Shown: positions 1-64,000 of the stretch, piece after piece
How the letters are laid out: every line of letters starts with the position of its first letter
Position numbering within the stretch: the stretch's first letter is position 1
NCBI GenBank assembly: GCA_044345055.1
Contig: JBIJBT010000001.1
Coordinates: 1,956-65,955 of the forward strand
DNA length: 64,000 nucleotides
DNA from: Bdellovibrionota bacterium
GTDB lineage: Bacteria; Bdellovibrionota_C; UBA2361; OMIW01
Reading direction: 5' to 3'
Notes under the pieces: generated by a model
What the model was told of the DNA's origin: nothing
The model's input: only the letters and a program-made list of their open reading frames with translations
Database searches by the model: none
Made by a program: the position numbers and the translations under genes

Positions 1-1125
1 TCTAGACCAAGCCTTTAGCGGTTGAAATGATTGTATACCAACCTCTCTAGATCGAGACCGATCAATCTCAAACTGATTGCTAAATAGAGCAGTAGTATTT
101 GGATCAAATACTACTACATCCGTTTCTAGGTCGTGCAAAAAACTGCGATGATTAAGATTGCTCGATCCGAGCATCACCCAGTCATCAATAATAATGCTTT
201 TAGCGTGCAAAATTGAGGGAAGATACTCGAATATCTGAACACCCGATTCAATCAGCTCTTGTTGAAGGGTGGAGGTGACCCAAGGAATAAAGAAAACGTC
301 AGAGATAGCCGGTAAAATAATTTGAACATCACACCCACGCTTAGCTGCCCGCTTGAGCGCAGTAAGTAATCTGTTTTGCGGTACAAAATAGGCATTGGTA
401 ATCCAAATCCGACATTTTGCACCATTTATGTCAGATAAAAGTCTAATCAAATTTCTCTTCCGGGCAGAGCGAGTTAGGTTGTGCCTAATTGAACCATTCG
501 GCGGACCTGGCAGCGAACCATTCCGTTTAAATCTGCGAAGCAACCGATGAGAGTTCCACACATAATCAAAGTGCTCAGCAAGAATACTGACTCCCGGTCC
601 GTGAAGCTGTATTGAAGAATCTCGCCATGTGTACGAGCCCATGACTGATTCAGCGTGAACAGCTGATATATTTCTGCTTCCAACAAGGGATATTGTTCTA
701 TCAAAGATTGCGATTTTTCGGTGATTTCGACGATTTAGTATCTGAATCCACGATAAAAAACCACGAAGTTTCTCCTGAATACGTGGCCTATTCATCAAAA
801 AGGATTCAAACCATAAGTGATGATAGACTCGATATTCGATGCCACTTTTTTGAGCGTCGACTCCAAAGTAGGATGGCCACCATACTGACCCGAATCCATC
901 CACTATAATGCGAACTTTGACTCCCCGCTGTTTGGCAGCAGCTAGTTCAGCAAATATTTGGCGACCAACTACATCATCCTCGAATATATAAAAATCGATA
1001 TCTATTGAGAGCTGAGCTGCTCTACACATCTCCGCGAATCGTTCGAAAAATAGATCGCCCGAGAATATCGGTTCTGCATATTCCCAAGGATAAGGGGCGT
1101 GGGCTCCGTCACGGGTAGGCTTCAT
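1..1125 (-). CDS. Phospholipase D family protein / cardiolipin synthase-like, two HKD domains. 3' end runs off the window start, so it is absent from the ORF track (no stop codon in window).
   Basis: Manual reverse-strand translation gives one uninterrupted frame from ATG (complement of 1123-1125) to position 1. First HKD motif HRKIAIFD...GSRNI. Second motif LHAKSIIIDDWVMLGSSNLNHRSFLHDLE. No N-terminal TM helices, so ClsB-like and cytosolic. Start ATG overlaps the stop of the upstream ECF sigma gene (ATGA). Confidence 0.8.
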   Translation of the reverse strand, partial: MKPTRDGAHAPYPWEYAEPIFSGDLFFERFAEMCRAAQLSIDIDFYIFEDDVVGRQIFAELAAAKQRGVKVRIIVDGFGSVWWPSYFGVDAQKSGIEYRVYHHLWFESFLMNRPRIQEKLRGFLSWIQILNRRNHRKIAIFDRTISLVGSRNISAVHAESVMGSYTWRDSSIQLHGPGVSILAEHFDYVWNSHRLLRRFKRNGSLPGPPNGSIRHNLTRSARKRNLIRLLSDINGAKCRIWITNAYFVPQNRLLTALKRAAKRGCDVQIILPAISDVFFIPWVTSTLQQELIESGVQIFEYLPSILHAKSIIIDDWVMLGSSNLNHRSFLHDLETDVVVFDPNTTALFSNQFEIDRSRSREVGIQSFQPLKAWSR

Positions 1126-1787
1126 GCGGCAATCTTCCACCACTGAGGTCCGTAAAGAAGAGCTGATTCATCGAGTTGGTCGCGAAAATGATCTTTCAGG
1201 GTGCGCTTGAGAAGTGTTCGCGCCTGATGAAGGCGGGACTTGACTGTATCCTCCGATATGTTGAGAGCGTGGGCTACGGCGCTCGTTGAGAAGGCACAAC
1301 ACAATCTCAAGATACATACGGCGGAATAGTCAGGTGGAAGAGCATTGATTGCTGATTCGATCGCGAGTCTCAGCTCCGCTACTGAACCAACTCGCTGAAG
1401 GTGACTTGTCAATCCTGAAGGAAGGGAGAGCTGTGCTTGAGTGACTGCATATTCTAATCGATGACGGCGGCGACGTTCTCTCAATCTCATTAGTGCAGTA
1501 TTTGCGGCAATCCGATTGAGCCAACTTCCTAGCGAAGAGCGCCCATGAAACGACTGTATCTTTAGGCAGGCAGCAAGAAAAGCCTCTTGAGTAACCTCTT
1601 TAGCATCTTCTGGCTCTCGGCAGTAATACAGCGCGGTTCTGTATACCGGTGGATACCACCGCCGTATCATTTCCTCGAATGCATCGCGGTCGCCCGCCCT
1701 GAGCCGTGCCAAAAACAGATCCGATCCCTCGATTGCCGGTGCATCGTGGTTTTCTTCAGAAACATAATCATTTACCATGATGGTCAC
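1122..1787 (-). CDS. ECF-type RNA polymerase sigma-70 family factor
   Basis: 221 aa. Region 2 signature FEEMIRRWYPPVYRTALYYCREPEDAKEVTQEAFLAAC. Region 4 helix-turn-helix near the C-terminus (ISEDTVKSRLHQARTLLK). Confidence 0.85.
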   Translation of the reverse strand: MTIMVNDYVSEENHDAPAIEGSDLFLARLRAGDRDAFEEMIRRWYPPVYRTALYYCREPEDAKEVTQEAFLAACLKIQSFHGRSSLGSWLNRIAANTALMRLRERRRRHRLEYAVTQAQLSLPSGLTSHLQRVGSVAELRLAIESAINALPPDYSAVCILRLCCAFSTSAVAHALNISEDTVKSRLHQARTLLKRTLKDHFRDQLDESALLYGPQWWKIAA

Positions 1788-1957
1788 CCATTATGATACG
1801 ACCGCGTTGCTACTGAGGCACTCCTTGTTAAAAACAGTTTATCTCTCGTTTCTCAATTGCGCACGGGTCAGTCTTGAAATGATAGTGGGATTTGGAACAA
1901 ATATTCGATTTGCACGGTCTATCGAATCAGTCGGAATTTAGAGAGGAAAAATCAGAT

Positions 1958-2245
1958 ATGAAGAGAACTGTTTTGTGCACAAAGTTTCAAGCTGAGAAAC
2001 AAGGGTTGGATAATCCGCCATTCAAAGGCCCAATCGGGCAGTTGATTTATGATCGAGTATCGCAGGAGGCGTGGGCTCAGTGGCGCGATGATATGCAGAT
2101 AAAAGTTCTTAACGAGTATCGACTCAACATGGGAGATCCGAACGATTACGCGGTTCTTGTAAAGCAGATGTGTCTTTTCCTAGGGCTCGAAGAGGGGCAG
2201 GGGGTCTCGGTGGGGGATGAAGAGAAGGGGAGAAGTGGTCAATGA
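1958..2245 (+). CDS. yggX: Fe(2+)-trafficking protein YggX family. The ORF-track start at 1892 is probably too far upstream; the internal ATG at 1958 has a GAGAGGAAAA RBS.
   Basis: MKRTVLCTKFQAEKQGLDNPPFKGPIGQLIYDRVSQEAWAQWRDDMQIKVLNEYRLNM matches the YggX pattern (MSRTIFC...G..GK.IY..IS.EAW.QW...Q..LINE..LNM). Its stop overlaps the proC start (ATGA). Confidence 0.8.
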   Translation: MKRTVLCTKFQAEKQGLDNPPFKGPIGQLIYDRVSQEAWAQWRDDMQIKVLNEYRLNMGDPNDYAVLVKQMCLFLGLEEGQGVSVGDEEKGRSGQ

Positions 2246-3087
2246 AACGTTCGATCGTGCTCATAGGGGGAGGTAATCTTGGTCTTGCTATCGCGCGAGG
2301 TCTCCAAGAGGATCCCCCTCCGTTCATGGAAGAGCTAATCATTGTCGAACGTAATAGTGAGCGGCAAAAAGTAATTGCTGACTCTGTTGAGGCGCGGGTC
2401 GTAGCTGATATACCGACCGTATCATCGACCGCGCTGTTTCTTCTTGCGGTAAAACCAGTAGATGTTGCACCGCTCTCCTTTGAGCTGCGTGGAAAGATTA
2501 CCGATCGGAATCTGGTTGTTTCGTGTGCCGCTGGGCTCACCCTTGATCTACTCTCAAATCTGCTCGGAGGACATTCTTTAGTTTCCCGAGTTATGCCCAA
2601 TCTTGCTGCATCAAATCGGCAATCGATCTCTGCGGTGGTATCCTCGTCTTGCATAACAGCGCAAGACAGGAGAGTAGTAGAGGAGCTATTTTCCCGAATC
2701 GGTGCTGTGATAGAGCTTCCGAACGAGGATATGATGCATGGAGTCACGGCACTTAGTGGTAGTGGCCCGGGCTACCTAGCTTGGATAGCTGATGCTATGG
2801 AACAAACAGCAGCCGATTTGGGTATTCCCGGAGAGATCGCCCGATTGCTGGTTGCTCACTCATTCTCCGGTCTTGGGTCTCTTCTGATATCCGGGGAGAG
2901 CACTGCACAGCAAATTTGTGAGCAGGTTTCATCTCCAAACGGAACAACAATCGCTGCGATTCGGGAGTTGTCGTCTGGACAGGTGCATGAATCGGTTCAA
3001 CGGGCGATTATGAAAGCAGCTGATAGATCGAGAGAACTATCAGCAGAAGCTTCTTGCCATCAAGTATCGGCGAAGCAAGCTGTGTAG
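2242..3087 (+). CDS. proC: Pyrroline-5-carboxylate reductase
   Basis: N-terminal Rossmann motif LIGGGNLG. C-terminal dimerisation motifs SGSGPGY and SPNGTTIAAI, typical of P5CR. Confidence 0.85.
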   Translation: MKRSIVLIGGGNLGLAIARGLQEDPPPFMEELIIVERNSERQKVIADSVEARVVADIPTVSSTALFLLAVKPVDVAPLSFELRGKITDRNLVVSCAAGLTLDLLSNLLGGHSLVSRVMPNLAASNRQSISAVVSSSCITAQDRRVVEELFSRIGAVIELPNEDMMHGVTALSGSGPGYLAWIADAMEQTAADLGIPGEIARLLVAHSFSGLGSLLISGESTAQQICEQVSSPNGTTIAAIRELSSGQVHESVQRAIMKAADRSRELSAEASCHQVSAKQAV

Positions 3088-3278
3088 CGATTTTTAGTAG
3101 ACCTTCAGTCGGCACTATCACACTTTGTCTACTACTTGTACACTGTTTTTTTCGGTGTTAAAGCTGTTTATAGAACGCCTTTTAGCTTAAATTTTTAAAT
3201 TCCCTTAAGCCTCTCATAAGAGCATCTTTCTTTTCATATTTAAGAGTTTATCTAGTTTTTTATTTCGTGTTGACCTCG

Positions 3279-3349
3279 CTTAGTAATCAAAAGGTGTCAA
3301 CTACTTGTAGGTCAGACTAAAGATTCCGAGCAGGTTGACCGACAACCTG
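3279..3349. promoter_or_regulatory. Cluster of GTTGAC(C) half-sites and a perfect hairpin in the 432-nt non-coding region upstream of fliS
   Basis: GTTGACC at 3279-3285, its inverse GTCAAC at 3296-3301, and GTTGACC again at 3334-3340 inside the perfect inverted repeat CAGGTTG-ACCGA-CAACCTG (3331-3349). Candidate operator array; function unknown. Confidence 0.3.
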
Positions 3350-3519
3350 TAGGCACTCAGAGGAAGCCGTAATAATCGGGGATAGCTGAGTCGTTAATTA
3401 ATCCCGCCGCATCGGATTTTAGCGATTGGGTCGGGAGAGGCTACCAGAAAAATTGTATTCGTTAGCCAAGGGTCGTGGCGTATAAGGCAGAGTAATTTTA
3501 GATCGGTAGGAGCAGCTGC

Positions 3520-4005
3520 ATGTACGGGAAGAATGCGTTATCAACGTATAAATCGGTTCAGGTAACAACAACTGACCGAGGCCGACTTCTTGTTATGTTG
3601 TATGAGGGAGCAATTACCTTTTTCAAACAGGCGATTCAGGGTCTTGAAGAGAAAGATATCGGAAAGTTTTGCCGCTATCTTAGCAAGGGACAGGCGATCA
3701 TCGCTGAGCTTATGAACACTCTGGACGCTGAGAAAGGGGGAGCAATAGCAGGCGACCTCGAGCGGCTATATGAATTTATTCTTTTCTACTCTACAGAAGC
3801 TAACCTGCATCGTGACGGTACACGTCTCCAAAAGTGTATCGATCTGATTACTCCCGTTTACGTCGCATTTAAAGAGGTGGTCGATAGTGGTCTCGATCCT
3901 AGCTCTTCTGCGCCTTCTGCACCTCAGAATACGGCTCCAGCGCGGCCGACCGATGGTGGAACAGCAGTTCCTCAACCAGGTGGAACATTTCGAATGAAAA
4001 CGTAA
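3520..4005 (+). CDS. fliS: Flagellar export chaperone FliS, with a ~35-aa Pro/Ser/Ala-rich C-terminal extension. Isolated: no other flagellar genes in the window.
   Basis: MYGKNALSTYKSVQVTTTDRGRLLVMLYEGAITFF...LSKGQAIIAELMNTLDAEKGGAIAGDLERLYEFILFYSTEANLHRD aligns with the FliS consensus (Y..Y....V.T..P..L..ML..G...F...A...E.D.......L.KA..II.EL...LD.EKGG.I...L..LY.....L..AN...D). Confidence 0.8.
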   Translation: MYGKNALSTYKSVQVTTTDRGRLLVMLYEGAITFFKQAIQGLEEKDIGKFCRYLSKGQAIIAELMNTLDAEKGGAIAGDLERLYEFILFYSTEANLHRDGTRLQKCIDLITPVYVAFKEVVDSGLDPSSSAPSAPQNTAPARPTDGGTAVPQPGGTFRMKT

Positions 4006-4040
4006 GGGCTATAAAGAGCTTTTACTAACCCTTTAAATCT

Positions 4041-5003
4041 CTATTTCAATACTTTTTGAACACCGCTCGTCACTGCAACCGCAATTGCGCCAGTGATTAT
4101 TCCGACGATACTTATAAGGCATATCTCGATCACTGCGTGAGCTAATGAAGCCCCACCAGCAATAAGTGCGGTTGAGCCCTCGATAAAATGATGAAGAGGG
4201 CTAATACCGTGAGCGATGATTCCACCACCTACTGAAAACATCGCGAGGGTACCGACCACTGATAAAGCTCTCATGGCTCGCGGAGTCGCCCTTACTATAC
4301 CGATTCCAAGCTTTCTGCGGAGAGGCCCGAGGCGATGAGTGGAGGCGCTCTCGATAAGATAAAGACCAAGGTCATCAGCTTTTACGATCGCCGCCACCAG
4401 TCCATACACTACTACGGTCATGCCCAACCCAATGATAATGAGTGTAGCTGCTTTCGTAAAAAATGGCGCTGATGCGGCAGCGCCGAGTGTTATCGCAATT
4501 ATCTCTGCAGATAGAATAAAATCGGTCCTGATTGCACTCTTGATTTTTTCCTGCTCAACATTGTCGGAGGATTGAAGCTGTGCGTCGTTCGGGGTCGTTT
4601 CGTTCGTTGGTGAAGATTTCTCAGATTCGCCTGATTGCGTCGATGACATCGAGCTGTGAAGAATTTTTTCTACCCCTTCGTAGCACAAAAATGCACCACC
4701 AATCATGAGGAGTGGAGTAATCAGGAACGGTGCAACCGCGCTTATGAGCAGTGCAAGAGGAACAAGGATCGCCTTGTTCCGAAGTGAGCCTTTTGCCACT
4801 GCGTATACGACCGACAACTCACGATGAGCCTCAACATTGATGAGCTGCTTTGCGTTGAGCGCAAGATCATCTCCGACGATCGCCGAGGTTTTCCCAGCAG
4901 CAATCTTTGTCATCGAAGCGATGTCATCGAGAAGGTAACTTACATCATCAAGCAGTGCTAAAAATCCACCGATTGGCATAGTGGTAGCTCCTTTTTGGTC
5001 CAT
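4041..5003 (-). CDS. DUF808 family inner-membrane protein (YedI-like)
   Basis: N-terminus IGGFLALLDDVSYLLDDIASMTKIAAGKTSAIVGDDLALNAKQ...RELSVVYAVAKGSLRNKAILVP matches the YedI/DUF808 N-terminus. Followed by multiple TM segments. Confidence 0.7.
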   Translation of the reverse strand: MDQKGATTMPIGGFLALLDDVSYLLDDIASMTKIAAGKTSAIVGDDLALNAKQLINVEAHRELSVVYAVAKGSLRNKAILVPLALLISAVAPFLITPLLMIGGAFLCYEGVEKILHSSMSSTQSGESEKSSPTNETTPNDAQLQSSDNVEQEKIKSAIRTDFILSAEIIAITLGAAASAPFFTKAATLIIIGLGMTVVVYGLVAAIVKADDLGLYLIESASTHRLGPLRRKLGIGIVRATPRAMRALSVVGTLAMFSVGGGIIAHGISPLHHFIEGSTALIAGGASLAHAVIEICLISIVGIITGAIAVAVTSGVQKVLK

Positions 5004-5024
5004 TTTTAGGCGATATTTGCTTTT

Positions 5025-5972
5025 TTACTCAGATTGGCCGCTTTCAGAGCATCTTCTTTCTGCGACTACACGCTCGAGAGCAAGAGTCGGTGAACCGAGA
5101 GATTGCTTGAGAGATCGAAACTCATCCTGGGCAGATTTAAGATAGCTACCAACTCGAACTGCCGTGATAAGACGGTTCTTTGGAGTGTGCTCGGATGGAA
5201 TAAATTCAGTCGCGGTCGTTTGATAACCATGACCTCTCAAGAATAGGATTCTCAACATATCGGTAAAATGAGCCCCCATTTCGCGACGAATGTGCGCTGT
5301 TTGAAAGATCGGGCGCAAAGGATTGTCGCTACACTCCTCCGTATTTTCCTTCCACCATTGAGCAAGCTCTGCCTGACAACAGGGTGCTATCGCAATTAGG
5401 TCCGATTTAAGCGATAGAGCAAGGGCGCACGCCTCATCACTTGCAGTATCACAGGCATGTAATCCAAAGACAGCGTGTGGTCTTCGAGGAGTATCATTAG
5501 TGGATTTTGGCGGCGGCCACTGAAAAGAGCTGATCGATTCGTTGTGAAACGAAAGCGAGGAAAAACCAAGGTCCTCGGCTGTTTGGGTGCATCCAGAGAT
5601 GATAGCGGGGCGTTGATCTATTCCGTGGATCTCTGCGGGATGTTTAAGAACCTCCTCAAAGTACCAAGCCAAAAGAAAGGTGAGATAGGATTTCCCGCAT
5701 CCAGCGTCTATCATGACCACCGGCGAAAATCGGTTTGCAAGATCCTGGAGATGAGGTTTTAAGAGGCTCATTAGGTGATTAATCTGCAAAAACTTTCGTA
5801 GACTTTGATGATTCATACTTGAGTCTTTGTTCAAAAGACCCAACCGAAAGAGAAGAACTGGCGCATTGACAGGGGTTATTGTGAGCCGTTTATCCCCAAA
5901 TGACTGAAGAAGTCTCTGCGGAGTCCAATAACGGTGTGTTTGGGAAATGAACTGATCTGGTATTGGTTTCAT
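5025..5972 (-). CDS. Class I SAM-dependent methyltransferase (Methyltransf_32-like)
   Basis: Glycine-rich SAM motif VVMIDAGCGKSYLT. Downstream motifs HGID and VFGLHACDTASD. Confidence 0.6.
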   Translation of the reverse strand: MKPIPDQFISQTHRYWTPQRLLQSFGDKRLTITPVNAPVLLFRLGLLNKDSSMNHQSLRKFLQINHLMSLLKPHLQDLANRFSPVVMIDAGCGKSYLTFLLAWYFEEVLKHPAEIHGIDQRPAIISGCTQTAEDLGFSSLSFHNESISSFQWPPPKSTNDTPRRPHAVFGLHACDTASDEACALALSLKSDLIAIAPCCQAELAQWWKENTEECSDNPLRPIFQTAHIRREMGAHFTDMLRILFLRGHGYQTTATEFIPSEHTPKNRLITAVRVGSYLKSAQDEFRSLKQSLGSPTLALERVVAERRCSESGQSE

Positions 5973-6046
5973 GGTAAATGCTGCGGGACAAACGTTCTTC
6001 TAGGTCCCAAAAATAGTGATCCCTGAAAAATACATCGATGGATTTT

Positions 6047-7006
6047 TCAGGGCCAACTAAATAAGGTAGCTGCCGTCTCAAGAATTAGTGTTTCAGGATA
6101 GCTGGGCAGCAGCGGGGAGCCGATAAAACCAACGTGCCCTCCCCATTGACTTAGTTCAAGATCAACCCAGTGATTATGGCGACACTCCTTTTCGGGAAAA
6201 GAAGCGTTGGAAAAAAAAGGGTCGTCAAGAGCAGAAATCATCCGACATTTTACCCTGATTAGCTCAATAAAGCGACAGCAACTATTTTCCTGCCAATATT
6301 CCTCGGCGGATGAATACCCAAAAAGTGGTGCTGTAAAGCGCGAATCATAGTCATAAAAGGTTGAAATTGATGAGAAATCGGCAAACGACGGCGAGGCAAT
6401 ACCACTAGCGACCTTGAGGCGGTGTTTCCGATGAAAGGCAGAAATAAAATAGCGCTGGTAAATCGGATTTTGAGCTATCGAGGCGGCCGTCGCTGAGAGA
6501 TTTCCGGGTGTTGAGATAGCGATTGCGGCGGCTACAACGCGGCTGGCAGATGAGCCCTCTTCACCGAGATATTTAAGGGCGATATTCCCTCCAATACTAA
6601 ATCCAACTAGTAGGACAGGTTCATCTTGTAAAGATAAATAGCTGCGAAGATCGTCGGTAAATCCCGAATGGTAGGCCCGCGCAACTCTATTGATCGTAGT
6701 GCCGCATCCGCGAAGGCAAATTACCTCAACCGAGAAGCTATCGATGCGTGTTAAAAGCCGGATGAGGCTTCTTAAATATCCGCTTTGGAGAGATCCCTCG
6801 AGCCCATGCAATATTACGATTCGTCCAAGAGGTCGGGCCGAGGGGGACCAGGTTGCAACCTCAAAAAAATCGTCGCCACTTCCTTCGTGGCGGGTGATGG
6901 AGGGGGGCGGAATTGAAAGCCGCCGGCCAGCAAGACCACCCCAAAATGTCTGTAGGTGAGGATTCTTCAGGTAGAAGGGAGGGGAGAAGGTGGAGGAGAT
7001 TATCAT
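6047..7006 (-). CDS. Alpha/beta-fold hydrolase, YheT/ABHD-type
   Basis: N-terminal FYLKNPHLQTFWGGL is the YheT signature. Nucleophile elbow GFSIGGN. HG motif (ILHGLEGS). Confidence 0.7.
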   Translation of the reverse strand: MIISSTFSPPFYLKNPHLQTFWGGLAGRRLSIPPPSITRHEGSGDDFFEVATWSPSARPLGRIVILHGLEGSLQSGYLRSLIRLLTRIDSFSVEVICLRGCGTTINRVARAYHSGFTDDLRSYLSLQDEPVLLVGFSIGGNIALKYLGEEGSSASRVVAAAIAISTPGNLSATAASIAQNPIYQRYFISAFHRKHRLKVASGIASPSFADFSSISTFYDYDSRFTAPLFGYSSAEEYWQENSCCRFIELIRVKCRMISALDDPFFSNASFPEKECRHNHWVDLELSQWGGHVGFIGSPLLPSYPETLILETAATLFSWP

Positions 7007-7165
7007 TAGAGATTTCGCAGCCTCTTAGAAAATCGAATCTATGCGCCGTAAAAAGGCATCTTCAATCTGGGGGGCAGTTTTATATAGCTGTCTCTAAAAT
7101 GACCTTGGGGTAACTACTAACGGACTCATGAGGTTACATCCGGTAAAGCAAGATTCTACCTAATT

Positions 7166-8995
7166 TTGATGGTTCATCCCCGTATGTCACGATTTTTTGA
7201 ACCAAATCTGAGAGCTCTTGCTGAAAAGTTTCCGTCAGTTGCAAATCAGCTCGAGGCTAGGAGTGCACTAGTTTCTGGTTTACAAGCTGAGGAAACCAGC
7301 GAAGGCCCGATAGTTGTTATCGATGGCCGACCGCTCGACCACCCCAAATTGCCCCGTCAAGCTGCGCAGCAGTGGGCGGTTCGATCGTGTGCACCCTTGC
7401 GTTCACGCGATGCGCCGATAATCGTTTTTGGCTTTGGCGGAGGTTATCATCTAGAGGCGCTCCCTGACGAGGGGTGCAGTGATGTCTCGGTCTATGAGCC
7501 GAGCATTGCTGTATTGAGAATTGCCCTTGAGATGCGTGACCTAAGGGGGCTAATTCAAACTCTCTCCTCTTTATCCGTCGGCGAGCTTCCGCGAGAAATC
7601 CCTCATGATGCCGTTCTGATGACCCGCTCACTCTCACAGGCGGTGTTCCCCAGTGAGTGGGAGGAGCTTAGACGGGTTGTTTACGCAGCGCGGGGTGCGG
7701 AGAGCTTAAAGCCGACCGTTGCTGTACTTGGGCCGCTGCAAGGGGGAACTCTTCCGATTTTACCGTACGTACATCACGCTCTCGTAAAGCTTGGTCTTCG
7801 AGCCCGACCCATTGATGTCAGCCCGATGGCGGCGGGATATCACCAGGTAAGCGCTCTAATTCGAGATCCGTTTCGCCAAAAAATGGCAGAGAGTGGTTAC
7901 GTCGACTATATCTCAAATCTTGCTGTTGAAAGTATTCAAGATCGCCCAGTCGATATATGTATCTGTCTTGCGCAGGCACCAATTACCCTCAAAGCACTAC
8001 AGCAGCTCCGATCGATGGGTGTCGTGACGGTTCTATGGTTTGTAGAGGATTTCAGGCGATTCTCATATTGGCGCCCCTTTGCTCCCTATTTTGATTTTAT
8101 ATTCACCATTCAAAAGGAGCCGTGTATCTCCGCAATGAAAGAGGCAGGAGCTGCACAGGTACATTATCTTCCCGTAGGATGCGATCCTGCCGTCCATGCG
8201 CCGTGTGTTTTGTCACCAGAGGATCGGGCTCGGTGGGGTAGCCCAGTATCGTTTGTTGGTGCAGGCTATCATAATCGACAACAAGTATTTGCTGCGCTGT
8301 CTCATTTGCCCCTAAAAATATGGGGAACAGAGTGGCCTCATGGAAAGCCATTTAATCGCTTGGTACAGGAGGGAGGAAGGCGACTTACTCCCGCTGAATA
8401 CACCAAGATTTTTAATTCAACGACAATAAATCTAAACCTTCATTCATCTTCAGAGAGAGATGGTGTCGATCCATTCGGAGATTTCGTTAATCCACGAACG
8501 TTCGAACTAGCCGCAACGGGAGCGTTTCAGCTTGTTGATCAACGCTCGCTACTTTCCGAACTCTTCACTCCAGGAAAGGAGGTAGTTACCTTTAAATCGG
8601 TCGCCGAGCTAAAGGATTTAATACCGTACTTTTTAGAAAATCCTGATCAAATGTCTAACTTCGTGAATCTGGCTCGTCAAAGAGCAGTTACCGAGCACAC
8701 CTACGAGCAACGTATTCGGTCGATGTTAGGTACTATTTACGGCGTTAAATACGACCATCTCGCTGAGCGTCGTCGAAATCATCCATGGACTCAGCTGCTT
8801 GAACGGGGAAAAACGTATCCGGCGCTTAGCGAGCGATTAGAGCGGGCTCATAAAAGAGGTGATGATCCATCGCTCGACTCTCTTGTAGCTGAGATAGGAG
8901 TCGGAAAGGGAAAGCTAAACGATTTGGATCAGGAGATCCTTTTTCTCCATCATGTAAAACAAAATATGATCCTAAAAAAACCTGGTGAGGCGTAA
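7166..8995 (+). CDS. Two-domain putative glycosyltransferase: N-terminal DUF115/MptE-like domain of the motility-accessory-factor (Maf) type, fused to a C-terminal CgeB-like glycosyltransferase domain (Glyco_trans_1_2-like)
   Basis: N-terminus SRFFEPNLRALAEKFPSVANQL and glycine motif APIIVFGFGGGYHLEAL are typical of Maf/DUF115 proteins. The C-terminal 250 aa (VSFVGAGYHNRQQVF...INLNLHSS...NPRTFELAATGAFQLVDQ...VVTFKSVAELKDLIPYFLENPDQMSNFVNLARQRAVTEHTYEQRI) matches CgeB-type glycosyltransferases. Its stop is 3 nt before the next gene. Confidence 0.6.
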   Translation: MMVHPRMSRFFEPNLRALAEKFPSVANQLEARSALVSGLQAEETSEGPIVVIDGRPLDHPKLPRQAAQQWAVRSCAPLRSRDAPIIVFGFGGGYHLEALPDEGCSDVSVYEPSIAVLRIALEMRDLRGLIQTLSSLSVGELPREIPHDAVLMTRSLSQAVFPSEWEELRRVVYAARGAESLKPTVAVLGPLQGGTLPILPYVHHALVKLGLRARPIDVSPMAAGYHQVSALIRDPFRQKMAESGYVDYISNLAVESIQDRPVDICICLAQAPITLKALQQLRSMGVVTVLWFVEDFRRFSYWRPFAPYFDFIFTIQKEPCISAMKEAGAAQVHYLPVGCDPAVHAPCVLSPEDRARWGSPVSFVGAGYHNRQQVFAALSHLPLKIWGTEWPHGKPFNRLVQEGGRRLTPAEYTKIFNSTTINLNLHSSSERDGVDPFGDFVNPRTFELAATGAFQLVDQRSLLSELFTPGKEVVTFKSVAELKDLIPYFLENPDQMSNFVNLARQRAVTEHTYEQRIRSMLGTIYGVKYDHLAERRRNHPWTQLLERGKTYPALSERLERAHKRGDDPSLDSLVAEIGVGKGKLNDLDQEILFLHHVKQNMILKKPGEA

Positions 8996-8998
8996 CAA

Positions 8999-10666
8999 AT
9001 GAGACGTCGATATCCTGAAAAATCAAATGTGCTTCTCGTGAACATTACTCGACTGGGCGATATGCTCCAGGCGACTCCAACAATTGCGGGTATTAAGCGC
9101 GAAAATCCAGGATGTAAAATTACAGTTGTTGTCGAAAAACAATTTCAGGAGGTATGTAGGTGGATTCCTGATATTGATGAGGTCATATCTCTTGATTTGA
9201 CGTATGTGGTTAAGTGTCTCCACAGAGATGGAGAGGGAGTTGTTGAGGCCTATCGCTATTTCCACGAAATTATAGAGGATCTTCGGAGCCGTAAATTCGA
9301 TTACTCACTCAATATGGCCTCATCCGCCTACACTGCGCTCATTCTTTCACTCGTTGGCACGCCGAGGATGGGAGGTTGGACGGCGGATGAAGAGGGACAT
9401 CGTCGGATAGAATCCGATTGGGCTCGCCTCTTTGCAAGCTCAGTATTTCACCAGAATCGACATTACACGGCGCTGAATCTCGTTGATGTATTTCGATTGA
9501 GCGCCGATGTGATAGACCACCCACATAACCTAGTGCTCCGGGTATCCGATGAGGCAAGAAAGAGCGCGGCTGCTCTTGTCGAAGAGTTCGCTTTCACGAA
9601 TAAAGGCCCTCTTATAGCGATTCAGGTAGGTGCAAGTCAGGCAAAGCGGCAATGGCGAACCGAAAAATTTGTGTCACTAATTCAGAAGTTGCTTGATGAC
9701 ACAGGAGCGCGAATTGTTCTAACGGGGACTAAAGCGGAGTTGGGAATAATTGACCCGATTGTAGCAGCGGTTGATTCGCCTAATGTCGCGGTTGCTGCGG
9801 GAAGAACGAGCATCCCTGAGCTCGCAGCGCTTCTTGAGATGAGTGATATTTTGATCACCGGTGATACCGGAACGATGCATATTTCGGTTGCAGTAGGAAC
9901 GCCCGTTATCTCGATGTTCCTCGCATCTGCTCTCGGGTATGAAACAGGACCCTACGCAGAGGATAGTATCGTCATTCAACCTTTCATCGGATGCGGTCCG
10001 TGTCATCCGGGTAAGCCGTGCAGCACTATAGAGTGTCACGATCTGATTCCACCCTCTGTAATTAGCGAGCTTACGCGATTGCGATTGCTTGGTCCGATCG
10101 ACTCAATCCCACGCGAATTGAGCGAACCAGCCTCATATCGGATATTTCGGACAACTTTTGATGAACACGGTGTTTGGGATCTCGTTTCTCTTGATCCTTT
10201 TGACCTAGATCCTGCATCTCCATATCGAGAGGCTTATCGCCGCCTGTGGTTGGAGGACCTGGGTGGACTTAAAACAGGCCGTCGTTCGAGACCTTCTCGG
10301 CGAGCCCTACGCACCATCGATGGTACGTTCTCGTCTAGCGGAGAGCTTGAGGAGCTGCGATTATGTGCTCTTAAGGGTTTGTCGCTTCTCGATGAGCTGA
10401 CTCTAGCTGTGAACGATCTCTTCGGGGATCCGGAGCGTCTAACTGAGGTAGCAGATAAGTTAGAGGGAGTTGACCAAGAAATAGAGCGGCTTGGATATCA
10501 CCATTCCTATTTGGGATTGCTAGTTCGGATGTTTGTTTTTTCGAAGGAAAATTTGCAGGGATCTGAGATAGTCGATCTCTCTGTTCAGATGCGTTCGGTG
10601 TATGAAGATCTGATTCGGCGCTCCGAGCTTTTGGGCGGCTTTATTGTTGATGAGTTAAGGGGATAA
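8999..10666 (+). CDS. Glycosyltransferase family 9 (ADP-heptose heptosyltransferase-like) with a ~190-aa C-terminal extension of unknown function
   Basis: GT9 N-terminus NVLLVNITRLGDMLQATPTIAGIKRENPGCKITVVVEK. Donor-binding region ILITGDTGTMHISVAVGTPVISMF. Cys4 cluster CGPCHPGKPCSTIEC. WaaC/WaaF enzymes are ~320-350 aa; this one is 555 aa. Confidence 0.75.
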   Translation: MRRRYPEKSNVLLVNITRLGDMLQATPTIAGIKRENPGCKITVVVEKQFQEVCRWIPDIDEVISLDLTYVVKCLHRDGEGVVEAYRYFHEIIEDLRSRKFDYSLNMASSAYTALILSLVGTPRMGGWTADEEGHRRIESDWARLFASSVFHQNRHYTALNLVDVFRLSADVIDHPHNLVLRVSDEARKSAAALVEEFAFTNKGPLIAIQVGASQAKRQWRTEKFVSLIQKLLDDTGARIVLTGTKAELGIIDPIVAAVDSPNVAVAAGRTSIPELAALLEMSDILITGDTGTMHISVAVGTPVISMFLASALGYETGPYAEDSIVIQPFIGCGPCHPGKPCSTIECHDLIPPSVISELTRLRLLGPIDSIPRELSEPASYRIFRTTFDEHGVWDLVSLDPFDLDPASPYREAYRRLWLEDLGGLKTGRRSRPSRRALRTIDGTFSSSGELEELRLCALKGLSLLDELTLAVNDLFGDPERLTEVADKLEGVDQEIERLGYHHSYLGLLVRMFVFSKENLQGSEIVDLSVQMRSVYEDLIRRSELLGGFIVDELRG

Positions 10667-10670
10667 GACG

Positions 10671-11279
10671 ATGGTATCAGTGCGTATCGATGGTGAGCAT
10701 AGTTCGATAAACGGAGAGCATTTACCCCGTCTTATTGATCTAGTTGAGGTGATTAAGGACTGTATCGTCCCTGGTCACATGATTACGGGATTATTAATTG
10801 ATGGCCGCGTTTTAGCTGATCAAGACTGGGATCTTGCACCACGCCATTTTGGAAATGTAACTCTTGATGTATCGACAGGTTCCCCAGCTCGTTACATTTA
10901 CGACAAAATGTCCACCGCCCCAGAGGTGATCGATAACTGCTTCTTAGTGTTTCGGGAGACCCGAAAAGCATTTGTCGAGGGAAGCAGTCAGTCCGGTAAT
11001 GATCTTTTGCGTGCGGCTGTAGCTAATATGCAGGCTTTTGTTGGATGGTATCGATCAATGTTGGAGTTAATGCCCGACGACCAAAAGCGCAGATTTTGCA
11101 TCGATGATGAGATTACGGCGATGATCGGGACTCTCGAGCGAATATGCATGCAGCAGCTCACTCAGTCATGGAAAGCCACTGGCGATACAATCGGAACTGT
11201 TCTCGAGCCGCAGCTCGACACGCTTCATACTAGACTTCGTCTTATTGTTGCCAAAGAACCGGTGGTGACGGTTCCATAG
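10671..11279 (+). CDS. Hypothetical protein, translationally coupled to the preceding GT9 gene (4-nt gap)
   Basis: 202-aa ORF with no recognisable motif. Same strand and tightly packed with 7166-10666. Confidence 0.45.
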   Translation: MVSVRIDGEHSSINGEHLPRLIDLVEVIKDCIVPGHMITGLLIDGRVLADQDWDLAPRHFGNVTLDVSTGSPARYIYDKMSTAPEVIDNCFLVFRETRKAFVEGSSQSGNDLLRAAVANMQAFVGWYRSMLELMPDDQKRRFCIDDEITAMIGTLERICMQQLTQSWKATGDTIGTVLEPQLDTLHTRLRLIVAKEPVVTVP

Positions 11280-11523
11280 TTGAAAAACCGCACTTCCTGA
11301 AGGTCTTCCTTGAGCGGTCTTCTGAAAGACTAGAGCCTTGTAATAGAACGCATATTGATTCCTGTTAGTGCTATTTAGCTTGGGTGGGGGTTGTGCGGTC
11401 TCCCCATTTTGCCTGAAAATGTAGGTGATTTGAGCCTGTCGCTGGTGACCTTAAGGTTTGATACCTCGGGGTAATTTATCAGAGAGGCTTTGGATCTTGT
11501 TCTGATTTGATGGAGGAATTGCG

Positions 11524-11874
11524 ATGCGATGCGAGATAAAACTAGGAAAGAATCTGAGTTCAGATCCTGTTCGTGAGCACTTTGCGAAGCAGCTCAAGGA
11601 ACTGTCCCCCCGCTTTGATCGGATCGTTCGTCACCTCATCATATCCGCCAAAGATATTAATGGCCCACGGGGTGGTCTCGATAAGGAGTGCATCATTTTT
11701 GCCTATTTAAACTCCGGTAAATCGGTCCGAATTTCCGCTCGGTCCTCGGATCTTTATCAAGCCGTTGACCTCGTTGTTGAAAAGGCAAAAGTACGCTTGG
11801 CGTCCCTGAAGGTCTATGCGATATCCCAACGTAGACCAGTCCTTCGTAATCAGGGACCTGAGCAGTTTGCCTAA
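11524..11874 (+). CDS. hpf: Ribosome hibernation promoting factor / RaiA (YfiA) family, short form
   Basis: Aligns along its length with E. coli HPF: FAKQLKELSPRFDRIVRHLIISAK...ECIIFAYLNSGKSVRISARSSDLYQAVDLVVEKAKVRLASLK vs FAKLEQYFDRINQVYVVLKVEK...[38 protein letters not shown]. Confidence 0.8.
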   Translation: MRCEIKLGKNLSSDPVREHFAKQLKELSPRFDRIVRHLIISAKDINGPRGGLDKECIIFAYLNSGKSVRISARSSDLYQAVDLVVEKAKVRLASLKVYAISQRRPVLRNQGPEQFA

Positions 11875-11940
11875 AGTCTTGGCAACGACAATTGCGGTTT
11901 TTAGCGTAATTGCAATTGGGAGGTAGTGGGGTAGCAGTAT

Positions 11941-12120
11941 TACTCCCTTCCTCACTCCCTCCCAAAGTACCCATCCTCCTTCCTTCTGTCCCCTCCTTGT
12001 TAGCCCCCCCAGATCTCCTCATTCGGCGTTGCTGCGCCGCTCCGATAATGTTATCCTCCCGCCCAACTTCGCACCCGCACGGGTTTGGTCTCTGACTTCT
12101 CCTTTTTTGGAGGCCGAGAC
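11941..12120 (+). repeat. ~180-nt polypyrimidine (C/T >80%) tract in the hpf-rpsB intergenic region / rpsB 5' leader, with repeated CCTCC/TCCTT units
   Basis: Read directly: tactcccttcctcactccctcccaaagtacccatcctccttccttctgtcccctccttgttagcccccccagatctcctc... Immediately preceded by a purine-rich GGGAGGTAGTGGGGTAG segment that can pair with it. Responsible for the artefactual ORFs 11910-12095 (+) and 11693-12022 (-). Confidence 0.6.
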
Positions 12121-12227
12121 TTAAGCTCAGTCTTAGTCGTTTCGCACCGTTGCCATCGTTAGAGGCTCGGGTAAGGAATGTCGACGCGGGGAGGATTAAC
12201 TAAGACAACAAATAGAAAAGGATTGTT

Positions 12228-13154
12228 ATGTCTGAAACAACTACAAATGCTGAATCGTCGGCTGCTGGAGAAGCTTCTGGGGCGCAGGTCGCCTTTGCTC
12301 AGGCTCTCGAAGCAATGCAAACAACCTCCACACCAGTTAGTGTCCGCTCACTCATCGAGGTAGGGGCTCACTTTGGACACCAAACTGAGCGGTGGAACCC
12401 GAAGATGATGAAATACATCTTCGGAGAAAAAAACGGCGTACATATCATCAACCTTGATAAGACGATTGAGGCGTGGACTCGAGCAAGCAAGTTCATCTTC
12501 GAAACGGTTGCACGTGGGGGAAATATCCTTTTCGTGGGAACAAAGGTGCAGGCCCGAGAACCGGTTAAAGAAGAAGCTGCTCGATGCGGGGGGCACCACG
12601 TTACTTCGCGATGGCTCGGAGGAACTCTCACCAATTTTCAAACTATCAGAAATTCGCTGAACCGCATGAGCAAGCTTGAGGAGCTTCTCGCTGCGGCTGA
12701 AAATCCAAATTCCGACGTTAAGCTACGCAAAAAAGAGCGTTTGACGATATCCCGCCAGCTCGAAAAACTCGAAGCTAACCTCGGCGGTATTCGTTCGATG
12801 AAGAGCGCACCGGAAGTGATGTTTGTGATCGATCTCAACAAAGAAGACATCGCGATTCGCGAAGCACAGCGGCTCAACATTCCGGTCGTTGCTCTAACTG
12901 ACACAAACGTGGATCCAGGGACAATCGCGTTCCCGATACCAGCAAACGATGACTCTTCCCGGACCCTCCGATTGTTCCTATCCGCAATTGCAGATGTCGT
13001 TATTCATGCCCGTAAGGTTCATCAATCCCGCAGCGGCCGAGGTGATGAATCGCAAGGCGGACGAGGTCGCTCCGGTCGGGGTGGCGCAGGTTCTGCCGGT
13101 CAGAGCAACGAGCAATCGAAAGAGAGCTCTGACGCAAGCCAAACCCAGCCTTAA
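12228..13154 (+). CDS. rpsB: 30S ribosomal protein S2, with Arg/Gly/Ser-rich C-terminal tail
   Basis: VSVRSLIEVGAHFGHQTERWNPKMMKYIFGEKNGVHIINLDKT...VGTK...TNFQTIRNSL, the canonical S2 core. Confidence 0.95.
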   Translation: MSETTTNAESSAAGEASGAQVAFAQALEAMQTTSTPVSVRSLIEVGAHFGHQTERWNPKMMKYIFGEKNGVHIINLDKTIEAWTRASKFIFETVARGGNILFVGTKVQAREPVKEEAARCGGHHVTSRWLGGTLTNFQTIRNSLNRMSKLEELLAAAENPNSDVKLRKKERLTISRQLEKLEANLGGIRSMKSAPEVMFVIDLNKEDIAIREAQRLNIPVVALTDTNVDPGTIAFPIPANDDSSRTLRLFLSAIADVVIHARKVHQSRSGRGDESQGGRGRSGRGGAGSAGQSNEQSKESSDASQTQP

Positions 13155-13198
13155 GGGTTTAAGTCCGACCCTAAGTCTCGCTATCGATTGTTTAGGCA

Positions 13199-13233
13199 AT
13201 GTAGGTGGTACCTAGTGTGGGCCCATCTACATT
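13199..13233 (+). terminator. Inverted repeat (AATGTAG...CTACATT, 7-bp arms) followed by a T-rich run in the rpsB-tsf spacer; possible attenuator
   Basis: aatgtaggtggtacctagtgtgggcccatctacatt then ccgataaatatttta. Partial termination between rpsB and tsf is known in E. coli. Confidence 0.25.
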
Positions 13234-13318
13234 CCGATAAATATTTTAGAGGCGCACGTTTAGGGCTAAGAAATTCCAGAACAGACGTTCAGGGTTCAAA
13301 CGTTAAAGGATAAAGAAG

Positions 13319-13975
13319 ATGAGCGAAGTAACAGCATCGATGGTAAAGGATCTCCGGGAAATGACCGGAGCGGGGATGATGGATTGTAAAAAAGCGCTCG
13401 CCGAAGCAAATGGTTCGCTCGAGGCGGCGGTTGAGGTTCTCCGAAAGAAGGGGCTCAAGGATATCGGTAAACGAGCGGGCCGTACGGCAGCAGAGGGAAC
13501 CGTTGGTACCTACGTTCATGCAAACGATCAGATCGTTGCCCTTGTTGAACTAAATTGCGAGACCGATTTCGTAGCCCGTGGCGATGATTTTAAAGAGTGC
13601 GCTCGCGGAATCGCGATGCACGTTGCCGCAATGAAGCCGCTCTACCTCTCGAGCGAAGAGGTACCTAGCGCAGTTATCGAGAAAGAAAAAGAGATCTTCC
13701 TCGAACAGCTATCCGACGCTCAGAGAGCGAATGCCGAAAAAATTCTCCCTGGTAAGTTGGCGAAGTTCTTTGAAGAGAGCTGTCTCCTTGAACAACCTTA
13801 CGTTAAGGATGATTCAGGTAAGAAAGCGGTCAAGCATATCGTTGAGGAGCTCAGCATCAAGTGTGGTGAAAAGGTGACTGTGCGACGGTTTGTTCGATTC
13901 GAAGTGGGCGAGGGGATCGAAAAGCAGAAGGCTGACCTAGCGAGTGATGTTGCTGCTCTAACAGAGGGGGCGTAA
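13319..13975 (+). CDS. tsf: Elongation factor Ts (short form, ~218 aa)
   Basis: [45 protein letters not shown]-like N-terminus. [17 protein letters not shown] core motif. Confidence 0.95.
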
Positions 13976-13979
13976 CACC

Positions 13980-14723
13980 GTGGCAGTAGAACAGACAACG
14001 ACCTATCGCAGGATTCTTCTCAAGCTGAGTGGTGAGATCTTAGCTGGAGATAAGGGCTTTGGTATAGACCCGAGCGTAATCGGCCGTCTTGCAGACGAGG
14101 TCGTGTCTGTTCATGGAATGGGTGTAGAGATTGGACTTGTCATCGGGGGTGGAAATATCTTTCGAGGAGTCCAGGCAGGAGCTCAGGGGCTTGATAGAGC
14201 CTCGGGCGACTACATGGGGATGTTGGCGACATCGATAAACGCACTTGCGATTCAGGATATCCTTGAGCAGAGGGGAGTCCCGACGCGGGTATTATCAGCG
14301 ATAGAGATGAGGGAGATCGCTGAACCATATATTCGTCGGCGTGCACTGCGTCATCTTGAGAAAGGGCGAGTCGTCATATTTGCCTGTGGAATAGGAAATC
14401 CCTATTTTACAACAGATACTGCCGCCAGCTTGCGAGCACTTGAGATTGGTGCTGAAGTGCTGCTAAAAGGGACAAAGGTTGATGGAGTTTACGACCGTGA
14501 TCCCAAAAAGGATCCATCAGCGACCCGCTATGAAGAGGTCTCTTTTATGGAGGCACTGCAGAAGGGGCTCAAGGTGATGGATGCAGCGGCTATTTCGCTC
14601 TGCATGGATAACGACCTACCAATAGTGGTGTTTGACATCGGGGTCGAGGGAAATCTTAATCGCTTAGTTCGTGGTGAGCGCATCGGTTCGATGGTACGGG
14701 GACCGAAGGGGAGCACTGCATGA
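13980..14723 (+). CDS. pyrH: UMP kinase (GTG start)
   Basis: [11 protein letters not shown]...[12 protein letters not shown]...[16 protein letters not shown]...[25 protein letters not shown], canonical PyrH. Confidence 0.95.
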
Positions 14724-14729
14724 GTAGAA

Positions 14730-15302
14730 ATGCATGAGTTGAACTGTATGAGTGGAATTGCAAAAGAGCTTGAATCACAAGGGAAGGCAACAGTAGAGCA
14801 TTTTCGGAAGGAGCTTCAGAAGGCGCGGACTGGTCGTGCCCAATCGAGCCTTCTTGATGCTATACACGTTGATTATTACGGATCTAGTGTGCCTCTTATT
14901 CAGCTTGGATTAATTAATACTCCAGAGCCGAGAGTTATCACTGTTCAGGTATATGATGCGGCTGCGGTTGAAGCGGTCGATAAGGCTATCCGGCAGGCGA
15001 ATATCGGATTGAATCCTCAAAGAGAGGGTTCGCTCCTTCGAATGAATATTCCAGCGCTAACAGAGGAGCGTCGCAAGGAGATCATAAAGGGTCTTCATAA
15101 GTTGGCGGAGGAGTCGCGGGTGGGGATACGCTCTCACCGTCGCGAGGCGATTGATGGGATTAAGAAGCGGGAGAAGGCTAAGGAGTTCTCCGAAGATGAG
15201 GTTCGTCGGCTTCAGGATGAGATACAGAAAGTCACCGACAAACAGATAGCTGAGATTGATACGTTGCTTTCGGCGAAGGAGCGAGAGCTTACTGAGGGGT
15301 AA
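14730..15302 (+). CDS. frr: Ribosome recycling factor
   Basis: KARTGRAQSSLLDAIHVDYYGSSVPLIQLGLINTPEPRVITVQVYD...LNPQREGSLLRMNIPALTEERRKEIIK. Confidence 0.9.
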   Translation: MHELNCMSGIAKELESQGKATVEHFRKELQKARTGRAQSSLLDAIHVDYYGSSVPLIQLGLINTPEPRVITVQVYDAAAVEAVDKAIRQANIGLNPQREGSLLRMNIPALTEERRKEIIKGLHKLAEESRVGIRSHRREAIDGIKKREKAKEFSEDEVRRLQDEIQKVTDKQIAEIDTLLSAKERELTEG

Positions 15303-15326
15303 TGCGCAGCCGATAGAGGCTCGCTC

Positions 15327-16088
15327 GTGGTCCAGATTGGGGATGAGAAGATGACTGTGGTCCTTGACCCTGAACGAATACCCCAGCACATCGCTTGCAT
15401 CATGGACGGCAATGGGCGGTGGGCGCGTCAGAGAGGGCTCCCTAGGGTTGAGGGGCATCGAGCGGGAGCCAAAACCGTACGGATGGTGGTAGAGGAGTGT
15501 AGGCGTCTTGGGGTTAAGTACCTCACCCTATTTGCGTTTTCCTCAGAAAATTGGAAGCGACCTGATCAGGAGGTCGGCGCCCTCATGGGGCTATTCCATC
15601 GCTATTTGAATGCCGAGCTTGATAGGTTGTGTGAAAACGATATCCGGTTGCGGGTGATCGGGGATAGGACGCGACTACCGGAGTATGTGCTTGACAGTCT
15701 CGTTCGAGCAGAAGAGCGGTCGCAAGTTCATGGCGGGATGCAGCTAATTCTCGCGGTATCGTATGGAGCGCGAGACGAAATTATCGGAGCTGCTCGATCG
15801 CTTGCTGCTCGTGTTGAGCGGGGAGATATTCGGGTCGACGAGATCGATGAGGCGATCTTTTCTTCGGCGCTCTATACCAAAGACATACCAGATCCTGATC
15901 TTCTAATCCGAACCAGCAACGAGTTTCGTATCTCTAACTTTCTATTGTGGCAACTCGCGTATTCCGAGATCGTCGTGAGTGAGCTATTGTGGCCTGAATT
16001 TTCGGCCGAAAAGCTGCACGAGTGTATCTACGCATATCAACGTCGAGAGCGGAGGTTCGGTCTTACCTCAGAGCAAATAAAGCGCTAA
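15327..16088 (+). CDS. uppS: Ditrans,polycis-undecaprenyl-diphosphate synthase
   Basis: PQHIACIMDGNGRWA...LTLFAFSSENWKRP...IRTSNEFRISNFLLWQLAYSE. Confidence 0.9.
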   Translation: MVQIGDEKMTVVLDPERIPQHIACIMDGNGRWARQRGLPRVEGHRAGAKTVRMVVEECRRLGVKYLTLFAFSSENWKRPDQEVGALMGLFHRYLNAELDRLCENDIRLRVIGDRTRLPEYVLDSLVRAEERSQVHGGMQLILAVSYGARDEIIGAARSLAARVERGDIRVDEIDEAIFSSALYTKDIPDPDLLIRTSNEFRISNFLLWQLAYSEIVVSELLWPEFSAEKLHECIYAYQRRERRFGLTSEQIKR

Positions 16089-16101
16089 TAACAGAGGTTT
16101 T

Positions 16102-17004
16102 ATGACAGATATTGCTCCCGCTACGGCCTCGCCGCATTCATCCGACCTCCGCATCCGAACAATCACCGCAGTTGCCATGGTGACTGTGATCATTTCGTTA
16201 TTTATTTTTGCGGCATTTTCTCCCGAGCAAGGTGGAGTGATACTTTCAACGGCGGCGGGAATAGTTGTTGCTCTTGCTGCGGGGGAAGCTTCGGTGCTAG
16301 TCCTCAAACGCCACGGCGGTGCAGTGGGATGGTGGTTTGGCCTCGTTTCTTTGCTCGTTTTTTCTATTCAGCTCACCCGCATTTTTCGTGGAGAGCTGCT
16401 ATTTGGTGAGGCAACAGGAAGGGAGAGTCTTGTTGTGGGGGTATTGAGCGGCATTTTGTGCGCAGTTCCTGCTATCTGTGCGCGCTCTAGGTCCATAGTT
16501 GATATTGAGGCGATAATCGCCGCTGCCGCGATTCAGGGACTTCTTATCATTGGCGGAGGGGTTCTGATGATCTCTCTGGTTGGTAATGGAGCAATCTTTT
16601 TTCTTATGATTTTTTCTGTTGCAGCGAACGATATTGCTGCCTACGCGGCGGGAAGAAAGTTTGGTGGCCCCCGCATCGCCCCGGTGGCATCTCCGAAAAA
16701 AACTTTCTCTGGAGCAATTGCTGGGCTTCTTGGTGGTACGGTGGTGTGGGGATTTGGGGTGTTTCTCCTCCCCTGGATCCGATTTGGAGAGGCGTTTGCC
16801 GCGGCTCCAAATCTCAACTCTTGGTGGGTAGCTATACCGATTCTTGTTGGAGCTCAGCTTGGCGATATCGCAAAATCGCTTCTCAAAAGAGGAGTGGGTG
16901 TGAAAGATTCAGGCTCGCTTTTGCCCGGTCACGGAGGTTTTCTCGATAGGATCGATGGAATACTTGGCGCTTTGGTAGTGGTCAGTCTTTTGTGCCATCT
17001 TTAG
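16102..17004 (+). CDS. cdsA: Phosphatidate cytidylyltransferase
   Basis: Polytopic membrane protein. C-terminal CTP-transferase signature KRGVGVKDSGSLLPGHGGFLDRIDG. Confidence 0.85.
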   Translation: MTDIAPATASPHSSDLRIRTITAVAMVTVIISLFIFAAFSPEQGGVILSTAAGIVVALAAGEASVLVLKRHGGAVGWWFGLVSLLVFSIQLTRIFRGELLFGEATGRESLVVGVLSGILCAVPAICARSRSIVDIEAIIAAAAIQGLLIIGGGVLMISLVGNGAIFFLMIFSVAANDIAAYAAGRKFGGPRIAPVASPKKTFSGAIAGLLGGTVVWGFGVFLLPWIRFGEAFAAAPNLNSWWVAIPILVGAQLGDIAKSLLKRGVGVKDSGSLLPGHGGFLDRIDGILGALVVVSLLCHL

Positions 17005-17031
17005 TGCGACGACGAATGGGTCGAGGTTGGT

Positions 17032-18231
17032 TTGGATTTCCATCGAGGAGGAGGGATGAAAAAGGTTATCATACTTGGAGCAACGGGCTCGATAGGCTCC
17101 TCAAGCCTTTCGATTATTAGGCAATTTCCTGAGCAGTTTTGCCTATTGGGAATTAGTGCACATACAAACAGCGAGGGACTCGCGGGTATTGCTGGTGAGT
17201 TTAATCCTCCCTTCGTTGCGTTGGCTGATGAATCTCGGGTGTCTGTTTTTCGTGAGCGTCTCCCCTCGTATCAGGGAGAAATTCTTGTTGGAGAAGCGGG
17301 GCTGTGTGAATTAGCTTCGAGCGATGATGCAGATATCGTGATCGCAGGTATCGTGGGAGTTGCTGGACTTCGCCCCGTTGAGGCTGCGTTGCGAGCGGGA
17401 CGGCGGGTTCTTCTTGCAAACAAGGAGAGTCTCGTGTGTGCGGGTGAGCAGCTCACGAATATCGCGAAAACTTGCGGAGGGACACTTCTTCCGATTGATA
17501 GCGAACACTCGGCGATTTTTCAGCTCCTTGAGGGGCGAACTGAGGGCGACCTTGCCTCGATAACATTGACTGCCTCAGGAGGACCGTTCTGGCAAAAGGA
17601 TCGGCAATTTCTCGCGGGAGTTACTCCAGAGCAGGCGGTAAGGCATCCGCGATGGAGTATGGGTGCCAAGATATCAATCGATTCGGCGACATTGGTTAAT
17701 AAGGCGCTCGAGCTGATTGAGGCGGCGTGGTTCTTTAATCTTACCGAGGACCGAATCGGAATCGTCATTCACCCCGAGAGCATTATACATTCGCTCGTTA
17801 GTTTTCAGGATGGAACCCAGTTTGCGCAGCTATCTGTTCCCGACATGTGTGGACCAATAGGGTATGCAATGGCGTATCCGGGGCATCGCCTGCGCGGAGT
17901 GATGAAACCGTTGCGTCTTGGGGAGATAGGTGCTCTCACCTTCGCGCCGATCGATAATGAACGATTCCCCGCACCGGCACTTGCAAGAGATTGCCTTCGC
18001 TCCGGTGGAAACGCCTCTGCTGTATTTAATATCGTTAATGAGGGTGCGGTTGCGCTCTTTACGCAGGGCTTGTTGCGATTCGTTGATATTGTTCCTCTGA
18101 TTGAGCGAGGGGTCGCGCGATTTTTCGAACCATCCGCACCCTCTGTCGAGGAGATTATTGATCTTACTCGGCGATTGCTTGCCTGGGTCGAAGAGGAAGG
18201 GCCTCGACACACGGGGGGGTCACTTTCGTGA
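17032..18231 (+). CDS. dxr: 1-deoxy-D-xylulose 5-phosphate reductoisomerase. Start possibly at the internal MKKVIILG.
   Basis: ILGATGSIGSSSL NADPH motif. LANKESLV, DSEHSAIFQ, SGGPF and HPESIIHSLV motifs all present. Confidence 0.9.
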   Translation: MDFHRGGGMKKVIILGATGSIGSSSLSIIRQFPEQFCLLGISAHTNSEGLAGIAGEFNPPFVALADESRVSVFRERLPSYQGEILVGEAGLCELASSDDADIVIAGIVGVAGLRPVEAALRAGRRVLLANKESLVCAGEQLTNIAKTCGGTLLPIDSEHSAIFQLLEGRTEGDLASITLTASGGPFWQKDRQFLAGVTPEQAVRHPRWSMGAKISIDSATLVNKALELIEAAWFFNLTEDRIGIVIHPESIIHSLVSFQDGTQFAQLSVPDMCGPIGYAMAYPGHRLRGVMKPLRLGEIGALTFAPIDNERFPAPALARDCLRSGGNASAVFNIVNEGAVALFTQGLLRFVDIVPLIERGVARFFEPSAPSVEEIIDLTRRLLAWVEEEGPRHTGGSLS

Positions 18232-18341
18232 CCCAGAGGGGTGCGGCATACTTAAAGGGAAGTTTAGATTTCGGCCTAGAAGGAGTATCGAGGGGCTTTG
18301 CCCTTTAGATCCGCGACGGCCATTTTTTTGTGTGAGTATTC

Positions 18342-19568
18342 ATGATTAGTGTCGTTGCGAATCCGGTAATCGTTCTTTTTACGATCGGCGTTATCATCTT
18401 TATCCATGAGCTTGGCCATTTTTTATTGGCACGGTTCAATAAGGTGGACGTAATTGAATTTGCAATTGGCTTTGGTCCCCGTTTGTTCTCATGGACACAT
18501 GGCGGAACCATATACGCAATTCGGGCGATTCCTTTTGGGGGATTTGTTCGGATGAGTGGAGACGATCGGCTTCTTATGTCGGAGATAGCCGCGATAAAGT
18601 CTGGTGGAAAGCAGGAGCCAGCTGATAAGGCAACCGAAGAAAAGGCCGCGTTAAACGCTGATAATCAATCAATGGAGGGGCGTGATGAAGAGATTCGTGC
18701 GCTACTGGAACGCCCCGATGGATGGTTTCTCTCGAAGGGGTACTTCGCGAAAAGCGCAATCGTCATCGCAGGACCGCTATTTAATGTGGTGTTTGCCATA
18801 CTTTTGGCGATCGGATCTTTGGTAATCTACGGTGAAGCGGTGATGGAGGAGGGGCCGGTTATTGGGGATGTTCAGGCTGGACATCCAGCCGATAAAGCAG
18901 GAATCCGTCCAGGGGACCGTATAATTTCAATTAATGAAGCACCGATGTCGAGCTGGCAAGAGCTTGCATCGACTATTCGTGGCAGCGGTGGAAAAGAGCT
19001 AGAGTTTGTGATTGAACGAAAGGGAAAAGAGCTCGAGGAACCATCCTCAACTTTGACTGTTCGCGTTCAACCGTTACCTGATTCGGCTGAGCTTGAGGTT
19101 GTCACGGGAGCCGCTGCGAAGGGTCATGTTATCGGGATTATTCCCTCATTTACTTACAAGCCGATGGCGTTCGGTGATAGTGTTTTGGCTTCATGTGATC
19201 AGGTGTGGCGTTTGAGCGTTATGACTGCCCGCAGCTTTTGGGGACTCGTCTCTGGGAAATTATCGCGCAAACATGTGGGTGGGCCTATTCAAATGTTTCA
19301 GGAGGCATCACGCTCAGCGAAGCGGGGTGGAGGCTCTCTTCTCGGTTTTATGATATTCATCAACGTAACACTCGCTGTACTCAATCTTCTTCCGATTCCG
19401 ATACTCGATGGAGGCCATCTCCTCTTTTTCACCTATGAGGCGATTAAGGGTTCGACGATCTCGGTGGTTGCTTATCAGCGAATGACTGCGGTCGGGATGA
19501 TACTGATTATGAGCCTCATGCTGTTGGCTTTGACAAATGACATCGGAAGAGTTCTTGGATTCTATTAA
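18342..19568 (+). CDS. rseP: RIP metalloprotease RseP (site-2 protease, M50) with PDZ domain
   Basis: Intact HELGH in TM1 (IFIHELGHFLLAR). PDZ segment GDVQAGHPADKAGIRPGDRIISIN. C-terminal LNLLPIPILDGGHLL. Confidence 0.85.
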   Translation: MISVVANPVIVLFTIGVIIFIHELGHFLLARFNKVDVIEFAIGFGPRLFSWTHGGTIYAIRAIPFGGFVRMSGDDRLLMSEIAAIKSGGKQEPADKATEEKAALNADNQSMEGRDEEIRALLERPDGWFLSKGYFAKSAIVIAGPLFNVVFAILLAIGSLVIYGEAVMEEGPVIGDVQAGHPADKAGIRPGDRIISINEAPMSSWQELASTIRGSGGKELEFVIERKGKELEEPSSTLTVRVQPLPDSAELEVVTGAAAKGHVIGIIPSFTYKPMAFGDSVLASCDQVWRLSVMTARSFWGLVSGKLSRKHVGGPIQMFQEASRSAKRGGGSLLGFMIFINVTLAVLNLLPIPILDGGHLLFFTYEAIKGSTISVVAYQRMTAVGMILIMSLMLLALTNDIGRVLGFY

Positions 19569-20398
19569 TGGGTGGCGATAGCTTTCAGCGACAGGGAGAG
19601 AAGTATCTTTTCCTTGACTCGGCGGATGGGCCTCTTGAGCTCGGCATCGGGGATCCTAGCTCCAATACTCTGATTGCGCGGTGGAAGGGAGCAGCATCTG
19701 GCTCGACCGTTGAGGATCTGCAGGACGGATTAGCCGAGATGGTTGGAATCTGCGCTCCGTCTGGAATCGCCGGAATAATTATTGCGCAAGGCCCCGGATC
19801 TTTCACCGGTCTTCGTATCGGGTATAGCTTTGTTGTGGGGTTGGCGAGTGTTTGGGGTTGTCCGCTCATCGAGGTGCCTTCGCTTGATGCCTACGCGGCT
19901 GCTGTTCCCGCAGGGTGGGGAGTTGTGATCGGGGATGCGCGGAGGGGAGAGTATTTCTCCAAATGTTTCCTCTGGCGCGACGGATTGCTGCTCGGAGACG
20001 CGGAGCCCGTTATTCGCTCGCCACAAGAGATAGGAAAAGCACTTCGTGATTGGAGTGAGCAATCACCAGAGCTTTTCAGCTCAGGACAGCTATCTCCATT
20101 TGTTGTTGGAACTTGTGAGCTTCTCGGCTTCGGTGGTGATGGAGAGCGGAATGAGACTTTGCCGCCAACAAAAGAGCGTGAAGGGATAGATGCTCTTCTT
20201 GCGGAGTTACAATGCTCGTTTCCACTCATCAGCGGTAAAGACACAGTTCCAGTCTCATCGCGAGTAGGAGCGATGGCTTGCCTCTTGAGCCGAACAAGCC
20301 GCTCAGCCGAGCTGTATCCTCACCGACCTATTGAAACGGTCGCTCCCCTCTACGTTCGTTCGATTGCAGCAAAGACTGTTGCAGAGAGAACAAGATAG
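19568..20398 (+). CDS. tsaB: tRNA threonylcarbamoyladenosine biosynthesis protein TsaB (YeaZ), with ~50-aa C-terminal extension. Start overlaps the rseP stop (TAATG).
   Basis: YLFLDSADGPLELGIG...GIAGIIIAQGPGSFTGLRIGYSFVVGLASVWGCPLIEVPSLDAYA is the YeaZ/TsaB core. Confidence 0.75.
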   Translation: MGGDSFQRQGEKYLFLDSADGPLELGIGDPSSNTLIARWKGAASGSTVEDLQDGLAEMVGICAPSGIAGIIIAQGPGSFTGLRIGYSFVVGLASVWGCPLIEVPSLDAYAAAVPAGWGVVIGDARRGEYFSKCFLWRDGLLLGDAEPVIRSPQEIGKALRDWSEQSPELFSSGQLSPFVVGTCELLGFGGDGERNETLPPTKEREGIDALLAELQCSFPLISGKDTVPVSSRVGAMACLLSRTSRSAELYPHRPIETVAPLYVRSIAAKTVAERTR

Positions 20399-20461
20399 AA
20401 GGTGGACAAGATAAAAGGTGGAGAGACAATTAGGTGGAGAGGCGAGTAGGCATCTTGAGTG

Positions 20462-20707
20462 TTATGAAACCTCCCTCCAAGGGCAGTGGCGGCATCCGTT
20501 TCCGCAGCACGAGCCGCGATCGAGATGATATAGTTTTGTAAAGACGGTATAGCCGGTAGTCGGGTCGAGATAGCTTCGTTCTCCCCGTTCGCACGCGACG
20601 TCATGGAAATTAGAATAGCCGCGATCTTCTCCGTCACCAGGGTGATGGCTCGGATTTTTGTTAATCATATCTTTATTCAGTGAGTCGTTCATCCGGCCCA
20701 CAATCAT
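20462..20707 (-). CDS. Small cysteine-rich protein (DUF5522-like CCGNGCRHCPW motif)
   Basis: 81 aa ending YTVFTKLYHLDRGSCCGNGCRHCPWREVS. The Pfam family name is recalled from memory and not verified. Confidence 0.45.
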   Translation of the reverse strand: MIVGRMNDSLNKDMINKNPSHHPGDGEDRGYSNFHDVACERGERSYLDPTTGYTVFTKLYHLDRGSCCGNGCRHCPWREVS

Positions 20708-20722
20708 CGGCGATCCCCTTTA

Positions 20723-21157
20723 TCACTCGATTCGAACTAACGCATCACCAAGGGAGAGCTCTTGGCCGACCGCTACGAATACCTCCTTAATTATACCAGA
20801 TTTCGGCGCAGGAACTGTATTTTCCATCTTCATCGCCTCAATTACCGCCAAAGGAGCTCCAACCTCGACGTTTTGGCCGACAGTAACCAGAATAGCAGCG
20901 ACTAAACCGGGGAGGGGAGTCAAAATACGGTCTGGAGAAAAGGGTTGTTGAACAGAGCGCTGAGGAGCGGGAGCAGGTGCGACAGTTGATGTTGCTGCAG
21001 TTGATAGAACCTTTGCGCCCTCGTGAGGAAGCTCAGGATTAACCTCAACGGTATAACGCTCACCGCTGACCTCAAAGGTAATGCGCGGACCCGTTCGTTC
21101 AAGGAGAGTCGCTCGAACGGTTTTTTTACCAAGTTTAATAGAGTAGCTATGTTTCAC
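20723..21157 (-). CDS. Biotin carboxyl carrier subunit (biotin/lipoyl attachment domain, 1.3S/MmdC-like)
   Basis: Biotinylation motif EAMKMEN inside VGAPLAVIEAMKMENTVPAPKSGIIKEVFV. N-terminal SIKLGKKTVRATLLERTGPRITFEVSGERYTVEV resembles the small carrier subunits of transcarboxylase / Na-pumping decarboxylases. Confidence 0.8.
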   Translation of the reverse strand: MKHSYSIKLGKKTVRATLLERTGPRITFEVSGERYTVEVNPELPHEGAKVLSTAATSTVAPAPAPQRSVQQPFSPDRILTPLPGLVAAILVTVGQNVEVGAPLAVIEAMKMENTVPAPKSGIIKEVFVAVGQELSLGDALVRIE

Positions 21158-21506
21158 CGAGACCTCCGAGCTGTTTTTTCTTGCCTCTTAAAATCGGCCC
21201 CGCAGAGCGGCGATGGCTGATGCGTTTGCCCAACCAGAGCGATTATCCCTCTTCGATTCATCGAGAGAATCGGAGGTCGTTAATGCAAGAGTAACACCGA
21301 TAAGCGCAATTTCATCTATAGAGAGTGTTGAGTCATTGCATTCTATCATCACCGATGGAATATCATCGTCGCTGAACGAGACAGAATGTGGAACTGCTCG
21401 AGTGAAGAGGGGTTCCGTCTTCGGGGTGATTGGTGATTCCATGCAACCTCGTCGTGGTTCTAAGTCTTTGCAGAAAAAATATAAAGCGCTGGCTTTAGAA
21501 ATCTCT

Positions 21507-23048
21507 TCACAACGGAATATTTCCATGACGCTTTGGCGGATTACTAAGCCTCTTTCCACGAGTCATTGAAAAACCCTCTATTACGCGCTGTCGAGTATTT
21601 TCGGGAAGTATTACTGCATCGATAAATCCGAGTGCTGCGACCTGCCACGGATTTGCAAATTCACGCCGATATGAGGCAGCGAGCTCATCTCTCTTTTTTG
21701 TAAATTCGGCAGGATCGTTCATCTCATCAAGCTCTCGCTTGTGAAGGATATTTACCGCTCCTTCTGGGCCCATCACTGCGACCTCTGCGGTTGGGTAGGC
21801 GAGATTAATATCACCCCGAAGATGCTTTGAACTCATCACATCGTACGCACCCCCGTAAGCCTTTCTGGTGATGACGGTCACCTTTGGAACGGTTGCCTCT
21901 GCGTAGGCGTACAAAAGTTTTGCGCCGTGGCGGATAATTCCGCGATGCTCCTGATCAACTCCGGGCAAGAAGCCGGGAACATCAACAAGAGTCAAAAGCG
22001 GTATACCAAATGCATCACAAAAGCGGACAAAACGGGCAGCTTTTACACTCGCATCACAATCAAGACAGCCAGCAAGAACGGATGGCTGATTTGCTACTAC
22101 TCCAACTGGCCAGCCATCGAGCCGAATAAATCCAGTAATAATATTTTGCGCAAAGAGAGGTTGAGTCTCAAAAAAATAGTTATCATCCGCGATCTCTTTG
22201 ATGATGCCCTTCATGTCGTACGGTTTGTGAGGATTCTCAGGAATAATTGATGCTAGGAGCTGAGATTCCCTATCAACGAGATCGCCCGTTGGTTTGCGGA
22301 TTACACCATCGGTGTTGTTTTGGGGGATAAAGGAGAGAAGCTCCCGAGTGTAGGCGATAATATCTTCATCACTAGGTGCTGAAAGATGGGCTATACCGCT
22401 GATTGCGCTGTGAGGATAAGCACCGCCGAGATGCTCCTTTGTTACCTCCTCCTTGGTTACCGCTTTGATAACTTCGGGACCGGTGATAAACATGTAGCTG
22501 TGGCTTTCAATCATCAACACAAAGTCGGTGATAGCCGGTGAATACACAGCTCCTCCCGCGCATGGGCCCATTATAAGCGAGAGCTGTGGTACAACTCCGG
22601 ATGCGAGGGTGTTTCTCAGGAAGATATCTGCGTACCCTGCTAGGCTCTCAACTCCCTCCTGAATGCGGGCTCCTCCCGAATCGTTAAGGCCGATAATTGG
22701 GCATCCCGTTTGAACGGCAAGATCCATGACCTTGCAGATTTTTTTGGCGTGCATCGTCGCGAGCGACCCACCGAAAACTGTAAAATCCTGTGCAAAAAGG
22801 AATACCTGTCTTCCGTCAATTAATCCACGACCTGTAATTACACCATCACCAAAAAATGATTCCCCTCCATGCGATGATTGGTTCGAAGCGAGCTGATCGA
22901 ATTCGACAAATGAGCCTGGATCGACGAGCAGTAAAATTCGCTCACGCGCGGTAAGCTTTCCCGCGGAGTGTTGTTTTGCCACCCGCTCAACACCACCACC
23001 CTCGAGCGCGCGTTGCGTTTTTTCGAGTAACTCTTCTCGGAGCGTCAT
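21507..23048 (-). CDS. Acyl-CoA carboxyltransferase (propionyl-CoA carboxylase beta / methylmalonyl-CoA decarboxylase alpha family)
   Basis: 513 aa, two crotonase-like CT halves. LTARERILLLVDPGSFVEF at the N-terminus. GGAY...RKAYGGAYDVMSSKHLRGDINLAYPTAEVAVMG at the C-terminus. Confidence 0.85.
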   Translation of the reverse strand: MTLREELLEKTQRALEGGGVERVAKQHSAGKLTARERILLLVDPGSFVEFDQLASNQSSHGGESFFGDGVITGRGLIDGRQVFLFAQDFTVFGGSLATMHAKKICKVMDLAVQTGCPIIGLNDSGGARIQEGVESLAGYADIFLRNTLASGVVPQLSLIMGPCAGGAVYSPAITDFVLMIESHSYMFITGPEVIKAVTKEEVTKEHLGGAYPHSAISGIAHLSAPSDEDIIAYTRELLSFIPQNNTDGVIRKPTGDLVDRESQLLASIIPENPHKPYDMKGIIKEIADDNYFFETQPLFAQNIITGFIRLDGWPVGVVANQPSVLAGCLDCDASVKAARFVRFCDAFGIPLLTLVDVPGFLPGVDQEHRGIIRHGAKLLYAYAEATVPKVTVITRKAYGGAYDVMSSKHLRGDINLAYPTAEVAVMGPEGAVNILHKRELDEMNDPAEFTKKRDELAASYRREFANPWQVAALGFIDAVILPENTRQRVIEGFSMTRGKRLSNPPKRHGNIPL

Positions 23049-23106
23049 GATATTAACCTTCGTTTTAGATAATGCATCACCCTTTTAGATGCCTTCGGGA
23101 AATGAG

Positions 23107-23673
23107 CTAAAAAGATTCCATATCCTTTGGCGGTTTCGGAGCTGGAAGCTCGGGAGGTGCCTGTTCTTCGAGCGTTACGATCTTCTTTGCAAGTCTGTCG
23201 AGCGCAGAATCAAAGAGTAGCGGATCGAGCTCTCGGTGCGTTTGGAGGAGATGGAGCGCCTCACGCGGTCGGCCACGCTGCTCAAACCAGTTCGCAAATG
23301 AACGCCACCGATCCGCAATAAGAGTTGCATCAACTCCCTTTTCCTGAGCCTCTGTCAGAGCTCTTTCAGCTCCCTCAATGTTGTTGCGCGCCAGTTCAAT
23401 ATCAACAATTAGCATGAGGTAAAAATGCGGATTCTCCCACGACGGCCTATCCTTTACCGCCAAACGGCGCTCGATATGTGCTCTATAGCCCGCGATCGCT
23501 TGATCGTAGTTTTTAAGACGAAGCTGCTCTTCTGCTTCACTCAGATTAAGCGATCCACGTCCGTAGCTACATCCGAACAAAATTATGGGAAGCAGTAGCG
23601 TTGTCGCGATGCTGATGACACTATTTTGTTGGTGGCTAGTTTTTATACTTTTTTGGGGTAGCATAAGAACCAT
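23107..23673 (-). CDS. Lipoprotein with TPR-like helical repeats
   Basis: Signal peptide with lipobox LFGC. NYDQAIAGYRAHIERR and LARNNIEGAERALTEA are TPR-like. Confidence 0.5.
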   Translation of the reverse strand: MVLMLPQKSIKTSHQQNSVISIATTLLLPIILFGCSYGRGSLNLSEAEEQLRLKNYDQAIAGYRAHIERRLAVKDRPSWENPHFYLMLIVDIELARNNIEGAERALTEAQEKGVDATLIADRWRSFANWFEQRGRPREALHLLQTHRELDPLLFDSALDRLAKKIVTLEEQAPPELPAPKPPKDMESF

Positions 23674-23728
23674 AACTGAAAATGTTTTTTAAGAAAGGTT
23701 TTATCAGTTATCAAAGCAATAACGTTCA

Positions 23729-24598
23729 CTAATGGGAAGTAGAAGTCCGTTCAGAATCTCCTCCCTGACAAAGCCACGCAAGATACTCTTCCGAAGACAT
23801 CGCTTTTGACTCGTTCGGGGAACGCCATCGTTTGTGAATCCATACCCATTGCTCTGGATACTGCCGAACGAGCTCCTCGAGATGGGCGTGATACTGCTCA
23901 AGGACTCGCTGGATCGAAGTCCTATCGGTAATTTCGCGAATACTTACCCGATACGCAAGAGGACCAGTGCGAACAAGGAAGCTTGAAACAAGTGCTACAT
24001 CATTTCGGAGAGCTATTTCAACAAGGGTCGTCGGGGTCTTTGCAGGATGGCCAAAAAAAGGAACCCATGCACTGCGCACCGTCGTATCTTGATCGATGAG
24101 CGCCGCGATAACCCCGCCCTTTGAAAGGATGCGGGCGATCTCTCTACCTCCGGCGACACCGGTTCGCCACAACATTGTAACGCCCGAGTTGTCACGGAGC
24201 CGCTTGACGAGCTGTTGGAGAAAAGGGCTTTTAGTCTCGCGGCCAATCGCGTGAAGGGGCACCCCTTTGGTGCGAGTATATGCAGCGAAAAGGTCCCAGT
24301 TGCCGAGATGTCCAGTTAGCGCAACAATTCCTGAGCCAGCGGCCCGAAGCCTTTCCACTATATGCCAGTCATCACAAACAACCGATGCGTGCTTGAGGAG
24401 TGGTTGACTGAGTACAGCCTCAGCGAACGACCTTCCCAAATGATCATACATCCGTTTTATCGTTTCCGTCCGTGCGTTGGGGAGAAAACGTGCAAGCTGC
24501 CGTTGGGCAATAGCGCGTTCTTTGAGCGGTAAATAATACGCAAGGATGCCGAGCCGCCCGCCGAGCCCTATCGCGCATGAGATAATAAATTTTATCAT
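23729..24598 (-). CDS. Lipid A biosynthesis (Kdo2-lipid IVA) late acyltransferase, LpxL/HtrB family
   Basis: 289 aa. N-terminal membrane anchor then HLGNWD-type HX4D acyltransferase motif (ALTGHLGNWDLFAAY) and PFFGHPAKTPTTLVEIALR, typical of LpxL/LpxM/HtrB. Confidence 0.7.
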   Translation of the reverse strand: MIKFIISCAIGLGGRLGILAYYLPLKERAIAQRQLARFLPNARTETIKRMYDHLGRSFAEAVLSQPLLKHASVVCDDWHIVERLRAAGSGIVALTGHLGNWDLFAAYTRTKGVPLHAIGRETKSPFLQQLVKRLRDNSGVTMLWRTGVAGGREIARILSKGGVIAALIDQDTTVRSAWVPFFGHPAKTPTTLVEIALRNDVALVSSFLVRTGPLAYRVSIREITDRTSIQRVLEQYHAHLEELVRQYPEQWVWIHKRWRSPNESKAMSSEEYLAWLCQGGDSERTSTSH

Positions 24599-24685
24599 AG
24601 CGGCTCCTTGGCGGTGCGGATATGACGATAGTTTAACGAGGATGATTGTGAAGAAAATGGCTCTGGAGGTTTACCCCCTTTCCGA

Positions 24686-25927
24686 TTAACCATCAAACGG
24701 TGTGAGTGGGGACTCGTCATCGGGGGGTTCCTCTTTGTGGAGGGCGCCAACGATAAGCACATCGCTTAGGCTACCCGGCAGAATAATTCCCTCAAAATTG
24801 TTTTCAGAGGCAACCACAACCGCAGCACCCTCTGATGAACCCACTGCAAGGATATCTGAAACTGGGGTATCCGGATTCACCACATGTGCTGGAGGCGATG
24901 CTATTTCAGTTACGTACTGCTCCTCGTGATCTGCCCGAGCCGCCGCAGCAAGAAGAGTACGACGATCGACAAGTCCAACGACCCGGCCCTGCAGAATGAC
25001 CGGAAAAACATCCTGAAATGATGATCGAGCCGTCCGGAGAGCAGAAGTTACGGTAACTCCGTGAGTAAAAAAGTCCACTCTATTTGCCGGACGCATAACC
25101 TCTTTTGCCTGCAAACCTGAAGCTGCAAGAAGAGCGGTCTCCTCCATCGCGATGTGTATGGACGCAGCAAGGATCATTAGACACACGAGGAAAAGAGAAA
25201 AGGGTCCCCACCAAAGACAAAAAAGAGCTACGCCCATCGTGATTAGTTGCCCCGAGCGGATTAAACCAAGCGATGAGAGCGAAACTGCTCCCGGTTTTTG
25301 AGGCATCCACTGACGGAATACGCGCCCCATGTCGAGCGGCTCGAGCGGAAGGAGATTAAGAAGTCCGAGAGCAGCCTGTATTACAAAAAGGTGCATTATC
25401 GGGTCTTGCGCAAACGGAAGAGCGGGCCGGGACTTTGAACCGATGAAGAGTGTATACAGGAGTGATGCGGCGATAAGGTGCACAAAGCTGGGCATTAGAT
25501 GATACGCGACCGCTCTTACTTTTGAGGAGGATACCGGAGGAAGCACTTTCCCTCTTGAAAGCCCCATTTCACCAAACGGCATCAGAATAACTTCGCGGGA
25601 GAAATCAGGGATACCGGTTAATCTCCCCACGGCAAGGTGCAAGAGGAGATGAATAATCAGCGATGCAACAACGGCAAGTCCAAAGAGAAGGGTCTGCTGG
25701 CCCGAGAAATTCGATTCTCCCGCTATAACAAGCACTAGGAATACAACCGAGAGGTTAAGACCAATCGAGGTGCCAGCAATCGATCCAAGAGGAATGGAGG
25801 GTAACGGAATTCTCATGCGTATATCGTACCGAAATATGAGAAACGAAACAATCAGGAGGAATAGAGTTGAAGGTAGACCTCGGATAGGAATTATATGATT
25901 TTTGGGCGAATTGTTTATTAAATTCAT
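24686..25927 (-). CDS. Site-2 protease (M50) family membrane protein with C-terminal CBS-domain pair; catalytic HExxH degenerated to HLLLH (predicted non-proteolytic)
   Basis: TM helix ASLIIHLLLHLAVGRLTGIP where M50 enzymes have HELGH. Second zinc-ligand motif retained (LNLLPLEPLDMG). C-terminal CBS pair (ASPPAHVVNPDTPVSDILAV...VVVASENNFEGIILPGSLSDVLIV). Confidence 0.65.
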   Translation of the reverse strand: MNLINNSPKNHIIPIRGLPSTLFLLIVSFLIFRYDIRMRIPLPSIPLGSIAGTSIGLNLSVVFLVLVIAGESNFSGQQTLLFGLAVVASLIIHLLLHLAVGRLTGIPDFSREVILMPFGEMGLSRGKVLPPVSSSKVRAVAYHLMPSFVHLIAASLLYTLFIGSKSRPALPFAQDPIMHLFVIQAALGLLNLLPLEPLDMGRVFRQWMPQKPGAVSLSSLGLIRSGQLITMGVALFCLWWGPFSLFLVCLMILAASIHIAMEETALLAASGLQAKEVMRPANRVDFFTHGVTVTSALRTARSSFQDVFPVILQGRVVGLVDRRTLLAAAARADHEEQYVTEIASPPAHVVNPDTPVSDILAVGSSEGAAVVVASENNFEGIILPGSLSDVLIVGALHKEEPPDDESPLTPFDG

Positions 25928-26158
25928 TGAGTAAAAAACGGGTGGTGGCTGGGTCGGAATAAAGAGTTTGATCAGTCCATCTCCTGTTCCAAAAATGGCC
26001 CTTTTTAGCGGTTTTTTCTCTATTGACCCATTTATTCATACTGACTAATTAGAGGGTGGAAGCAGCTTCTCGAAAAGAATTGTTCCGCACAGTTGTAGTG
26101 GTTCTCGATGGAGCTGTATTCCGGTCGTTTAACCAACCTACATCGTACAGGAGGCATT

Positions 26159-26653
26159 ATGAGGCTTCGTGATTTGGTACCGTGGAGAGAGGAATCAAAG
26201 GGGCTGATGCGGTTAGATCCAGTTACCCGATTGCAATCAGAGATAAATCATCTATTTGAGGGTTTTATGCCGGGATTTTCGACCGATCTGCCTTCGGCAT
26301 TAACGGAGGGTCGTACTCGTTACTCTCCTCGAATCGATCTCAAAGAGAGCGATAAGGAGCTGATTGTTCGGTGTGAATTGCCCGGGATGTCAGAGAAAGA
26401 GATCGATATCTCACTTGGTGATGATTACCTCACCATCAAAGGGGAAAAACGTTATGAAGAGGAGAAGGTCGAAGGGGAGGTGACTTACCACGAAACAGCC
26501 TATGGGCGATTCGAGCGTGTTATACCCCTTGCATATGCGATTAATCAGGAGGCGATTGATTGTACTCTTCGTCACGGCGTGTTGCGGATTGTGCTCCCGA
26601 AAAAACCGGGTGCAGAAAAAGGAGTTCGCAAGGTTTCAATCCGTGCGGCATAG
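26159..26653 (+). CDS. Hsp20/alpha-crystallin family small heat-shock protein. The ATG at 26159 is preceded by AGGAGG; the ORF-track start at 26108 is probably upstream of the true start.
   Basis: Alpha-crystallin domain RIDLKESDKELIVRCELPGMSEKEIDISLGDDYLTIKGEK...FERVIPLAYAINQEAIDCTLRHGVLRIVLPK. Confidence 0.8.
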   Translation: MRLRDLVPWREESKGLMRLDPVTRLQSEINHLFEGFMPGFSTDLPSALTEGRTRYSPRIDLKESDKELIVRCELPGMSEKEIDISLGDDYLTIKGEKRYEEEKVEGEVTYHETAYGRFERVIPLAYAINQEAIDCTLRHGVLRIVLPKKPGAEKGVRKVSIRAA

Positions 26654-26800
26654 ATTGCAAGTGCTTCCGCAGTTAATCGTGAGTGCCAACTAAGCACGAG
26701 CATAGCAAAATGTAGTGGCAGCGCAGGGGGAGGAGAGGAGACTCTTCACTTCCTTTGCGCGAGCGTGAGAAAAAAAACGGAATTGCTTTTTGCTTTACCC

Positions 26801-27481
26801 TCAATGATGCCCATGCACCATGGGCACAAATCGAACAGAGGAGAGGTTTTGGCGAGTGAAGGGGGGGAGCCCGTTTGGATCGAGCGGTTCGTGTGCGCGC
26901 TTTGTGATAAGGGCGAGCTGCTGCCAATCACTCGCAGTGCTATCTTCCTCGTCACTGAGCGGAATTATCATCCGAGCACCGCTCTTCATCTGTCTGAGAA
27001 GGGATGGAGCAAGTCGCTCCGCCGCACACGCAACATTTATTGCATCATATGGAGCGTACTCGCCCCATCCGTCCCACCCGTCACCACAGCGGACATATAC
27101 ATTGTCGCACTGTGCAGCTCTCAGCGCAGCTCGCGAGCGCTCAACCGCATGGGGCAGCACCTCTACACCATATACGGTACGACAAAGACGGGACATAACT
27201 GCGGCGTGGTATCCACTTCCGCTTCCGATATCAAGAACGACATCATTTGGCCTAAGATCTAGCCATTGAATCATCAAGCCCACTAATCCAGGCTCCGAAA
27301 GGGTGTATCCATCAAGAGAAATCACCGCAGTATCATACGCCCGCGAACGGAACGATGGTGGTACAAATAACGCTCGATCCACCGAGGCCATAGCTCTAAT
27401 AACCCGCTCATCGGTCAGTCGCGGCGTTTCTCGAAGAATAGAGGAGATAAAAGTGGAGTTTCGCTCAGATGTGGTATTCAT
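26801..27481 (-). CDS. pcm: Protein-L-isoaspartate O-methyltransferase
   Basis: VIRAMASVDRALFVP...VLDIGSGSGYHAAVMSRL...YDAINVACAAERLAPSLLRQMKSGARMIIPL. Confidence 0.85.
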   Translation of the reverse strand: MNTTSERNSTFISSILRETPRLTDERVIRAMASVDRALFVPPSFRSRAYDTAVISLDGYTLSEPGLVGLMIQWLDLRPNDVVLDIGSGSGYHAAVMSRLCRTVYGVEVLPHAVERSRAALRAAQCDNVYVRCGDGWDGWGEYAPYDAINVACAAERLAPSLLRQMKSGARMIIPLSDEEDSTASDWQQLALITKRAHEPLDPNGLPPFTRQNLSSVRFVPMVHGHH

Positions 27482-27657
27482 GGCTGCCTCACAGATGTAT
27501 TCACGCGCGGTTGATGGCGACCGGCAGATGGCTTTTATCCAGAGGAAAAGACCTGATTGTAGGGGCAGTATACGAACGAGTGAGAATAAGCGGGAGGGTG
27601 AAAGTGATTAATATTTTTTGGAAACATACTGCTCCCAAAAAAGCTTGAGCTTATAAA

Positions 27658-28617
27658 CTATCCTCGGCGCAGATCATCAACTATATAGAGTGGTCGTCCC
27701 TTAACTTCCTCATATATTCGTCCAATATACTCGCCGATTATGCCGAGGATAATTACCTGTAGGCCGAAGAAAAAAGAGATAAGAACGACTATGGCGGTAA
27801 AACCTTTCGGGGAAGTTCCGAGGAAAATGCGCTCTAGAATTGCATAAAATGCATACAAACTTGATGATACCGTTGCAAAAAAACCAACCACCGTTGCAGC
27901 TCGAATTGGTGTCGTTGAAAATGAAAACACTCCATCAGCTGCGAGTTTTATCAATTTATACCAAGAGTATTTGCTCTCGCCGTGTTTTCGAGCGTCGCGA
28001 GGAAGGGCGATTCCTTTTTGACGGAAACCAATCCAGGCGCGAAGCCCCCTTATAAATCGGCGGTGTTCACGATTGGCGCGAAGCTGTTCAACGACTCGCC
28101 GGGTCATTATCGAGAAATCTCCCGCATCGAGAGGGATTTCGGTATCAGAAAGAGAGCGAAGGAGCCGATAAAAGGTTGCGTAACAGAGCCGCAAAAGAGG
28201 TGATTCTTTTCGGTCCTGTCGCTGGACAAATACAACATCAAAACCGTTTTTAGCCTCTGCAAAAAGAAGTGGAATAGCCTCGGGAGGATCTTGAAGATCT
28301 CCATCAATCACTGCGATGTAGTCCCCTTCGCAATGGTCGAGTGCTGCTGTAACCGCGGCCTGATGGCCAAAGTTGCGGGAGAGAGCAAGCAAGCAGAATC
28401 GACTATCGCCCTTTATTAATTGATGGACCGATTGTTTGGTATTATCAGAGCTTCCATCATCAACGAGAATTACCTCGTGGCCTGTTCCTTCAAGCCCGTC
28501 GAGAACCGCGCGAAGGCGATTAATCAGCTCGGGCACACCAGCTTCCTCGTTAAAGAGCGGGACCGCAATCGAGAGTCGTGCACCGATCGTTTCGCTACTC
28601 ACTGTCTCGCAACTCAC
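27658..28617 (-). CDS. GT2 polyprenyl-phosphate sugar synthase (ArnC / GtrB / Ppm1-like)
   Basis: LSIAVPLFNEEAGVPELINRL...EVILVDDGSSDNT...IDGDLQDPPE (DXD). Two C-terminal TM helices, as in ArnC/GtrB. Start overlaps the stop of the upstream small ORF (ATGA). Confidence 0.8.
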   Translation of the reverse strand: MSCETVSSETIGARLSIAVPLFNEEAGVPELINRLRAVLDGLEGTGHEVILVDDGSSDNTKQSVHQLIKGDSRFCLLALSRNFGHQAAVTAALDHCEGDYIAVIDGDLQDPPEAIPLLFAEAKNGFDVVFVQRQDRKESPLLRLCYATFYRLLRSLSDTEIPLDAGDFSIMTRRVVEQLRANREHRRFIRGLRAWIGFRQKGIALPRDARKHGESKYSWYKLIKLAADGVFSFSTTPIRAATVVGFFATVSSSLYAFYAILERIFLGTSPKGFTAIVVLISFFFGLQVIILGIIGEYIGRIYEEVKGRPLYIVDDLRRG

Positions 28618-28865
28618 CGTTTCGCCTCAGCCATGAAAAATCGCCACAGTGGAAGTGGCCCGATTCCGACATCGTATCGCTGAAATAGTTGTGGATGAAT
28701 TGTTTCGTCGAGGAGCGCTCGCCACTCTTGCTCGGGGCGCGGAAACTCACCACGATCAGCTTTTGCGAGGAAATGGGCAACTTTCTGCTTTACGGCGGGA
28801 CACTGCCACAACGCATAAGGAACTGGATTTTCCAAAAGCTGCTCACGAGGGAACTTTAACGCCAT
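28614..28865 (-). CDS. Small hypothetical protein (83 aa), translationally coupled on both sides within the glycosylation operon
   Basis: ORF overlaps the upstream gene by 10 nt and the downstream gene by 4 nt. Not hydrophobic, so not a GtrA-type flippase. Confidence 0.4.
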   Translation of the reverse strand: MALKFPREQLLENPVPYALWQCPAVKQKVAHFLAKADRGEFPRPEQEWRALLDETIHPQLFQRYDVGIGPLPLWRFFMAEAKR

Positions 28866-30688
28866 AATACCACCATTTCATGCCCCGTTACGCGGTTAGG
28901 AAAACGTTCGCGGAGAATCGTGTCTAAGTATGCTGCTCCTGGATCTTCAAGAGTTGCAATCCACGTTACAACGGCCCGCACCCGATCGTCTTTAATCGGC
29001 GTTATCAGGTCGGCTTCAGCACGTCCCGGTGAACCGAGTAACTCGTATAGAATAGGAGTAATGTTTTTCTTTTCGGCAAGGAAATATATGTGAGGCTGCT
29101 CGGGAAACGCCACGACAGCACCGTTTCCTGCCCTTTTCTGTACCTCGGGAATGAGCCAATGGTATCGATCAAAATCTTCCCTTGATACTAGAATCGAAGC
29201 ACCTTTCATTGCAAGGGGAATGTGAAGGTCTCTGCCGGGTTCGCGAAGAGGCAGAAGAGGCGTTATACGCGGAAGCACCCCAAGCATCATAGCGACCGTC
29301 GCCGAGCCCCACTGGATTATTGCGATAGGACGGGTGCCCCATAAGGTATCTCTAGAAATTGCCGCTATCGTGACGAGTATCGGGATTACTGAGTACAGAA
29401 GGTAGCCAGAACCCGTGTAAGGGTATTGATTTAGATTCCAAAACGCTGCCCAGCAACAAATTGCAAAGAGGTATGCCCGTTCGTGGGGTTGTCGATTAGG
29501 TTGATTTCTGAGGTCAAGGACAATCCAGCAAGCCCGAGCTATAATCCACGGAATTATCCCGAGCATTAGAGGCCACAAGATTTTTGGATAGGTTGAGAAT
29601 TGTTCTTCCCCCCATCTTGGTTCGATGCTCACGAGTGCAATCATCACTATCCCGAGGATAATCGAGATTATCTTGATATCACGACGCGAAAATCTTCGTA
29701 TGAAAAAAATAAGTGGTAGAAAGATCAGAATAAGATCTGGTGGAGAAACAGCTGCGGTCGAAAATCTGGCCTGAGGTGATACAAAAACACCATACAACCA
29801 AAGCCGAATATCCCCATATATCCCAAAATAGAGCAAAAAAGGGACCCACACGAGTACAAAACCAAGCAGAAGGGGGAGTACTTTCTTGCACAATATCTTT
29901 ATGGAGGGTGCGCCGTGTCGGTACCACCAAAAAGCCGAAGCTCCGCATACTGAGATAACGGGGAGAAAAAATAGGTAAATAGTGCCTAGTGATAATCTGG
30001 GGGAAATGAGTAATCCGATTCCTGCAATTCCTGCAATCGCAGCTAAAGAAAGTGCCCAAAAAGAGAGCGATTGGGTTGGATTTGAAGGATCATGTCTTTC
30101 TGCTGGTTGAAATATTATTGATGTTGCAAACAATACCGAAAGCACGGCTCCATAGGTAAAAAAAAGTGCGTTTATCTTTATCTCTGTTGCTATACCCAGA
30201 AGGACGCCAGCACCAAATAATAGGAACGCTCGGTCTGTTTGTATCCACCGCACGATAAGAAAAAAAGCAGCTCCAGAGGTAAAGAGAAGATACCAAGAGG
30301 GAAGTGCGACGAAATAGTTAGGAACTGTGGCCATTAGGGAGCCTGCTGTTGCCCAGGCTGCCGAAGGTGGAGAGAGGAAGAGTAAGAATAGTCGATAGAG
30401 ACAAAACGTAAAAACGACGCACGCAGCAAAGAGCGGCCATCGAAGGTAAATTAGATCAACCCCAAAAATCCGAAAAATGGCAGCGTTACCGAGAGTGAGT
30501 AATCCTGTGTAGGGATCAACAAAATCTCGATGGGGAATCTCTCCCTGCAAAACTCGGAGGGCTGTTTGGCCGAGCATTCCATCGTCCCACGGCAACCACC
30601 CGACACCGAGAAAAAGACTAATAAAAAGAAGAGCCATACCTAATGGCAGCCAGATTGAGAGCCGTGAAAGGGTTGAAGTAGGTGTCAT
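28856..30688 (-). CDS. GT-C fold membrane glycosyltransferase, ArnT / PMT-like (GT83/GT39 type)
   Basis: 610 aa, >10 predicted TM helices. The first periplasmic loop after TM1 carries WLPWDDGMLGQTALRVLQGEIP, matching the DE/DD...(Y/H)AEI..(E/R)ML motif of ArnT/PMT enzymes. Large C-terminal soluble domain. 4-nt overlap with the upstream gene. Confidence 0.6.
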   Translation of the reverse strand: MTPTSTLSRLSIWLPLGMALLFISLFLGVGWLPWDDGMLGQTALRVLQGEIPHRDFVDPYTGLLTLGNAAIFRIFGVDLIYLRWPLFAACVVFTFCLYRLFLLFLSPPSAAWATAGSLMATVPNYFVALPSWYLLFTSGAAFFLIVRWIQTDRAFLLFGAGVLLGIATEIKINALFFTYGAVLSVLFATSIIFQPAERHDPSNPTQSLSFWALSLAAIAGIAGIGLLISPRLSLGTIYLFFLPVISVCGASAFWWYRHGAPSIKILCKKVLPLLLGFVLVWVPFLLYFGIYGDIRLWLYGVFVSPQARFSTAAVSPPDLILIFLPLIFFIRRFSRRDIKIISIILGIVMIALVSIEPRWGEEQFSTYPKILWPLMLGIIPWIIARACWIVLDLRNQPNRQPHERAYLFAICCWAAFWNLNQYPYTGSGYLLYSVIPILVTIAAISRDTLWGTRPIAIIQWGSATVAMMLGVLPRITPLLPLREPGRDLHIPLAMKGASILVSREDFDRYHWLIPEVQKRAGNGAVVAFPEQPHIYFLAEKKNITPILYELLGSPGRAEADLITPIKDDRVRAVVTWIATLEDPGAAYLDTILRERFPNRVTGHEMVVLWR

Positions 30689-31968
30689 AGAAAAGTGGTG
30701 CTCCCGGAGGATGGGGAATATCCTTTTGTGCTGTTACGGTGTGCCGAGGTGACCATCGCCCACAACGCCAAAAATCCTAACACTCCTACCTTAATCACAA
30801 AACCGATCACCATCGGCTCCATCTTTAAGAGGGCCACCTCAAGAATGCCAAAGATTGCAAAAGGCATCCATCGGCTGTATCGAATATCTGGATTGATCGC
30901 TGCAGTGAGGGGGAGAAATATTAATATCTGATCATAAAAACCAACGTACGGCGAAAAACAGAGATATACGCCACACACCAAAGACGCAGTCGCCACAAGA
31001 CGCGCACGGGGTGCCATCTTTGAGCCTCTCCAAAATAGCAGCGCGTAGAGAAAACCTCCAATTCCGACTGCAGCTGAGTTGATCAGAAATCGCACATTGT
31101 CATCTAAATGGTGAGCTGAAATTGTAAGCCAGGTGGGGGTGTCTGATCCAAAACCATCCCATAAAAAACCATCTGAACCGATCTGGCCTGATGAATAGCG
31201 GCGAAGGGTTGCGATGAAATCGAGAATAACTCTGTTATGTCCGAAGGGATCAACGAGTATCCCTCCGCCAACGGACAATATTATGCCAATCGAGAGTGCT
31301 CGCCACCGTCGTTCCATGAAAAGAAGCGCAGCGCCGATCGCAAAGTAGTGTAATTTAAGGGAGAGGGTAAAAAGAAGAACTCCATCGATTAGTGGATCTA
31401 TTTTATTTTGTTTTCCTCCAATAAGCCGCTGTAATATCCATCCGCTAACCGCGAGTGCGAAAATACTTGCCTGACCAAGATGTAAACAGGTAAGTCCGGC
31501 GTGCGAAAAGATAGTCCCGAATGTTCCAAATAATAAACAATCACGGGAAAGGGGACCGGCAGAGCGAATCTGCATCCAAATTCTTTGCAAAAGGGTAAGT
31601 ATCGCTCCGAGCGATATCCCAAGCCAAGTTGAGAACGCAAGACTCATCGAGATACGAACCGGAATAAGAAGAGGTGCCCAGATAAGGAGAACCGTCGGCG
31701 AAAAAGCGTTCGGCATAACAGTCGCACCTTGCGATACCTCCATTCCCACAACCTGCTCGAACGCTAGCGTTATCGCCTCTCGACTCGCGATTCCCGGAGC
31801 GCCGTGCCACCAATACGCCACCACCGTCGAGAAAACCATGATAAAATCTCTCACCTTTGATACCCCTTCCTCAACCTCAAAAAGAGGCGGCCGCCCCCAT
31901 GGAGTGATAAATAGCGCAAGGGTGAGGATGAGGCTGGAGGTGAAAAAGAGGGTGAGGGGGTGTTTCAT
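30685..31968 (-). CDS. Polytopic integral membrane protein, possible second GT-C-type glycosyltransferase (DUF2029/GT87-like), first gene of the operon
   Basis: 427 aa, ~10 hydrophobic segments. Family assignment is a guess from size and topology only. Confidence 0.45.
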   Translation of the reverse strand: MKHPLTLFFTSSLILTLALFITPWGRPPLFEVEEGVSKVRDFIMVFSTVVAYWWHGAPGIASREAITLAFEQVVGMEVSQGATVMPNAFSPTVLLIWAPLLIPVRISMSLAFSTWLGISLGAILTLLQRIWMQIRSAGPLSRDCLLFGTFGTIFSHAGLTCLHLGQASIFALAVSGWILQRLIGGKQNKIDPLIDGVLLFTLSLKLHYFAIGAALLFMERRWRALSIGIILSVGGGILVDPFGHNRVILDFIATLRRYSSGQIGSDGFLWDGFGSDTPTWLTISAHHLDDNVRFLINSAAVGIGGFLYALLFWRGSKMAPRARLVATASLVCGVYLCFSPYVGFYDQILIFLPLTAAINPDIRYSRWMPFAIFGILEVALLKMEPMVIGFVIKVGVLGFLALWAMVTSAHRNSTKGYSPSSGSTTFL

Positions 31969-32238
31969 CGGTTTGGGAAGTGTAAATGGCCCCAGTTTGC
32001 CAATTTAAAGGAGAAATTTACCTAAAATAGAGGGACTATGAGGTTCGATTTTGCAACGTTTTTTTCAGAGAGTCGAGCTGATAAATATTGAGGGAAATTA
32101 GGTCGATATTTCGGTTGTTATATCGGGTAAACTGAAAGCCGTTACAATCTATAATAACAGAGACACGTTTTTTCCGAAATGAAAGCTCAATAATCCCGTT
32201 TCTTGGTGTAATTGTTCTTTTATTTGCGGTCCCTCTCT

Positions 32239-33435
32239 TCACTCCACCTCAACCACCACAAACCGCAAATACTGCAGGTCTTCACACGCCAATGGATAGG
32301 GGTGGTCGGGTGGTTGGGTGTTTATTGCGAGAGTACGGGCGCGGCGCCGGGCCAGCGATATAGAACGTCGAATTGTGGTTTCGAAGGCAGGAATTGTGAT
32401 TTTGCTCGAGCAGGAGGCAAAAGCGATGATGGCGTGGGGTGCTGCGACAAGAGCGGCTGCGGTAAATAGTCGTTCATAGGCAGCAAGGGCTGCTTCGACC
32501 TGTGCTGATTGATGAACAAACGACGGGGGATCGACGATGATAAGATCCCACTGTTGACGGGCTTCTTTTGCGTTTGCGAGAAAATCAAATACATCTGCTA
32601 CGTGGCCGTTGTGAAGAGCTGGAGGAAGATCATTGAGCTTCCAATTGCGCTCTGCAAGAGCGATGGCGGGCGCAGCTATATCGACCGTGTCGACCGAGTG
32701 TGCACCGGAGCGACCTGCGTAAATTGAGAATCCGCCGGTATAGCCAAACAGGTTAAGAACTCGCCGACCAGTTGAAAGTTGGCCGACCATCGCTCTATTT
32801 TCTCGCTGATCAATGAAAAATCCCGTCTTTTGGCCGGTGACCACATTAACTATAAATTTATGTCCTCGTTCGAGAATAGTGACCTCAGGTGAGGTTGGCG
32901 ATCCGACGAGTAGGCGAGCGGGTTCTTTTTTATCGGACTCTCGGTTGCGGAGATAGACAGTATCGATCGAGCGGTGCTTGGTGAGCCAAGAAGCGATCGC
33001 TTCCGCATTCCAAAATGCAGCTGGACCAGCACCATCAGTTTTTATCACTGTCGTAGAACCGTATTGATCGATAACCAGCCCTGGCAGATAGTCTCCTTCG
33101 CCATTGATTAGTCGGAATGCGGTGGTGTCAGCAGGGATAATCGCTCGTCTAAGATCCTCTGCGCGCCGAAGACGAGCTATGATGACATCATCATTAAATG
33201 GGGGCTTTTCAACGCTTAAAACTCGAAATGCGAGGTGAGATTGAGGGTCGCAAAATCCTTTCGCGAGGATATTTCCTTTGCCATCTTTGAGGAGCGCAAA
33301 ATCCCCCGTCCTTGCGTGAGGGGGAATAGTTACTGCAGGGGCATATATCCATGGAAACCCACTCTGGAGCGCCCAACGAAGGTCGTGGTTGAGGATTAGG
33401 TGGATTGGTTTGGGTGGGGGTGTGAAGAATGTCAT
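32239..33435 (-). CDS. rlmI: 23S rRNA (cytosine1962-C5)-methyltransferase RlmI
   Basis: N-terminal PUA-like region (GFPWIYAPAV...GDFALLKDGKGNILAKGFCDP) then SAM MTase (VLNLFGYTGGFS...DTVDIAAPAIALAE...DLIIVDPPSF). Confidence 0.8.
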   Translation of the reverse strand: MTFFTPPPKPIHLILNHDLRWALQSGFPWIYAPAVTIPPHARTGDFALLKDGKGNILAKGFCDPQSHLAFRVLSVEKPPFNDDVIIARLRRAEDLRRAIIPADTTAFRLINGEGDYLPGLVIDQYGSTTVIKTDGAGPAAFWNAEAIASWLTKHRSIDTVYLRNRESDKKEPARLLVGSPTSPEVTILERGHKFIVNVVTGQKTGFFIDQRENRAMVGQLSTGRRVLNLFGYTGGFSIYAGRSGAHSVDTVDIAAPAIALAERNWKLNDLPPALHNGHVADVFDFLANAKEARQQWDLIIVDPPSFVHQSAQVEAALAAYERLFTAAALVAAPHAIIAFASCSSKITIPAFETTIRRSISLARRRARTLAINTQPPDHPYPLACEDLQYLRFVVVEVE

Positions 33436-33516
33436 GCTCTGTAATTTCCCTTCGCTCGCCTGAAGATTGGCAGATACGCAAGGGTACCCGATTGCGATAC
33501 TTCTGCCTATGGTGAG

Positions 33517-36438
33517 CTATTTTCCCCTAATCTTGCCTCTCCACCACTTCCAAACCCCATCAATTAAGATCAAAACTATCGGCGATGCCAGCAGCCAAAG
33601 CCAGACCGTAGATGAAAGAGGGGCGTTTTTGAATAGTTGGAAGCCTACGGGAGAATAGCCGATAAGGAGGAGGATGAGAGCCTCCATCCCGAGCCCTCCC
33701 CAAAGAAGCCAGTTCGTTGGAGGATATTGGTGCCAGGTAGCGAGACTGTCTGAGCGACATGCAAATACATTGCCCATTTGACAGCCGATAATGGTGAGAA
33801 AGGTTGCAGCGGTTGCTGTTGCATAGAGAGAGGTTATCTCGGGTGATGCTGTTCCTCGGATGATGCTTGGGGTTGCTGCACGCATCTCTTCGAGAGAAAA
33901 ACCGGCCGAAAACCAAACTAGAAAAAAAGCACCCATCGCAGCGACTGATTCTACAACACCGAGTAGGCCGTACGCTCTGCCGACAAGGGGCCAGTTTAAG
34001 AGACGCTCGTCCGGAGCAATCGGCGGACGCTGCATTGTATCGTTAGCTGGTCTCTCCATACCCAGCGCAACAGCTGGCGCTAAATCGGTGCCAAGATCAA
34101 CGAGTAGGATCTGAATAATCGTGAGGGCCGGAGGGATGCCGAGTGCGGCCATGCAGACGAAAGGAACAAGCTCGGGTATATTTGATGCAAGGATGTAGGT
34201 CAAAAAACGCCGAATATTGTCGAATGTTGCACGACCCTGTTCGATTGCCGATACGATCGTAGCAAAATTGTCATCAAGAAGAACGACATCTGCGACCTCA
34301 CGAGCAACATCAGTTCCCCGTTGACCCATCGCAAAACCGACATGCGCCGCTTTCAGGGCGGGCGCATCGTTGACGCCATCTCCCGTTACGGCGACTACAT
34401 GTCCGAGATCGCGGAACGCTCTTACAAGACGAAGTTTTTGTTCAGGATCCATTCGAGCAAAGATAGCAGTCCGTCCGGTATGCAGAACATTTCGGAGCTG
34501 ACTATCGGTCATCGAAGCGACCTCGTCGCCGGTAATTGGTCTACTCTCAATGCCGTGAAGTCCGATCATCTCCCCGATTGCACGAGCTGTTGCGCCGTGG
34601 TCACCTGTGATCATACAAACCGATATTCCTGCGGTGCGACACTTTGCGATGGCGGCGGGGACTTCGGGTCGGATTGGGTCAAAAAGGGCTATAAAACCAA
34701 GAAGGATTAGATCTCGCTCAAGATCATCACGTGATGTGGTCGCTGGTGTAATCGCTGCCGCTGGCTCAATCGAACGGAGCGCTACTGCGAGCACCCGAAA
34801 TCCCTCCCGAGCGATCGTGTTGTATCGTGATTGAAGCTCACCTCGTAGCTCTGCTGATATCGGTATCACTGAGCCATTTGAAAAGAGATTGGTGGAGCGA
34901 TGAAGTAGGGCATCGGGTGCTCCTTTTGTGATTAGGATCGAGCGGCTTTTGGAGATTCGAGTGAGGGGGGATTCATCGATATTTTCTCCGCTGTGATCAA
35001 TGATGACACTCATAACTCGACGGTGCGAATCGAAAGAAATCTCTTGAATGATGGAAAAGTTGGCGGAATATTCCTGAGGAGATAATCCTCTTTGTAAGGC
35101 AGCCTCTCTGATGGCAGTTTCGGTTGGATCGGTCGTCGCGGAAGATCCCCCTAAAGCTTCAGATATTAGCGCTGAAGCTTTATCTCCGGAGCCAATCCGA
35201 TGGTGACAACAGAGCGCTGATGCGGTGAGAACTGTTCGGGCTGAGAGAGAAAGAGGAGGGTACGAGTGCTCGGTTTGGTCTCCGCAAACGAGCCTCTCCT
35301 CTGCGCCATCAACGGTCCATACTTTCTGCACAGTCATACTATTGAGTGTGAGTGTGCCGGTTTTGTCGGTGCAAAGTACCGAGACGGCGCTGAGTCCCTC
35401 GATAGCGGACAATTTTCGGACGAGGGCGTTGCAGCGAGCCATTCGTTGCACCCCGAGTGCGAGAGCGACACTCACAGTTGGAAGTAATCCCTCCGGCACA
35501 TTTGCAACAAGGATACCGATTCCGAGTAAGAGACTGTCGAGTGGATGAAGCCCCATGACTCCATAGGCGACGAGAAATACGGCTGCTCCCATTGAGCACG
35601 CGAGGATCGTTATCACCTGTACGATGTGACTTGTTTCAACCTCCAATCGATTTGGGGCTTTTTCAGCGGCGGTCGCTAATCGGGCAAGGTGGCCAAACTC
35701 GGTGTGGGGCCCGGTTGCGTAGGCGATAGCTCGAGCGGTACCAGAGAGGACAGTTGTGCCCGCGAGGACTATCGTCGTGATGTCGCCCACACGTTGTCTG
35801 GGAATATTATTAGCGGGGTCCCCACCCTCCTCAGCCGGAAGAGCGAGCGCCTCTCGAACAACTGGAACAGACTCTCCGGTAATCGCTGACATCTCAACGA
35901 GGAGTCCCTCAGTCCCGATAAGTCGCGCGTCGGCTGGGATCTTATCGCCCGCTTCAAGTTCAATAAGATCGCCTACTACAATCTCCCGAGCGGGTATTGT
36001 AACAAGAGCTCCATCTCGATACACCTTTGCCTTAAGAGGGAGCAGCTCTGTTAAAACCGTTAAGGCTCGCTCGGCGCGATATTCCTGCGCGAAGCTAAAA
36101 AGAGCATTGATAAGCACCACCGACCAAATTGCAAATCCAATTAGGGGAGTGCCCGCAACACACGCAAGCACTCCCGCAATCCAGAGAAGGAGCGCCATGA
36201 AGTGGGTGAGCTGATTGATGAAGCGCAGAATAAGGCGAGGGCGCGGAGGAGGGGGAAATTCATTTGGTCCAAACTTACTCAGCCTTCGCTTAGCCTCGGG
36301 GGTGTTAAGACCGTTTGATTCGTCACCAGGCACCTGAATAGCTGCGCTGTGGGGCTGCTGCCAGACCGGAAAAACAGTCTTCATATTGCCCTCACTGTCG
36401 TTATAGAGGAATCGTACTGCTGGTCTCAAAGTCAGCAA
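33517..36438 (-). CDS. P-type cation-transporting ATPase (type II; Ca2+/Mg2+/Na+,K+-like)
   Basis: 973 aa. Phosphorylation motif CTDKTGTLT. Also TGES, MITGDHGATARAIG and VTGDGVNDAPALKAAHVGFAMG. Ten TM helices. Confidence 0.85.
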   Translation of the reverse strand: MLTLRPAVRFLYNDSEGNMKTVFPVWQQPHSAAIQVPGDESNGLNTPEAKRRLSKFGPNEFPPPPRPRLILRFINQLTHFMALLLWIAGVLACVAGTPLIGFAIWSVVLINALFSFAQEYRAERALTVLTELLPLKAKVYRDGALVTIPAREIVVGDLIELEAGDKIPADARLIGTEGLLVEMSAITGESVPVVREALALPAEEGGDPANNIPRQRVGDITTIVLAGTTVLSGTARAIAYATGPHTEFGHLARLATAAEKAPNRLEVETSHIVQVITILACSMGAAVFLVAYGVMGLHPLDSLLLGIGILVANVPEGLLPTVSVALALGVQRMARCNALVRKLSAIEGLSAVSVLCTDKTGTLTLNSMTVQKVWTVDGAEERLVCGDQTEHSYPPLSLSARTVLTASALCCHHRIGSGDKASALISEALGGSSATTDPTETAIREAALQRGLSPQEYSANFSIIQEISFDSHRRVMSVIIDHSGENIDESPLTRISKSRSILITKGAPDALLHRSTNLFSNGSVIPISAELRGELQSRYNTIAREGFRVLAVALRSIEPAAAITPATTSRDDLERDLILLGFIALFDPIRPEVPAAIAKCRTAGISVCMITGDHGATARAIGEMIGLHGIESRPITGDEVASMTDSQLRNVLHTGRTAIFARMDPEQKLRLVRAFRDLGHVVAVTGDGVNDAPALKAAHVGFAMGQRGTDVAREVADVVLLDDNFATIVSAIEQGRATFDNIRRFLTYILASNIPELVPFVCMAALGIPPALTIIQILLVDLGTDLAPAVALGMERPANDTMQRPPIAPDERLLNWPLVGRAYGLLGVVESVAAMGAFFLVWFSAGFSLEEMRAATPSIIRGTASPEITSLYATATAATFLTIIGCQMGNVFACRSDSLATWHQYPPTNWLLWGGLGMEALILLLIGYSPVGFQLFKNAPLSSTVWLWLLASPIVLILIDGVWKWWRGKIRGK

Positions 36439-36571
36439 AGTGGAGAAAATTTGACGACCTTATTAAACCGCTCCATACACCGGACCGGTTCAGTGCCTTG
36501 CCCCATCACACGGTAAAGCGTTATCATTTGAGCGGTACTTTGGCTTTCAATCTTTCGAACACCTGGGGAAC

Positions 36572-37552
36572 ATGTTTGGCGAGCTCTCAATTTTTGATGT
36601 CTCTCAAGGGACCGCAGGTCTTATCGCTCGTATTGATGGTGGCGACGCTATAGTTGGAAGAAGCTCTGATGCCCGCGTTCCTCTTGTAGGCGACGCTATT
36701 TCGTTTGAGCATGGGATCCTCTCGAAAAAAGCTGACTTTTGGTTTTTTAAAGATCTCAGGAGCACTAATGGAAGCTGGATTAACGGTAATCAGCTGAGGG
36801 CGGACCATTGGTATTCGGTCCGTGGAGGAGATGTACTTCAGGTCGGGGACGCGATAGTGCGGCTCGAGGAACATGGGCGTGTCGGTCCTTTTGTGGAGGC
36901 CTGTTTGTTGGTGTTGGAAAAAGGGGAATTCCTTCGCGAATTCTCGATTCCGAACGAGGGAGTTGCGGCCTCGGTGGGTGGATTGCGCGGAGACCTACCT
37001 CTCCCCTCGGCAGCATCGTCTCGGGCATCACTAGTCTTTGATGTTCGTCACGGTTGCTTATCCGCCAAAGGAGAATCGGGATTGCTCGTCGGTAAGAAGA
37101 ACGGTGAAGAGGTAGTTTTGCCGGTCGAGCTTTTTGATCGAGATGAAATAGCAATCGGCGATTATCAGATTTTCGTTCAGTTACCTCATCAAGGTGGGGA
37201 TCAAGGGAAAAACGGGTCTCGGTTATCTAAGGATACATGGGATGTCTCGGATCGGACCACTTCCGACGGCAGTTCGTGGGTGCAGAGGCCCCGTTTTGGA
37301 GATATGGCTTCAGGCAGGGAACGGGATGGTGAACTTCTTGGAACAGATGGTGCGGAGCTAGCGGCTCGGTTTATCGGAACCAGTGCCGGGGGCGAGGGTC
37401 GACCTCTTGCTCAGGACTCTCTCGCATTTCTTCCTCCACCTCCTCCTCGTCCGGGGCCATTTTTGAATACGAGTGAGGGGCGATGGATTGCTGCTGCACT
37501 TATAGTTCTTTTCGTGTCCGCTCTCTTAATTTCAGTACTCCTTTTTAATTAA
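36572..37552 (+). CDS. FHA-domain protein with Pro-rich linker and C-terminal transmembrane anchor
   Basis: FHA signature IVGRSSDARVPLVGDAISFEHGILSKKADFWFFKDLRSTNGSWINGNQL...GDVLQVGDAIVRL. A second degenerate FHA-like segment. PPPPPRPGPF. Terminal WIAAALIVLFVSALLISVLLF. Confidence 0.75.
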   Translation: MFGELSIFDVSQGTAGLIARIDGGDAIVGRSSDARVPLVGDAISFEHGILSKKADFWFFKDLRSTNGSWINGNQLRADHWYSVRGGDVLQVGDAIVRLEEHGRVGPFVEACLLVLEKGEFLREFSIPNEGVAASVGGLRGDLPLPSAASSRASLVFDVRHGCLSAKGESGLLVGKKNGEEVVLPVELFDRDEIAIGDYQIFVQLPHQGGDQGKNGSRLSKDTWDVSDRTTSDGSSWVQRPRFGDMASGRERDGELLGTDGAELAARFIGTSAGGEGRPLAQDSLAFLPPPPPRPGPFLNTSEGRWIAAALIVLFVSALLISVLLFN

Positions 37553-37613
37553 CACGATTTTTTTTGTACCCCCATCTTGGACGGGCCAGGGTAAACACTC
37601 TTCGGAGGATGCT

Positions 37614-38345
37614 TTGCTAATCACTAAAACTGCGCCTTCTCGACACCGCTACAGTCTGGGGCGAATTAATTTGGGTGCAAAACTGGAGCTTCCTCAGCCC
37701 GTTCAACAGGAGCTGCTCGCGTGCCTTCATGATAAGGCGGAGGGGCCAAGAGAAGGGTTGGCGGGACGTGCGGCTGTAAGGTTTGCTCATCTTTCGGGTA
37801 TTGGTCCGGTCGTCATTAAGAAATATTGTCGAGGTGGGGCACTCCGTTTTCTGCGTTCATCGGTTCACTTTCGTGCTGGTCAGGTTCGATCGGAGCGGGA
37901 ATTTGAGGTGTTGGAAAAGGTTCGGGCTCTCGGTATTCCGGCGCCGGAACCCGTTGCCTTTGCTTGGCGAGGAGGGCGATGGTATCGAGCATGGCTTGTT
38001 ACTCGTCATATCGAGAATACGCGTACCTTGGCAGATATTAGCCGAGTTGATGAAGCGCGGGCTCAAACGGTGGCGCGACAGCTTGTTCCTTTAGTAGAGA
38101 AGTTAATCGCGAACGGGGTCTTTCATATTGATTTTCATCCCGGGAACGTAGTTGTCGATGAGGAGGGTCGTCTCTCTATCGTCGATTTTGACAAAGCCCG
38201 AATCGTCACGGGAAGAGAGCGTAGGAGACTTGCAGAACGTTATCTTAGACGTTGGCGGCGAGCAGTTATTAAGCATAATCTCTCCGAGGTGCTCACAGAA
38301 GTTCTCTGCTCCGCGCTTCGCCGACGAGATATCGCGAGCCATTGA
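37614..38345 (+). CDS. 3-deoxy-D-manno-octulosonic acid (Kdo) kinase / LPS kinase family (KdkA-like)
   Basis: VVIKKYCRGGALRFL...REFEVLEKVRALGIPAPEPVAF...VFHIDFHPGNVVVDEEGRLSIVDFDKAR matches the Kdo/WaaP kinase catalytic core (H.D.HPGN...IDFD). Confidence 0.7.
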   Translation: MLITKTAPSRHRYSLGRINLGAKLELPQPVQQELLACLHDKAEGPREGLAGRAAVRFAHLSGIGPVVIKKYCRGGALRFLRSSVHFRAGQVRSEREFEVLEKVRALGIPAPEPVAFAWRGGRWYRAWLVTRHIENTRTLADISRVDEARAQTVARQLVPLVEKLIANGVFHIDFHPGNVVVDEEGRLSIVDFDKARIVTGRERRRLAERYLRRWRRAVIKHNLSEVLTEVLCSALRRRDIASH

Positions 38346-38382
38346 TCATGCGTACATTTCTGATGCAGGTAGGGAGCAGAAT

Positions 38383-39411
38383 GTGACAGCTATCGGAGAA
38401 CCACGAAACATTTTGATAGTACTTCTAGGGGCGCTTGGAGATGTCGCTAGAGGTTCAACGATAATCCCGCCACTTCGTCGGCGCTTTCCGAATGCGCATA
38501 TCTCGTGGCTAGTTGAGACTAAGAGCGCATCTTTTGTTCGGCTCAACGAGCGAGTGGACACCGTGTATGAGTTCGTGCGGAGTCGCTGGTGGGAGAGCGC
38601 CGAACTTTTATGGCGGTTGCGGCAAAGCCGCTTTGATCTGGTTCTTGATCTGCAGCGTCATCTAAAGAGTGGATTGTTCTCATTTTCCACGGGTGCTCCT
38701 CGTCGCGTTGGGGTGAATCGAAAAAATGCCAAAGAGGGCAATTGGCTATTTAATACGGAGCAGTGTGGCTTCATCCCCGATTCAGAATCAAAAATGGAGC
38801 TTTATCGCGCGTTTCTTACGGCGTTGGGGATTGAGGAGGGACTAGATCATTCGGGGGGATTTCGCCGCGAGCAGTTTCTTCCACTCTTGCCAGACGAAGT
38901 TGTGCGATTGCCCGGCCGCCGAGTAGGGGTAGTAATGGGCTCAACCTGGCCCACTAAAGACCTCCCCAAGCAGGGGTATCAACAGCTGATATCGGGAATA
39001 TTAAAGGAGACAGATTTCTCGGTTGTATTGTTAGGGGATAAAACTCAGGCAGCCTTAGGAAAGGAAATAGCGGAGGTCTCTGCGGGAGGACCGCGAATAA
39101 TCAATGTTGCGGGCTCAACAAACCTTGGCCAGCTCATGGGCGTGCTCGCCTCAAGTGCGGCGGTGATTGGACCTGATTCTGGTCCGGGACATCTCTCATC
39201 CTTAGTGGGGACCCCCTATGTGACGATCTTCGGACCGACCGATCCGAAACGGGTTGCTCCGTTTGGGAGTGAACCGTTCTCGATAATTCCGGCGATCGGG
39301 TGCGCGCCGTGCTGGCGTCGCAGCTGTCCTGGCCTTAACAACCTATGTATGCGGCTCCACGCGCCATCAGAGATGGTAGCCCAGGTAGTTGCGGCGGCCT
39401 CGACGCGGTAG
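38383..39411 (+). CDS. Glycosyltransferase family 9 (LPS heptosyltransferase-like). Start proposed at GTG ~38383, preceded by AGGGAG; the ORF-track start at 38152 would overlap kdkA by 190 nt.
   Basis: RNILIVLLGALGDVARGSTIIPPLRRRFPNAHISWLVE...DLVLDLQ...GPDSGPGHLSSLVGTPYVTIFGPTDP...IGCAPCWRRSCPGLNNLCM (Cys4 cluster, as in the other GT9). Confidence 0.75.
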   Translation: MTAIGEPRNILIVLLGALGDVARGSTIIPPLRRRFPNAHISWLVETKSASFVRLNERVDTVYEFVRSRWWESAELLWRLRQSRFDLVLDLQRHLKSGLFSFSTGAPRRVGVNRKNAKEGNWLFNTEQCGFIPDSESKMELYRAFLTALGIEEGLDHSGGFRREQFLPLLPDEVVRLPGRRVGVVMGSTWPTKDLPKQGYQQLISGILKETDFSVVLLGDKTQAALGKEIAEVSAGGPRIINVAGSTNLGQLMGVLASSAAVIGPDSGPGHLSSLVGTPYVTIFGPTDPKRVAPFGSEPFSIIPAIGCAPCWRRSCPGLNNLCMRLHAPSEMVAQVVAAASTR

Positions 39412-39463
39412 GCTTCGGATAATTTGCGATAATTCTCATTATAACGCTCAACCTTTACAAATT

Positions 39464-40504
39464 ATGAATCCCTATAGATTGACAAATGCTGAGAGGATTT
39501 TCGAATTGGTCGAGCGATTGCGCGACGTTCGGATTCTCGTTGTGGGCGATATTATGCTCGATCGTTACGTCTGGGGGCGTTCAGACCGGCTCTCCCCTGA
39601 GGCCCCGGTGCCGGTTGTTGATGTAAAGCGAATTGAAGATCGGGTTGGGGGAGCCGCAAACGCAGCGAGAAACTTTAGAGGACTGGGAGTTCAATGCGAG
39701 CTTTGTGGATTGGTTGGTGATGACGAAGAGGGGCGTACGGTTGTTCGACTTCTCGAAGAGGCGGGGATTGGACACGAGGGGGTTTTGATAGAGCGTAACC
39801 GTCCAACGACCTTCAAAACTCGGGTCATGGTTGGTATGTACCAGATGCTCCGGATTGACCGCGAGGATGCAGCTCCTCGTGAATTGCCGATGCAGCGCGG
39901 GTTAGCCGCGATGATGCAGGCCCAGGCCGCAGGGAGCGATGCAATCGTAATATCTGACTATGGCAAGGGAGCTGTGTCGCCATCTCTTATTGAAAGAGCC
40001 AGTGAGTCAGTATCTGTGACAGATGGTCGCGTGCCGGTAATAGTCGACCCTAATAAACTAAATTTTGCGATGTACCGCGGCATTAGTATCGCAAAGCCTA
40101 ACCGGCGTGAGGCCGAAGCGGCCTCGGGGATCTCGATAATCGATAGGCGGTCAGCGTTTGAAGCCGCCTGGAAACTGCGTGATAAGTGGCAGTCGTCGAT
40201 GATGATGGTGACCCTTGCTGAAATGGGTCTTGTGCTCGTGGGACCAGATGAGGGAGAGGAGTATCATCTTCCGACAGAGGCCCAACAAGTTTTCGATGTA
40301 AGTGGTGCTGGTGATTGTGTGACGGCTGTTTTTACGGCATTTCTTGCAGCGGGAGCAACACCACTTGTCGCCGGGATGATAGCCAATATCGCTGCAGGAA
40401 TCGTGGTTTCTGAATTAGGAACAGTTGCGATTACCATAGAGCAGCTCCGCGCCAAGTTGCGTCAGGTTCTCGCCGAGCATCCAGAGCGATTAGCTATTTT
40501 GTAG
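39464..40504 (+). CDS. D-glycero-beta-D-manno-heptose-7-phosphate kinase (HldE kinase domain / HldA type); no adenylyltransferase domain. Start proposed at ATG ~39464 (MNPYRL).
   Basis: RILVVGDIMLDRYVWGRSDRLSPEAPVPVV...VGGAANAARN...DVSGAGDCVTAVFTAFLAAGAT, ribokinase-fold RfaE domain I. Protein ends ~347 aa, with no room for the HxGH nucleotidyltransferase domain. Confidence 0.75.
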   Translation: MNPYRLTNAERIFELVERLRDVRILVVGDIMLDRYVWGRSDRLSPEAPVPVVDVKRIEDRVGGAANAARNFRGLGVQCELCGLVGDDEEGRTVVRLLEEAGIGHEGVLIERNRPTTFKTRVMVGMYQMLRIDREDAAPRELPMQRGLAAMMQAQAAGSDAIVISDYGKGAVSPSLIERASESVSVTDGRVPVIVDPNKLNFAMYRGISIAKPNRREAEAASGISIIDRRSAFEAAWKLRDKWQSSMMMVTLAEMGLVLVGPDEGEEYHLPTEAQQVFDVSGAGDCVTAVFTAFLAAGATPLVAGMIANIAAGIVVSELGTVAITIEQLRAKLRQVLAEHPERLAIL

Positions 40505-40520
40505 CATCTTGTAGGTAAGT

Positions 40521-41420
40521 ATGAGTTTGTTGAGCATGACGGGTCACGGACAGTCTCGTCGATTGATTGCGGGAAGAGGCTGCCAGGTCGAACTTAGAGG
40601 GGTGAATCATCGGTTTCTGGAGGTAAACATTCGGGGGGTGGCGGTGAGCTTTTCTCTCGAGCGTTCGATTCGTGAGGTGATCGCTGGCTCGGTGGAGCGA
40701 GGCCGAGTCGATGTTGTGGTGAGTGCGGTTGATGAAAGAAGCGCGGGCGGTGCCATTTCTCTTGATGGACCTAAACTGGAGTCAATCCTTCGTCTCTATC
40801 AGCAAGCATTTGAGCAGACTGGTCTATCCTTTTGCAGTGATGAAATTCGTCAACAAGCACTCCTTCAAATCCTTGGTCGTTACGATTCTCTGTTGAGCCC
40901 CGATCCTGTGAGCTTTAGTGAGGCTGAGTGGATCTCTTTGGTGCTCGATTCACTTGGAGAGGCAGTTGATGGTTTTGTCGCGAGTCGAAAAGTGGAAGGC
41001 GAACGGCTTGCGCTCGATCTTAGGGAGAGGCGAGAGCGTCTTAAGGGATATCACTCTGAGATAGCCGAAACAGTCGAATCAGTTTCTGACCGAATTCGGA
41101 ACCGAATGCGGCAACGAATATCTCGGCTGATTGAAGATAGTTCGGTCTCCGAGGAGCGAATTGCTCAAGAAGTCGCGATACTCGCAGAGCGATCGGATAT
41201 TACCGAAGAGTTGGTGAGATTCCGCGTACACCTTGAAGAGTTGGAAAAGAACCTCGATGGAGGTCGGGTCGGTCGACGACTTGATTTTATTATTCAGGAG
41301 CTGGGTCGCGAGACAAATACGATCGGCTCAAAAGCTCAGGATGCATCGGTACAACAACTGGTGATCGAGATAAAGGGCGAGCTGGAGCGGATTCGAGAGC
41401 AGGTACAAAATATTGAGTAA
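40521..41420 (+). CDS. yicC: YicC family stress-induced protein (UPF0701)
   Basis: SMTGHGQSRR...ELRGVNHRFLEVNIRG N-terminus. C-terminal coiled-coil/DUF1732-like end ETNTIGSKAQDASVQQLVIEIKGELERIREQVQNIE. Conserved adjacency to gmk. Confidence 0.8.
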   Translation: MSLLSMTGHGQSRRLIAGRGCQVELRGVNHRFLEVNIRGVAVSFSLERSIREVIAGSVERGRVDVVVSAVDERSAGGAISLDGPKLESILRLYQQAFEQTGLSFCSDEIRQQALLQILGRYDSLLSPDPVSFSEAEWISLVLDSLGEAVDGFVASRKVEGERLALDLRERRERLKGYHSEIAETVESVSDRIRNRMRQRISRLIEDSSVSEERIAQEVAILAERSDITEELVRFRVHLEELEKNLDGGRVGRRLDFIIQELGRETNTIGSKAQDASVQQLVIEIKGELERIREQVQNIE

Positions 41421-41561
41421 TGAGCAAGCTCGAAAAGATTTAGCTTCATCTTTTAGCTCGTTTGAAATCTATTTTTAGCCCATACATCGGTAACGGCGAA
41501 AAAAAATTAGAAAAAAGCCCCCATCTTCCAGTAATATATGTAGAGGGAGGAGATATCTTGT

Positions 41562-42200
41562 ATGACTGGAACCCCCCTCTTTTTTATACTTGTTGGACCA
41601 GCAGGTAGTGGGAAAACTACCGTCCGTGAGCATTTAATCTCCCGTTTTAATCAAACACTCAGAAAATGTGTAACAGCGACCTCTCGTCCTCCAAGGCCAG
41701 GGGAGGTTGATGGCATAAGCTACCACTTTTTTTCACGATCCGAATTCGAGGCGCGAATTGGACGAGGGGAATTCGTTGAGTGGCAGGAGACTCACGGTAA
41801 TCTATACGGCACCCTGAAAAAGACTCTTGAGGAGGCTCGCATAGCAGGGCACGATATAGTGTTCGATATCGACATTCGCGGAGCGTTTTTCTTTCAAGAC
41901 CGATACCCAGAAAGTGCAGTTATAATATTTCTCGTCCCTCCCTCTGTTGAAAGGTTAACGGAGCGGCTTCGGGCTCGAGGAGGCTCGGAAGAAGATCTCC
42001 GAATTCGGCTCCAGACGGCGGCGAGTGAGTTCGAGCTGTTTCACCGCAATGAAAAGGTGATTAACTACCTAGTGGTGAATGACCACCTATCTGATACTCT
42101 GGTGAACGCGGAGTCGATTGTAAGGGCGGAGCGGTTGCGCTGCCAGCACTACTCGTCGGAGCAGCGGGCGGTGCTTTGTCCGCTTCAGATCAAAAGTTAA
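41562..42200 (+). CDS. gmk: Guanylate kinase
   Basis: P-loop LVGPAGSGKTT. TSRPPRPGEVDGISYHF, a variant of the TTRxxRxxExxGxxYxF motif. Lid region RLRARGGSEE. Confidence 0.9.
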   Translation: MTGTPLFFILVGPAGSGKTTVREHLISRFNQTLRKCVTATSRPPRPGEVDGISYHFFSRSEFEARIGRGEFVEWQETHGNLYGTLKKTLEEARIAGHDIVFDIDIRGAFFFQDRYPESAVIIFLVPPSVERLTERLRARGGSEEDLRIRLQTAASEFELFHRNEKVINYLVVNDHLSDTLVNAESIVRAERLRCQHYSSEQRAVLCPLQIKS

Positions 42201-42292
42201 TCAAGAGAAGAATTATTTCATATTCTCGTTGGACATCTCGAGTCTATTGAGATGAGCCCGCTTAGTAGTCACCAATTTCCCATAGGGATAGT

Positions 42293-42775
42293 TTGATGAA
42301 AATAGAATGGATTATTAGACCGGTCGTCGGAGTGGCGTTTAGTATATCGCTGTTTTTAACGGGATGTTCTTCGCTAGGATTTTTTGCCAAAAAAGATGCT
42401 CCTGAGGGTCAACCTCGCATCCTACCTTCTGATATTGCAAGAAAAGAGATTGTGATAACCCGTCAAGAGCTGGTTCGTCGACTGCAGGAGAGTGGAGTCG
42501 CCGATGGCGTTCGTTTGATACCGATTCTGAAGGGTCAAACTTATGAGGGAGACAATACACCTGAGTACAGAATATTTGGGGTAAAAAGCCAGAGTGTGTA
42601 CCAATTGCTAGGACTTGAAAATGCTGATGTTATAGTGTCAGCTCATGGTTTTGTGATTCGAGATTCGCGGGTTTTCCCGGAGTATGTTGCGCTTCTAAAG
42701 GTGCAGCCGAGCGGTTCGATAGAGATTCGGCGCGGCGGAAGATCTCTTTTGTTGGTAATAACGATCAAGGATTAA
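42293..42775 (+). CDS. Lipoprotein of unknown function, co-transcribed with the Ser/Thr kinase (4-nt gap)
   Basis: Signal peptide plus lipobox LTGC. Beta-rich C-terminal segment YRIFGVKSQSVYQLLGLENADVIVSAHGFVIRD. Confidence 0.5.
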   Translation: MMKIEWIIRPVVGVAFSISLFLTGCSSLGFFAKKDAPEGQPRILPSDIARKEIVITRQELVRRLQESGVADGVRLIPILKGQTYEGDNTPEYRIFGVKSQSVYQLLGLENADVIVSAHGFVIRDSRVFPEYVALLKVQPSGSIEIRRGGRSLLLVITIKD

Positions 42776-42779
42776 GCGA

Positions 42780-43769
42780 GTGGCTAAAACGACCAACGAA
42801 GCGTCGCGTATGATAACGACTCAACCGCTTCTCGCGAAGCGGTTTGAGTTGATCAAAGTGCTCGGTTCGGGTGGGGCTGCTGCAGTTTTTCATGTTAAAG
42901 ATAATGAGCGAGGTGGGGAAGAGGTTGCGCTAAAGGTCCTCACTAATTCCGGGGTATTCGATGCCCTAACGCTATCGCGGTTTGAAGCTGAGGTCGCGCT
43001 TCTTCAGGAAATTAATCATCCACATATAGTTCGAGCATACGACTTTATTTCGCTCGGCCATACAGTTGCTTATACGATGGAGTTGGTACGGGGCAAGGAA
43101 CTATCCCGATATCTGAAGCCAGGATCTCTTGGGTATGGATCGATTGATTCGATTTTTCGACAGCTGCTTTCAGCGCTTCACGAGCTTCATAGTCGAGGGG
43201 TTTTTCACCGCGACCTGAAGCTTGAAAATCTCCTTTACTGTGAGGAATCGGGGATTAAGCTCGCAGATTTTGGCTTGATGAAGATTAAGCGAACCTCACG
43301 TGACACTCAGGCCGGTGTCTTACTAGGAACCGCTCAGTATTTGCCCCCCGAATATATAAGATCAAATCGATACGATGCTCGGAGCGACCTCTATTGTGTT
43401 GGTCTTCTGTTGTTCGAAATGGTTTCTGGTACCCGATGGCTATCAAAGTTCTCTGGTAATGATTCAATAACCTATCTCGTAGAGCGAAATTTTGTCGTGC
43501 CTTACGAGCTACCCCTAACGGTTCCCCGAAAATATCATCGGATAATAGAGAAAGCGATTAAAGCGGATGCAAAGCGTCGGTATCAGTCAGCCTACGATAT
43601 GTTAGTGGCGTTTGCAGAAGATGAGACACAAAATCGTCGAGGAAGAAAGTTTCGAAATGGACTTGGCGGATTTGAGGGGCGTGGAGTTCGGTATTATCTC
43701 CGAGACCCTGTCATACTTTTTTTTATAGTTATGTTTATTCTCGTGACTGGCGCGATATCGCTTTTGTAG
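42780..43769 (+). CDS. Hanks-type serine/threonine protein kinase with C-terminal transmembrane segment
   Basis: Gly loop LGSGGAAAVF, VALK (K), HRDLKLENLL, DFGLMK, APEY-like YLPPEY. Terminal ILFFIVMFILVTGAISLL. Confidence 0.85.
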   Translation: MAKTTNEASRMITTQPLLAKRFELIKVLGSGGAAAVFHVKDNERGGEEVALKVLTNSGVFDALTLSRFEAEVALLQEINHPHIVRAYDFISLGHTVAYTMELVRGKELSRYLKPGSLGYGSIDSIFRQLLSALHELHSRGVFHRDLKLENLLYCEESGIKLADFGLMKIKRTSRDTQAGVLLGTAQYLPPEYIRSNRYDARSDLYCVGLLLFEMVSGTRWLSKFSGNDSITYLVERNFVVPYELPLTVPRKYHRIIEKAIKADAKRRYQSAYDMLVAFAEDETQNRRGRKFRNGLGGFEGRGVRYYLRDPVILFFIVMFILVTGAISLL

Positions 43770-43843
43770 AAGCCTCAGTATTCTCAATAGTCTCTCGATT
43801 TCACAAAAAAATTTCCTTACTCTTAGTGGCACCGATACGGGTA

Positions 43844-44242
43844 TTACCGTGTGAGAATCATTAACCAAGGGATAAGAGCTGCGCTGATATACACCAGGCA
43901 CAATAACAAGAGAGCCTGACCGACCCACACTACCTGAGAGCCCATTTGTCGAAGGCCTATTGTCATTCCAATAGCAGCGCCTTTTGCAAGAAGAAGGGTT
44001 GGGATTACTCCGATGAGCTTCATCGTCTCTCGAAGAATGAAGTTTCCCTCAAGGCTTATGCCGAATCGATGCATCCCCGCTGCAGTTGCGATACCATCCA
44101 ACAGCTGACACACTATTAGAAGAAGCGCCAGGTTATCCACGACTCTCGGCAGTCTGAGCAATCCGCCTAGACCGAGGGAGAGGGAGGTGTTTGCGGTGGA
44201 AGTTGCGATTGAGGATGCCATAACTGTCCCTAGCGAAACCAT
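43844..44242 (-). CDS. Small hypothetical membrane protein (132 aa, ~4 TM)
   Basis: Hydrophobic ORF with no recognisable motif. Confidence 0.4.
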   Translation of the reverse strand: MVSLGTVMASSIATSTANTSLSLGLGGLLRLPRVVDNLALLLIVCQLLDGIATAAGMHRFGISLEGNFILRETMKLIGVIPTLLLAKGAAIGMTIGLRQMGSQVVWVGQALLLLCLVYISAALIPWLMILTR

Positions 44243-44321
44243 GAGAAAGTAACCATTCCCCCACCTATCGCTAATTCTGGGGAGTTTGGTTCATTTTTTG
44301 TCTCACTTACTTAATCGCTGC

Positions 44322-45542
44322 CTATTCGCCTCTCAGATAATGACAGGTATAACCCCCCGGATTTTTTTGTAAATAATCCTGATGATATCCTTCAGCAGGA
44401 TAAAAAGGGGCAGCTGGTTCAAGGGTGGTGGTGACTGGTCGTGACCACTTGCCCGATTTCTCTACTTCCTTAATGACCCGCTCGGCGATCTCTCGTTCGG
44501 CGGGCGAGCTTACGAAGATAGTTGAGCGATACCGTGTTCCAATGTCGTTGCCTTGGCGATTTTTGGTCGTTGGGTCATGAATGCGGAAGAAAAATCGGAG
44601 AAGGCTATCAAATGAGAGCTGACTTTGGTCGTAGGTAACCTCGATAGCTTCGGCGTGCCCCGTTTTATCGGTTGATACGCTCTCGTATGAGGGGTTTGGC
44701 AACGAGCCTCCTGTGTAACCAACAGTAGTATCGATTACCCCCGGAAGAGCGCGAATTAGCTCCTCCATTCCCCAAAAACATCCACCCGCAAGGATAGCGC
44801 GGGTATGCGGCTGTTGATTCGGTTCATTCTTTTTTGCACCATCAGATGACGAAATCGTCTCGGTCGTTGTAGGTTCGGAAGTTGCAATCGATGGAGGAGT
44901 TGGCGATTGCGCGAGTGCGGGTGAGCTTTGCTCTATAGCGGGAAAGAGGGAGGCAAGCTCCGGATACCCTTTCTCAGCGAGCTGCGCTGCTGGAATGAAT
45001 CGAAGAGCAGCTGAATTAATACAGTAACGCTTGCCGGTCGAGGCTGGTCCATCATCAAACACATGACCCAGATGTGAGTTCGCCGCTGTCGAGCGAACCT
45101 CAACGCGACTCATCCCGTGGCGGTTGTCTGTCCGCCCGATTACGCGTGAGGGATCAAGAGGCTTGGTAAAGCTCGGCCACCCCGTCCCAGAATCAAATTT
45201 GTCGTGTGAACTAAAAAGGGGATCGCCAGATATGATATCAACATATATACCGGGAGCCTTATTGTCCCAATATTCATTCCGAAATGGTGGTTCAGTTCCA
45301 TCGCACTGCGTTACCTCGTGTTGCAGAGGGGTTAGTTTCTGCTTCTTTAATTCAGAGGTATCTTTAGGCTTCTCTTCATTCATACTCGTTCTCGTTTGAT
45401 CAGTTGAGTCCTCCGCATGAACAGCGATCATGCTATTGCTGTTCCCGTGAAGCAAGAGCATGATTACGCAGAGGATTGCCACACGGGGCATTAAGACGCG
45501 GAGCAAATGGGAACATTTTGAGGGTGAAAAAAAAATTCTCAT
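44322..45542 (-). CDS. msrBA: Secreted bifunctional peptide methionine sulfoxide reductase, MsrB-MsrA domain order
   Basis: Signal peptide. MsrB core [31 protein letters not shown]...[21 protein letters not shown]. MsrA core [21 protein letters not shown]...GYTGG...[13 protein letters not shown]. Confidence 0.85.
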
Positions 45543-45724
45543 AAGCTGTTCCTGAGAGATGCGCCGTTTTTAGAGGCGGCTCGCGAGGCGAGAGTACTTC
45601 CTTTCGCTAAGAATTACATCTTGCTGGAAACTATTGGCGGGCCCTAAGTTCCTCCAGTTTCGGCGAACGGCGAAAAGTTGCAGCCCCCAAATATCCAACT
45701 CCACCAAAGAACCGATATCTTCCG

Positions 45725-47137
45725 ATGCGCAACGAGACACTGGCGAAACATCTGCGAGAGAGCGAAGCGGAAGTTGCACTTCAGATGGTTCAGCTTGTCC
45801 GCGAAAGACGCCTCCATGAGCTGCGCGATCTTGTTGTAAAACTCCCCTATGCGATTGTCGCTGACAGTATTGCAGCTCTTCCCGTAGAGGAACAGATCGT
45901 TGTTTTTCGAATTCTGCCGAGGGAACACGCGACTGAGGTTTTTGAATTTTTAGACACCGATGCGCAGGTGTCACTCCTAAATTCGCTTGGCTCTGATAGG
46001 GTTGCCTTCTTCCTCAATGAGATGGCGGCCGATGATCGAACTGCGCTCTTTGAGGAGATGCCGACAAAGCTTGTACGCCGCCTTATGGGGCTTCTTGCAA
46101 AGGAGGAGCGAATTATTGCGCTCTCGCTTTTGGGCTACCCCGAATATAGCGTTGGACGGCTGATGACACCGGACTATCTCGCGGTTCGCCCCGAATGGTT
46201 GGTTTCCGAGGTGCTGGTTTATATACGTGAGCGAGGGAGCTTGAGTGATACGCTCTCCGTTTTTTTTGTCTGTGATGAGGCTGGTCTCTTAATAGGTCAA
46301 ATTGATGCGGGCGATCTATTACTCGCAGATTTAAAGGCCCGAGCAGAGGACATTTGCGATAGGAGTGTTGTTGCGCTTAATCCGCAGGACGATCAAGAAG
46401 TTGCCGCAAATCTCTTTCATCGCCACGGTCGACCGGTGCTTCCTGTTGTTGATTCGGCAGCTATCCTTATCGGTATCGTCACTATGGATGACGCGCTCGA
46501 TGTCGCGCGGGATGAGGCCACAGAAGATATTCAGAAATTAGGTGCGGTTGAGGCGCTAGATGAGCCATATCTTAAGGCGCCACTAATTCGACTTATCAAA
46601 AGTCGAGCCGTGTGGCTTATTGTTCTCTTTGTTGGCGAAATGATGACTGCTTCAGCGATGGCTCTCTACGAGAAAGAGATAGAGCGTGCAGTCTTTCTTG
46701 CAGTATTCGTGCCCCTCATCATTTCGAGTGGAGGAAACTCAGGAAGTCAGGCGGCCTCCCTTGTGATTCGCTCGATGGCGATCGGTGAAATAAGGCTTAA
46801 TGATTGGAAGAGGGTACTAAGACGAGAGCTCGCATCGGGGCTCGTCCTTGGCGGAGTTCTTGGGATATTAGGGCTTGTTCGTGTGACAATCTGGGGCAGT
46901 GCGTTTGGGGCGTATGGCCCACAGTGGGCACTGATTGGGGTTGTGGTAATGGTATCACTCATAGTAGTGGTGATGTGGGGAACGCTCGTTGGGTCGATGC
47001 TTCCATTTATTCTTCGCTCTCTAGGCGCAGATCCAGCGACCTCCTCCGCTCCCTTTGTCGCGACACTTGTCGATGTTGTAGGGCTCATCGCCTATTTTTC
47101 GGTTGCTGCACTCCTGCTTAAAGGGACTGTGCTCTAG
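45725..47137 (+). CDS. mgtE: Magnesium transporter MgtE
   Basis: N-domain, CBS pair (RLMTPDYLAVRPEWLVSEVLVYIRE...PVLPVVDSAAILIGIVTMDDALDV) and five C-terminal TM helices with the PLIISSGGNSGSQAAS selectivity region. Confidence 0.85.
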   Translation: MRNETLAKHLRESEAEVALQMVQLVRERRLHELRDLVVKLPYAIVADSIAALPVEEQIVVFRILPREHATEVFEFLDTDAQVSLLNSLGSDRVAFFLNEMAADDRTALFEEMPTKLVRRLMGLLAKEERIIALSLLGYPEYSVGRLMTPDYLAVRPEWLVSEVLVYIRERGSLSDTLSVFFVCDEAGLLIGQIDAGDLLLADLKARAEDICDRSVVALNPQDDQEVAANLFHRHGRPVLPVVDSAAILIGIVTMDDALDVARDEATEDIQKLGAVEALDEPYLKAPLIRLIKSRAVWLIVLFVGEMMTASAMALYEKEIERAVFLAVFVPLIISSGGNSGSQAASLVIRSMAIGEIRLNDWKRVLRRELASGLVLGGVLGILGLVRVTIWGSAFGAYGPQWALIGVVVMVSLIVVVMWGTLVGSMLPFILRSLGADPATSSAPFVATLVDVVGLIAYFSVAALLLKGTVL

Positions 47138-47207
47138 CCGCCCAATGATCACCCATGAACGCGGGGTTGTGGTATGTCATTCAAATTATTGTTCTGAATA
47201 GTTACCC

Positions 47208-48314
47208 ATGAACAAGTATAACGGCTCTGTATCAATCTGTTTTGCCGTAGATAGTGGCGCATCAATCGATGTAGAGCGGGCGCGTCATCGTGTCCACGGA
47301 TTGCGGGTCAATGCTCCGCGAAACGATCCTGATCGGGTGTTGCTGCATGTTGCTCGTTCGTGTGAACCGCTCGAAATTATTCCGGGCTCTGTAACAGATC
47401 CCCGTGTCGAGTTGACGATGTACTCCGATTTCGGCGGTATTTGCTTACGTTTTCGGCTTCTTTTTTCTGGTACAATGCGGCAGTGGGTCGAACTGAGTGA
47501 TTCGATCAATGATAACGTGGCTCTTGAGGGGCTCGCGCTTGAATGTACTCGGTTGGTCTGCGCGGAGTTGGGGAATGCTCTAATCGAGCCCGCGATCGCA
47601 AAGAACGCGGAGGACTATCCTATTTTTTGTATTCAGGTTGCAGAGGACGAGGATCTTGATGCTTTTGTAGAGTCTTATCGTGCGGAGATTGCTCAAATCG
47701 TCAACGCCGAAAGGTTTTCCCTTCATCATCAGATGATTCGCGAGACTATAGAGGGTAGAATCTCGTGGTATCAAAACGATAGTCTCTTTATCGACTGGAG
47801 TGGAGCGGCACTTATTCGTAACCCGAAGAGGGTTGAAGATGTTGTTGCTGAGGATACGGTGGCAGCGCTCGAGTTTGCGAATATGCAGCTTCATCAGTTC
47901 GATATCCTTGCCAGACGCCTCGATCGCGCTGTGGTTGAGGCGTATAGAGTGCCGTTCGATCAAGGTGTCACCGAGGCGGATCAACAACATCTGGATGCTC
48001 TAACCATCGATGCAGCGGAGCTTATCGGTCGTGTTGGTAGTGGACTTAAAATATTCTCAGACAAGCATCAGGCCCGCTTGCTGCGTGTTGTTGCACGTCG
48101 GTTCGAATTTCAGGCCCGTTCCGACGAAATTCGGGGAAAAATCGCGGATCTCCGTACGATTCGCCAACGAGTTGTTGATAAGAGACGGCATCGACAAGCA
48201 CATCTTGTCGAGGTGCTCATTGCAAGTTTGATTGTTATTGAGGTGCTGCCTCTTTTGTATCGTGGATTACTCCTCCTCATTAGTACTATTTTCGGCAGCG
48301 GGGAGCCGGTATAG
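47208..48314 (+). CDS. Hypothetical protein with C-terminal hydrophobic anchor (possibly DUF155/RMD1-like)
   Basis: 368 aa, mostly soluble, ending HLVEVLIASLIVIEVLPLLYRGLLLLISTIFG. Family guess is unverified. Confidence 0.4.
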   Translation: MNKYNGSVSICFAVDSGASIDVERARHRVHGLRVNAPRNDPDRVLLHVARSCEPLEIIPGSVTDPRVELTMYSDFGGICLRFRLLFSGTMRQWVELSDSINDNVALEGLALECTRLVCAELGNALIEPAIAKNAEDYPIFCIQVAEDEDLDAFVESYRAEIAQIVNAERFSLHHQMIRETIEGRISWYQNDSLFIDWSGAALIRNPKRVEDVVAEDTVAALEFANMQLHQFDILARRLDRAVVEAYRVPFDQGVTEADQQHLDALTIDAAELIGRVGSGLKIFSDKHQARLLRVVARRFEFQARSDEIRGKIADLRTIRQRVVDKRRHRQAHLVEVLIASLIVIEVLPLLYRGLLLLISTIFGSGEPV

Positions 48315-49458
48315 AGTCGCTAATTGAATGAGCATCGATGAAACCTGGAGTAGGTCTAATTATCTGATAAAATGGTCCAGTACGACAAGCAAATGTGACC
48401 TCCTCATCTCTATTAACAACATCGCGAACTTCGCTCCACCTGTCATCGGACGCAAAAATACGAGCAGATAGGGCAGTAATAAGTGCTTGTTCAGCAGTAT
48501 TTTCATCCGCTGCCGCTATTTGATTGCGCTCGTTATCTCCCCTAGCTGATAGTTCGTGGAATGAAGGAGGCGAATCTGAAGATCGCTCCTCGATAATCCG
48601 AGGTCGGTAGCGGTTATTTAGTATCCGTTGTCCTCTCTGTCGTGCCGCTGGAAGAAGAGATCTTAGGTATGCCGAACGTTTTGTCGAGGAGGGATGAGTA
48701 GAGAAGAACTCAAGCTGTCCGCCGCTAAATGCGGGGTCCGATTGAACACGCTCCCAAAAAGCAACTGCTGCGTCAGGATTAAATCCTGCATCCGCCATCA
48801 AAAAAAGGCCAATCTGGTCAGCCTCAAACTCCTGTCGCCTTGATTCAGGATTAATTACAAGGCCACGAATTCCCTGCTCGACAATTGCTCCGCCTAGCTG
48901 AGCAGCCATCGAGGTCGCACCACCTCCACCCGCTATTATCTGAGAAGCCGCAGTTCCTCCGACTGATGCCATCGCCTCTGAGAGCTGTTCTGCAGGATTG
49001 GGCATGACGTGCTGCGCGAGAACGTGAGCCATTTCATGAGCGATTATTGCGGCGAGTTCGTCATCTCCCTGAACCACTCGCAATAATCCGGACCAGATAA
49101 ATATATAGTTTCCTCGGGTTGCAGCGGCATTTTTTATCTGATCATCAGCGAATACATAAACTCTCCACCCCCCTTGAGGACTTCCTGCAGCCCGAGCAAG
49201 GGTTGCAACGACACGGCGAGTCTGTGCAATATCGTGAGAGTCTCGGGAGGGTGGAAAATTAGCTGAAAGCTGGGCTAAGACTCGCTCACCATAGAGGTTG
49301 TCCTCCTGGGAAGTTGCTGACCAATGAGGAATTTCTCCTGGCGCAATTGCGTGTCTCCTCGCGGCGCAGCCAGCGAAGATAATACAAATACAGGAGGTGA
49401 ACAGAATACGGATTAATCGCATAGAAAAGTTATAACATAGAGGCTCCAGGGGAGCCAT
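48286..49458 (-). CDS. M48 family metallopeptidase lipoprotein (periplasmic BepA/LoiP-like). Start may be the internal MRLIRIL.
   Basis: Lipobox IFAGC. Zinc motif IIAHEMAHVLAQH. 390 aa. Confidence 0.7.
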   Translation of the reverse strand: MAPLEPLCYNFSMRLIRILFTSCICIIFAGCAARRHAIAPGEIPHWSATSQEDNLYGERVLAQLSANFPPSRDSHDIAQTRRVVATLARAAGSPQGGWRVYVFADDQIKNAAATRGNYIFIWSGLLRVVQGDDELAAIIAHEMAHVLAQHVMPNPAEQLSEAMASVGGTAASQIIAGGGGATSMAAQLGGAIVEQGIRGLVINPESRRQEFEADQIGLFLMADAGFNPDAAVAFWERVQSDPAFSGGQLEFFSTHPSSTKRSAYLRSLLPAARQRGQRILNNRYRPRIIEERSSDSPPSFHELSARGDNERNQIAAADENTAEQALITALSARIFASDDRWSEVRDVVNRDEEVTFACRTGPFYQIIRPTPGFIDAHSISDSIPAPRCRK

Positions 49459-49518
49459 TTCGCAAGAAAGTAGAAGGTATCTCTATCGTCACGAAGTTAA
49501 GGACATTTTTTTTGGAGA

Positions 49519-50013
49519 ATGACTCCGATGACAAGCAACCACAATGTGTTCTCTCCTTTCCGTTTTAATTCATTAGCAGTTGTCCTGATAGTTTTCCTCT
49601 TCGGATGTCGAGAAGAACAATCTGAGGAGGCGAGGGCACCCGCAAGTCACTCCGAAGTGCCGGCGGTTGAGAAGGCTGAAAGTGAGGATAGTGTGATATC
49701 GAACGCTCTTGATGCGCTCAAGAATGGGGCATCAAAGGTACATGAGGCGGTCGAGCCGTATGCTTCCCCGATGAAAGATACCGCTGTTGATTCGATGCAG
49801 AAGATAGTTGCAATAGACTATAAGATCATTGAGATAGATTCTGATGATCCCATTCCATCAATTGAAGGTCGTCTTACTGCACTAGGACGTGAACGTTGGG
49901 ATTGCTCTCCGATGCCATCAAACGAGTTTGTCTCCCGCTTTCTCTGCAAACGATTCCCGCTCAACTTCTACATTAAAGCACTCTCCTTTTTGCCAAAATT
50001 AGCAGGCGATTAG
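49519..50013 (+). CDS. Hypothetical lipoprotein
   Basis: Signal peptide with lipobox LFGC. Acidic and serine-rich. No recognisable domain. Confidence 0.4.
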   Translation: MTPMTSNHNVFSPFRFNSLAVVLIVFLFGCREEQSEEARAPASHSEVPAVEKAESEDSVISNALDALKNGASKVHEAVEPYASPMKDTAVDSMQKIVAIDYKIIEIDSDDPIPSIEGRLTALGRERWDCSPMPSNEFVSRFLCKRFPLNFYIKALSFLPKLAGD

Positions 50014-50041
50014 ATGGCAGTTCTCAGTCGGTGTTCCTCGC

Positions 50042-51133
50042 TTAATCATTTTCCTCGCCCGTCTGTTGTTCAATCTGAGAATCATCGGGCAGGACTCCTT
50101 GAAAAGAGGGATCGATCCGGTGTATCCGCTCTAACAAGGGGGGATGACTGGCGTATAGTTTCTCAAAAAAGCGGGGAACGTGTGATGAGGCGAGAAAAAA
50201 ATGAGATAAACCTCGAGCAGCCGAGGCTGAAATTTCAGCACCCTTTGAGTATCCACCGATCTTTTTTAGCGCACCCGATATACCTTCTGGATTGCGGGTG
50301 AGTTGAACTGCGGTTGCATCAGCAAGATATTCCCTCTCTCGAGAGATAGCGGCATTCAGGATTATCGAAACAAGCTTCCCCAAAAGTCCAAACAAGGTGA
50401 AAAAAAGCCCTGTTATTAGGATTAAAATGGCTCCCCGGCCCTTACCATCTCTCTCATTTCTTCGGCGCATGTAAGTGCTATCAGACGATGCACTAATAAT
50501 TCGAGCCCCAACATGAGAGATAAATGTAAGACCAAAGATATAAGAGGCAAGGCGTATATTGAGCTGAACATCACCGTGAAGGATATGTGAGAATTCGTGA
50601 GCAACTACCCCTTGCAGCTCGTCTCTGGAGAGTCGCTCAAGAGCTCCGCGAGTAACCGCAATCGCACTCTGTTCGGGACTTGTACCGGAGGCAAATGCGT
50701 TGATGCCATCTTCATCTGGCAGAATATAGAGCTCTGGAAAAGGGGAGTTGGCAGCTATCGACATCTCCCTGGTGACATTTATAAATCGCCGCTCAAGAAG
50801 ATCGGTTGTATTGGGCGAAACCATCCTCCCACCAAGTGCCTCAGCTACCGCCCCTCCGTGGGAAGAAAGAGAGCGCCACCGAATTAAGGCTGCACCACTG
50901 ATAGATACGACTATAAAACAGTTAATCAACCCAATCATCGGAACAACCCGTTCTGGGTTGGGCCACCTGATGGCATTATGTCGGTTGAAGTTCAGATCAA
51001 CGCTCGCTTTTTGAGCTAATAAAAAGAGCGCTGTAGATAGAATCAATACGAGGATAAGATTAGCCCCGATGAAGCGCCACAACAACGCTCGAGAGCGTCT
51101 GCGAGCGTTCTCTTGATGTGAAAAGAAATCCAC
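50042..51133 (-). CDS. M48 family metallopeptidase, HtpX-like membrane protease
   Basis: N-terminal TM helices. GVVAHEFSHILHGD zinc motif. C-terminal TM pair. Immediately downstream of lemA. Confidence 0.75.
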   Translation of the reverse strand: MDFFSHQENARRRSRALLWRFIGANLILVLILSTALFLLAQKASVDLNFNRHNAIRWPNPERVVPMIGLINCFIVVSISGAALIRWRSLSSHGGAVAEALGGRMVSPNTTDLLERRFINVTREMSIAANSPFPELYILPDEDGINAFASGTSPEQSAIAVTRGALERLSRDELQGVVAHEFSHILHGDVQLNIRLASYIFGLTFISHVGARIISASSDSTYMRRRNERDGKGRGAILILITGLFFTLFGLLGKLVSIILNAAISREREYLADATAVQLTRNPEGISGALKKIGGYSKGAEISASAARGLSHFFLASSHVPRFFEKLYASHPPLLERIHRIDPSFQGVLPDDSQIEQQTGEEND

Positions 51134-51154
51134 GATCTGAACCTCGTTGCTACC

Positions 51155-51817
51155 TCAAGTAAACGAGACTTTAGGAGCCTCACGCTCCTGTTCCGTTTTG
51201 ATTGCCTCAAGAAGTGTCATCTCTTGGAAGCTGAACCTACCAGCTATCAGATTGGCGGGAAATGATTGAATCGCGGTGTTGTAGGTCATCACCGAATCGT
51301 TGAAAGCTTGTCGTGCAAACCCAACTCTATTTTCGGTGCTCGAGAGCTCCTCCATTAAAGTTGCAACATTTTGATTCGCCTTAAGGTCAGGGTAGCTCTC
51401 CGCGAGGGCAAAAAATTTGCCCATTGCCGCCGTTAATTCAACTTCTGCTGTATTCAGTGCTCCAATAGCTGATCCACTAGTAGAGTTTTGTGCTGCTGTA
51501 TTTCGGGCCGAGAGAGCGCTATTTCGTGCTTCAATTACTGCCGAGAGCGTTTCCTTCTCGTGTGACATGTAGCCTTTTGCGGCTTCAACCAAATTTGGAA
51601 TAAGATCATATCTTCGCTTGAGCTGAACATCGATCTGAGCGAATGCGTTCTTAACTCGATTGCGAAGTGCTACAAGATTATTGTAGAGGCCTATTATTAA
51701 AAAGCCGACCAATGCGATGATACCTAGGATAACTGCAAACGACACAAGAATCATAAAAGTGCTCTTCTTAACAGGAAATAGGCGATCCAATCGAGAATTT
51801 ACGACTGTTAAAGTCAC
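51155..51817 (-). CDS. lemA: LemA family protein
   Basis: Single N-terminal TM, then YNNLVALRNRVKNAFAQIDVQLKRRYDLIPNLVEAAKGYMSHEKETLSAVIEARN, the LemA signature. Confidence 0.8.
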   Translation of the reverse strand: MTLTVVNSRLDRLFPVKKSTFMILVSFAVILGIIALVGFLIIGLYNNLVALRNRVKNAFAQIDVQLKRRYDLIPNLVEAAKGYMSHEKETLSAVIEARNSALSARNTAAQNSTSGSAIGALNTAEVELTAAMGKFFALAESYPDLKANQNVATLMEELSSTENRVGFARQAFNDSVMTYNTAIQSFPANLIAGRFSFQEMTLLEAIKTEQEREAPKVSFT

Positions 51818-51940
51818 GAACTAGGAGTAATAGTCAAAATAGGATAGGCGAATTTACCTCTCAAGTGCAACACGGAGAGTTCAAAGATTGCTTTAAATGT
51901 GGCATTATTTGCGCTGTAAAAACTGAACAGACAAAACTTC

Positions 51941-52873
51941 ATGACAGACTCTGAAATTGCATCTGATCGAAAAAGTTCTTCAATATTAAGGCGCATCGCA
52001 AATTTTAGTTGCATCAGTCAACCGCAAAAGGCACCAATGTTCCGAAAAGTTAAAGCCGTTATTACTGCTCCCGCCGTTTTAGGGGGGGTGGGTTCGACTA
52101 TTGTTACTATCCCAATATCCCGCGTCTCATCTTTTTTTTCTGCTGTAACGACCGTGATCACGGTTGTAAATGAGTTGCGAGTTTTTAACGCGATTCATTC
52201 CGATAAGCCTTTTAATAATAGTGCTGAGCCTTCTTCAGGGGTGCGGGCTCTGATGGTGGAGAAATTCAAAAGCCCAGGCTTTTGTCCTATTGCCCACTCG
52301 GTGTGCAATATTTACGCCGCCATCGTAGCATTGGTCGAATTAAGATTTGCAGTTAGCCTAATAATGTTAGTGTTCTCGGTGGCTGGAGCTGCCGTTGCTC
52401 GAATTGCAAATTTTCGGTATGCCCCTAACCATAGAATTAAAAGTAGAGTGGAAAGGAAAGCGGAATGGTTTTGGGAAAAGCTTCCTCATAATATCCGAAT
52501 CGTCCTTAAGGATCCCGGTCTTCTTTTTTGTGTCGGGAATGTTTCCCTTATACTTATCGATCTTCGTTTTAAAGAACTTGGCGGTTCCGGAGTTGCAGCG
52601 TTAAGTTTTGGCCTTGGTTGCATACTAGCTGTTATCGCAATTGTTCGCGGCATTCAGCCTCTTTTGCGCACTCATGCCGCTTCCGCAAGCGGATCTGCAT
52701 CGGTGATTGGGGGTATAAGTGATCTACTGCTCGGTTATGCAGCCTTTTATTACGGCAACGCCTTTACCGCCATTGCTACGATCTTTTGGGGACTCTCAAA
52801 TATATCCCTGGGGGCGCGTGTCGGAAATACAGTTTTTGACCGATTTTGGGTGATGCGTTGGCTGCGGGACTAA
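51941..52873 (+). CDS. Hypothetical polytopic membrane protein
   Basis: 310 aa with several paired (bilobed) hydrophobic segments. No recognisable motif. Confidence 0.4.
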   Translation: MTDSEIASDRKSSSILRRIANFSCISQPQKAPMFRKVKAVITAPAVLGGVGSTIVTIPISRVSSFFSAVTTVITVVNELRVFNAIHSDKPFNNSAEPSSGVRALMVEKFKSPGFCPIAHSVCNIYAAIVALVELRFAVSLIMLVFSVAGAAVARIANFRYAPNHRIKSRVERKAEWFWEKLPHNIRIVLKDPGLLFCVGNVSLILIDLRFKELGGSGVAALSFGLGCILAVIAIVRGIQPLLRTHAASASGSASVIGGISDLLLGYAAFYYGNAFTAIATIFWGLSNISLGARVGNTVFDRFWVMRWLRD

Positions 52874-52900
52874 CGCTGTCTAGTCGGAATTATGCTAGTT

Positions 52901-53671
52901 TTATTTTTGCGCAAACATCTCTCTTACGACTAGCAAAAATAGAAGAGTAAAAAGCCCTAATATTAAAAAAAATATTGATTCCCAAAACCAATGTAACGCA
53001 AGAAATCGTCTGTGTGCTCTTATTTTACTTTTGCGGGTTATGTTGACGATTTCGGATACCTGAATCGGTTTGTTCTTGTACCAGTCTCCGGAAAAACAGA
53101 TGGTATCGCTGTGATGAACTTCGCCGGTAATGGGAGAGCCTATTACCTCGATCTCCAGCGGTATATCAGCGCCACTCCGCGCATTGTCAGGTGACACTGT
53201 GATTGAAAGAACCTCTAAGTTAAGACCGAGCGTTTCGTGCATACGGCGAGAAGTTCGCGTAACGTGGCCGTAGATATGACCACATAATCGGCCATTTTTC
53301 GCCTGAACAGCTGCCCGCCATATAGCAAACCAGCTCGCTGAGAAGAGGGCCAGAGTAAACACTGCTGAGAGTGCACCCGGTTTGCCAAAACTTAAATCTA
53401 CAATCGCCCCGACCAAGAGGCAGAAACTGACGAGAAAAAATCCGAAGATAAGTTTGGCTCTCCAATGTTTTAAACGATTTGGGTGTGGCCAAATATTAGT
53501 CTCTTCCTCGATGGACAAAATTTCTTCAGAGAGAGGGGAACTTATCAGGCGAGAATCGCTCTCTTCAGTATCGCGATGAGCTCGATTATAGGCGAGTCGC
53601 TCATCCTTTTTTTTCAGAAGCTCTCGATACCAGTGATAAGCGGGAAGGGGCCGAGATAATATACGCTTCAT
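52901..53671 (-). CDS. Hypothetical membrane protein
   Basis: 256 aa. Two TM pairs flanking a ~90-aa soluble loop. No recognisable motif. Confidence 0.4.
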   Translation of the reverse strand: MKRILSRPLPAYHWYRELLKKKDERLAYNRAHRDTEESDSRLISSPLSEEILSIEEETNIWPHPNRLKHWRAKLIFGFFLVSFCLLVGAIVDLSFGKPGALSAVFTLALFSASWFAIWRAAVQAKNGRLCGHIYGHVTRTSRRMHETLGLNLEVLSITVSPDNARSGADIPLEIEVIGSPITGEVHHSDTICFSGDWYKNKPIQVSEIVNITRKSKIRAHRRFLALHWFWESIFFLILGLFTLLFLLVVREMFAQK

Positions 53672-53805
53672 GACGAGTCCCTATTGATAGTATAGGACAA
53701 AAAAGCCAATGTCTCGTATCTCTATAGTCTCTACCACGCCAAAAATATCATCGCAATCAGGTAAGTAATGGTGAGGTAAATCTTTAATTCTCTTATTAGT
53801 TTGGA

Positions 53806-55134
53806 TTAATATCTTTCTAAATCCTCCAAAGCACCCCAGATACTCTGATATACCCGCCCCAACTGTTCTTCGGTGATGCAATAAGGGGGTATAATGTAAA
53901 CGGTATTTCCGAGGGGCCTAAGTAGGACGTTATCGGCTAAAAAGCGGCGCAAAAGAATATTTCTAAGTGGATGAACGTATCCGGTCGGTGTCTCGTGCGG
54001 CATATCGATCGCACATATTGTTCCAAGAGACCTTGTTTGAAGTGAGGGGTAGCGATCTGCCAGTTGCGCAATAAAGTTTCTATGTTGAGCTCCGATTCTT
54101 TCGCGTGCGGTAACACAATCAGGTGAAGTTACGAGCTCGAAACTTGCTAGTGCGCAGGCGCAGGAGAGAGCATTGCCGGTAAAAGAGTGGCCGTGAAAAA
54201 AGGTTTTTTGTGTCTCTTCACTGCGGCACGCTTCACGTATTTCAGCGGTCATTGTGGTTGCACCTAGAGGAAGCATTCCTCCGGTAATTCCCTTCGAAAG
54301 GCAGATAAGATCTGGTTTATTCTGAACTAGGTTGCTCGCAAAAAGCGATCCCAATCGACCAAAGCCGGTCATCACTTCATCAAATATAATGAGTGAACCT
54401 TGGTCGTGAGTCCGTTTCGTTATTTCGTCAAGCACCGCCACATCGTACATCCGCATTCCGGCTGCTCCCTGAACCAGCGGCTCTACTATAACGGCAGCAA
54501 CCGAGCCCTCGGAAAGCGCGATATCGAGCGCATCTAGGCATTGCGTAGTCTCTTCCGGAGTTCCGGGAAAGGGAAGATGATCAATCGAAAATAGGTGCTG
54601 ATTAAATGCAGAATTGAAAACTCCCCGCTCACTCACCGACATCGCACCGAACGTATCGCCGTGATAAGCTCCGGAGAGAGCAATAAATCGATTTCTAGGT
54701 TTGCCGCGATTAAGCCAAAACTGAAGGGTTAGTTTAAGCGCGACCTCAACGGCAGTTGATCCATCATCCGAGTAAAATACCGAAGAATGATTGGCCGGAA
54801 TACTTTTTAGTAATGCCTCGGCGAGCTGGACCGCAGGCTCGTGAGTACATGAACCGAAGATCGCCTGAGATAGTTTACTCGCCTGATTAGCGATAGCAGC
54901 AGTGAGCTTCGGGTGCGCGTGTCCATGAAGATTAACCCACCAGGACGATATGGCATCGATTATCTGCCGTCCATCCTCAGTGATAAGAAGTGCTCCATCT
55001 CCGTGACTAATCGGAAGAAGGGCGGAATAATCACTGTCGCGTCCATAGGGGTGCCACACCGCCGCGTAGTCTCTAGACAGAAGGTCTGAGTGTGGGGGTT
55101 GCTGAGGCCTGAAATAGGGCGATAATTGAGTCAT
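53806..55134 (-). CDS. bioA: Adenosylmethionine-8-amino-7-oxononanoate aminotransferase
   Basis: Class-III aminotransferase. DAISSWWVNLHGHAHPKL...FYSDDGSTAVEVALK...LIIFDEVMTGFGRLGSLFA...DLICLSKGITGG (PLP lysine). Confidence 0.85.
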   Translation of the reverse strand: MTQLSPYFRPQQPPHSDLLSRDYAAVWHPYGRDSDYSALLPISHGDGALLITEDGRQIIDAISSWWVNLHGHAHPKLTAAIANQASKLSQAIFGSCTHEPAVQLAEALLKSIPANHSSVFYSDDGSTAVEVALKLTLQFWLNRGKPRNRFIALSGAYHGDTFGAMSVSERGVFNSAFNQHLFSIDHLPFPGTPEETTQCLDALDIALSEGSVAAVIVEPLVQGAAGMRMYDVAVLDEITKRTHDQGSLIIFDEVMTGFGRLGSLFASNLVQNKPDLICLSKGITGGMLPLGATTMTAEIREACRSEETQKTFFHGHSFTGNALSCACALASFELVTSPDCVTARERIGAQHRNFIAQLADRYPSLQTRSLGTICAIDMPHETPTGYVHPLRNILLRRFLADNVLLRPLGNTVYIIPPYCITEEQLGRVYQSIWGALEDLERY

Positions 55135-55230
55135 GTCGTTATTTGCTCATTATGTTCAACACCGGGCCGCAATCGTCTCAGGTATTTACGATTAGAGGAA
55201 GGGTGAGGCAAGCGTTACGCGAGGTGACTT

Positions 55231-56688
55231 TTGATTTCAGTTAAACGACTTTCGCCATTTTACTCACGGCTATCGCTGTATTCCTTAAGGCTATCGCGAT
55301 CTTTTCGGCGGCAATCACTGCACTCTTATTGGCTGAGTGTAGTGATACTCGCTCTATTTACCAGCCTCGTCGGAGCTCAAAGAGTTGGTGCTCAGGAGAA
55401 CGAGTTTGTAATCGTATCGAGCCATTGGGAGGGTATAAAGAGGGAGTTTGAATGGGGTTTTAACGCTTATCGTCGATCTCTTGGTGAGTCTCCTGTTACC
55501 TTTCGATGGCTCGATCTTGGCGGGACCTCTGATATTCTTCGATTTATCAAGGGTGAATTTGCGCACACTCCCAATTCAATCGGCATCGATCTTTTTTTCG
55601 GAGGTGGTACCGATCCATACATCGAGCTAGCAGCATTGGATCTTCTGCAGCCGTGTCCTCTCGCCGAGGAGGTGTTAGTTGGCTTACCCGCAGATATTAA
55701 CGGTTTTCCACTTCGTGACCGAGATGGGCGGTGGTACGCCGCATCGCTTTCTACATTTGGCTTACTCTACAATAAACGGGTGCTCTCATTGATGGGTCTC
55801 CCTACACCGAGGAGCTGGCAAGATCTTGCTTCTCCAGCGGTACGAAGCTGGGTTTCGTTCGCCGATCCGAGAAAAAGCGGCACCGCTCATGCAGTGGTTG
55901 AGATTATATTGCAGGCGTACGGCTGGGATGCCGGGTGGCGGGTGCTTCGCGGAATAGGCCGAAATGCAAGGAGTTTTACCTCGTCGTCATCTCAGGTTCC
56001 CAAAGAGGTCGCTGTTGGTGAGGCCGCGTACGGATTTTTGCTCGATAGCTATGGGCGGGATGCGCTGAAAACTTTCGGCGATGAAAATCTGGGTTACCTC
56101 ATTCCCGACGAGCATGCCCCCTTCACGGGAGATGCTATCGCTATGCTAAAAGGGGCTCCTCATCAAGCTATCGCAACGCAGTTTATCTCATTCGTTCTCT
56201 CAGATGCGGGGCAGCGTCTTTTTTTAGCAAAGCGGGGTACGGTGGGAGGTCCTCTCACTTTTGAGCTAGGCAAGCTAAGTGTCAGGCCTCAACTATACGA
56301 AACGCTCGGTGACGACTCGACCATTCCAAATCGTCCCTTCGCAACTCTCGGCGATTTCAGGTATAATATGGTGATGGCCTCGCAACGGTATGCCGTTGTA
56401 AATGATCTGGTAGGAGCATGTGTGATAGATGCAGAGCTCTCTAAGGAGGCTCCGTGTAGCGGTAAAAAGTGTGCTGAACGGGATGCTCCACCGATCACCG
56501 AGAAAGAAGCGATCGATCTTGCTGACACCTGGAAGGATCCGGTCGTTCGACAGCGCCAAGTGGGTGTCTGGCGAGCTGACTGTCTTGGAAAGAGAGTCTC
56601 ATCAGCGAGTTTGCCCTATGGGCTTTTGTCTCTCGTGCTTATCGTAGTAGTGGTTCTTGGTGCAGCCCTGAGCAGAGGTCGGCGTTAG
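55231..56688 (+). CDS. Periplasmic ABC-transporter substrate-binding protein (Fe3+/polyamine/thiamine-type PBP2 fold); N-terminal start uncertain
   Basis: Signal-peptide-like LSVVILALFTSLVGAQ. SBP core EFVIVSSHWEGI...WYAASLSTFGLLYNKR...SWVSFADPRKSGTAHAVVEIILQAYGWDAGW. Confidence 0.6.
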   Translation: MISVKRLSPFYSRLSLYSLRLSRSFRRQSLHSYWLSVVILALFTSLVGAQRVGAQENEFVIVSSHWEGIKREFEWGFNAYRRSLGESPVTFRWLDLGGTSDILRFIKGEFAHTPNSIGIDLFFGGGTDPYIELAALDLLQPCPLAEEVLVGLPADINGFPLRDRDGRWYAASLSTFGLLYNKRVLSLMGLPTPRSWQDLASPAVRSWVSFADPRKSGTAHAVVEIILQAYGWDAGWRVLRGIGRNARSFTSSSSQVPKEVAVGEAAYGFLLDSYGRDALKTFGDENLGYLIPDEHAPFTGDAIAMLKGAPHQAIATQFISFVLSDAGQRLFLAKRGTVGGPLTFELGKLSVRPQLYETLGDDSTIPNRPFATLGDFRYNMVMASQRYAVVNDLVGACVIDAELSKEAPCSGKKCAERDAPPITEKEAIDLADTWKDPVVRQRQVGVWRADCLGKRVSSASLPYGLLSLVLIVVVVLGAALSRGRR

Positions 56689-56769
56689 TGGCCTTGTTGT
56701 GCCGATATGCGGCTTATTAAGCGATTCCGTTGCCGCCTGAAATAAAGATCATCATTTGGAGAACAGAGC

Positions 56770-57522
56770 GTGGCTGAAGATGAAAAAGTGGATGTAACAC
56801 TTGTAACTGGTCGAACCGATTCGCCGGTGCTAAACGACAAAAAGCTCCGTTCGGAACGGAGAAAACATCTCGATGAACGGCTCCGCTCGCTTTACCAACG
56901 AGCGATGGTTATAGAGCGCGAGTTAATGGTCCTCGCTGACCCCCGATTCTATCGGGTCTGTATCTTCGGAAGTGCCCGACTTAAAGAGGGTGCCCGTGAA
57001 TACGAGCAAGTCGTTAGGCTTGCACACATTCTTGCAGCCGATGGCATCGACATCCTCACCGGTGGCGGACCTGGCCTCATGGAGGCGGCTAATTTAGGCG
57101 CGCAACAGGGCAAGCGTGAGACTCAATCAAAGAGTCGTTCCTTCGGAATCTCGATTCATCTTGATTTTGAGCCTATCCCGAATCCTCACCTAGACATAAA
57201 AAGGCATCACCACAAGTTCTCATCCCGCCTCGACGATTTTATGCGGCTATCACACTCAATTATCGTGACGCCTGGTGGCATAGGGACGGTGCTTGAGCTT
57301 TTCTTTGCATGGCAATTAATTCAGGTGAAGCATATAACGATGCGGCCGATAGTGTTGCTCGATCGTGCTTATTGGACCGGATTAATCGACTGGGTACAGG
57401 AGTATACCCTCGGGCGTGGATTAATTAGTCCCGAAGATATGGACCAGATCTCGATAGTGGACACTCCGGAGGAAGCCGCTGAGCTAATTCGGCGCAATCA
57501 TCGGGAAGTGAAGGGAGGGTGA
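56770..57522 (+). CDS. LOG family protein (Rossmann-fold nucleotide-binding, cytokinin riboside 5'-monophosphate phosphoribohydrolase-like / TIGR00730)
   Basis: VCIFGSARLKEGAREYEQVVRLAHILAADGIDILTGGGPGLMEAANLGA...TPGGIGTVLELFFAWQLIQV (PGGxGTxxE motif). Confidence 0.75.
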   Translation: MAEDEKVDVTLVTGRTDSPVLNDKKLRSERRKHLDERLRSLYQRAMVIERELMVLADPRFYRVCIFGSARLKEGAREYEQVVRLAHILAADGIDILTGGGPGLMEAANLGAQQGKRETQSKSRSFGISIHLDFEPIPNPHLDIKRHHHKFSSRLDDFMRLSHSIIVTPGGIGTVLELFFAWQLIQVKHITMRPIVLLDRAYWTGLIDWVQEYTLGRGLISPEDMDQISIVDTPEEAAELIRRNHREVKGG

Positions 57523-57636
57523 ATTGGTTTGGGGTGAGAATGGGTGAATGCCACGAGTTTGGCGTGCGGTTAGGTTGTAATTGGTGAGAGAAAAAAGGTA
57601 TAGAGGTGGAAAGGCGGAATTAAGAGCCGAGCAATA

Positions 57637-58935
57637 GTGCCTTCTGCGGAAATTCCTTGTAGTGAGACTTCGATGACATTTGATAATCGCCAAAATGGAG
57701 CAGTGGCTGCCTGTGCTGCTTGCGCGGCCGCTGTTGTAGCAACGCACACTTTGAAATTGCCACCTCAGATCGGTTTTGCTGAGGCCGCTATACCGGCACC
57801 TGAACCATCTCTGAAAGTGCCAGTTGCTCAGCGACCCGCATCGGCTGAATTCGGCCCGCCTTTACAGGCCCCGAAGATACCTGCGCCAGGCCGTGCAGAT
57901 TTGGAGAATATCCGTAATGCTGCAAAATCGGTGGTGACGGTGAACCTAGATGGCTCATTGGGTTCTGGTTTTATTATCAAAGATAAAGATAGATACTATG
58001 TAGTGACCAACGCTCACGTAGTAAGGCAATCTCGTCCCGAAGAGATAGATATCACGTTGGCTGATGGAAGTGTTGTTTTGGTTGATCAAGTGAGGTCGGA
58101 TCCGCTCGCTGATCTTGCGGTTCTTCGGCTGAAGGGGAATGGCCATTACCCAACGGCAGCATTGGGTGATTCTGATAAAATTGGTCCGGGGGAGAGGGTA
58201 TTTGTGATTGGAGCTCCCCTTGGGTTCCCGCAATCAATCTCCATGGGGATTGTTTCAGGGCTTAAACGCGATGTTGCAACTTTAGGCGCAGAGACAATTG
58301 TTCCTTTCATTCAGACAGATGCTCCGATAAGTCCCGGAAATTCAGGGGGTCCGTTGGTTGATGAGAGGGGTATGGCGGTGGGGATTAATTCGATGATTGT
58401 CGATAAAGCTAATAGCATAGGTTTTGCCATTCCCATCAACGAGGCAAATTCTGTGATTAGTCAGCTCATAGAAAATGGAGTCGCTGTTCACGGATATCTC
58501 GGGGCTCATATAGTGACTCCGACTCGAACCGTTGTATCAATTGTTAGCAAACCGGGGGATAGTAAAGATGGGTATTTGGTTCCTTCTTGGGTTCCTGAAG
58601 CTCGACGTCAAGTTGGAGAACATTCCGCTCTTGTTATTAAAGTAGAGCCTAATAGCCCTGCAGCTCGGTCAGGAATCAAAGCGGGAGACTTAATAATAGG
58701 TATTAACGTTAGAGATATTGTGGGGGACGGTGATGCGCGTTCACTTATCGCTCAAACTCGTCCTGGCCAACCAGTAATCCTCGATATATTCCGAAAAGAT
58801 ACAGATTCTGGAAAATTTCGTTCGCTTAGACTTTCTGTGGAAGTGGGGAATAGATCGCCAGCAGGGGGAAGTCCGTTTTTAGCAACGTTGCCCGCTTTGC
58901 CCCGTTTAACGTCTGATGCAGCCGGTGGATGGTAA
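57637..58935 (+). CDS. Trypsin-like serine protease with PDZ domain (HtrA/DegP-like S1C)
   Basis: Catalytic triad context: VVTNAHVV (His), D in DLAVLRL, GNSGGPLV (Ser). C-terminal PDZ (GIKAGDLIIGINVRDI). Confidence 0.8.
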   Translation: MPSAEIPCSETSMTFDNRQNGAVAACAACAAAVVATHTLKLPPQIGFAEAAIPAPEPSLKVPVAQRPASAEFGPPLQAPKIPAPGRADLENIRNAAKSVVTVNLDGSLGSGFIIKDKDRYYVVTNAHVVRQSRPEEIDITLADGSVVLVDQVRSDPLADLAVLRLKGNGHYPTAALGDSDKIGPGERVFVIGAPLGFPQSISMGIVSGLKRDVATLGAETIVPFIQTDAPISPGNSGGPLVDERGMAVGINSMIVDKANSIGFAIPINEANSVISQLIENGVAVHGYLGAHIVTPTRTVVSIVSKPGDSKDGYLVPSWVPEARRQVGEHSALVIKVEPNSPAARSGIKAGDLIIGINVRDIVGDGDARSLIAQTRPGQPVILDIFRKDTDSGKFRSLRLSVEVGNRSPAGGSPFLATLPALPRLTSDAAGGW

Positions 58936-58998
58936 TTCCGGAGGGAGTCGCGAGAGTATAACCGTATATCCTTAAAAGTCGTCTGCAAAGTCATCTGG

Positions 58999-59017
58999 AG
59001 AGTACCATCGGGGAGCC
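58999..59017. terminator. GC-rich hairpin GGGGAGC-cagcc-GCTCCCC between the convergent HtrA-like and galU genes; candidate bidirectional terminator (no clear U-tract)
   Basis: Perfect 7-bp GC stem read directly. Lies in the 100-nt convergent intergenic gap. Confidence 0.3.
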
Positions 59018-59035
59018 AGCCGCTCCCCGGGCCTC

Positions 59036-59932
59036 TTACCGCTCCCCAAACCCTCCTGCCACCAACTCGCGCATATACTCTTTGAGCTTTTCCGAGGTCT
59101 CGGAGTTCTTCAAACCGTAAGCTATGTTTGCTTGCAGGAATCCAAACTTATCTCCAGCATCGTATCGCTTACCATAAAAACGATATCCGACAAAGCCGGA
59201 GCGTTCGCGCAGGGTATTCATAGCATCGGTGAGTTGAATCTCGCCACCTTTGCCGGGCTTTGTCTCTTCGAGAATCGAGAAAATTTCTGGGGTGAGGATG
59301 TACCTACCGACGATGGCGAGGTTTGAGGGAGCATCGGCTAGCTTTGGCTTTTCAACCATCGTGGTAATCTCAATTTCTCGCTCTGAGAGAGTCTTCCCAC
59401 CACATATTCCAAATTTTGGAACATCATCCTCATCAACGGGCATAAGCGCCACAACTGATTTTTGATGCCGCTCGAAGACATCGATCATCTGTTTGGTGCA
59501 GGGAACTGATGCATCAACAATATCGTCTCCTAATAGAACCGCGAACGGTTCATCTCCGATTATCTCTTTTGCGCATAACACGGCGTGACCCAATCCTCGC
59601 GGTTGTTGTTGACGGGTCGAAACAACTTTGACCAGATTTGCCTGTTCATTCAGTCGAAGTGCCAGGTCGTGCTTGCCATCAGCCTCTAGTTTTCTCTCAA
59701 GCTCAAGATTAAGATCGAAATGGTCAACGATAGCAGATTTACCCTTTCCCGTGACCAAGATGAGGGTCTCGATTCCCGCGGCGTGAACTTCTTGTACGAT
59801 GTACTGAATTGTGGGGGTATCAACGATCGGTAGAAGCTCTTTTGGTACTGATTTTGTTGCGGGAAGGAATCTTGTTCCAAGTCCAGCCGCTGGAATGATC
59901 GCTTTTCGAACTCGTTGCGTTGTTGGTGCCAT
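59036..59932 (-). CDS. galU: UTP--glucose-1-phosphate uridylyltransferase
   Basis: VRKAIIPAAGLGTRFLPATKSVPKELLPIVDTPTIQYIVQEVHAAGIE...VEKPK...GRYIL, canonical GalU. Confidence 0.9.
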   Translation of the reverse strand: MAPTTQRVRKAIIPAAGLGTRFLPATKSVPKELLPIVDTPTIQYIVQEVHAAGIETLILVTGKGKSAIVDHFDLNLELERKLEADGKHDLALRLNEQANLVKVVSTRQQQPRGLGHAVLCAKEIIGDEPFAVLLGDDIVDASVPCTKQMIDVFERHQKSVVALMPVDEDDVPKFGICGGKTLSEREIEITTMVEKPKLADAPSNLAIVGRYILTPEIFSILEETKPGKGGEIQLTDAMNTLRERSGFVGYRFYGKRYDAGDKFGFLQANIAYGLKNSETSEKLKEYMRELVAGGFGER

Positions 59933-60084
59933 GGTTTTTCCTTAAAACTTGCAAACTGAGCGATTGCCGATGCGGCAATTTATACCGCATTTGTAGCAGT
60001 ACGCGCAAAGATATTAATAAGATTTGTGGCTAATTCTGTTTGCGTTACCGGAAGATTTTTGCCCGCTATAAGTCCGAAAAATCT

Positions 60085-61527
60085 TCACCCTCCAAAATAT
60101 CTTCCGAGTATCTGTCTTCCATAAACAGATGGATTGCCTCGCGGCCTTCCGGGATGAACGGCGACAACTGCGATTGCAATCCGTGGCCTCTCTCTTGGTG
60201 CTACGGCGATGAACCAGCGGGTCAAACCAGCTGGATTTTTTCCGTTAAGAGTGCCGGTTTTTGCAGCGATCCTAATGTCAGGAAAAACAGGTCGACCTTG
60301 TTCAGAGAATGCCCGTCTCCCAGTTCCGATCGAGGTTGTATTTTCCATCATCTCAAATAGTGACTCGGTCGCGTGTTCACTAGCCATCCGGCTTACGATC
60401 GTCGGACGCGAGCGATAATGAAGCGCGCCAGTTGGCGAGAGAACCTTATCGATAAAGATCGGCCGCAGCAGATTTCCACCATTTGCTACTCCCGAAACCA
60501 TTGATGCCGCATGAATCGGGCTGATGGTTACTTCGCCAAATCCAGCACCCGTTCTTGCAAGCTCGTAATCGTCGCTCGGGATATAGGCGTGACTAATTGG
60601 CACGGGTATATCGGCCTGCAGGTCGTCATTAAATCCAAAGTCACGAGCAGTCGCGCTTAGGATTCGTGGGGAGAGAGCCTCTAGTGCGAGTCTTCCAAAT
60701 ACAGGGTTGGCTGACCGACCCATCGCTTCACCGATCGTCATGGTCCGATTATCTCGCCGCGGATCTGCTCGAAAATTGAATCGCTCAAGCACATAATCAC
60801 CCCCTCTAAATCGAACAAGATGATTCGGCGTTACTGAGGCGTGTTCAATTGCTGCGGTTGCTGTAACGACCTTAAAGAGCGAAGCGGCTGGATATCCGTT
60901 GTGAAAAATCGGATTTGAGAGGGATACGGACTGTCCTGCCATCGCAAGCACGCGACCCGTCATCGGCTCCATCGCGACGATTGCAAGGTGATTGTCGGGT
61001 GAACGGCGAACGAGGCTTTCGACGTAATCCTGTAGCTGAGGATCGAACGAATAAAAAACAAGCTCGTCACGATCGGTCTTTGCCGCAATTCGGCCCGAGA
61101 AGCGAGATCTCATCGATGGGACCTGCTCGGAAAATGCTACTCGGCCATCATAAGCGACTGAAACAGTCGATAGTGGCGGAGGTGAGCTAGGCTCACTAAA
61201 GGTCCGCATCCGACCCCGTAGAGCGGCGGGATTCTCTTGCGTTAGAGGCTGCACCGGTACAGAGGCTCGCCGGATAACAGGAGGCTTGCTGGCCCGTTTC
61301 ACTGGTGCTCGAACCCGTTTTACCGGTGCTCGAACCTGTTTTGCCTGTTTCTTCGGAGCTGGTTTCTTGGCTACAACATTTTTTTTAGAGCGCTCGGCGG
61401 CGAAGCTGGAGGTAGAAGAAATAGGAGAGATAAGAAAAAGAGCAATGACGATAAGCAACGAAGTTCTAAGGCTTTTGATACCTCGAGATTCGGAGAGATT
61501 GCGCTGATGGCGTGATGAAGAAATCAT
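60085..61527 (-). CDS. Penicillin-binding protein, D,D-transpeptidase domain (PBP2/FtsI family), with N-terminal TM and Lys/Pro/Ala-rich low-complexity linker
   Basis: SxxK (AASLFKVVTA), SxN (RSANPVF) and KTGT (AAKTGTLNG) motifs. 480 aa. Confidence 0.75.
   Translation of the reverse strand: MISSSRHQRNLSESRGIKSLRTSLLIVIALFLISPISSTSSFAAERSKKNVVAKKPAPKKQAKQVRAPVKRVRAPVKRASKPPVIRRASVPVQPLTQENPAALRGRMRTFSEPSSPPPLSTVSVAYDGRVAFSEQVPSMRSRFSGRIAAKTDRDELVFYSFDPQLQDYVESLVRRSPDNHLAIVAMEPMTGRVLAMAGQSVSLSNPIFHNGYPAASLFKVVTATAAIEHASVTPNHLVRFRGGDYVLERFNFRADPRRDNRTMTIGEAMGRSANPVFGRLALEALSPRILSATARDFGFNDDLQADIPVPISHAYIPSDDYELARTGAGFGEVTISPIHAASMVSGVANGGNLLRPIFIDKVLSPTGALHYRSRPTIVSRMASEHATESLFEMMENTTSIGTGRRAFSEQGRPVFPDIRIAAKTGTLNGKNPAGLTRWFIAVAPRERPRIAIAVVAVHPGRPRGNPSVYGRQILGRYFGG
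61295..61336 (-). repeat. Tandem 21-nt direct repeat inside the PBP gene, encoding VRAPVKR-VRAPVKR
   Basis: cgtttcactggtgctcgaacc / cgttttaccggtgctcgaacc (18/21 identical), followed by a degenerate third copy. Confidence 0.7.
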
Positions 61528-61838
61528 AAAGTAACTTCTGAATATCGTGCTGAGGGAATTACTGACAGGTAAAACTAATTTTTGACCAATTAGAGTTCTG
61601 ACCCATGAGGGACCGGAGTGTTCGGCATTTTTGCTACATCAATTTGGGATCAAACGGCCCGAGTGTCATCGGACAGCCTTTTCACAAATAGACATAGTGA
61701 TACTGTAATCGAGAAACTATATCGTGTAGCGCTGATTTGCTGAAGAGGGAGAGTTTTGTTGCGGAGAATTACTACCAAAGATTTTCGCTTCTGAACTGAC
61801 TGTGAGAGATGTTTTTACTCAAACGTTACAACTTTCAA

Positions 61839-62471
61839 TCACATTCCAAACGGAAAGCGAACTAGGTCAACAACACCACTACTTCGCACCCCTTCTAGTG
61901 CCTTTGCATATTCTCGGAGCAATCGAAGCGAATAAACTAACCGCTCGCGTATCTCCGCCTCTCCCTGATTTGAGTCTTGCTCACCCAGCAGCACCTTTTG
62001 GCAAGTCCGCACTATCACCTGTTCAGGCAGGTAACAGATTCTTGTGTTCTTGTAACTGCTTGCTCGCAATTCTGCTATCGGATAAGCGCCGTTTATTCCG
62101 GAACTCAATGATATGATGAGGGCTGGCTTGTGAGCTAGCTCACCAGATTGGCACAAAAGAAAAAAATTTTTCAAGCCGGGGGGAACCATCCCGCCCCATT
62201 CAGGAACCACAAAGACAAAAGCGTCAGAAGCTTTCAGTGTTGCTGATGTTGGGCCCCACACCGAATCCCAGCGAGGCGACTCTTGCCATCGCTCCTCGTC
62301 CCAAAGAGGATACGGATTGCCAGCAAGGGAGATGATGTTAGGGATATCGCCCTGTAGGGATAGATCTTTTGCGACAAATGCAGCGATCCGATCCGATTCT
62401 GAATTATGCCGATGACTACCGGAGATTATCGCAATCTTCATAATCCGCTTCCCAAATCGGAACCGCTTCAA
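61839..62471 (-). CDS. NAD(P)H-dependent FMN reductase / flavodoxin-like fold oxidoreductase. Likely start at the internal MKIAIISGS (~62441).
   Basis: MKIAIISGSHRHNSESDRIA...ASDAFVFVVPEWGGMVPPGLKNFF, typical of the NADPH-dependent FMN reductase family. Confidence 0.65.
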   Translation of the reverse strand: MKRFRFGKRIMKIAIISGSHRHNSESDRIAAFVAKDLSLQGDIPNIISLAGNPYPLWDEERWQESPRWDSVWGPTSATLKASDAFVFVVPEWGGMVPPGLKNFFLLCQSGELAHKPALIISLSSGINGAYPIAELRASSYKNTRICYLPEQVIVRTCQKVLLGEQDSNQGEAEIRERLVYSLRLLREYAKALEGVRSSGVVDLVRFPFGM

Positions 62472-62602
62472 TACAATGACATCGCCCTGCGGGCATTATA
62501 TCGAGGCGATTTTACTGCTTCACGCCTCCGACATATCGGACGGAGGCGTGAAGCAGTTTAGTAGCTATCGGATTAAACGCTGTAGAATCAAGCGCCGCCG
62601 GA

Positions 62603-62998
62603 TTAACCGTTATCGGATGAAGGTGACGACTCCGACTGAGCGACCAAAGCTCTGGTTTTAATCTTAGCTGCCTTACCGCGAAGAGGTCTAAGATAGAAGA
62701 GTCGAGCGCGACGAACCTTACCTCGAGTTACAATCTCTATTTTTTCGGTGCGAGGGCTGTGGAGAAGAAAGGTCTTTTCGACCCCGATGTTGTGCGAAAT
62801 TTTTCGGACGGTGAAGGTTGCGTCGGAGAGAACGCCACGAGTTCGCTTAATCACAACTCCTTGGAACATCTGAACCCGTTCCTTGTTTCCCTCGACGATA
62901 CGGGCATGGACCCGAACGGTGTCGCCGGTCCGAAATGAGGGAATGTCTGATTTGAGCGATGCCGCCGTGACTGATGCGAGGATCGGTGATATTGACAT
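62603..62998 (-). CDS. rplS: 50S ribosomal protein L19 (monocistronic here; no trmD upstream)
   Basis: [85 protein letters not shown]. Confidence 0.9.
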
Positions 62999-63357
62999 GA
63001 TAGTCTTCCTTTTCTTTGTGGCTACCTTCGTTCCTTCAAGGACCGGGTGGTTTTGTTTCGATATCTAGCCGTTTTCCGCCATATTCTGTTGCCTCAGAGT
63101 TAATCGCTCTATACTCTTTAACGCTAATCCGTACCCTTTAAATTCAAGTGGTACAGGAAAATTTAAATAGTACAGGCTGATGGCAGAAATTAGAGGCGCG
63201 GTCAAAGGCCGAATTCAATTACGCTCTAGTTTGAACCCACCCGAAGGGGAGTTCATTATAGGGGCGTTGCCGGGCTGAACGAGCTCCCATAGTATAGGTC
63301 ACGCTCAACAGAATCAAGAGGGTAGGTCCTCGGTAGGGCTCGGGAGGGGCGAAAAAG

Positions 63358-63690
63358 GTGATGATGAACAAAAAAAAGGTGGGGAAACGTGGTCCGGCTG
63401 GTCGGTCGATGCCGCGCCGTGACCCCGTAAAAGAGGGGAGGATCGCCGCACTGGTTGCTGAGCTGCTTGCTCAGGGGGTAGTCGTTCGGCGTGAAGAGCT
63501 GAAGCGGGGGCTTGGTTGGAGAGCTTTGAGTGGAGCCTGCCGGGTTTTTGGTCAGAATACTCTATTTGTCGATCGAAGACTTGGGGTGGATGACCAGATA
63601 GCTTTTCTCGAGGCACGATTGACCCTTCTGAAACAATCGGATGATGAGGCAGTTCCTGAAAATTTTTCCGTACAGGAGATTACTCCGTGA
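63358..63690 (+). CDS. Hypothetical basic protein (110 aa); doubtful
   Basis: ORF only. An overlapping antisense ORF of similar length exists. No motif. Confidence 0.25.
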   Translation: MMMNKKKVGKRGPAGRSMPRRDPVKEGRIAALVAELLAQGVVVRREELKRGLGWRALSGACRVFGQNTLFVDRRLGVDDQIAFLEARLTLLKQSDDEAVPENFSVQEITP

Positions 63691-63896
63691 GGCGGAGTGT
63701 AAAGCGATTTTCTATCAGAAGATTCTGATTGTTCGTTAATAGAGATCCATATTAATCGGTTGCACGGAGTCTCGTAACGGTGTTACGGTTCCTTCGTTAC
63801 GCAAAATGGAGAGGGTGGATCTTAAGCCTTCTCCTTGTTGCTGCCATTCCATCCACTCAGACTCTCAATAGCCACCCTCAGAAGGACGGAGAAAAT

Positions 63897-64000
63897 ATGT
63901 TCTCATCGTTTCGAAGGCTCTTCTCGACCGACTTGGCGATCGACCTTGGTACGGCTAACACGCTTATATACGCGGCGGGTAAAGGGGTCGTGTGTGCTGA
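63897..64000 (+). CDS. mreB: Rod shape-determining protein MreB, N-terminal fragment (runs off the window end)
   Basis: [32 protein letters not shown] matches the MreB N-terminus (MF..F...[19 protein letters not shown]). Confidence 0.8.

Follow-up and report, generated by a model that had tools for sequence, protein, structure and literature searches.

Enzymes of the GT9 family classically act as LPS heptosyltransferases, and FliS is the flagellin-specific chaperone that serves flagellin export. Several described systems bear on the locus analysed here, in which a GT9 gene lies downstream of fliS. The Maf proteins, represented by the Magnetospirillum magneticum protein (5MU5) and by Shewanella Maf-1 and Maf-2, possess a Rossmann-like N-terminal domain and a catalytic domain of the MAF_flag10 type (DUF115, PF01973), and they terminate in a helical domain (PMC11339370). 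Maf-1 binds flagellin through a TPR domain, and Maf-2 needs GlfM, a cis-encoded four-helix bundle (bioRxiv 10.1101/2023.12.03.569772). In FlmG of Caulobacter and Brevundimonas, a TPR domain binds flagellin and a cytoplasmic GT-B domain acts on it (PMC7591256). The bacterial autotransporter heptosyltransferases (BAHT enzymes TibC and AAH, model TIGR04414) are related to GT9 and act on proteins, and TibC carries an iron finger formed by Cys339/342/358/370 (PMC4358343).

The window, which is the whole stretch of 64,000 nucleotides of Bdellovibrionota DNA that was analysed, contains a packed trio of genes downstream of fliS and, farther along, a separate cluster of LPS-core type:

3520-4005, plus strand: fliS, 161 aa (PF02561, TIGR00208); four-helix core aa 1-123, Pro/Ser-rich tail aa 124-161 (nt 3889-4002)
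4041-5003, minus strand: DUF808 membrane protein (Pfam)
5025-5972, minus strand: Methyltransf_32 protein (Pfam)
6047-7006, minus strand: alpha/beta hydrolase (Pfam)
7166-8995, plus strand: CgeB-like glycosyltransferase, 609 aa (PF13524, PF12996)
7166-7711, plus strand: its N-terminal Rossmann-like, Maf-N-like accessory domain, aa 1-182
7715-8701, plus strand: its GT-B catalytic domain (DUF3880 and Glyco_trans_1_2), aa ~184-512
8702-8995, plus strand: its C-terminal alpha-helical domain, aa 513-609
8999-10666, plus strand: GT9 glycosyltransferase, 555 aa (PF01075)
8999-10084, plus strand: GT9 core, a heptosyltransferase-like GT-B, aa 1-362
9992-10036, plus strand: Cys4 cluster CxxCx5Cx4C at the end of the GT9 core (Cys332, 335, 341, 346)
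10085-10666, plus strand: C-terminal extension of the GT9 protein, an uncharacterised domain, aa 363-555
10671-11279, plus strand: P202, 202 aa, with no Pfam or NCBIfam match; small alpha/beta N-terminal domain aa 1-70, up-down four-helix bundle aa 72-195
37614-40504, plus strand: LPS-core-type cluster of a Kdo/WaaP-like kinase, a second GT9 and an HldE-kinase-like PfkB protein (Pfam, NCBIfam)
38152-39411, plus strand: the second, ordinary GT9
39389-40504, plus strand: the HldE-kinase-like PfkB protein

Uncultured Bdellovibrionota keep the trio beside fliS, in dozens of species, and it therefore most likely decorates flagellin, the protein of the flagellar filament, with sugars. In our reading, to which we give a probability of about 0.6, it would be a cytoplasmic protein O-glycosylation system that modifies its acceptor, most likely flagellin, before FliS hands that protein over to export. 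A preliminary description had already proposed a protein-glycosylation module tied to fliS; conserved gene order lends this proposal strong support, but its supporting arguments from a DUF115 domain and from the Cys4 cluster do not hold up (see below).

The genes of the trio are separated by 3 nt (CgeB-like enzyme to GT9) and 4 nt (GT9 to P202), and the SD-like sequences GGTGAGG and AAGGGGA lie inside the upstream genes, at their 3' ends; the translational packing described earlier is thereby confirmed. Across relatives the median of the first gap is 3 bp, with 75 of 77 cases at 50 bp or less, and that of the second is 25 bp; the trio (7166-11279) would form one operon. The window ORF for the CgeB-like enzyme starts with TTG (609 aa), and public gene calls start at ATG to give 608 or 603 aa. 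The fliS gene is identified by its profile matches (PF02561, 1.6e-31; TIGR00208, 74.8 bits with a cut-off of 53.75), and both its Pro/Ser-rich tail and its standing as the sole flagellar gene in the 64 kb were correctly noted, the latter among window ORFs that give Pfam matches; several ORFs match nothing. Genes for CheB, CheR, CheA and an MCP are found just beyond the window on the same contig, and a flagellin gene is absent from the window and from the roughly 9 kb inspected on each side. The isolation of fliS, 3 kb upstream of the trio, is true of the window but appears as a derived state, since the distance is 100-400 bp in most relatives. The median gap in the other loci, 257 bp, suggests that fliS and the module are transcribed separately, which counts against our reading. 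The three intervening minus-strand genes (4041-7006), unrelated to the module, are probably a lineage-specific insertion outside the module: the window has the DUF808 and hydrolase genes in common with its closest relatives alone (L008 and L009), and the Methyltransf_32 gene is peculiar to the window.

The comparison set comprised about 75 species-level loci, nearly all from uncultured Bdellovibrionota; at about 50% identity there are more than 2000 homologues. The standard order is fliS, CgeB-like enzyme, GT9, P202. Where an ingroup locus offers enough sequence, the GT9 gene follows the CgeB-like gene in 62 of 62 cases and P202 is present downstream in 61 of 62, and fliS lies just upstream on the same strand in 49 of 61. 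Flagellar genes other than fliS also appear: fliC-fliD-fliS precedes the CgeB-like and GT9 genes in the distant relative L084 (37% identity), with fliF 7 kb farther on, L055 and L080 carry flagellin genes adjacent to the module, L042 and L073 carry them inside the 10-kb flanks, and L071 has fliF. A 1265-aa GT4-GT4-TPR protein, which recalls FlmG, is encoded directly downstream of P202 in 29 loci, and in one relative NeuB, a CMP-sugar synthetase-type gene, DegT and an epimerase adjoin the module.

The neighbourhood also provides evidence for two other readings. In one of these, the trio would make an envelope glycan that is not attached to protein (for instance a variant LPS or lipooligosaccharide core, a capsule or a flagellar-sheath glycolipid). 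The GT9 would be a heptosyltransferase whose acceptor is linked to a lipid, and the fliS link would reflect inherited order or the sheath. The housekeeping genes proC and yggX, as well as an ECF sigma gene, are likewise syntenic with fliS in the clade, and the synteny of proC and yggX equals that of fliS, so the fliS linkage could partly be inherited order. Furthermore, the flanks of the Nitrospirota and Thermodesulfobacteriota relatives gave no match to flagellin, FliD, FliF or FliS, and the pair in L085 (Nitrospirota) sits among GT2 and GT4 genes, with no flagellar gene found in the flanks. In L084, however, the pair lies within a fliC-fliD-fliS context without conservation of proC and yggX, and we consider an envelope glycan unlikely on this and the enzymatic evidence below. 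The other reading, to which we would also assign a small chance, is that the trio modifies some protein besides flagellin: a different flagellar export substrate (hook, the FliD cap or hook-associated proteins), a pilin, or a secreted adhesin of the kind served by the autotransporter heptosyltransferases. In that case flagellin would not be the acceptor. It shares the protein-directed features (Maf-like domains and a TPR neighbour) with the preferred explanation, chaperones of the FliS family, like Maf-like domains, might in principle accept different substrates, and a methyltransferase-TPR protein occurs in outgroup loci with no flagellin nearby, as in the Pfam-annotated flanks of L085. Against it, the linked gene encodes the flagellin chaperone, flagellin itself neighbours the module in three loci (L055, L080 and L084), and genes for autotransporters or adhesins do not recur in its vicinity.

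The catalytic domain of the 609-aa enzyme belongs to the CgeB family with high significance (PF13524, 5.7e-34; PF12996, 3.6e-11), and public annotation calls it a "spore maturation protein CgeB". Unlike CgeB, it comes from a Gram-negative Bdellovibrionota host with no spore context and has additional Maf-like N-terminal and helical C-terminal domains; most relatives also carry an N-terminally fused SAM methyltransferase, which is missing in the window. The preliminary description had presented this protein as a fusion of a Maf-type DUF115/MptE domain with CgeB. Profile searches of the trio matched PF13524 and PF01075 but not PF01973, for which a Pfam search found no match in the 609-aa protein; the CgeB half of the claim therefore stands, the DUF115/MptE catalytic domain was rejected, and Maf-like accessory domains are seen to flank a GT4/CgeB-type GT-B core. 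The Maf N-terminal accessory domain (PF20157) matches at only 50 of 228 positions (E 1.8e-7; 5.7e-9 when just the fragment is used), and the C-terminal domain, helical over residues 513-600 in the AF2 secondary structure, has no Pfam match. These non-catalytic parts resemble Maf (5mu5), although phmmer detects no sequence match between the two proteins and 5MU5 is absent among the 60 family-profile matches listed, all of which are methyltransferases. The protein has the look of a Maf scaffold that carries another catalytic core, and we propose that its N-terminal domain binds the acceptor or a partner.

With the Maf systems the trio shares this domain layout, a position beside late flagellar genes and a small cis-encoded helical protein, but the window-type enzyme is always paired with a GT9, which the described Maf systems lack. 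As in FlmG, a GT-B domain is joined to a separate module, here a Maf-N-like domain in place of the TPR, which the window proteins lack; FlmG acts on its own, whereas the present system always combines two enzymes with a third protein. Enzymes with PF13524/DUF3880 are also found in Acinetobacter lipooligosaccharide outer-core loci (PMC10327509, PMC4172580), and the fold is therefore not protein-specific, a point in favour of an envelope glycan that is countered by the Maf-like accessory domains.

The GT9 enzyme matches PF01075 over aa 90-335 (1.5e-27) and, over aa 11-362, PDB entries 3tov (2.6e-20) and WaaF 1psw (4.9e-12); the WaaF and WaaC structures align over about aa 10-362. Its invariant columns include D21 (RLGD), GASxxK/RxW at 211-219 and DTGxxH at 289-294, and the N-terminal GD, GASxxKxW and DTGxxH motifs are common to the LPS enzymes WaaC, WaaF and WaaQ, with roles that we take to be those in HepI. 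Its best NCBIfam matches (heptosyltransferase III, RfaQ and heptosyltransferase I) again favour an envelope glycan, but it scores well below the cut-off of every LPS heptosyltransferase equivalog model. It also differs from WaaC, WaaF and WaaQ in adjoining fliS rather than LPS genes, and the ordinary GT9 of the window (22% identity) resides in the Kdo-kinase/HldE-like cluster (rfaE_dom_I 323.6 bits, cut-off 345; heptsyl_trn_I 115 bits). This cluster indicates that the organism has the ADP-heptose pathway, at least partly. By Pfam and NCBIfam, the conserved trio includes neither a flippase or polymerase nor a lipid-carrier or membrane protein, and none of its proteins matched a family of transporters, flippases or other membrane proteins. 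With its catalytic-type motifs invariant, the module GT9 is probably not an ordinary LPS enzyme.

Another difference from the LPS enzymes is the C-terminal extension of about 190 aa, noted earlier in this 555-aa protein. It is kept in all 75 neighbours, even at 27-37% identity, with G391, Y413, D492, G499, F512, E517 and Y535 invariant; Pfam gave no match for it, and profile comparison revealed no similarity to FliS, to P202 or to the accessory domains of the CgeB-like enzyme. The Cys4 cluster, presumed to be a structural metal site, is likewise real and does not vary among the 22 aligned sequences, which include relatives from Nitrospirota and Thermodesulfobacteriota. Its position near the end of the C-lobe resembles that of the TibC iron finger (PMC4358343), which favours a non-flagellin protein acceptor. 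The BAHT-like character attributed to it is not borne out: the spacing (Cx2Cx5Cx4C) differs from that in TibC, TibC has no counterpart of the extension, TIGR04414 gives 15.1 bits with a cut-off of 200, and no autotransporter lies near the window module. Moreover, the ordinary second GT9 has CxxCx4Cx6C at the same place, so the cluster is not specific to the module enzyme and is no evidence for protein heptosylation.

P202 keeps its earlier label of a protein of unknown function, and it shows no profile similarity to FliS. It resembles GlfM in being small, soluble, cis-encoded, non-enzymatic and built on a four-helix bundle beside a putative flagellin glycosyltransferase; GlfM has 89 aa, and the 202 aa of P202 include an extra alpha/beta N-terminal domain. 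The likeness is one of fold, and the match is generic. By analogy we propose that P202 may be an adaptor or specificity factor.

P202 and the accessory domains are conserved as much as the catalytic cores, and the clade has a conserved C-terminal FliS motif that could be a docking peptide. Both facts would suit a third reading, in which the trio proteins are mainly flagellar regulators or assembly factors and their transferase folds are of secondary importance, with P202 and the accessory domains titrating FliS or flagellin. A precedent is Listeria GmaR, a glycosyltransferase and anti-repressor in one. We regard this as very improbable, since no DNA-binding domain was matched in the trio proteins and both enzymes keep their donor-binding and catalytic-type motifs invariant at 27-70% identity, which argues for retained enzymatic activity.

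Flagellin O-glycosylation by the trio could thus be modelled as follows. The Maf-like N-terminal and C-terminal accessory domains of the 609-aa enzyme would hold the acceptor or partners, and sugar transfer from a nucleotide-sugar donor would fall to its GT4-type GT-B domain. The GT9, which retains the heptosyltransferase-type signature, would then add a second sugar, probably heptose from ADP-heptose; we found no precedent in the literature for flagellin heptosylation. The 190-aa extension would substitute for the lipid A-core recognition of LPS enzymes, and P202 would serve as a non-catalytic adaptor or specificity factor, as GlfM does for Maf-2. The fused SAM methyltransferase of most relatives may methylate the glycan or the protein. 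Flagellin is suggested as acceptor by gene neighbourhood only, and we likewise infer which sugar donors are used, which transfer comes first and what P202 does. The window differs from most relatives in its minus-strand insertion and in the loss of the methyltransferase domain from its lineage. The trio most likely represents a flagellin glycosylation system of a known kind, in a form not described before.

The gene order near the left end of the window is as the preliminary description gave it, and an ORF check recovered fliS, three minus-strand genes and three packed plus-strand genes, as follows:

3520-4005, plus strand, fliS, with a match to the FliS family
4041-7006, minus strand, three unrelated genes between fliS and the module
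7166-8995, plus strand, ORF for the 609-aa CgeB-like glycosyltransferase
8999-10666, plus strand, ORF for the 555-aa GT9 protein
10671-11279, plus strand, ORF for the 202-aa protein, P202

The last three genes (the trio) have the structure of an operon, with intergenic gaps of 3 and 4 bases and a Shine-Dalgarno-like sequence, inside the preceding gene, before both downstream starts. A generic promoter and terminator scan of 3000-12300 gave nothing convincing between the trio genes, and returned fewer sites than it did in shuffled sequence. The only return from an Rfam search of positions 1-16000 was a sub-threshold tmRNA fragment. The roughly 430 bp 5' of fliS (3088-3519) contain no genes and no Rfam match; sigma-28 and sigma-54 promoter patterns sought 5' of fliS showed no consistent match across 54 loci, and none was recognisable in this interval of the window. 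Many metagenome contigs (up to 118 kb) encode proteins identical to those of the window. The contigs are of freshwater origin. Public annotations name the products FliS, "spore maturation protein CgeB", "ADP-heptose:LPS heptosyltransferase" and "hypothetical protein".

The arrangement is strongly conserved among relatives. A scan of species-representative genomes yielded 80 loci, on all of which the window proteins were mapped; uncultured Bdellovibrionota account for about 75 of them, including some that go under the labels Deltaproteobacteria, Oligoflexia or Dadabacteria, and a handful belong to more remotely related Nitrospirota and Thermodesulfobacteriota. GT9 follows the first enzyme at all 62 loci with enough sequence (median gap 3 bp), and P202 follows GT9 at 61 of the 62 (median gap 25 bp). 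At 29 loci P202 is in turn followed by a 1265-aa protein that combines a pair of GT4-type domains with TPR repeats in two blocks (e.g. L041:6214-10011), which may be an optional fourth component; it was looked for in the window and is absent there. In one relative the module is adjoined by NeuB, a CMP-sugar synthetase-type gene, DegT and an epimerase, and at the Nitrospirota locus L085 the neighbours of the enzyme pair are further glycosyltransferases and a methyltransferase-TPR protein.

The module is also linked to flagellar genes, and the setting in a flagellar locus that helps to define the Maf glycosyltransferases is found here too. The flagellin chaperone gene fliS lies upstream on the same strand at 49 of 61 ingroup loci, with a median gap of 257 bp, and two loci that lack it there, L055 and L080, carry a flagellin gene in its place. 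The more distant locus L084 (37% identity) has the order fliC (298 aa), fliD, fliS, CgeB-like glycosyltransferase, GT9, with fliF 7 kb further, and flagellin or fliF lies within 10 kb of the module at three others (L042, L071 and L073). The flagellins that adjoin the module at L055:4289-6211 and L080:6391-8247 (both minus strand) are 620-640 aa long, with a normal Flagellin_N and Flagellin_C enclosing a central variable region made up of 6-7 FG-GAP repeats (PF13517); in a literature search on flagellin with FG-GAP, neither term appeared in any title or abstract retrieved.

We favour the reading, at a probability of roughly 0.6, that the trio is a cytoplasmic system for flagellin O-glycosylation, in which two transferases and one adaptor would modify flagellin by O-linkage before it leaves the cytoplasm. 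The architecture, conserved motifs, operon structure and flagellar linkage of the trio are observed here, and what we infer is the acceptor, the donors, the order of transfer and the role of the adaptor. Several observations count against this reading. The housekeeping genes proC and yggX are also syntenic in the clade, and the gap between fliS and the module suggests separate transcription. Furthermore, inspection of the flanks of the Nitrospirota and Thermodesulfobacteriota loci found no flagellar genes. These last loci bear on an alternative in which the trio acts on some protein other than flagellin; with the flagellar neighbours of most ingroup loci on the other side, we consider this alternative unlikely.

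The preliminary description had remarked on an isolated fliS 3 kb upstream of the module. The distance is correct, and the isolation is peculiar to this lineage rather than typical. The minus-strand genes for DUF808 and an alpha/beta hydrolase that separate fliS from the module occur in the window and, among its relatives, solely in the nearest ones, L008 and L009 (70% identity). Because the insertion is confined to the window lineage and fliS is normally adjacent, the 3-kb separation is a derived state. A Methyltransf_32 gene (5025-5972) is inserted in the window alone. The same lineage, window and L008/L009, has lost the SAM methyltransferase that most relatives carry as an N-terminal fusion to the first enzyme, the domain being missing only in these three. 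The Methyltransf_32 gene was considered as a stand-in for the lost domain and rejected, since it is absent from L008 and L009 and is not of the same family. Between the module and rpsB lies a 116-aa ORF (11524-11874) conserved in L008 and L009 only, with a weak match, under the NCBIfam cut-off, to S30AE/HPF ribosome hibernation factors.

The identity of FliS itself is secure (PF02561, 1.6e-31, 109.3 bits against a cut-off of 26.7; TIGR00208, 74.8 bits against 53.75). Throughout the clade FliS has a C-terminal extension past the four-helix core, which could act as a docking peptide, and most species' copies (L007-L083) end in VGEAxRRVQISL. The Pro/Ser-rich tail noted earlier for the window's FliS is indeed present (3889-4005), and it is atypical among these relatives, ending in GGTFRMKT.

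No further flagellar gene was found among the ORFs of the window that match Pfam, in agreement with the earlier statement that fliS is the only one in the 64 kb. A few kb past the left end of the window, the same contig carries cheB, cheR, a cheA-cheW fusion and an MCP gene (L088:14653-20657), consistent with a motile organism; the right flank beyond the window holds cell-shape genes. An LPS-core-type cluster at 37614-40504 includes a Kdo/WaaP-like kinase, a second, ordinary GT9 encoded by a long ORF with which the kinase gene overlaps, and an HldE-kinase-like PfkB whose score is slightly below the rfaE_dom_I cut-off. With such a cluster and its HldE-like gene, judged by sequence, ADP-heptose is therefore probably available in the organism. 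The cluster is flanked by genes for an FHA-domain protein and a eukaryotic-type Ser/Thr protein kinase (36572-37552 and 42780-43769). Elsewhere in the window, at 28856-31968 (minus strand), 47208-48314 (plus strand) and 51941-53671, are ORFs of 610, 427, 368, 310 and 256 aa that have no Pfam match at E <= 1e-5.

The 609-aa enzyme had been described as a fusion of a Maf-type DUF115/MptE-like domain to a CgeB-like glycosyltransferase domain, and only the second half of this description survives. An HMM search matched Glyco_trans_1_2 (PF13524, 5.7e-34) and DUF3880 (PF12996), the combination, with a GT-B fold, that marks a CgeB-like glycosyltransferase. PF01973 (MAF_flag10/DUF115) gave no match to the whole protein at E <= 0.01 or to an N-terminal fragment at E <= 1, and the middle of the protein is instead a GT4-type GT-B fold. 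A match to the Maf N-terminal accessory domain PF20157 spans a stretch of 50 residues only. The enzyme also has an NPRTFE motif. Its AlphaFold model, which is confident (pLDDT 89.5), has three parts: a Rossmann-like N-terminal domain (aa 1-182), the GT-B fold (aa ~184-512) and a helical C-terminal domain (aa 513-600). Maf proteins are described as having a MAF_flag10 core set between an N-domain of Rossmann-like type and a C-domain that is helical (PMC11339370). Because the predicted three-part layout matches that of Maf while PF01973 is unmatched, the 609-aa protein resembles a Maf scaffold fitted with another catalytic core. A PDB sequence search with the protein found nothing significant, and its family profile hit only methyltransferases in the PDB, by way of the domain fused in relatives. 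Homologues number more than 2000 (clusters at 90% identity) at about 50% identity, and most are about 930 aa long and bear the N-terminal SAM methyltransferase.

The second enzyme is clearly a GT9 protein (PF01075, 1.5e-27) that aligns with the WaaF and WaaC structures over aa 10-362. In an alignment of 22 sequences, GASxxK/RxW, DTGxxH and the N-terminal GD motif are invariant, with little or no variation at D21, D289, T290, G291 and H294; from E. coli HepI, we take the Asp of the GD motif to be catalytic and DTGxxH to bind the donor. The protein falls under the cut-off of every equivalog model for the LPS heptosyltransferases WaaC, WaaF and WaaQ (TIGR02201, 109 against 170; TIGR02193, 96 against 185; TIGR02195, 85 against 135; PRK10422, 98 against 467). 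It is only 22% identical to the ordinary GT9 of the window, and by sequence it is a specialised paralogue. These scores bear on the possibility that the trio makes an envelope glycan. PF13524 enzymes also act on lipooligosaccharide (PMC10327509, PMC4172580), a point against the flagellin reading; set beside the failure of the GT9 at every LPS cut-off, an envelope product seems improbable to us. A mainly regulatory role for the trio is less probable still. Its enzymes belong to known families, CgeB-like GT-B and GT9.

The GT9 also differs from the bacterial autotransporter heptosyltransferases (BAHT). The BAHT model TIGR04414 scores 15.1 bits against a cut-off of 200 (E 0.0085), and because the alignment with ordinary GT9 proteins starts at residue 10, there should be no room for the 97-aa N-terminal beta-barrel of the dodecameric BAHT type. 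The Cys4 cluster noted earlier is present and invariant in the 22 aligned sequences. Its spacing is unlike that of the four-cysteine iron finger in the C-lobe of TibC, and the ordinary GT9 of the window carries a CxxCx4Cx6C cluster at the same place; the cluster is thus uninformative on the acceptor, and was rejected as a BAHT-type marker. The C-terminal extension of about 190 aa stands as described: it matches no known family and is kept in every relative.

P202 is predicted (AF2, pLDDT 92.7) to form a small alpha/beta domain and a four-helix bundle, with helices 83-195 making an up-down bundle; fold matches were generic, and a PDB sequence search found nothing significant. Its family has 155 representatives among 1.84 billion proteins, and the same library also holds bundle-only relatives of about 135 aa. 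At three loci of distant relatives (L082:13285-13767, L085:13303-13722 and L087:3601-4041) a helical protein of 139-160 aa follows GT9, and its motif ER.DW...ADL.EYEL.PLL resembles the C-terminal motif of P202; the profile match between the two was not significant (E 0.07). In profile-profile comparison with hhalign, FliS, the extension of GT9, P202 (entire or as its N or C part) and the two terminal domains of the CgeB-like enzyme were set against one another; every pair had a probability below 8%, and common ancestry of these accessory parts, with each other or with FliS, is unsupported.

Two dedicated flagellin glycosyltransferase families, Maf and FlmG, figure in the literature consulted, and how they choose flagellin is only now being clarified. 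The trio lies outside the Maf, FlmG, BAHT and LPS-heptosyltransferase families as these are defined. Its first enzyme has a GT4-type GT-B fold in place of the MAF_flag10 core that is the hallmark of Maf, and none of its proteins in the window has the TPR acceptor-binding domain that FlmG carries fused to its GT-B. P202 resembles the specificity factor GlfM, in that a small protein with a predicted four-helix bundle is encoded in cis beside a glycosyltransferase, at 61 of 62 loci. By analogy, the trio may be organised on the principle known from the Maf-2/GlfM pair and from FlmG, which has a TPR domain. No paper was found on this architecture, on flagellin glycosylation in Bdellovibrionota or on heptose on flagellin.

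It is possible, and suggested here only tentatively, that the trio represents a third architectural class beside Maf and FlmG, one that would combine a Maf-type scaffold bearing a CgeB/GT4 GT-B, an obligatory protein-directed GT9 that puts heptose on flagellin, and a new two-domain adaptor, in mostly freshwater uncultured Bdellovibrionota and with roots in Nitrospirota and Thermodesulfobacteriota. Such a system comes every time with a GT9 enzyme and with a new putative helper. If the suggestion is true, this GT9 would be the first protein-directed member of its family outside the autotransporter heptosyltransferases, and its action on flagellin would extend protein heptosylation past autotransporter adhesins. 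The retention of Maf accessory domains around a swapped core would separate the recognition parts of Maf from its chemistry parts. Finally, because a large family is now labelled CgeB, LPS heptosyltransferase or hypothetical protein, many Bdellovibrionota genomes would come to be annotated differently.

Follow-up and report, generated by a model that had tools for sequence, protein, structure and literature searches.

Site-2 proteases (S2Ps) of group III, such as M. jannaschii S2P (MjS2P; PDB 3B4R) and B. subtilis SpoIVFB (PDB 8VJL), are the closest described systems to the protein analyzed here. The importance of the glutamate in the HExxH motif of S2Ps is known from mutants. RseP E23Q has "essentially no proteolytic activity" (PMC9401612), and SpoIVFB E44Q is still captured with its substrate, the reentrant loop serving as the docking site through beta-sheet augmentation (PMC11486902). 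In RseP, N108 and S387 are among the residues lining a hydrophilic active-site compartment, and N394, a proposed substrate clamp, hydrogen-bonds the backbone of a bound inhibitor; SpoIVFB activity needs acidic residues after the edge strand (PMC9401612). One S2P homologue without the catalytic motif, EGY3 of plant chloroplasts, is conserved and functional. It lacks the zinc-binding HExxH altogether, and its described role is to stabilize other proteins, not to cleave them (PMC10978774, PMC9355673). EGY3 occurs in plants only and has been called "the only pseudoenzyme" homologous to the S2P family (PMC9355673). The iRhoms and Derlins are a looser parallel: they have lost the catalytic residues of an intramembrane protease fold, have kept client binding, and act in regulation or quality control (PMC3149277). 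They are an analogy only, being eukaryotic and having an unrelated fold with serine, not zinc. In the literature searched, which covers S2P classification incompletely, S2P pseudoproteases are described from plants only and none from bacteria.

Here, I describe a gene that probably encodes a bacterial S2P "pseudoprotease". It lies in a 64,000-nucleotide stretch of DNA (the window) from a Bdellovibrionota bacterium. A sequence-only reading of the window had placed an M50 site-2-protease homologue with CBS domains and a dead active site at 24686-25927. These coordinates are exact for the ORF, which is on the minus strand and encodes 413 amino acids in the ORF list of the window, while the first ATG is probably not the start codon. 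Translation is likely to start at Met38 (ATG at 25816), since the more distant homologues and canonical M50/CBS proteins start at the Met38 equivalent in the alignment, the first ATG of the window is missing from a 93%-identical locus (L001) through a 26-nt indel, and the stretch between the two ATGs diverges almost neutrally (67% identity with a 2-nt indel between the window and L001; 65% at third codon positions). Thus, the most likely CDS of this M50/CBS site-2-protease derivative is 24686..25816 (minus strand; 376 amino acids), and residues 1-37 (25817..25927, minus strand), with their indels and near-neutral divergence, are probably an untranslated leader. The same evidence makes a start at the first ATG (25927), with an extra N-terminal TM helix, unlikely. 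Public gene calls include both the 413-aa and the 376-aa versions. Residue numbers below are those of the 413-aa ORF; 37 is to be subtracted for the 376-aa protein. A promoter-like TAAACA-16-TATAAT is present at 25917..25890, within the N-terminal extension, where such sites are no commoner than chance. The promoter and terminator scans gave counts not above those of shuffled sequence, so that they lend weak support to the start site and to the absence of a terminator. Searches for RNA elements and tRNAs found none within the window. The nearest genome-derived loci (61-62% identity) are labelled "Bdellovibrionota bacterium" (a Lake Mendota MAG) and "Proteobacteria bacterium AM_0729".

The segment SLIIHLLLHLAVG, residues 89-101 of the 413-aa ORF, carries the former HExxH motif as HLLLH at residues 93-97 (25637..25651, minus strand; codons CAT CTC CTC TTG CAC). 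Both zinc-ligand histidines are kept, the catalytic glutamate is replaced by Leu94 (codon 25646-25648), and the Gly of the motif is Leu or Ile in the family. The second S2P motif, NLLPLEPLD, was found at residues 191-199 (25331..25357, minus strand) and retains Asn191, Pro194, Pro197, and Asp199. Both motif assignments of the sequence-only reading were thus verified, and so was its view that two His and one Asp zinc ligand are retained: none of H93, H97, and D199 varies within the family, and all three align with the canonical ligands.

Is this loss confined to one copy of the gene? A search of 5.8 billion proteins returned seven clusters of close homologues, at 44-89% identity, and then a wide gap. 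In a deeper search of 1.84 billion representatives, the family formed two 50%-identity clusters (660 and 589 bits), and the next match scored 150 bits. All eight family sequences have H[LA]L[LI]H, with H93, H97, N191, P194, P197, D199, and G201 invariant. The orthologue alignment that had been proposed as a check therefore shows this motif down to 46% identity and never HExxH. Among the nearest relatives, 120 of 150 have HExxH, and about 15% of the nearest M50/CBS relatives also have degenerate motifs.

The simplest way to discount these observations would be to regard the gene as broken, either by a sequencing error or as an allele of an ordinary M50/CBS protease that has recently lost its function, the two outcomes that had been named beforehand as refuting a pseudoprotease. 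Apart from the missing glutamate itself and a sub-threshold Pfam M50 score, nothing points that way. A sequencing error is excluded by the Leu94 codon: all the loci examined have CTC or CTT there, and three substitutions separate either codon from GAA/GAG. The same substitution recurs in eight sequences, drawn from independent assemblies and as little as 46% identical, and the exact window protein is present on 11 contigs. An artefact of one assembly is implausible, since the loci come from NCBI, ENA, JGI, and Logan and from marine and lake samples. A strain-specific loss or a decaying pseudogene is excluded as well: dN/dS is 0.066-0.123 for pairs with unsaturated synonymous sites, and the ORF is full-length and intact in all loci. 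The probability left for a broken gene is negligible. What is observed is homology to an active protease family together with a lost catalytic residue, a loss that is itself conserved under purifying selection; these are two of the features by which a pseudoprotease is recognized.

The membership of the protein in M50 is not evident from Pfam. The PF02163 (M50) model scores 13.2 bits on the window protein, below its gathering cut-off of 27.2, and the precomputed Pfam annotation of close homologues shows CBS only or nothing. Profile and fold searches were therefore needed. A profile built from the family only (A2) matched MjS2P with an E-value of 4.5e-6, and hmmsearch with A2 against the 1.84 billion representatives retrieved canonical M50/CBS proteins from E 7e-39 onward, with 2554 hits at E <= 1e-3. 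A structural model of moderate confidence, made from an 11-sequence alignment (mean pLDDT 71; below 50 at residues 1-20 and 32-40), predicts a membrane core with the motif-bearing TM helices and a membrane-reentrant beta-hairpin. The interdomain linker and CBS pair occupy residues of about 270-396 (24740..25120, minus strand). Pfam CBS recognizes one repeat (28.6 bits against a cut-off of 24), in the fold search, the C-terminal half of the model aligns with many CBS pairs of known structure over some 120-140 residues, and all the canonical CBS signature residues are kept in the family. Both the M50 fold and the C-terminal CBS pair of the sequence-only reading are thus borne out, the former although the Pfam model is sub-threshold. 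A chance resemblance to M50 was considered because of the low PF02163 score and because a single-sequence phmmer search against the PDB gave nothing useful, and it was ruled out by the profile and fold searches. Its descent and its fold place the protein in the M50 group III lineage, even though it lacks the catalytic residue and stays under the Pfam threshold. Public pipelines label the exact window protein "CBS domain-containing protein/Zn-dependent protease"; the second half of this label is probably wrong.

The window also contains a genuine rseP gene at 18342..19568 (plus strand), in a pyrH-frr-uppS-cdsA-dxr-rseP cluster that includes the usual uppS-cdsA-dxr neighbors of the gene. As had been stated in the comparison made from the sequence, its catalytic glutamate is intact (IHELGHFLLA and NLLPIPILDGG). 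RseP is of the same protease family and has the same two motifs, but it carries PDZ rather than CBS; it is a distant paralogue and not the source of the M50/CBS gene. A six-frame motif scan of the window found no M50-type second motif beyond these two genes.

How far does the change in the active site extend? Positions conserved in at least 70% of 120 HExxH relatives were compared with the eight-member family. Unchanged are H93, H97, N191, P194, P197, D199, G201, R202, R205, and Q227, as are all the CBS signature residues. Besides the change of E94 to Leu and of the HExxH Gly96 to Leu or Ile, the second Gly of PxGG is Glu or Asp at position 120, the canonical E139, the acidic residue after the edge strand, is Ala, AGPxxN is APSxVH, N184 is Gln, DGG is D[M/T/A]G, and position 196, which is Phe, Leu, Tyr, or Ile in canonical proteins, is Glu. 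The PxGG change lies in PFGEMG (residues 117-122; 25562..25579, minus strand) at the start of the membrane-reentrant beta-hairpin, the edge strand, for which the model predicts strands at residues 113-116 and 119-121. Position 120 is Gly in 115 of the 120 HExxH relatives, whereas all eight family members have Glu or Asp, that is, PFG[E/D]. His150 (25478..25480, minus strand), which replaces the Asn of AGPxxN in the alignment, is invariant in the family. Glu196 (25340-25342, minus strand) within NLLPLEPLD is equally invariant and specific, being found in 8/8 family members and in 0/150 of the nearest relatives.

The second motif follows the NxxPxxxxDG pattern, including the clamp Asn, with the first Gly of DGG replaced by Met, Thr, or Ala. 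In the model, residues 191-198 are predicted to be non-helical between helices 176-190 and 199-207, an arrangement resembling the TM3 bulge of RseP (PMC9401612). By my own sequence matching, positions 150 and 184 would be the equivalents of RseP N108 and S387, and N191 that of N394. The invariant polar residues gained in the family are Glu196, His150, His179, Gln184, and Glu/Asp120. The change in the active site is much broader than one residue, and the polar lining has been rewritten. Against the group III S2Ps, the family is set apart by the absent catalytic Glu, by PFG[E/D], APSxVH, D[M/T/A]G, and the invariant Glu inside motif 2, and by its sub-threshold PF02163 score.

The gene does not stand alone. 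Immediately downstream on the same minus strand, after a gap of 87 bp in which there is no terminator-like site, lies a gene for a 289-aa acyltransferase of PF03279 (LpxL/HtrB family; 23729..24598, minus strand; 111.1 bits against a cut-off of 22.3). The order and strand of the two genes are as first described, and the short gap and the lack of a terminator-like site suggest that they are co-transcribed. The acyltransferase has an HX4D motif at H97-D102 (HLGNWD, residues 97-102). Its designation as an LpxL-type lipid A acyltransferase holds at the Pfam-family level (PF03279 and HX4D) and goes no further, since none of the NCBIfam equivalog cut-offs for LpxL/LpxM/LpxP is reached: the best NCBIfam match is NF006487, "lysophospholipid acyltransferase family protein" (112 bits against 281), and TIGR02207 scores 74 against 297.8. 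The next gene (23107..23673, minus strand) encodes a 188-aa TPR-like protein, a predicted lipoprotein with the lipobox LFGC at residues 32-35. The order of M50/CBS gene, acyltransferase gene, and gene for a TPR-like protein of about 170-190 aa was found in all family loci with enough DNA (the window and L001-L009). At the locus of the most divergent family member (L015), an incomplete downstream gene is 41% identical to the acyltransferase. The genes upstream of the M50/CBS gene vary between family loci. Two other associations were considered and are not general: an hsp20 gene adjoins the M50/CBS gene only in the window and L001, and carboxyltransferase and biotinyl-carrier genes occur only within the HLLxH clade, 3' of the cassette.

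The cassette was also found with catalytically intact proteases. Five relatives (P0011, P0012, P0014, P0025, and P0050) have the top scores with the family profile (112-150 bits), the same gene order, and orthologous partners, and they all keep HELGH or HEFGH together with the canonical polar residues, without the carboxyltransferase and biotinyl-carrier genes. In P0012, P0025, and P0050, the M50/CBS gene is followed by the acyltransferase gene and then by the TPR gene; after P0011, on a short contig, the acyltransferase gene comes next; P0014 is accompanied by the acyltransferase and by a protein of 131 aa that is 51% identical to the TPR protein of the window. The TPR orthologues in the canonical cassettes L012, L014, and L016 are 41-51% identical to that of the window. 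The cassette is absent at the more distant relatives P0120 and P0009. Since the intact relatives share the cassette and HExxH is the norm of the family, the history that needs the fewest assumptions is an in-place loss of the glutamate from a protease that was active and already linked to the cassette. No earlier description of an S2P-acyltransferase-TPR cassette was found in the literature searched, in which S2P classification is incompletely covered.

The shared cassette allows the divergence of the three proteins to be compared. The acyltransferases of the window clade are 36-43% identical to those of L012 and L014, which are 41% identical to each other; for the TPR proteins, the values are 46-51% and 46%. 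The M50/CBS protein of the window clade, by comparison, is only 26% identical to those of L012 and L014, which share 39% identity. The excess lies in the membrane domain, which has 21-27% identity to the intact relatives versus 45-49% among the intact relatives; the linker and CBS half has 26-30% versus 30-38%, with no excess divergence. Within the clade, the CBS half is the better conserved part (74% versus 56% for the membrane domain between the window and P0006), the inverse of the situation in canonical relatives. In a neighbor-joining tree, the stem of the clade has a length of 0.144 against a median internal branch of 0.012, about twelvefold, in a tree whose placement of the clade is unreliable: the clade is drawn to the degenerate sequences P0040, P0029, P0024, and P0043, probably by long-branch attraction. 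Ancestry was therefore taken from synteny, the placement in the tree being uninformative. Such a burst on the stem, with purifying selection resumed afterwards, is the signature of a change of function, not of decay, as read from these alignments.

What may the protein do? I favor, with moderate confidence, a protein that does not cleave by the canonical route, has kept its metal ligands, groove, and CBS domains, and would act by binding in the pathway of the cassette. In this proposal, the ancestral M50/CBS protease would have been active and would have belonged to an envelope cassette of three genes, for the protease, a PF03279 acyltransferase, and a TPR protein. On the stem of one small lineage, publicly labelled Bdellovibrionota, the HExxH Glu would have become Leu and the polar lining of the active site would have been rewritten, with the His/His/Asp metal ligands, the substrate-clamp Asn, the reentrant beta-hairpin, and the cytoplasmic CBS pair kept. 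The protein is predicted still to bind metal. Its old substrate groove may still dock a TM segment or a partner, for which the membrane anchor of the neighboring acyltransferase and the substrate of the ancestral protease are candidates; the docked partner would be held or regulated rather than cut, under the control of a cytoplasmic ligand predicted to be sensed by the CBS pair. Inactivity is to be expected from the inactive HExxH Glu-to-Gln mutants of RseP and SpoIVFB (PMC9401612, PMC11486902). Canonical cleavage is unlikely because not only Glu94 but also E139 and the canonical Asn residues have been lost.

A role in binding only does not account easily for everything in the cavity. The gained invariant Glu and His seem to exceed what a passive scaffold would need, and they could supply a base or ligands. 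It is thus conceivable, if unlikely, that the metal centre has been re-wired within the membrane by recruitment of Glu196, His150, and Glu/Asp120, to give either a protease with a migrated base or a closed, CBS-coupled metal or ion sensor with four to five ligands, in both cases working within the S2P-acyltransferase-TPR module. For the protein to be still an intramembrane metalloprotease, the general base that activates the zinc-bound water would have had to move to Glu196 or Glu/Asp120. Both residues are suitably fixed in the family, as counted above, and Glu196 lies three residues before the Asp ligand, in the predicted bulge between the halves of the motif-2 helix. The three metal ligands and the clamp Asn are kept, and the cavity remains polar instead of having collapsed to a hydrophobic one. 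There is precedent among other zinc peptidases, in which the general base can lie outside HExxH, as does Glu270 of carboxypeptidase A, or in an inverted HxxEH, as in M16. However, the literature searched contains no M50 member with a moved base, and the residues at 139, 150, and 184, which are linked to catalysis or water access, were lost together with Glu94. Moreover, constraint on the membrane domain is now weaker than on the CBS half, in contrast to the canonical relatives, and a bulky Leu or Ile has taken the place of the HExxH Gly. I therefore regard a relocated base as rather improbable.

Even less probable, and only a faint prospect, is a conversion of the active site into an intramembrane metal or ion site (His93, His97, and Asp199 with Glu196, His150, and possibly Glu/Asp120) in a CBS-coupled sensor or carrier. 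Such a site would make use of the invariant His and Glu gained at positions that appear to match the active-site compartment of RseP (N108 and S387), and it would suit a protein whose CBS half is now the most conserved part and whose CBS domain resembles CNNM/CorB/CorC structures. CBS pairs occur in the CNNM/CorC and MgtE magnesium transporters. The CBS pair of this family, however, was inherited from ordinary group III S2Ps, so that its presence is not specific evidence, and the matches of the CNNM type span the CBS domain alone. No transporter-like second gate or pathway is evident, and the conserved neighbors are the acyltransferase and the TPR protein, without metal-homeostasis genes. The non-cleaving protein that binds a partner of its cassette thus remains the reading that I prefer.

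Among the known systems, EGY3 resembles the window protein in that it is conserved although the catalytic motif of its S2P fold has been lost, and it is functional. According to its description, it differs from the window protein, which is bacterial, has a CBS pair, and belongs to an envelope cassette. EGY3 is without the HExxH zinc ligands, while the window protein keeps all three metal ligands; thus, the two are likely to have arisen independently. The new elements here are the loss of the glutamate in place within a cassette, the acceleration specific to the membrane domain, and a rewritten cavity with a unique invariant Glu near the Asp ligand.

Since about 15% of the nearest M50/CBS relatives have degenerate motifs, the phenomenon of degenerate S2Ps is likely under-recognized. 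iRhoms, Derlins, and EGY3 have taught much about how membrane proteins can be recognized without being cut, and the gene in the window would be their bacterial counterpart. Since active and inactive versions share the cassette, the neighboring genes probably encode the ancestral partner or substrate. The conserved link of a CBS-type S2P with an acyltransferase of the lipid A family and a TPR protein suggests a way in which intramembrane proteolysis, or its non-catalytic remnant, could control the acylation of envelope lipids.

The protein encoded by the M50-like gene (24686-25927, minus strand), a site-2-protease (S2P) homologue with HLLLH in place of HExxH, was found in exact copy on 11 contigs in NCBI, IMG, ENA and Logan, the longest of 118,865 bases. 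It is named 'CBS domain-containing protein/Zn-dependent protease' in the databases, and different pipelines have called either a 413-residue protein (ATG at 25927) or a 376-residue one (ATG at 25816). A divergent hsp20 gene (26108-26653, plus strand) lies upstream. The non-coding stretch between the two genes (25937-26047) is 82.7% identical to that of the compared locus L001, as are 87% of the 38 nucleotides directly before the second ATG (25819-25856), whereas the identity at third codon positions of the M50-like gene is only 65%. These values suggest that a conserved regulatory region or leader precedes the gene. No Rfam family matched this upstream region; indeed, throughout the window (1-64000), no Rfam family reached the gathering threshold and no tRNA gene was found.

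The cassette, in which the M50-like gene is followed by a PF03279 acyltransferase gene and a TPR protein gene, has different company in the two groups of loci. In all loci of the HLLxH clade, the family of the window protein, the cassette is followed on the same strand by a carboxyltransferase gene, a small ORF and a biotinyl-carrier protein gene. In the window, these lie within 20723-23048 and have lengths of 513 (PF01039), 123 (no Pfam match) and 144 residues, respectively. The three may form a module for an acyl-CoA carboxylase or decarboxylase that was recruited beside the cassette. This set was not found after the cassette in the canonical loci with an intact HExxH. Three of the intact loci (L012, L014 and L017) share additional neighbors, which suggests that they come from one related lineage: QueG, together with UDP-glucose dehydrogenase and an epimerase (in L017, an epimerase-family gene instead). 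Lipoprotein_16 (PF03923) is encoded near the cassette in L012 and L017, and L017 also has a divergent CNNM/CBS gene directly upstream.

Elsewhere in the window, region 27658-30688 encodes a 319-residue GT2 glycosyltransferase adjoining a 610-residue polytopic membrane protein with no Pfam match. The equivalent region of L001 encodes several methyltransferases as well. Possibly, these genes form a cluster for modifying envelope glycans or lipids.

A second, distinct type of degenerate M50/CBS protein was also observed. P0009 (L011:6001-7110) and P0010, which are 47% identical, both have RELxR at the HExxH position; Arg replaces both zinc-ligand His residues, while Glu and Asp are retained. Related patterns (REFSR, HEFAR and HEASR) occur in P0144, P0085, P0101 and P0024. 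The P0009 gene is followed by a TP_methylase gene rather than by the acyltransferase cassette.

Among the 150 best profile-search matches, 141 full-length nearest M50/CBS relatives were counted, and 21 of them lack an intact HExxH: three have HxxxH without Glu, and in the other 18 one or both of the His residues are missing. Plant EGY3 has been described as the only pseudoenzyme of the S2P family (PMC9355673). In contrast, judging from these motif counts, catalytically degenerate S2P homologues look recurrent in prokaryotic metagenomes.

Follow-up and report, generated by a model that had tools for sequence, protein, structure and literature searches.

Gtr systems of Shigella, Salmonella and their phages glucosylate the O antigen by means of the flippase GtrA, the undecaprenyl-phosphate-glucose (Und-P-Glc) synthase GtrB and a serotype-specific Gtr enzyme of the GT-C type. 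Related pairs decorate lipid A or core in Francisella (FlmF/FlmK), Bordetella (LgmA/LgmB) and Rhizobium (RgtE/RgtA-D), and in the Rgt system one GT2 enzyme serves several GT-Cs. The Pgf protein-glycosylation operon of Streptococcus mutans consists of the GT2 PgfS, the polytopic PgfM1 and PgfM2, and PgfU/PgfE. The GT87 enzyme Rv2181 uses polyprenyl-P-mannose as the sugar donor. Soluble methyltransferases also act on lipid-linked glycans: Haloferax AglP on a dolichol-P-linked glycan and WbdD on the Und-PP-linked O-antigen. The general logic of the Gtr pathway is that of the established three-component model (PMC11127046, where WbdD is also mentioned), and polyprenyl-P-mannose is the donor of another GT87 enzyme, PimE (PMC12041525).

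The window, the 64,000-nucleotide stretch of DNA analyzed here, contains one more uncharacterized decoration operon of the GtrB-plus-GT-C kind, in this case from an uncultured diderm bacterium. The locus is probably a reduced operon for lipid-linked sugar decoration, composed of three working genes (A, B and D) and one gene remnant (ORF C). As the 83-amino acid ORF would be what a recent deletion left of a methyltransferase gene, the locus looks like an ordinary system caught losing accessory genes. It shares with the Gtr systems a conserved GT2, the full-length GtrB homologue D, paired with a polytopic GT-C; with Rhizobium Rgt, a single GT2 accompanied by several GT-Cs; and with the Pgf operon, one GtrB-like synthase and two polytopic transferases. 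Unlike the Gtr systems, it lacks a GtrA-like flippase gene, is chromosomal rather than phage-borne, and has a second GT-C (A, GT87-like), while B is PMT_2-like with a C-terminal soluble domain and not of the GtrII (PF14264) kind. Furthermore, the cassette from which it would derive has two SAM methyltransferases and gtr clusters have none. The differences from the Pgf operon include the absence of epimerase genes and the Gram-negative host.

Operon layout and the GT2 synthase

The four ORFs lie on the minus strand in the order A (30685..31968, 427 amino acids), B (28856..30688, 610 amino acids), C (28614..28865, 83 amino acids) and D (27658..28617, 319 amino acids). The first three start with ATG and D starts with GTG. 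As read from the sequence, A and B overlap by 4 nt at an ATGA, B and C by 10 nt (ATGGCGTTAA), and C and D by 4 nt at a GTGA. The coordinates, lengths and 4/10/4-nt overlaps confirmed the original prediction of four real ORFs overlapping by 4-10 nt. A GAGG Shine-Dalgarno sequence of D is located at 28625..28628 on the minus strand, 7 nt 5′ of the GTG and within the 3′ end of ORF C. Four independent metagenomes have contigs (L001-L004) with the same four ORFs, and A, B and D are free of frameshifts and stop codons in the window, in L001-L004 and in the related loci L042 and L005. Because the four ORFs recur in this manner and A, B and D have low dN/dS values, the arrangement is not due to chance. 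The sole sizeable non-coding gap upstream of the operon is the 270-nt intergenic stretch 5′ of A (31969..32238, minus strand). A scan for the sigma-70 consensus in the region upstream of A produced no match on the operon strand, and the placement of the promoter within this stretch is therefore presumptive.

By its sequence, D is a full-length polyprenyl-phosphate glycosyltransferase of the GtrB/ArnC type. It matches PF00535 (E 8e-31, residues 16-179), and the comparison to PDB sequences paired its residues 13-316 with residues 26-329 of the 341 in GtrB (Synechocystis sll0501, 5EKP; E 7e-73). ArnC was also matched over the full length with E 3.5e-50, which places D nearer GtrB. Among the NCBIfam models the best match was PgfS (E 5.7e-71, full length), followed over the full length by ArnC. 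The scores were 239 bits for PgfS against a cutoff of 500, 187 bits for ArnC against an equivalog cutoff of 529, and 16 bits for PpgS against 370; D scored under the cutoff of every NCBIfam equivalog model and is thus not a PgfS equivalog. The DXD motif, D105-G106-D107 within IDGDLQDPPE (28297..28305, minus strand), corresponds position by position to IDADLQDPPE in the alignment to GtrB sll0501, which also covers GDF and the C-terminal TM pair. Hydropathy analysis located two hydrophobic helices at approximately residues 243-301. The cytoplasmic GT-A catalytic domain, juxtamembrane region and two C-terminal TM helices constitute the full-length layout of the class. These matches, together with the DGD at positions 105-107 and the helix pair, support the earlier proposal of an ArnC/GtrB-like polyprenyl-P-sugar synthase with a DXD and a C-terminal TM pair.

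D would work at the cytoplasmic face of the inner membrane, where it would take one sugar unit from a nucleotide sugar and load it onto undecaprenyl phosphate. The closeness of D to GtrB makes a hexose the most plausible candidate for this sugar. The Und-P-sugar would then be flipped by a transporter encoded outside the locus. No GtrA, SMR or MATE-like flippase was recognized in the operon or the 64-kb window, the sole small polytopic ORF in the window (43844..44242) has no Pfam match, and the commonest families adjoining the related cassettes elsewhere include no flippase family. The flipping step of the original prediction consequently has no recognized gene in the window.

The ArnC/ArnT aminoarabinose pathway resembles the locus in the full-length match of D to ArnC and in an acidic dyad of B comparable to D55/E56 of ArnT. 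However, a Pfam scan of 54 window ORFs, which covered every ORF of 150 amino acids or more with two exceptions, identified no ArnA, ArnB or ArnD (formyltransferase/decarboxylase, aminotransferase, deformylase/deacetylase) and no ArnE/F. The locus also differs from that pathway in the 187 bits of D on the ArnC model and in the absence of any sequence match between B and the GT-C enzymes in the PDB. These results agree with the earlier view that this is not an arn (Ara4N) locus.

Two candidate GT-C glycosyltransferases

No Pfam or NCBIfam model matched A or B, even with E ≤ 1 as the threshold; the direct Pfam match that had been suggested as a check for both proteins was not obtained. Nonetheless, three homologues of B score above the PF13231 cutoff of 26.1, namely P0005 (58% identity to B; 32.3 bits) and P0008 and P0009 (about 30% identity). 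The AlphaFold model of B had a pLDDT of 72 and a pTM of 0.76, the best 25 Foldseek matches of this model were all GT-C proteins, and the predicted structure superposes on solved GT-C enzymes. Hydropathy analysis indicated 13-14 hydrophobic segments, and a C-terminal soluble alpha/beta domain occupies residues ~476-610. The motif WDDG...ALRVLQGEIP corresponds to residues 34-52 and begins with the acidic-dyad site W34-D35-D36-G37, located after TM1 (30578..30589, minus strand). D35 is found in at least 90% of 22 family sequences, whose consensus at the dyad is GWxPHDEGALGQ. ArnT (D55/E56), Pmt (D77/E78) and the Emb enzymes are known to have their active site at a DD or DE dyad in EL1 (PMC7801869). 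D35-D36 would be the GT-C acidic dyad of B, likened to D55 of ArnT by motif. The structure model and the intermediate homologues, which are the basis of the assignment, support B as a GT-C enzyme of the PMT_2/ArnT type, and with the dyad they back the original ArnT/PMT-like designation.

The product of A has about 10 hydrophobic segments by hydropathy. A profile search retrieved 131 relatives of A, and 36 of the 79 that were aligned match the GT87 model PF09594, which found no match in A, P0015, P0016 or P0020. The relative P0017, with E 1.5e-48 to the A profile, scored 43 bits on GT87 (cutoff 25). In addition, hhalign comparison of the Pfam-negative clade that includes A to the GT87-positive clade gave a probability of 100% and E 2e-54 over 380 columns. 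A structure model of A built from four sequences was unusable (pLDDT 40). Every one of the 79 family members in the alignment has D41, P91, P99, Q166 and K205. D41 (codon at 31846..31848, minus strand) is in the first loop after TM1 and is a candidate catalytic base. In PimE, D58 at the tip of JM1 is the catalytic base, and Q163 and K195 are located at the donor phosphate (PMC12041525). By analogy, D41 is inferred to be the equivalent of D58.

The resemblance of A to PimE and Rv2181 extends to its homology to proteins that pass the GT87 model, its size class (~400-430 amino acids) and its ~10 TM segments, and the invariant first-loop Asp, the Gln and the Lys recall D58, Q163 and K195 of PimE. 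On the other hand, A itself falls below the GT87 model, and searches of the PDB sequences with profiles built from A or from the GT87-positive proteins related to it retrieved nothing, not even PimE. The host carries LPS genes and is a diderm instead of an actinobacterium, and the adjacent synthase D is GtrB-like, not Ppm1-like. The evidence supports A as a divergent GT87 relative to which the GT-C fold would extend by one homology step. The earlier assignment of A to the DUF2029 (now GT87) kind of GT-C was borne out through the PF09594-positive relatives and hhalign.

In the proposed pathway B is inferred to use a polyprenyl-phosphate-linked donor, presumably the product of D, on the periplasmic face, and would pass the sugar to an envelope acceptor with the participation of the D35-D36 loop and the C-terminal domain. 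A, coupled to B by the ATGA, could add a further residue or serve a second site, probably also with the product of D. It is possible, if rather unlikely, that A and B belong to different pathways, B working with D and A, merely co-transcribed, using polyprenyl-P-mannose from an unlinked synthase. Mycobacterial GT87 enzymes use that donor, none of the 33 B-family loci of other phyla includes A, and the related locus L043 has a disrupted A next to an intact B and D. A-family genes also occur without an adjacent GT2 in L047 and L048, and A may for this reason use a donor made elsewhere. However, the A-B order and ATGA overlap are kept in L001-L005 and L042, and the more distant L045 has A, a polytopic protein and a D-like GT2 in this order at the same chromosomal site. 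Moreover, A is only distantly GT87-like, so the donor specificity of GT87 cannot be carried over to it.

Origin of the 83-amino acid ORF

The protein encoded by ORF C has no Pfam match and no hydrophobic segment (maximum KD19 0.43). Its residues 9-35 match residues 9-35 of the methyltransferase MT1 and its residues 29-81 match MT1 residues 147-199 with 72% identity (E 6e-28); a second MT1 homologue showed the same two-ended match. The syntenic relative L042, 92% identical, has an intact 201-amino acid MT1 at the position of C. Compared to this allele, exactly 354 nt, or 118 codons, are missing from C, from VLDVGCGPGTN through LVVLDL. The lost segment is the whole SAM-binding core of MT1, including motif I (GxGxG). 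A breakpoint scan of C against the L042 MT1 located the minimum-mismatch range at nt 87-103 of C, and the deletion junction (28763..28779, minus strand) is a hybrid of the two parental copies of an imperfect direct repeat of 18 nt, GCCC[C/A]TTTCCT[C/T]GCAA[G/A]A; both of these copies are visible in L042. As judged from these alignments, C is a remnant of the class-I SAM methyltransferase MT1 whose core was deleted between direct repeats, and not a functional methyltransferase. The tempting interpretation of the neat, coupled 83-amino acid ORF as a new small subunit thus needs correction. As a candidate new small protein, C was ruled out by the two-ended match to MT1, the intact L042 allele and the repeat-bounded 354-nt loss.

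The original prediction had counted C as a soluble fourth component, and it is now seen to consist of the two ends of a methyltransferase without the catalytic core. A complete four-component system in which C is a genuine accessory subunit (a GT2 activator such as GacJ is for GacI, a chaperone or an adaptor) and the GT-Cs hexosylate lipid A or LPS core is highly improbable. The ORF is indeed intact, translationally coupled at both ends and of identical length in four metagenomes, and its last 49 codons match the L042 ones with 98% identity. However, its first 29 residues show six differences from L042, one of which is F24A in a PF motif kept in the four other MT1 homologues examined, C is not a membrane protein, and L005 kept A, B and D and has no ORF C. 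In L005 only the last ~25 MT1 codons are left, including the GAGG and the start codon. Genes for an LpxL-like acyltransferase, GT9 heptosyltransferases and a Kdo/WaaP kinase are found within 3-10 kb of the operon, in line with a lipid A or core acceptor, but housekeeping genes part the operon from LPS genes, which are at a distance of 3-6 kb, and the neighbors of the cassette in other phyla are unrelated to those found here. On these grounds the earlier suggestion of hexose substitution of lipid A has no specific support.

As a remnant, C would have no enzymatic role and may survive only by being recent and in frame. It still bears the B stop/start overlap, together with the ribosome-binding site of D and the overlap at the start of D. 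As intact, deleted and erased alleles are all available, the locus offers a clean case of repeat-mediated in-frame decay that spares downstream coupling.

The cassette in other genomes and selection on its genes

A D homologue is found within 8 kb of a B homologue in 20 of 33 GTDB loci, which belong to several phyla, and in most of these 20 the order on one strand is B-MT1-D-MT2. The same order is present in the metagenome loci L006, L008, L043 and L044. Such conserved proximity speaks for a functional link between B and D and is indirect evidence for a polyprenyl-phosphate-linked donor of B. This cassette of a GT-C, a methyltransferase, a GtrB-like protein and a second methyltransferase occurs in MAGs of Gemmatimonadota, Acidobacteriota and Planctomycetota. 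MT1 (~200 amino acids) and MT2 (~245 amino acids) match generic class-I methyltransferase models only. By gene order and homology, the window locus is a reduced derivative of this widespread cassette. Its lineage would have started from A-B-MT1-D-MT2, with B-MT1-D-MT2 as the module common to several other phyla. A cassette origin formed no part of the original prediction. The comparison brought to light a conserved cassette whose description was not found in the published literature, and two membrane enzymes, A and B, that escape current family models.

Tentatively, B-MT1-D-MT2 might represent a form of the three-component system that spans phyla and has not been described, in which the two soluble methyltransferases modify the Und-P-sugar on the cytoplasmic face and the GT-C installs the methylated sugar on the envelope. 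Like AglP and WbdD, MT1 and MT2 are SAM methyltransferases encoded with lipid-linked glycosylation genes, which indicates a possible role for them; in contrast, those of the window are non-functional or absent. If methyltransferases do act on the lipid-linked sugar, this would give a well-known pathway a new variation. Both being gone in the population represented by the window, the glycan is presumably made there without methyl decoration.

The close relatives differ in what they lost. L043 has a truncated A next to an IS and intact MT1 and MT2, L042 lost MT2 and kept MT1, the window lost MT2 and the core of MT1, and L005 lost MT2, retains almost nothing of MT1 and kept A. Only B and D persist across all of them, intact in each case. 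If the cassette reading is true, the lineage would be a natural allelic series (full, without MT2, without MT2 and MT1, without A) from which the contribution of each gene could be worked out.

The stepwise loss of MT2 and MT1 could mean that the whole pathway is being dismantled, in which case A, B and D would be young pseudogenes-to-be that still look intact in a pathway made useless by methyltransferase loss. The losses just described, including the IS-interrupted A, would fit such a decay, as would the 59% identity of B in L005, where its neighbors have 83-88%, and the dN/dS of 0.36 for D against L042, a figure with few changes behind it. Nevertheless, general decay is improbable: reading frames and catalytic motifs (the DD of B, the D41 of A and the DXD of D) are intact, B and D were kept in every relative examined, and A, B and D are under purifying selection. 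The dN/dS values against the relatives were 0.14-0.21 for A, 0.15-0.23 for B and 0.04-0.36 for D, and those of the flanking housekeeping genes were 0.09-0.15. Against the more distant L043 and L005 the three genes gave 0.04-0.21, as in the flanking housekeeping genes.

The reduced but working operon is the preferred reading. With B and D as a core that is conserved and A, MT1 and MT2 as accessories that vary, the pattern resembles surface-antigen diversification. This analogy suggests that the product is a glycan exposed on the envelope and that diversifying selection acts on it. As in the Gtr systems, the GT2 is conserved and the GT-C diverges or is swapped: the identity of D is 87-88% in L043 and L005 and that of B is 79% in L043, and in L045 the slot of B is filled by a non-homologous 629-amino acid membrane protein.

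Operon layout and a methyltransferase remnant

The four minus-strand ORFs, A (30685..31968, 427 aa), B (28856..30688, 610 aa), C (28614..28865, 83 aa) and D (27658..28617, 319 aa, GTG start), form a real operon. They overlap by 4 to 10 nt, as first described, and the same set is found on contigs of four independent metagenomes (L001-L004). Read from the sequence, the A/B and C/D junctions are the 4-nt overlaps ATGA and GTGA, respectively, and the B/C junction is the 10-nt overlap ATGGCGTTAA. A GAGG lies 7 nt ahead of the D start codon. An RlmI-like methyltransferase gene is located upstream of A, after a gap of 270 nt, and a PCMT gene downstream of D, after a gap of 176 nt. A promoter and terminator scan detected nothing resembling a sigma-70 site ahead of A, and the number of terminators matched chance expectation.

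In direct scans, none of A, B and C had a Pfam or NCBIfam match at E ≤ 1. The nature of C was indicated by distant loci where a class I methyltransferase of about 200 aa, MT1, is encoded between a B homologue and a GT2 gene. Residues 9-35 of C align to residues 9-35 of MT1, and residues 29-81 align to MT1 residues 147-199 (72% identity, E 6e-28). In the close relative L042, which shares RlmI-to-LpxL synteny with the window and whose B is 92% identical, an intact 201-aa MT1 is found exactly at the position of C, which is 354 nt (118 codons) shorter. The breakpoints fall within an imperfect 18-nt direct repeat, GCCC[C/A]TTTCCT[C/T]GCAA[G/A]A (28763..28779, minus strand). Motif I (VLDVGCGPGTN) and all that follows as far as LVVLDL are lost in this deletion, which rules out methyltransferase activity for C. 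Besides, 6 of its first 29 residues are changed with respect to L042, including the PF motif, which is kept in the other MT1 homologues examined. What the original prediction took for a small soluble protein thus consists of the two ends of MT1 with the 118 core codons deleted, and these alignments identify C, with high confidence, as a pseudogene remnant. In another close relative, L005, MT1 is reduced to its last 25 or so codons, in a 154-nt spacer; the GAGG and the D start lie within these codons.

The identity between the window and L042 is mosaic throughout the 10 kb compared, where blocks of 100% alternate with blocks of 82-93%. It is lowest, 82-87%, in the approximately 300 nt directly 5′ of the deletion junction (28779..29085), which suggests that a recombination tract was associated with the MT1 deletion. 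A search for traces of a second methyltransferase, MT2, in the D-PCMT spacers of the window, L042 and L005 produced only insignificant tblastn matches; therefore, MT2 must have been removed cleanly or long ago.

The synthase and the two predicted membrane transferases

The product of D matched PF00535 (E 8e-31) and, over its full length, the NCBIfam models PgfS (239 bits) and ArnC (187 bits), with scores well short of the equivalog cutoffs. The closest PDB sequence was Synechocystis GtrB (5EKP, E 7e-73, D 13-316 versus GtrB 26-329), followed by ArnC (E 3.5e-50). Because the alignment spans both C-terminal helices as well as the GDF and DXD motifs (the latter D105-G-D107 in IDGDLQDPPE), D can be assigned with high confidence as a polyprenyl-phosphate glycosyltransferase of the GtrB/ArnC type, in agreement with the ArnC-like synthase initially proposed. 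A hexose would be its likeliest sugar, but as a guess only.

Relatives of B are scarce. A word-indexed search of 5.8 billion proteins returned only ten, a broader alignment added one weak match, and comparison of the B profile with PDB sequences produced no genuine match. The cutoff of PF13231 (PMT_2) was passed by three of the ten relatives, one 58% identical to B and two at about 30%. The AlphaFold model built from the ten-sequence alignment (pLDDT 72, pTM 0.76) was used in a Foldseek search, and the best 25 matches were all GT-C proteins. The residues W34-D35-D36-G37 are located in the loop following TM1, where the ArnT, Pmt and Emb enzymes carry the DD/DE dyad of the active site (PMC7801869), and D35 is conserved within the family. 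Residues 476 to 610, approximately, are predicted to form a soluble alpha/beta domain. The assignment of B to the GT-C fold therefore stands on its model and on its PF13231-positive homologues, although B itself lacks a direct Pfam match; B is a GT-C enzyme of a subfamily overlooked by current models.

The proposal that A is also a GT-C protein fared similarly: homology to GT87 (PF09594) proteins favors it, despite the lack of a direct Pfam match. The word-indexed search found only four close relatives, and an exhaustive HMMER search with the A profile found 131 of a length similar to that of A. PF09594 was matched by 36 of 79 aligned relatives. Among these 36 are the nearest of the distant relatives, one of which had an E value of 1.5e-48 to the A profile and scored 43 bits against GT87, for which the cutoff is 25. 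When the profile of the Pfam-negative A clade was aligned to that of six GT87-positive proteins, the probability was 100% (E 2e-54, 380 columns). D41, in the first loop past TM1, Q166 and K205 are invariant in all 79 sequences. In PimE, a solved GT87 enzyme, the catalytic base is D58, at the tip of JM1, and Q163 and K195 are at the donor phosphate (PMC12041525). By analogy, it is plausible that the three invariant residues of A are their counterparts. Searches of PDB sequences with the profiles of the A and B families reached nothing or chance matches such as tapasin, and those of A did not reach PimE; the four-sequence AlphaFold model of A was too poor to use (pLDDT 40). The A and B families were unrelated at the profile level in hhalign, and A is consequently not a paralogue of B. 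The operon belongs to a known kind of system, and its membrane enzymes, A and B, escape current family models.

A wider cassette and its variation among close relatives

In a scan where each GTDB species was represented by a single genome, 33 loci of the B family were identified, with best-segment identities of 25-47%, in MAGs of Gemmatimonadota, Acidobacteriota, Planctomycetota and Acidimicrobiia; the lineage of the window was not represented in the collection. Profiles for A, B, D, MT1 and MT2 were then run against the ORFs of these loci, and a D homologue was found within 8 kb of B in 20 of them. The contiguous arrangement B-MT1-D-MT2 was present in 11, of which two have B in duplicate; two further loci reach the contig edge right after B-MT1-D, and seven have rearranged versions. 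None of the 33 includes an A-family gene. MT1 and MT2 matched only generic methyltransferase models. The window operon derives from this conserved GT-C/MTase/GT2/MTase cassette, which, found outside the window, is a more interesting lead than the operon itself; a literature search found no published PPGT + GT-C + methyltransferase cassette. Neighborhood enrichment over 21 loci showed heterogeneous flanks with no recurrent flippase or acceptor-related family and no hint of the acceptor. A GT87 gene near the cassette in one locus (L044) was compared with A and rejected as its orthologue.

Several Gemmatimonadales cassettes are flanked by two more large polytopic families without Pfam match, one of about 670 aa upstream and a paralogous pair of 530-630 aa downstream on the opposite strand (L010:5992-8010, L015:391-2409, L012:84-1958, L008:2656-4671; L010:12122-15543 and L014:12045-15418). 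These proteins may be additional transferases. Two Gemmatimonadota MAGs also encode, a few kb upstream of the cassette, proteins of about 1050 aa with a spermine/spermidine-synthase-like domain that are 72% identical to each other (L010:2099-5257 and L014:2118-5147).

Gene content varies among the close relatives. L043 (B 79% identical to that of the window) has B-MT1-D-MT2, L042 has A, B, MT1 and D and lacks MT2, the window has lost MT2 and the MT1 core, and L005 (B 59% identical) has lost nearly all of MT1. From this pattern, B and D are the stable core, with A, MT1 and MT2 as accessories that can be dispensed with. In L043, at L043:195-2053, a DDE transposase gene abuts the C-terminal 231 residues of A (197-427), all that is left of it; A is therefore inactivated there while B-MT1-D-MT2 is intact. 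As also occurs in gtr clusters, the synthase changes more slowly than the GT-C position, which either evolves or is exchanged at a higher rate. The dN/dS values were 0.14-0.21 for A, 0.15-0.23 for B and 0.04-0.36 for D, and 0.09-0.15 for the flanking genes.

The B gene of L005 (L005:1541-3361; cf. window 28856..30688) shows its 59% identity amid A, D, PCMT and LpxL genes at 83-88%; either the allele was replaced by recombination or it evolved far faster than its neighbors. At the same chromosomal site in L045, with a P-type ATPase, RlmI and an A homologue (36% identical), a 629-aa polytopic protein (L045:7306-9195) occupies the place of B upstream of a D-like GT2. It was rejected as a B homologue, having no detectable similarity to B. 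Another GT87 gene and a PMT_2 gene are close by.

Proposed pathway and genomic context

The standard scheme of lipid-linked extracytoplasmic glycosylation (PMC11127046) is the best supported here: D would charge undecaprenyl phosphate with a sugar, an unlinked transporter would flip the product, B would pass the sugar to an envelope acceptor, and A would add a further residue or serve another site. The methyl decoration of the ancestral system, on whatever target, would have been lost in the window lineage. We consider it probable that the locus is a lipid-linked sugar operon with an MT1 remnant. Confidence is high in the family assignments and in the remnant, moderate that B and D act together, lower that A uses the same donor, and low for any particular acceptor; lipid A is neither supported nor excluded. 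The flipping step originally envisaged has no recognizable flippase gene in the window. The only small polytopic ORF there (43844..44242, minus strand, 132 aa, at least three hydrophobic segments, no Pfam match) is for that reason the sole local candidate, a very weak one.

The window comes from the chromosome of a diderm bacterium and includes rpsB-tsf-pyrH-frr-uppS-cdsA-dxr-rseP, an LpxL-like acyltransferase, a Kdo/WaaP-family kinase, GT9 heptosyltransferases and a PfkB kinase. It has no arn genes, which bears out the earlier view that this is not a canonical arn locus, and no rRNA or other Rfam match. Housekeeping genes separate the operon from the LPS genes, at a distance of 3-10 kb. LPS-core-type genes are found on one side of the region at 37614..40504 (the Kdo/WaaP-family kinase, a GT9 heptosyltransferase and the PfkB kinase) and on the other at 7166..10666, where a 609-aa Glyco_trans_1_2/DUF3880/Maf-like protein is encoded beside a 555-aa GT9 protein. 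As listed, ORFs 37614..38345 and 38152..39411 share about 190 nt, and one of the two starts is therefore probably placed too far upstream. Around the LPS-core-type genes are an FHA-domain protein (36572..37552) and a Ser/Thr protein kinase (42780..43769). A minus-strand cluster at 48286..51817 encodes two peptidases of the M48 family (48286..49458 and 50042..51133) and a LemA-family protein (51155..51817). A minus-strand ORF located between the Hsp20 and LpxL-like genes (24686..25927) encodes a 413-aa protein with about seven hydrophobic segments and a C-terminal CBS domain; gene callers gave its counterpart in related contigs a later start, for a length of 376 aa.
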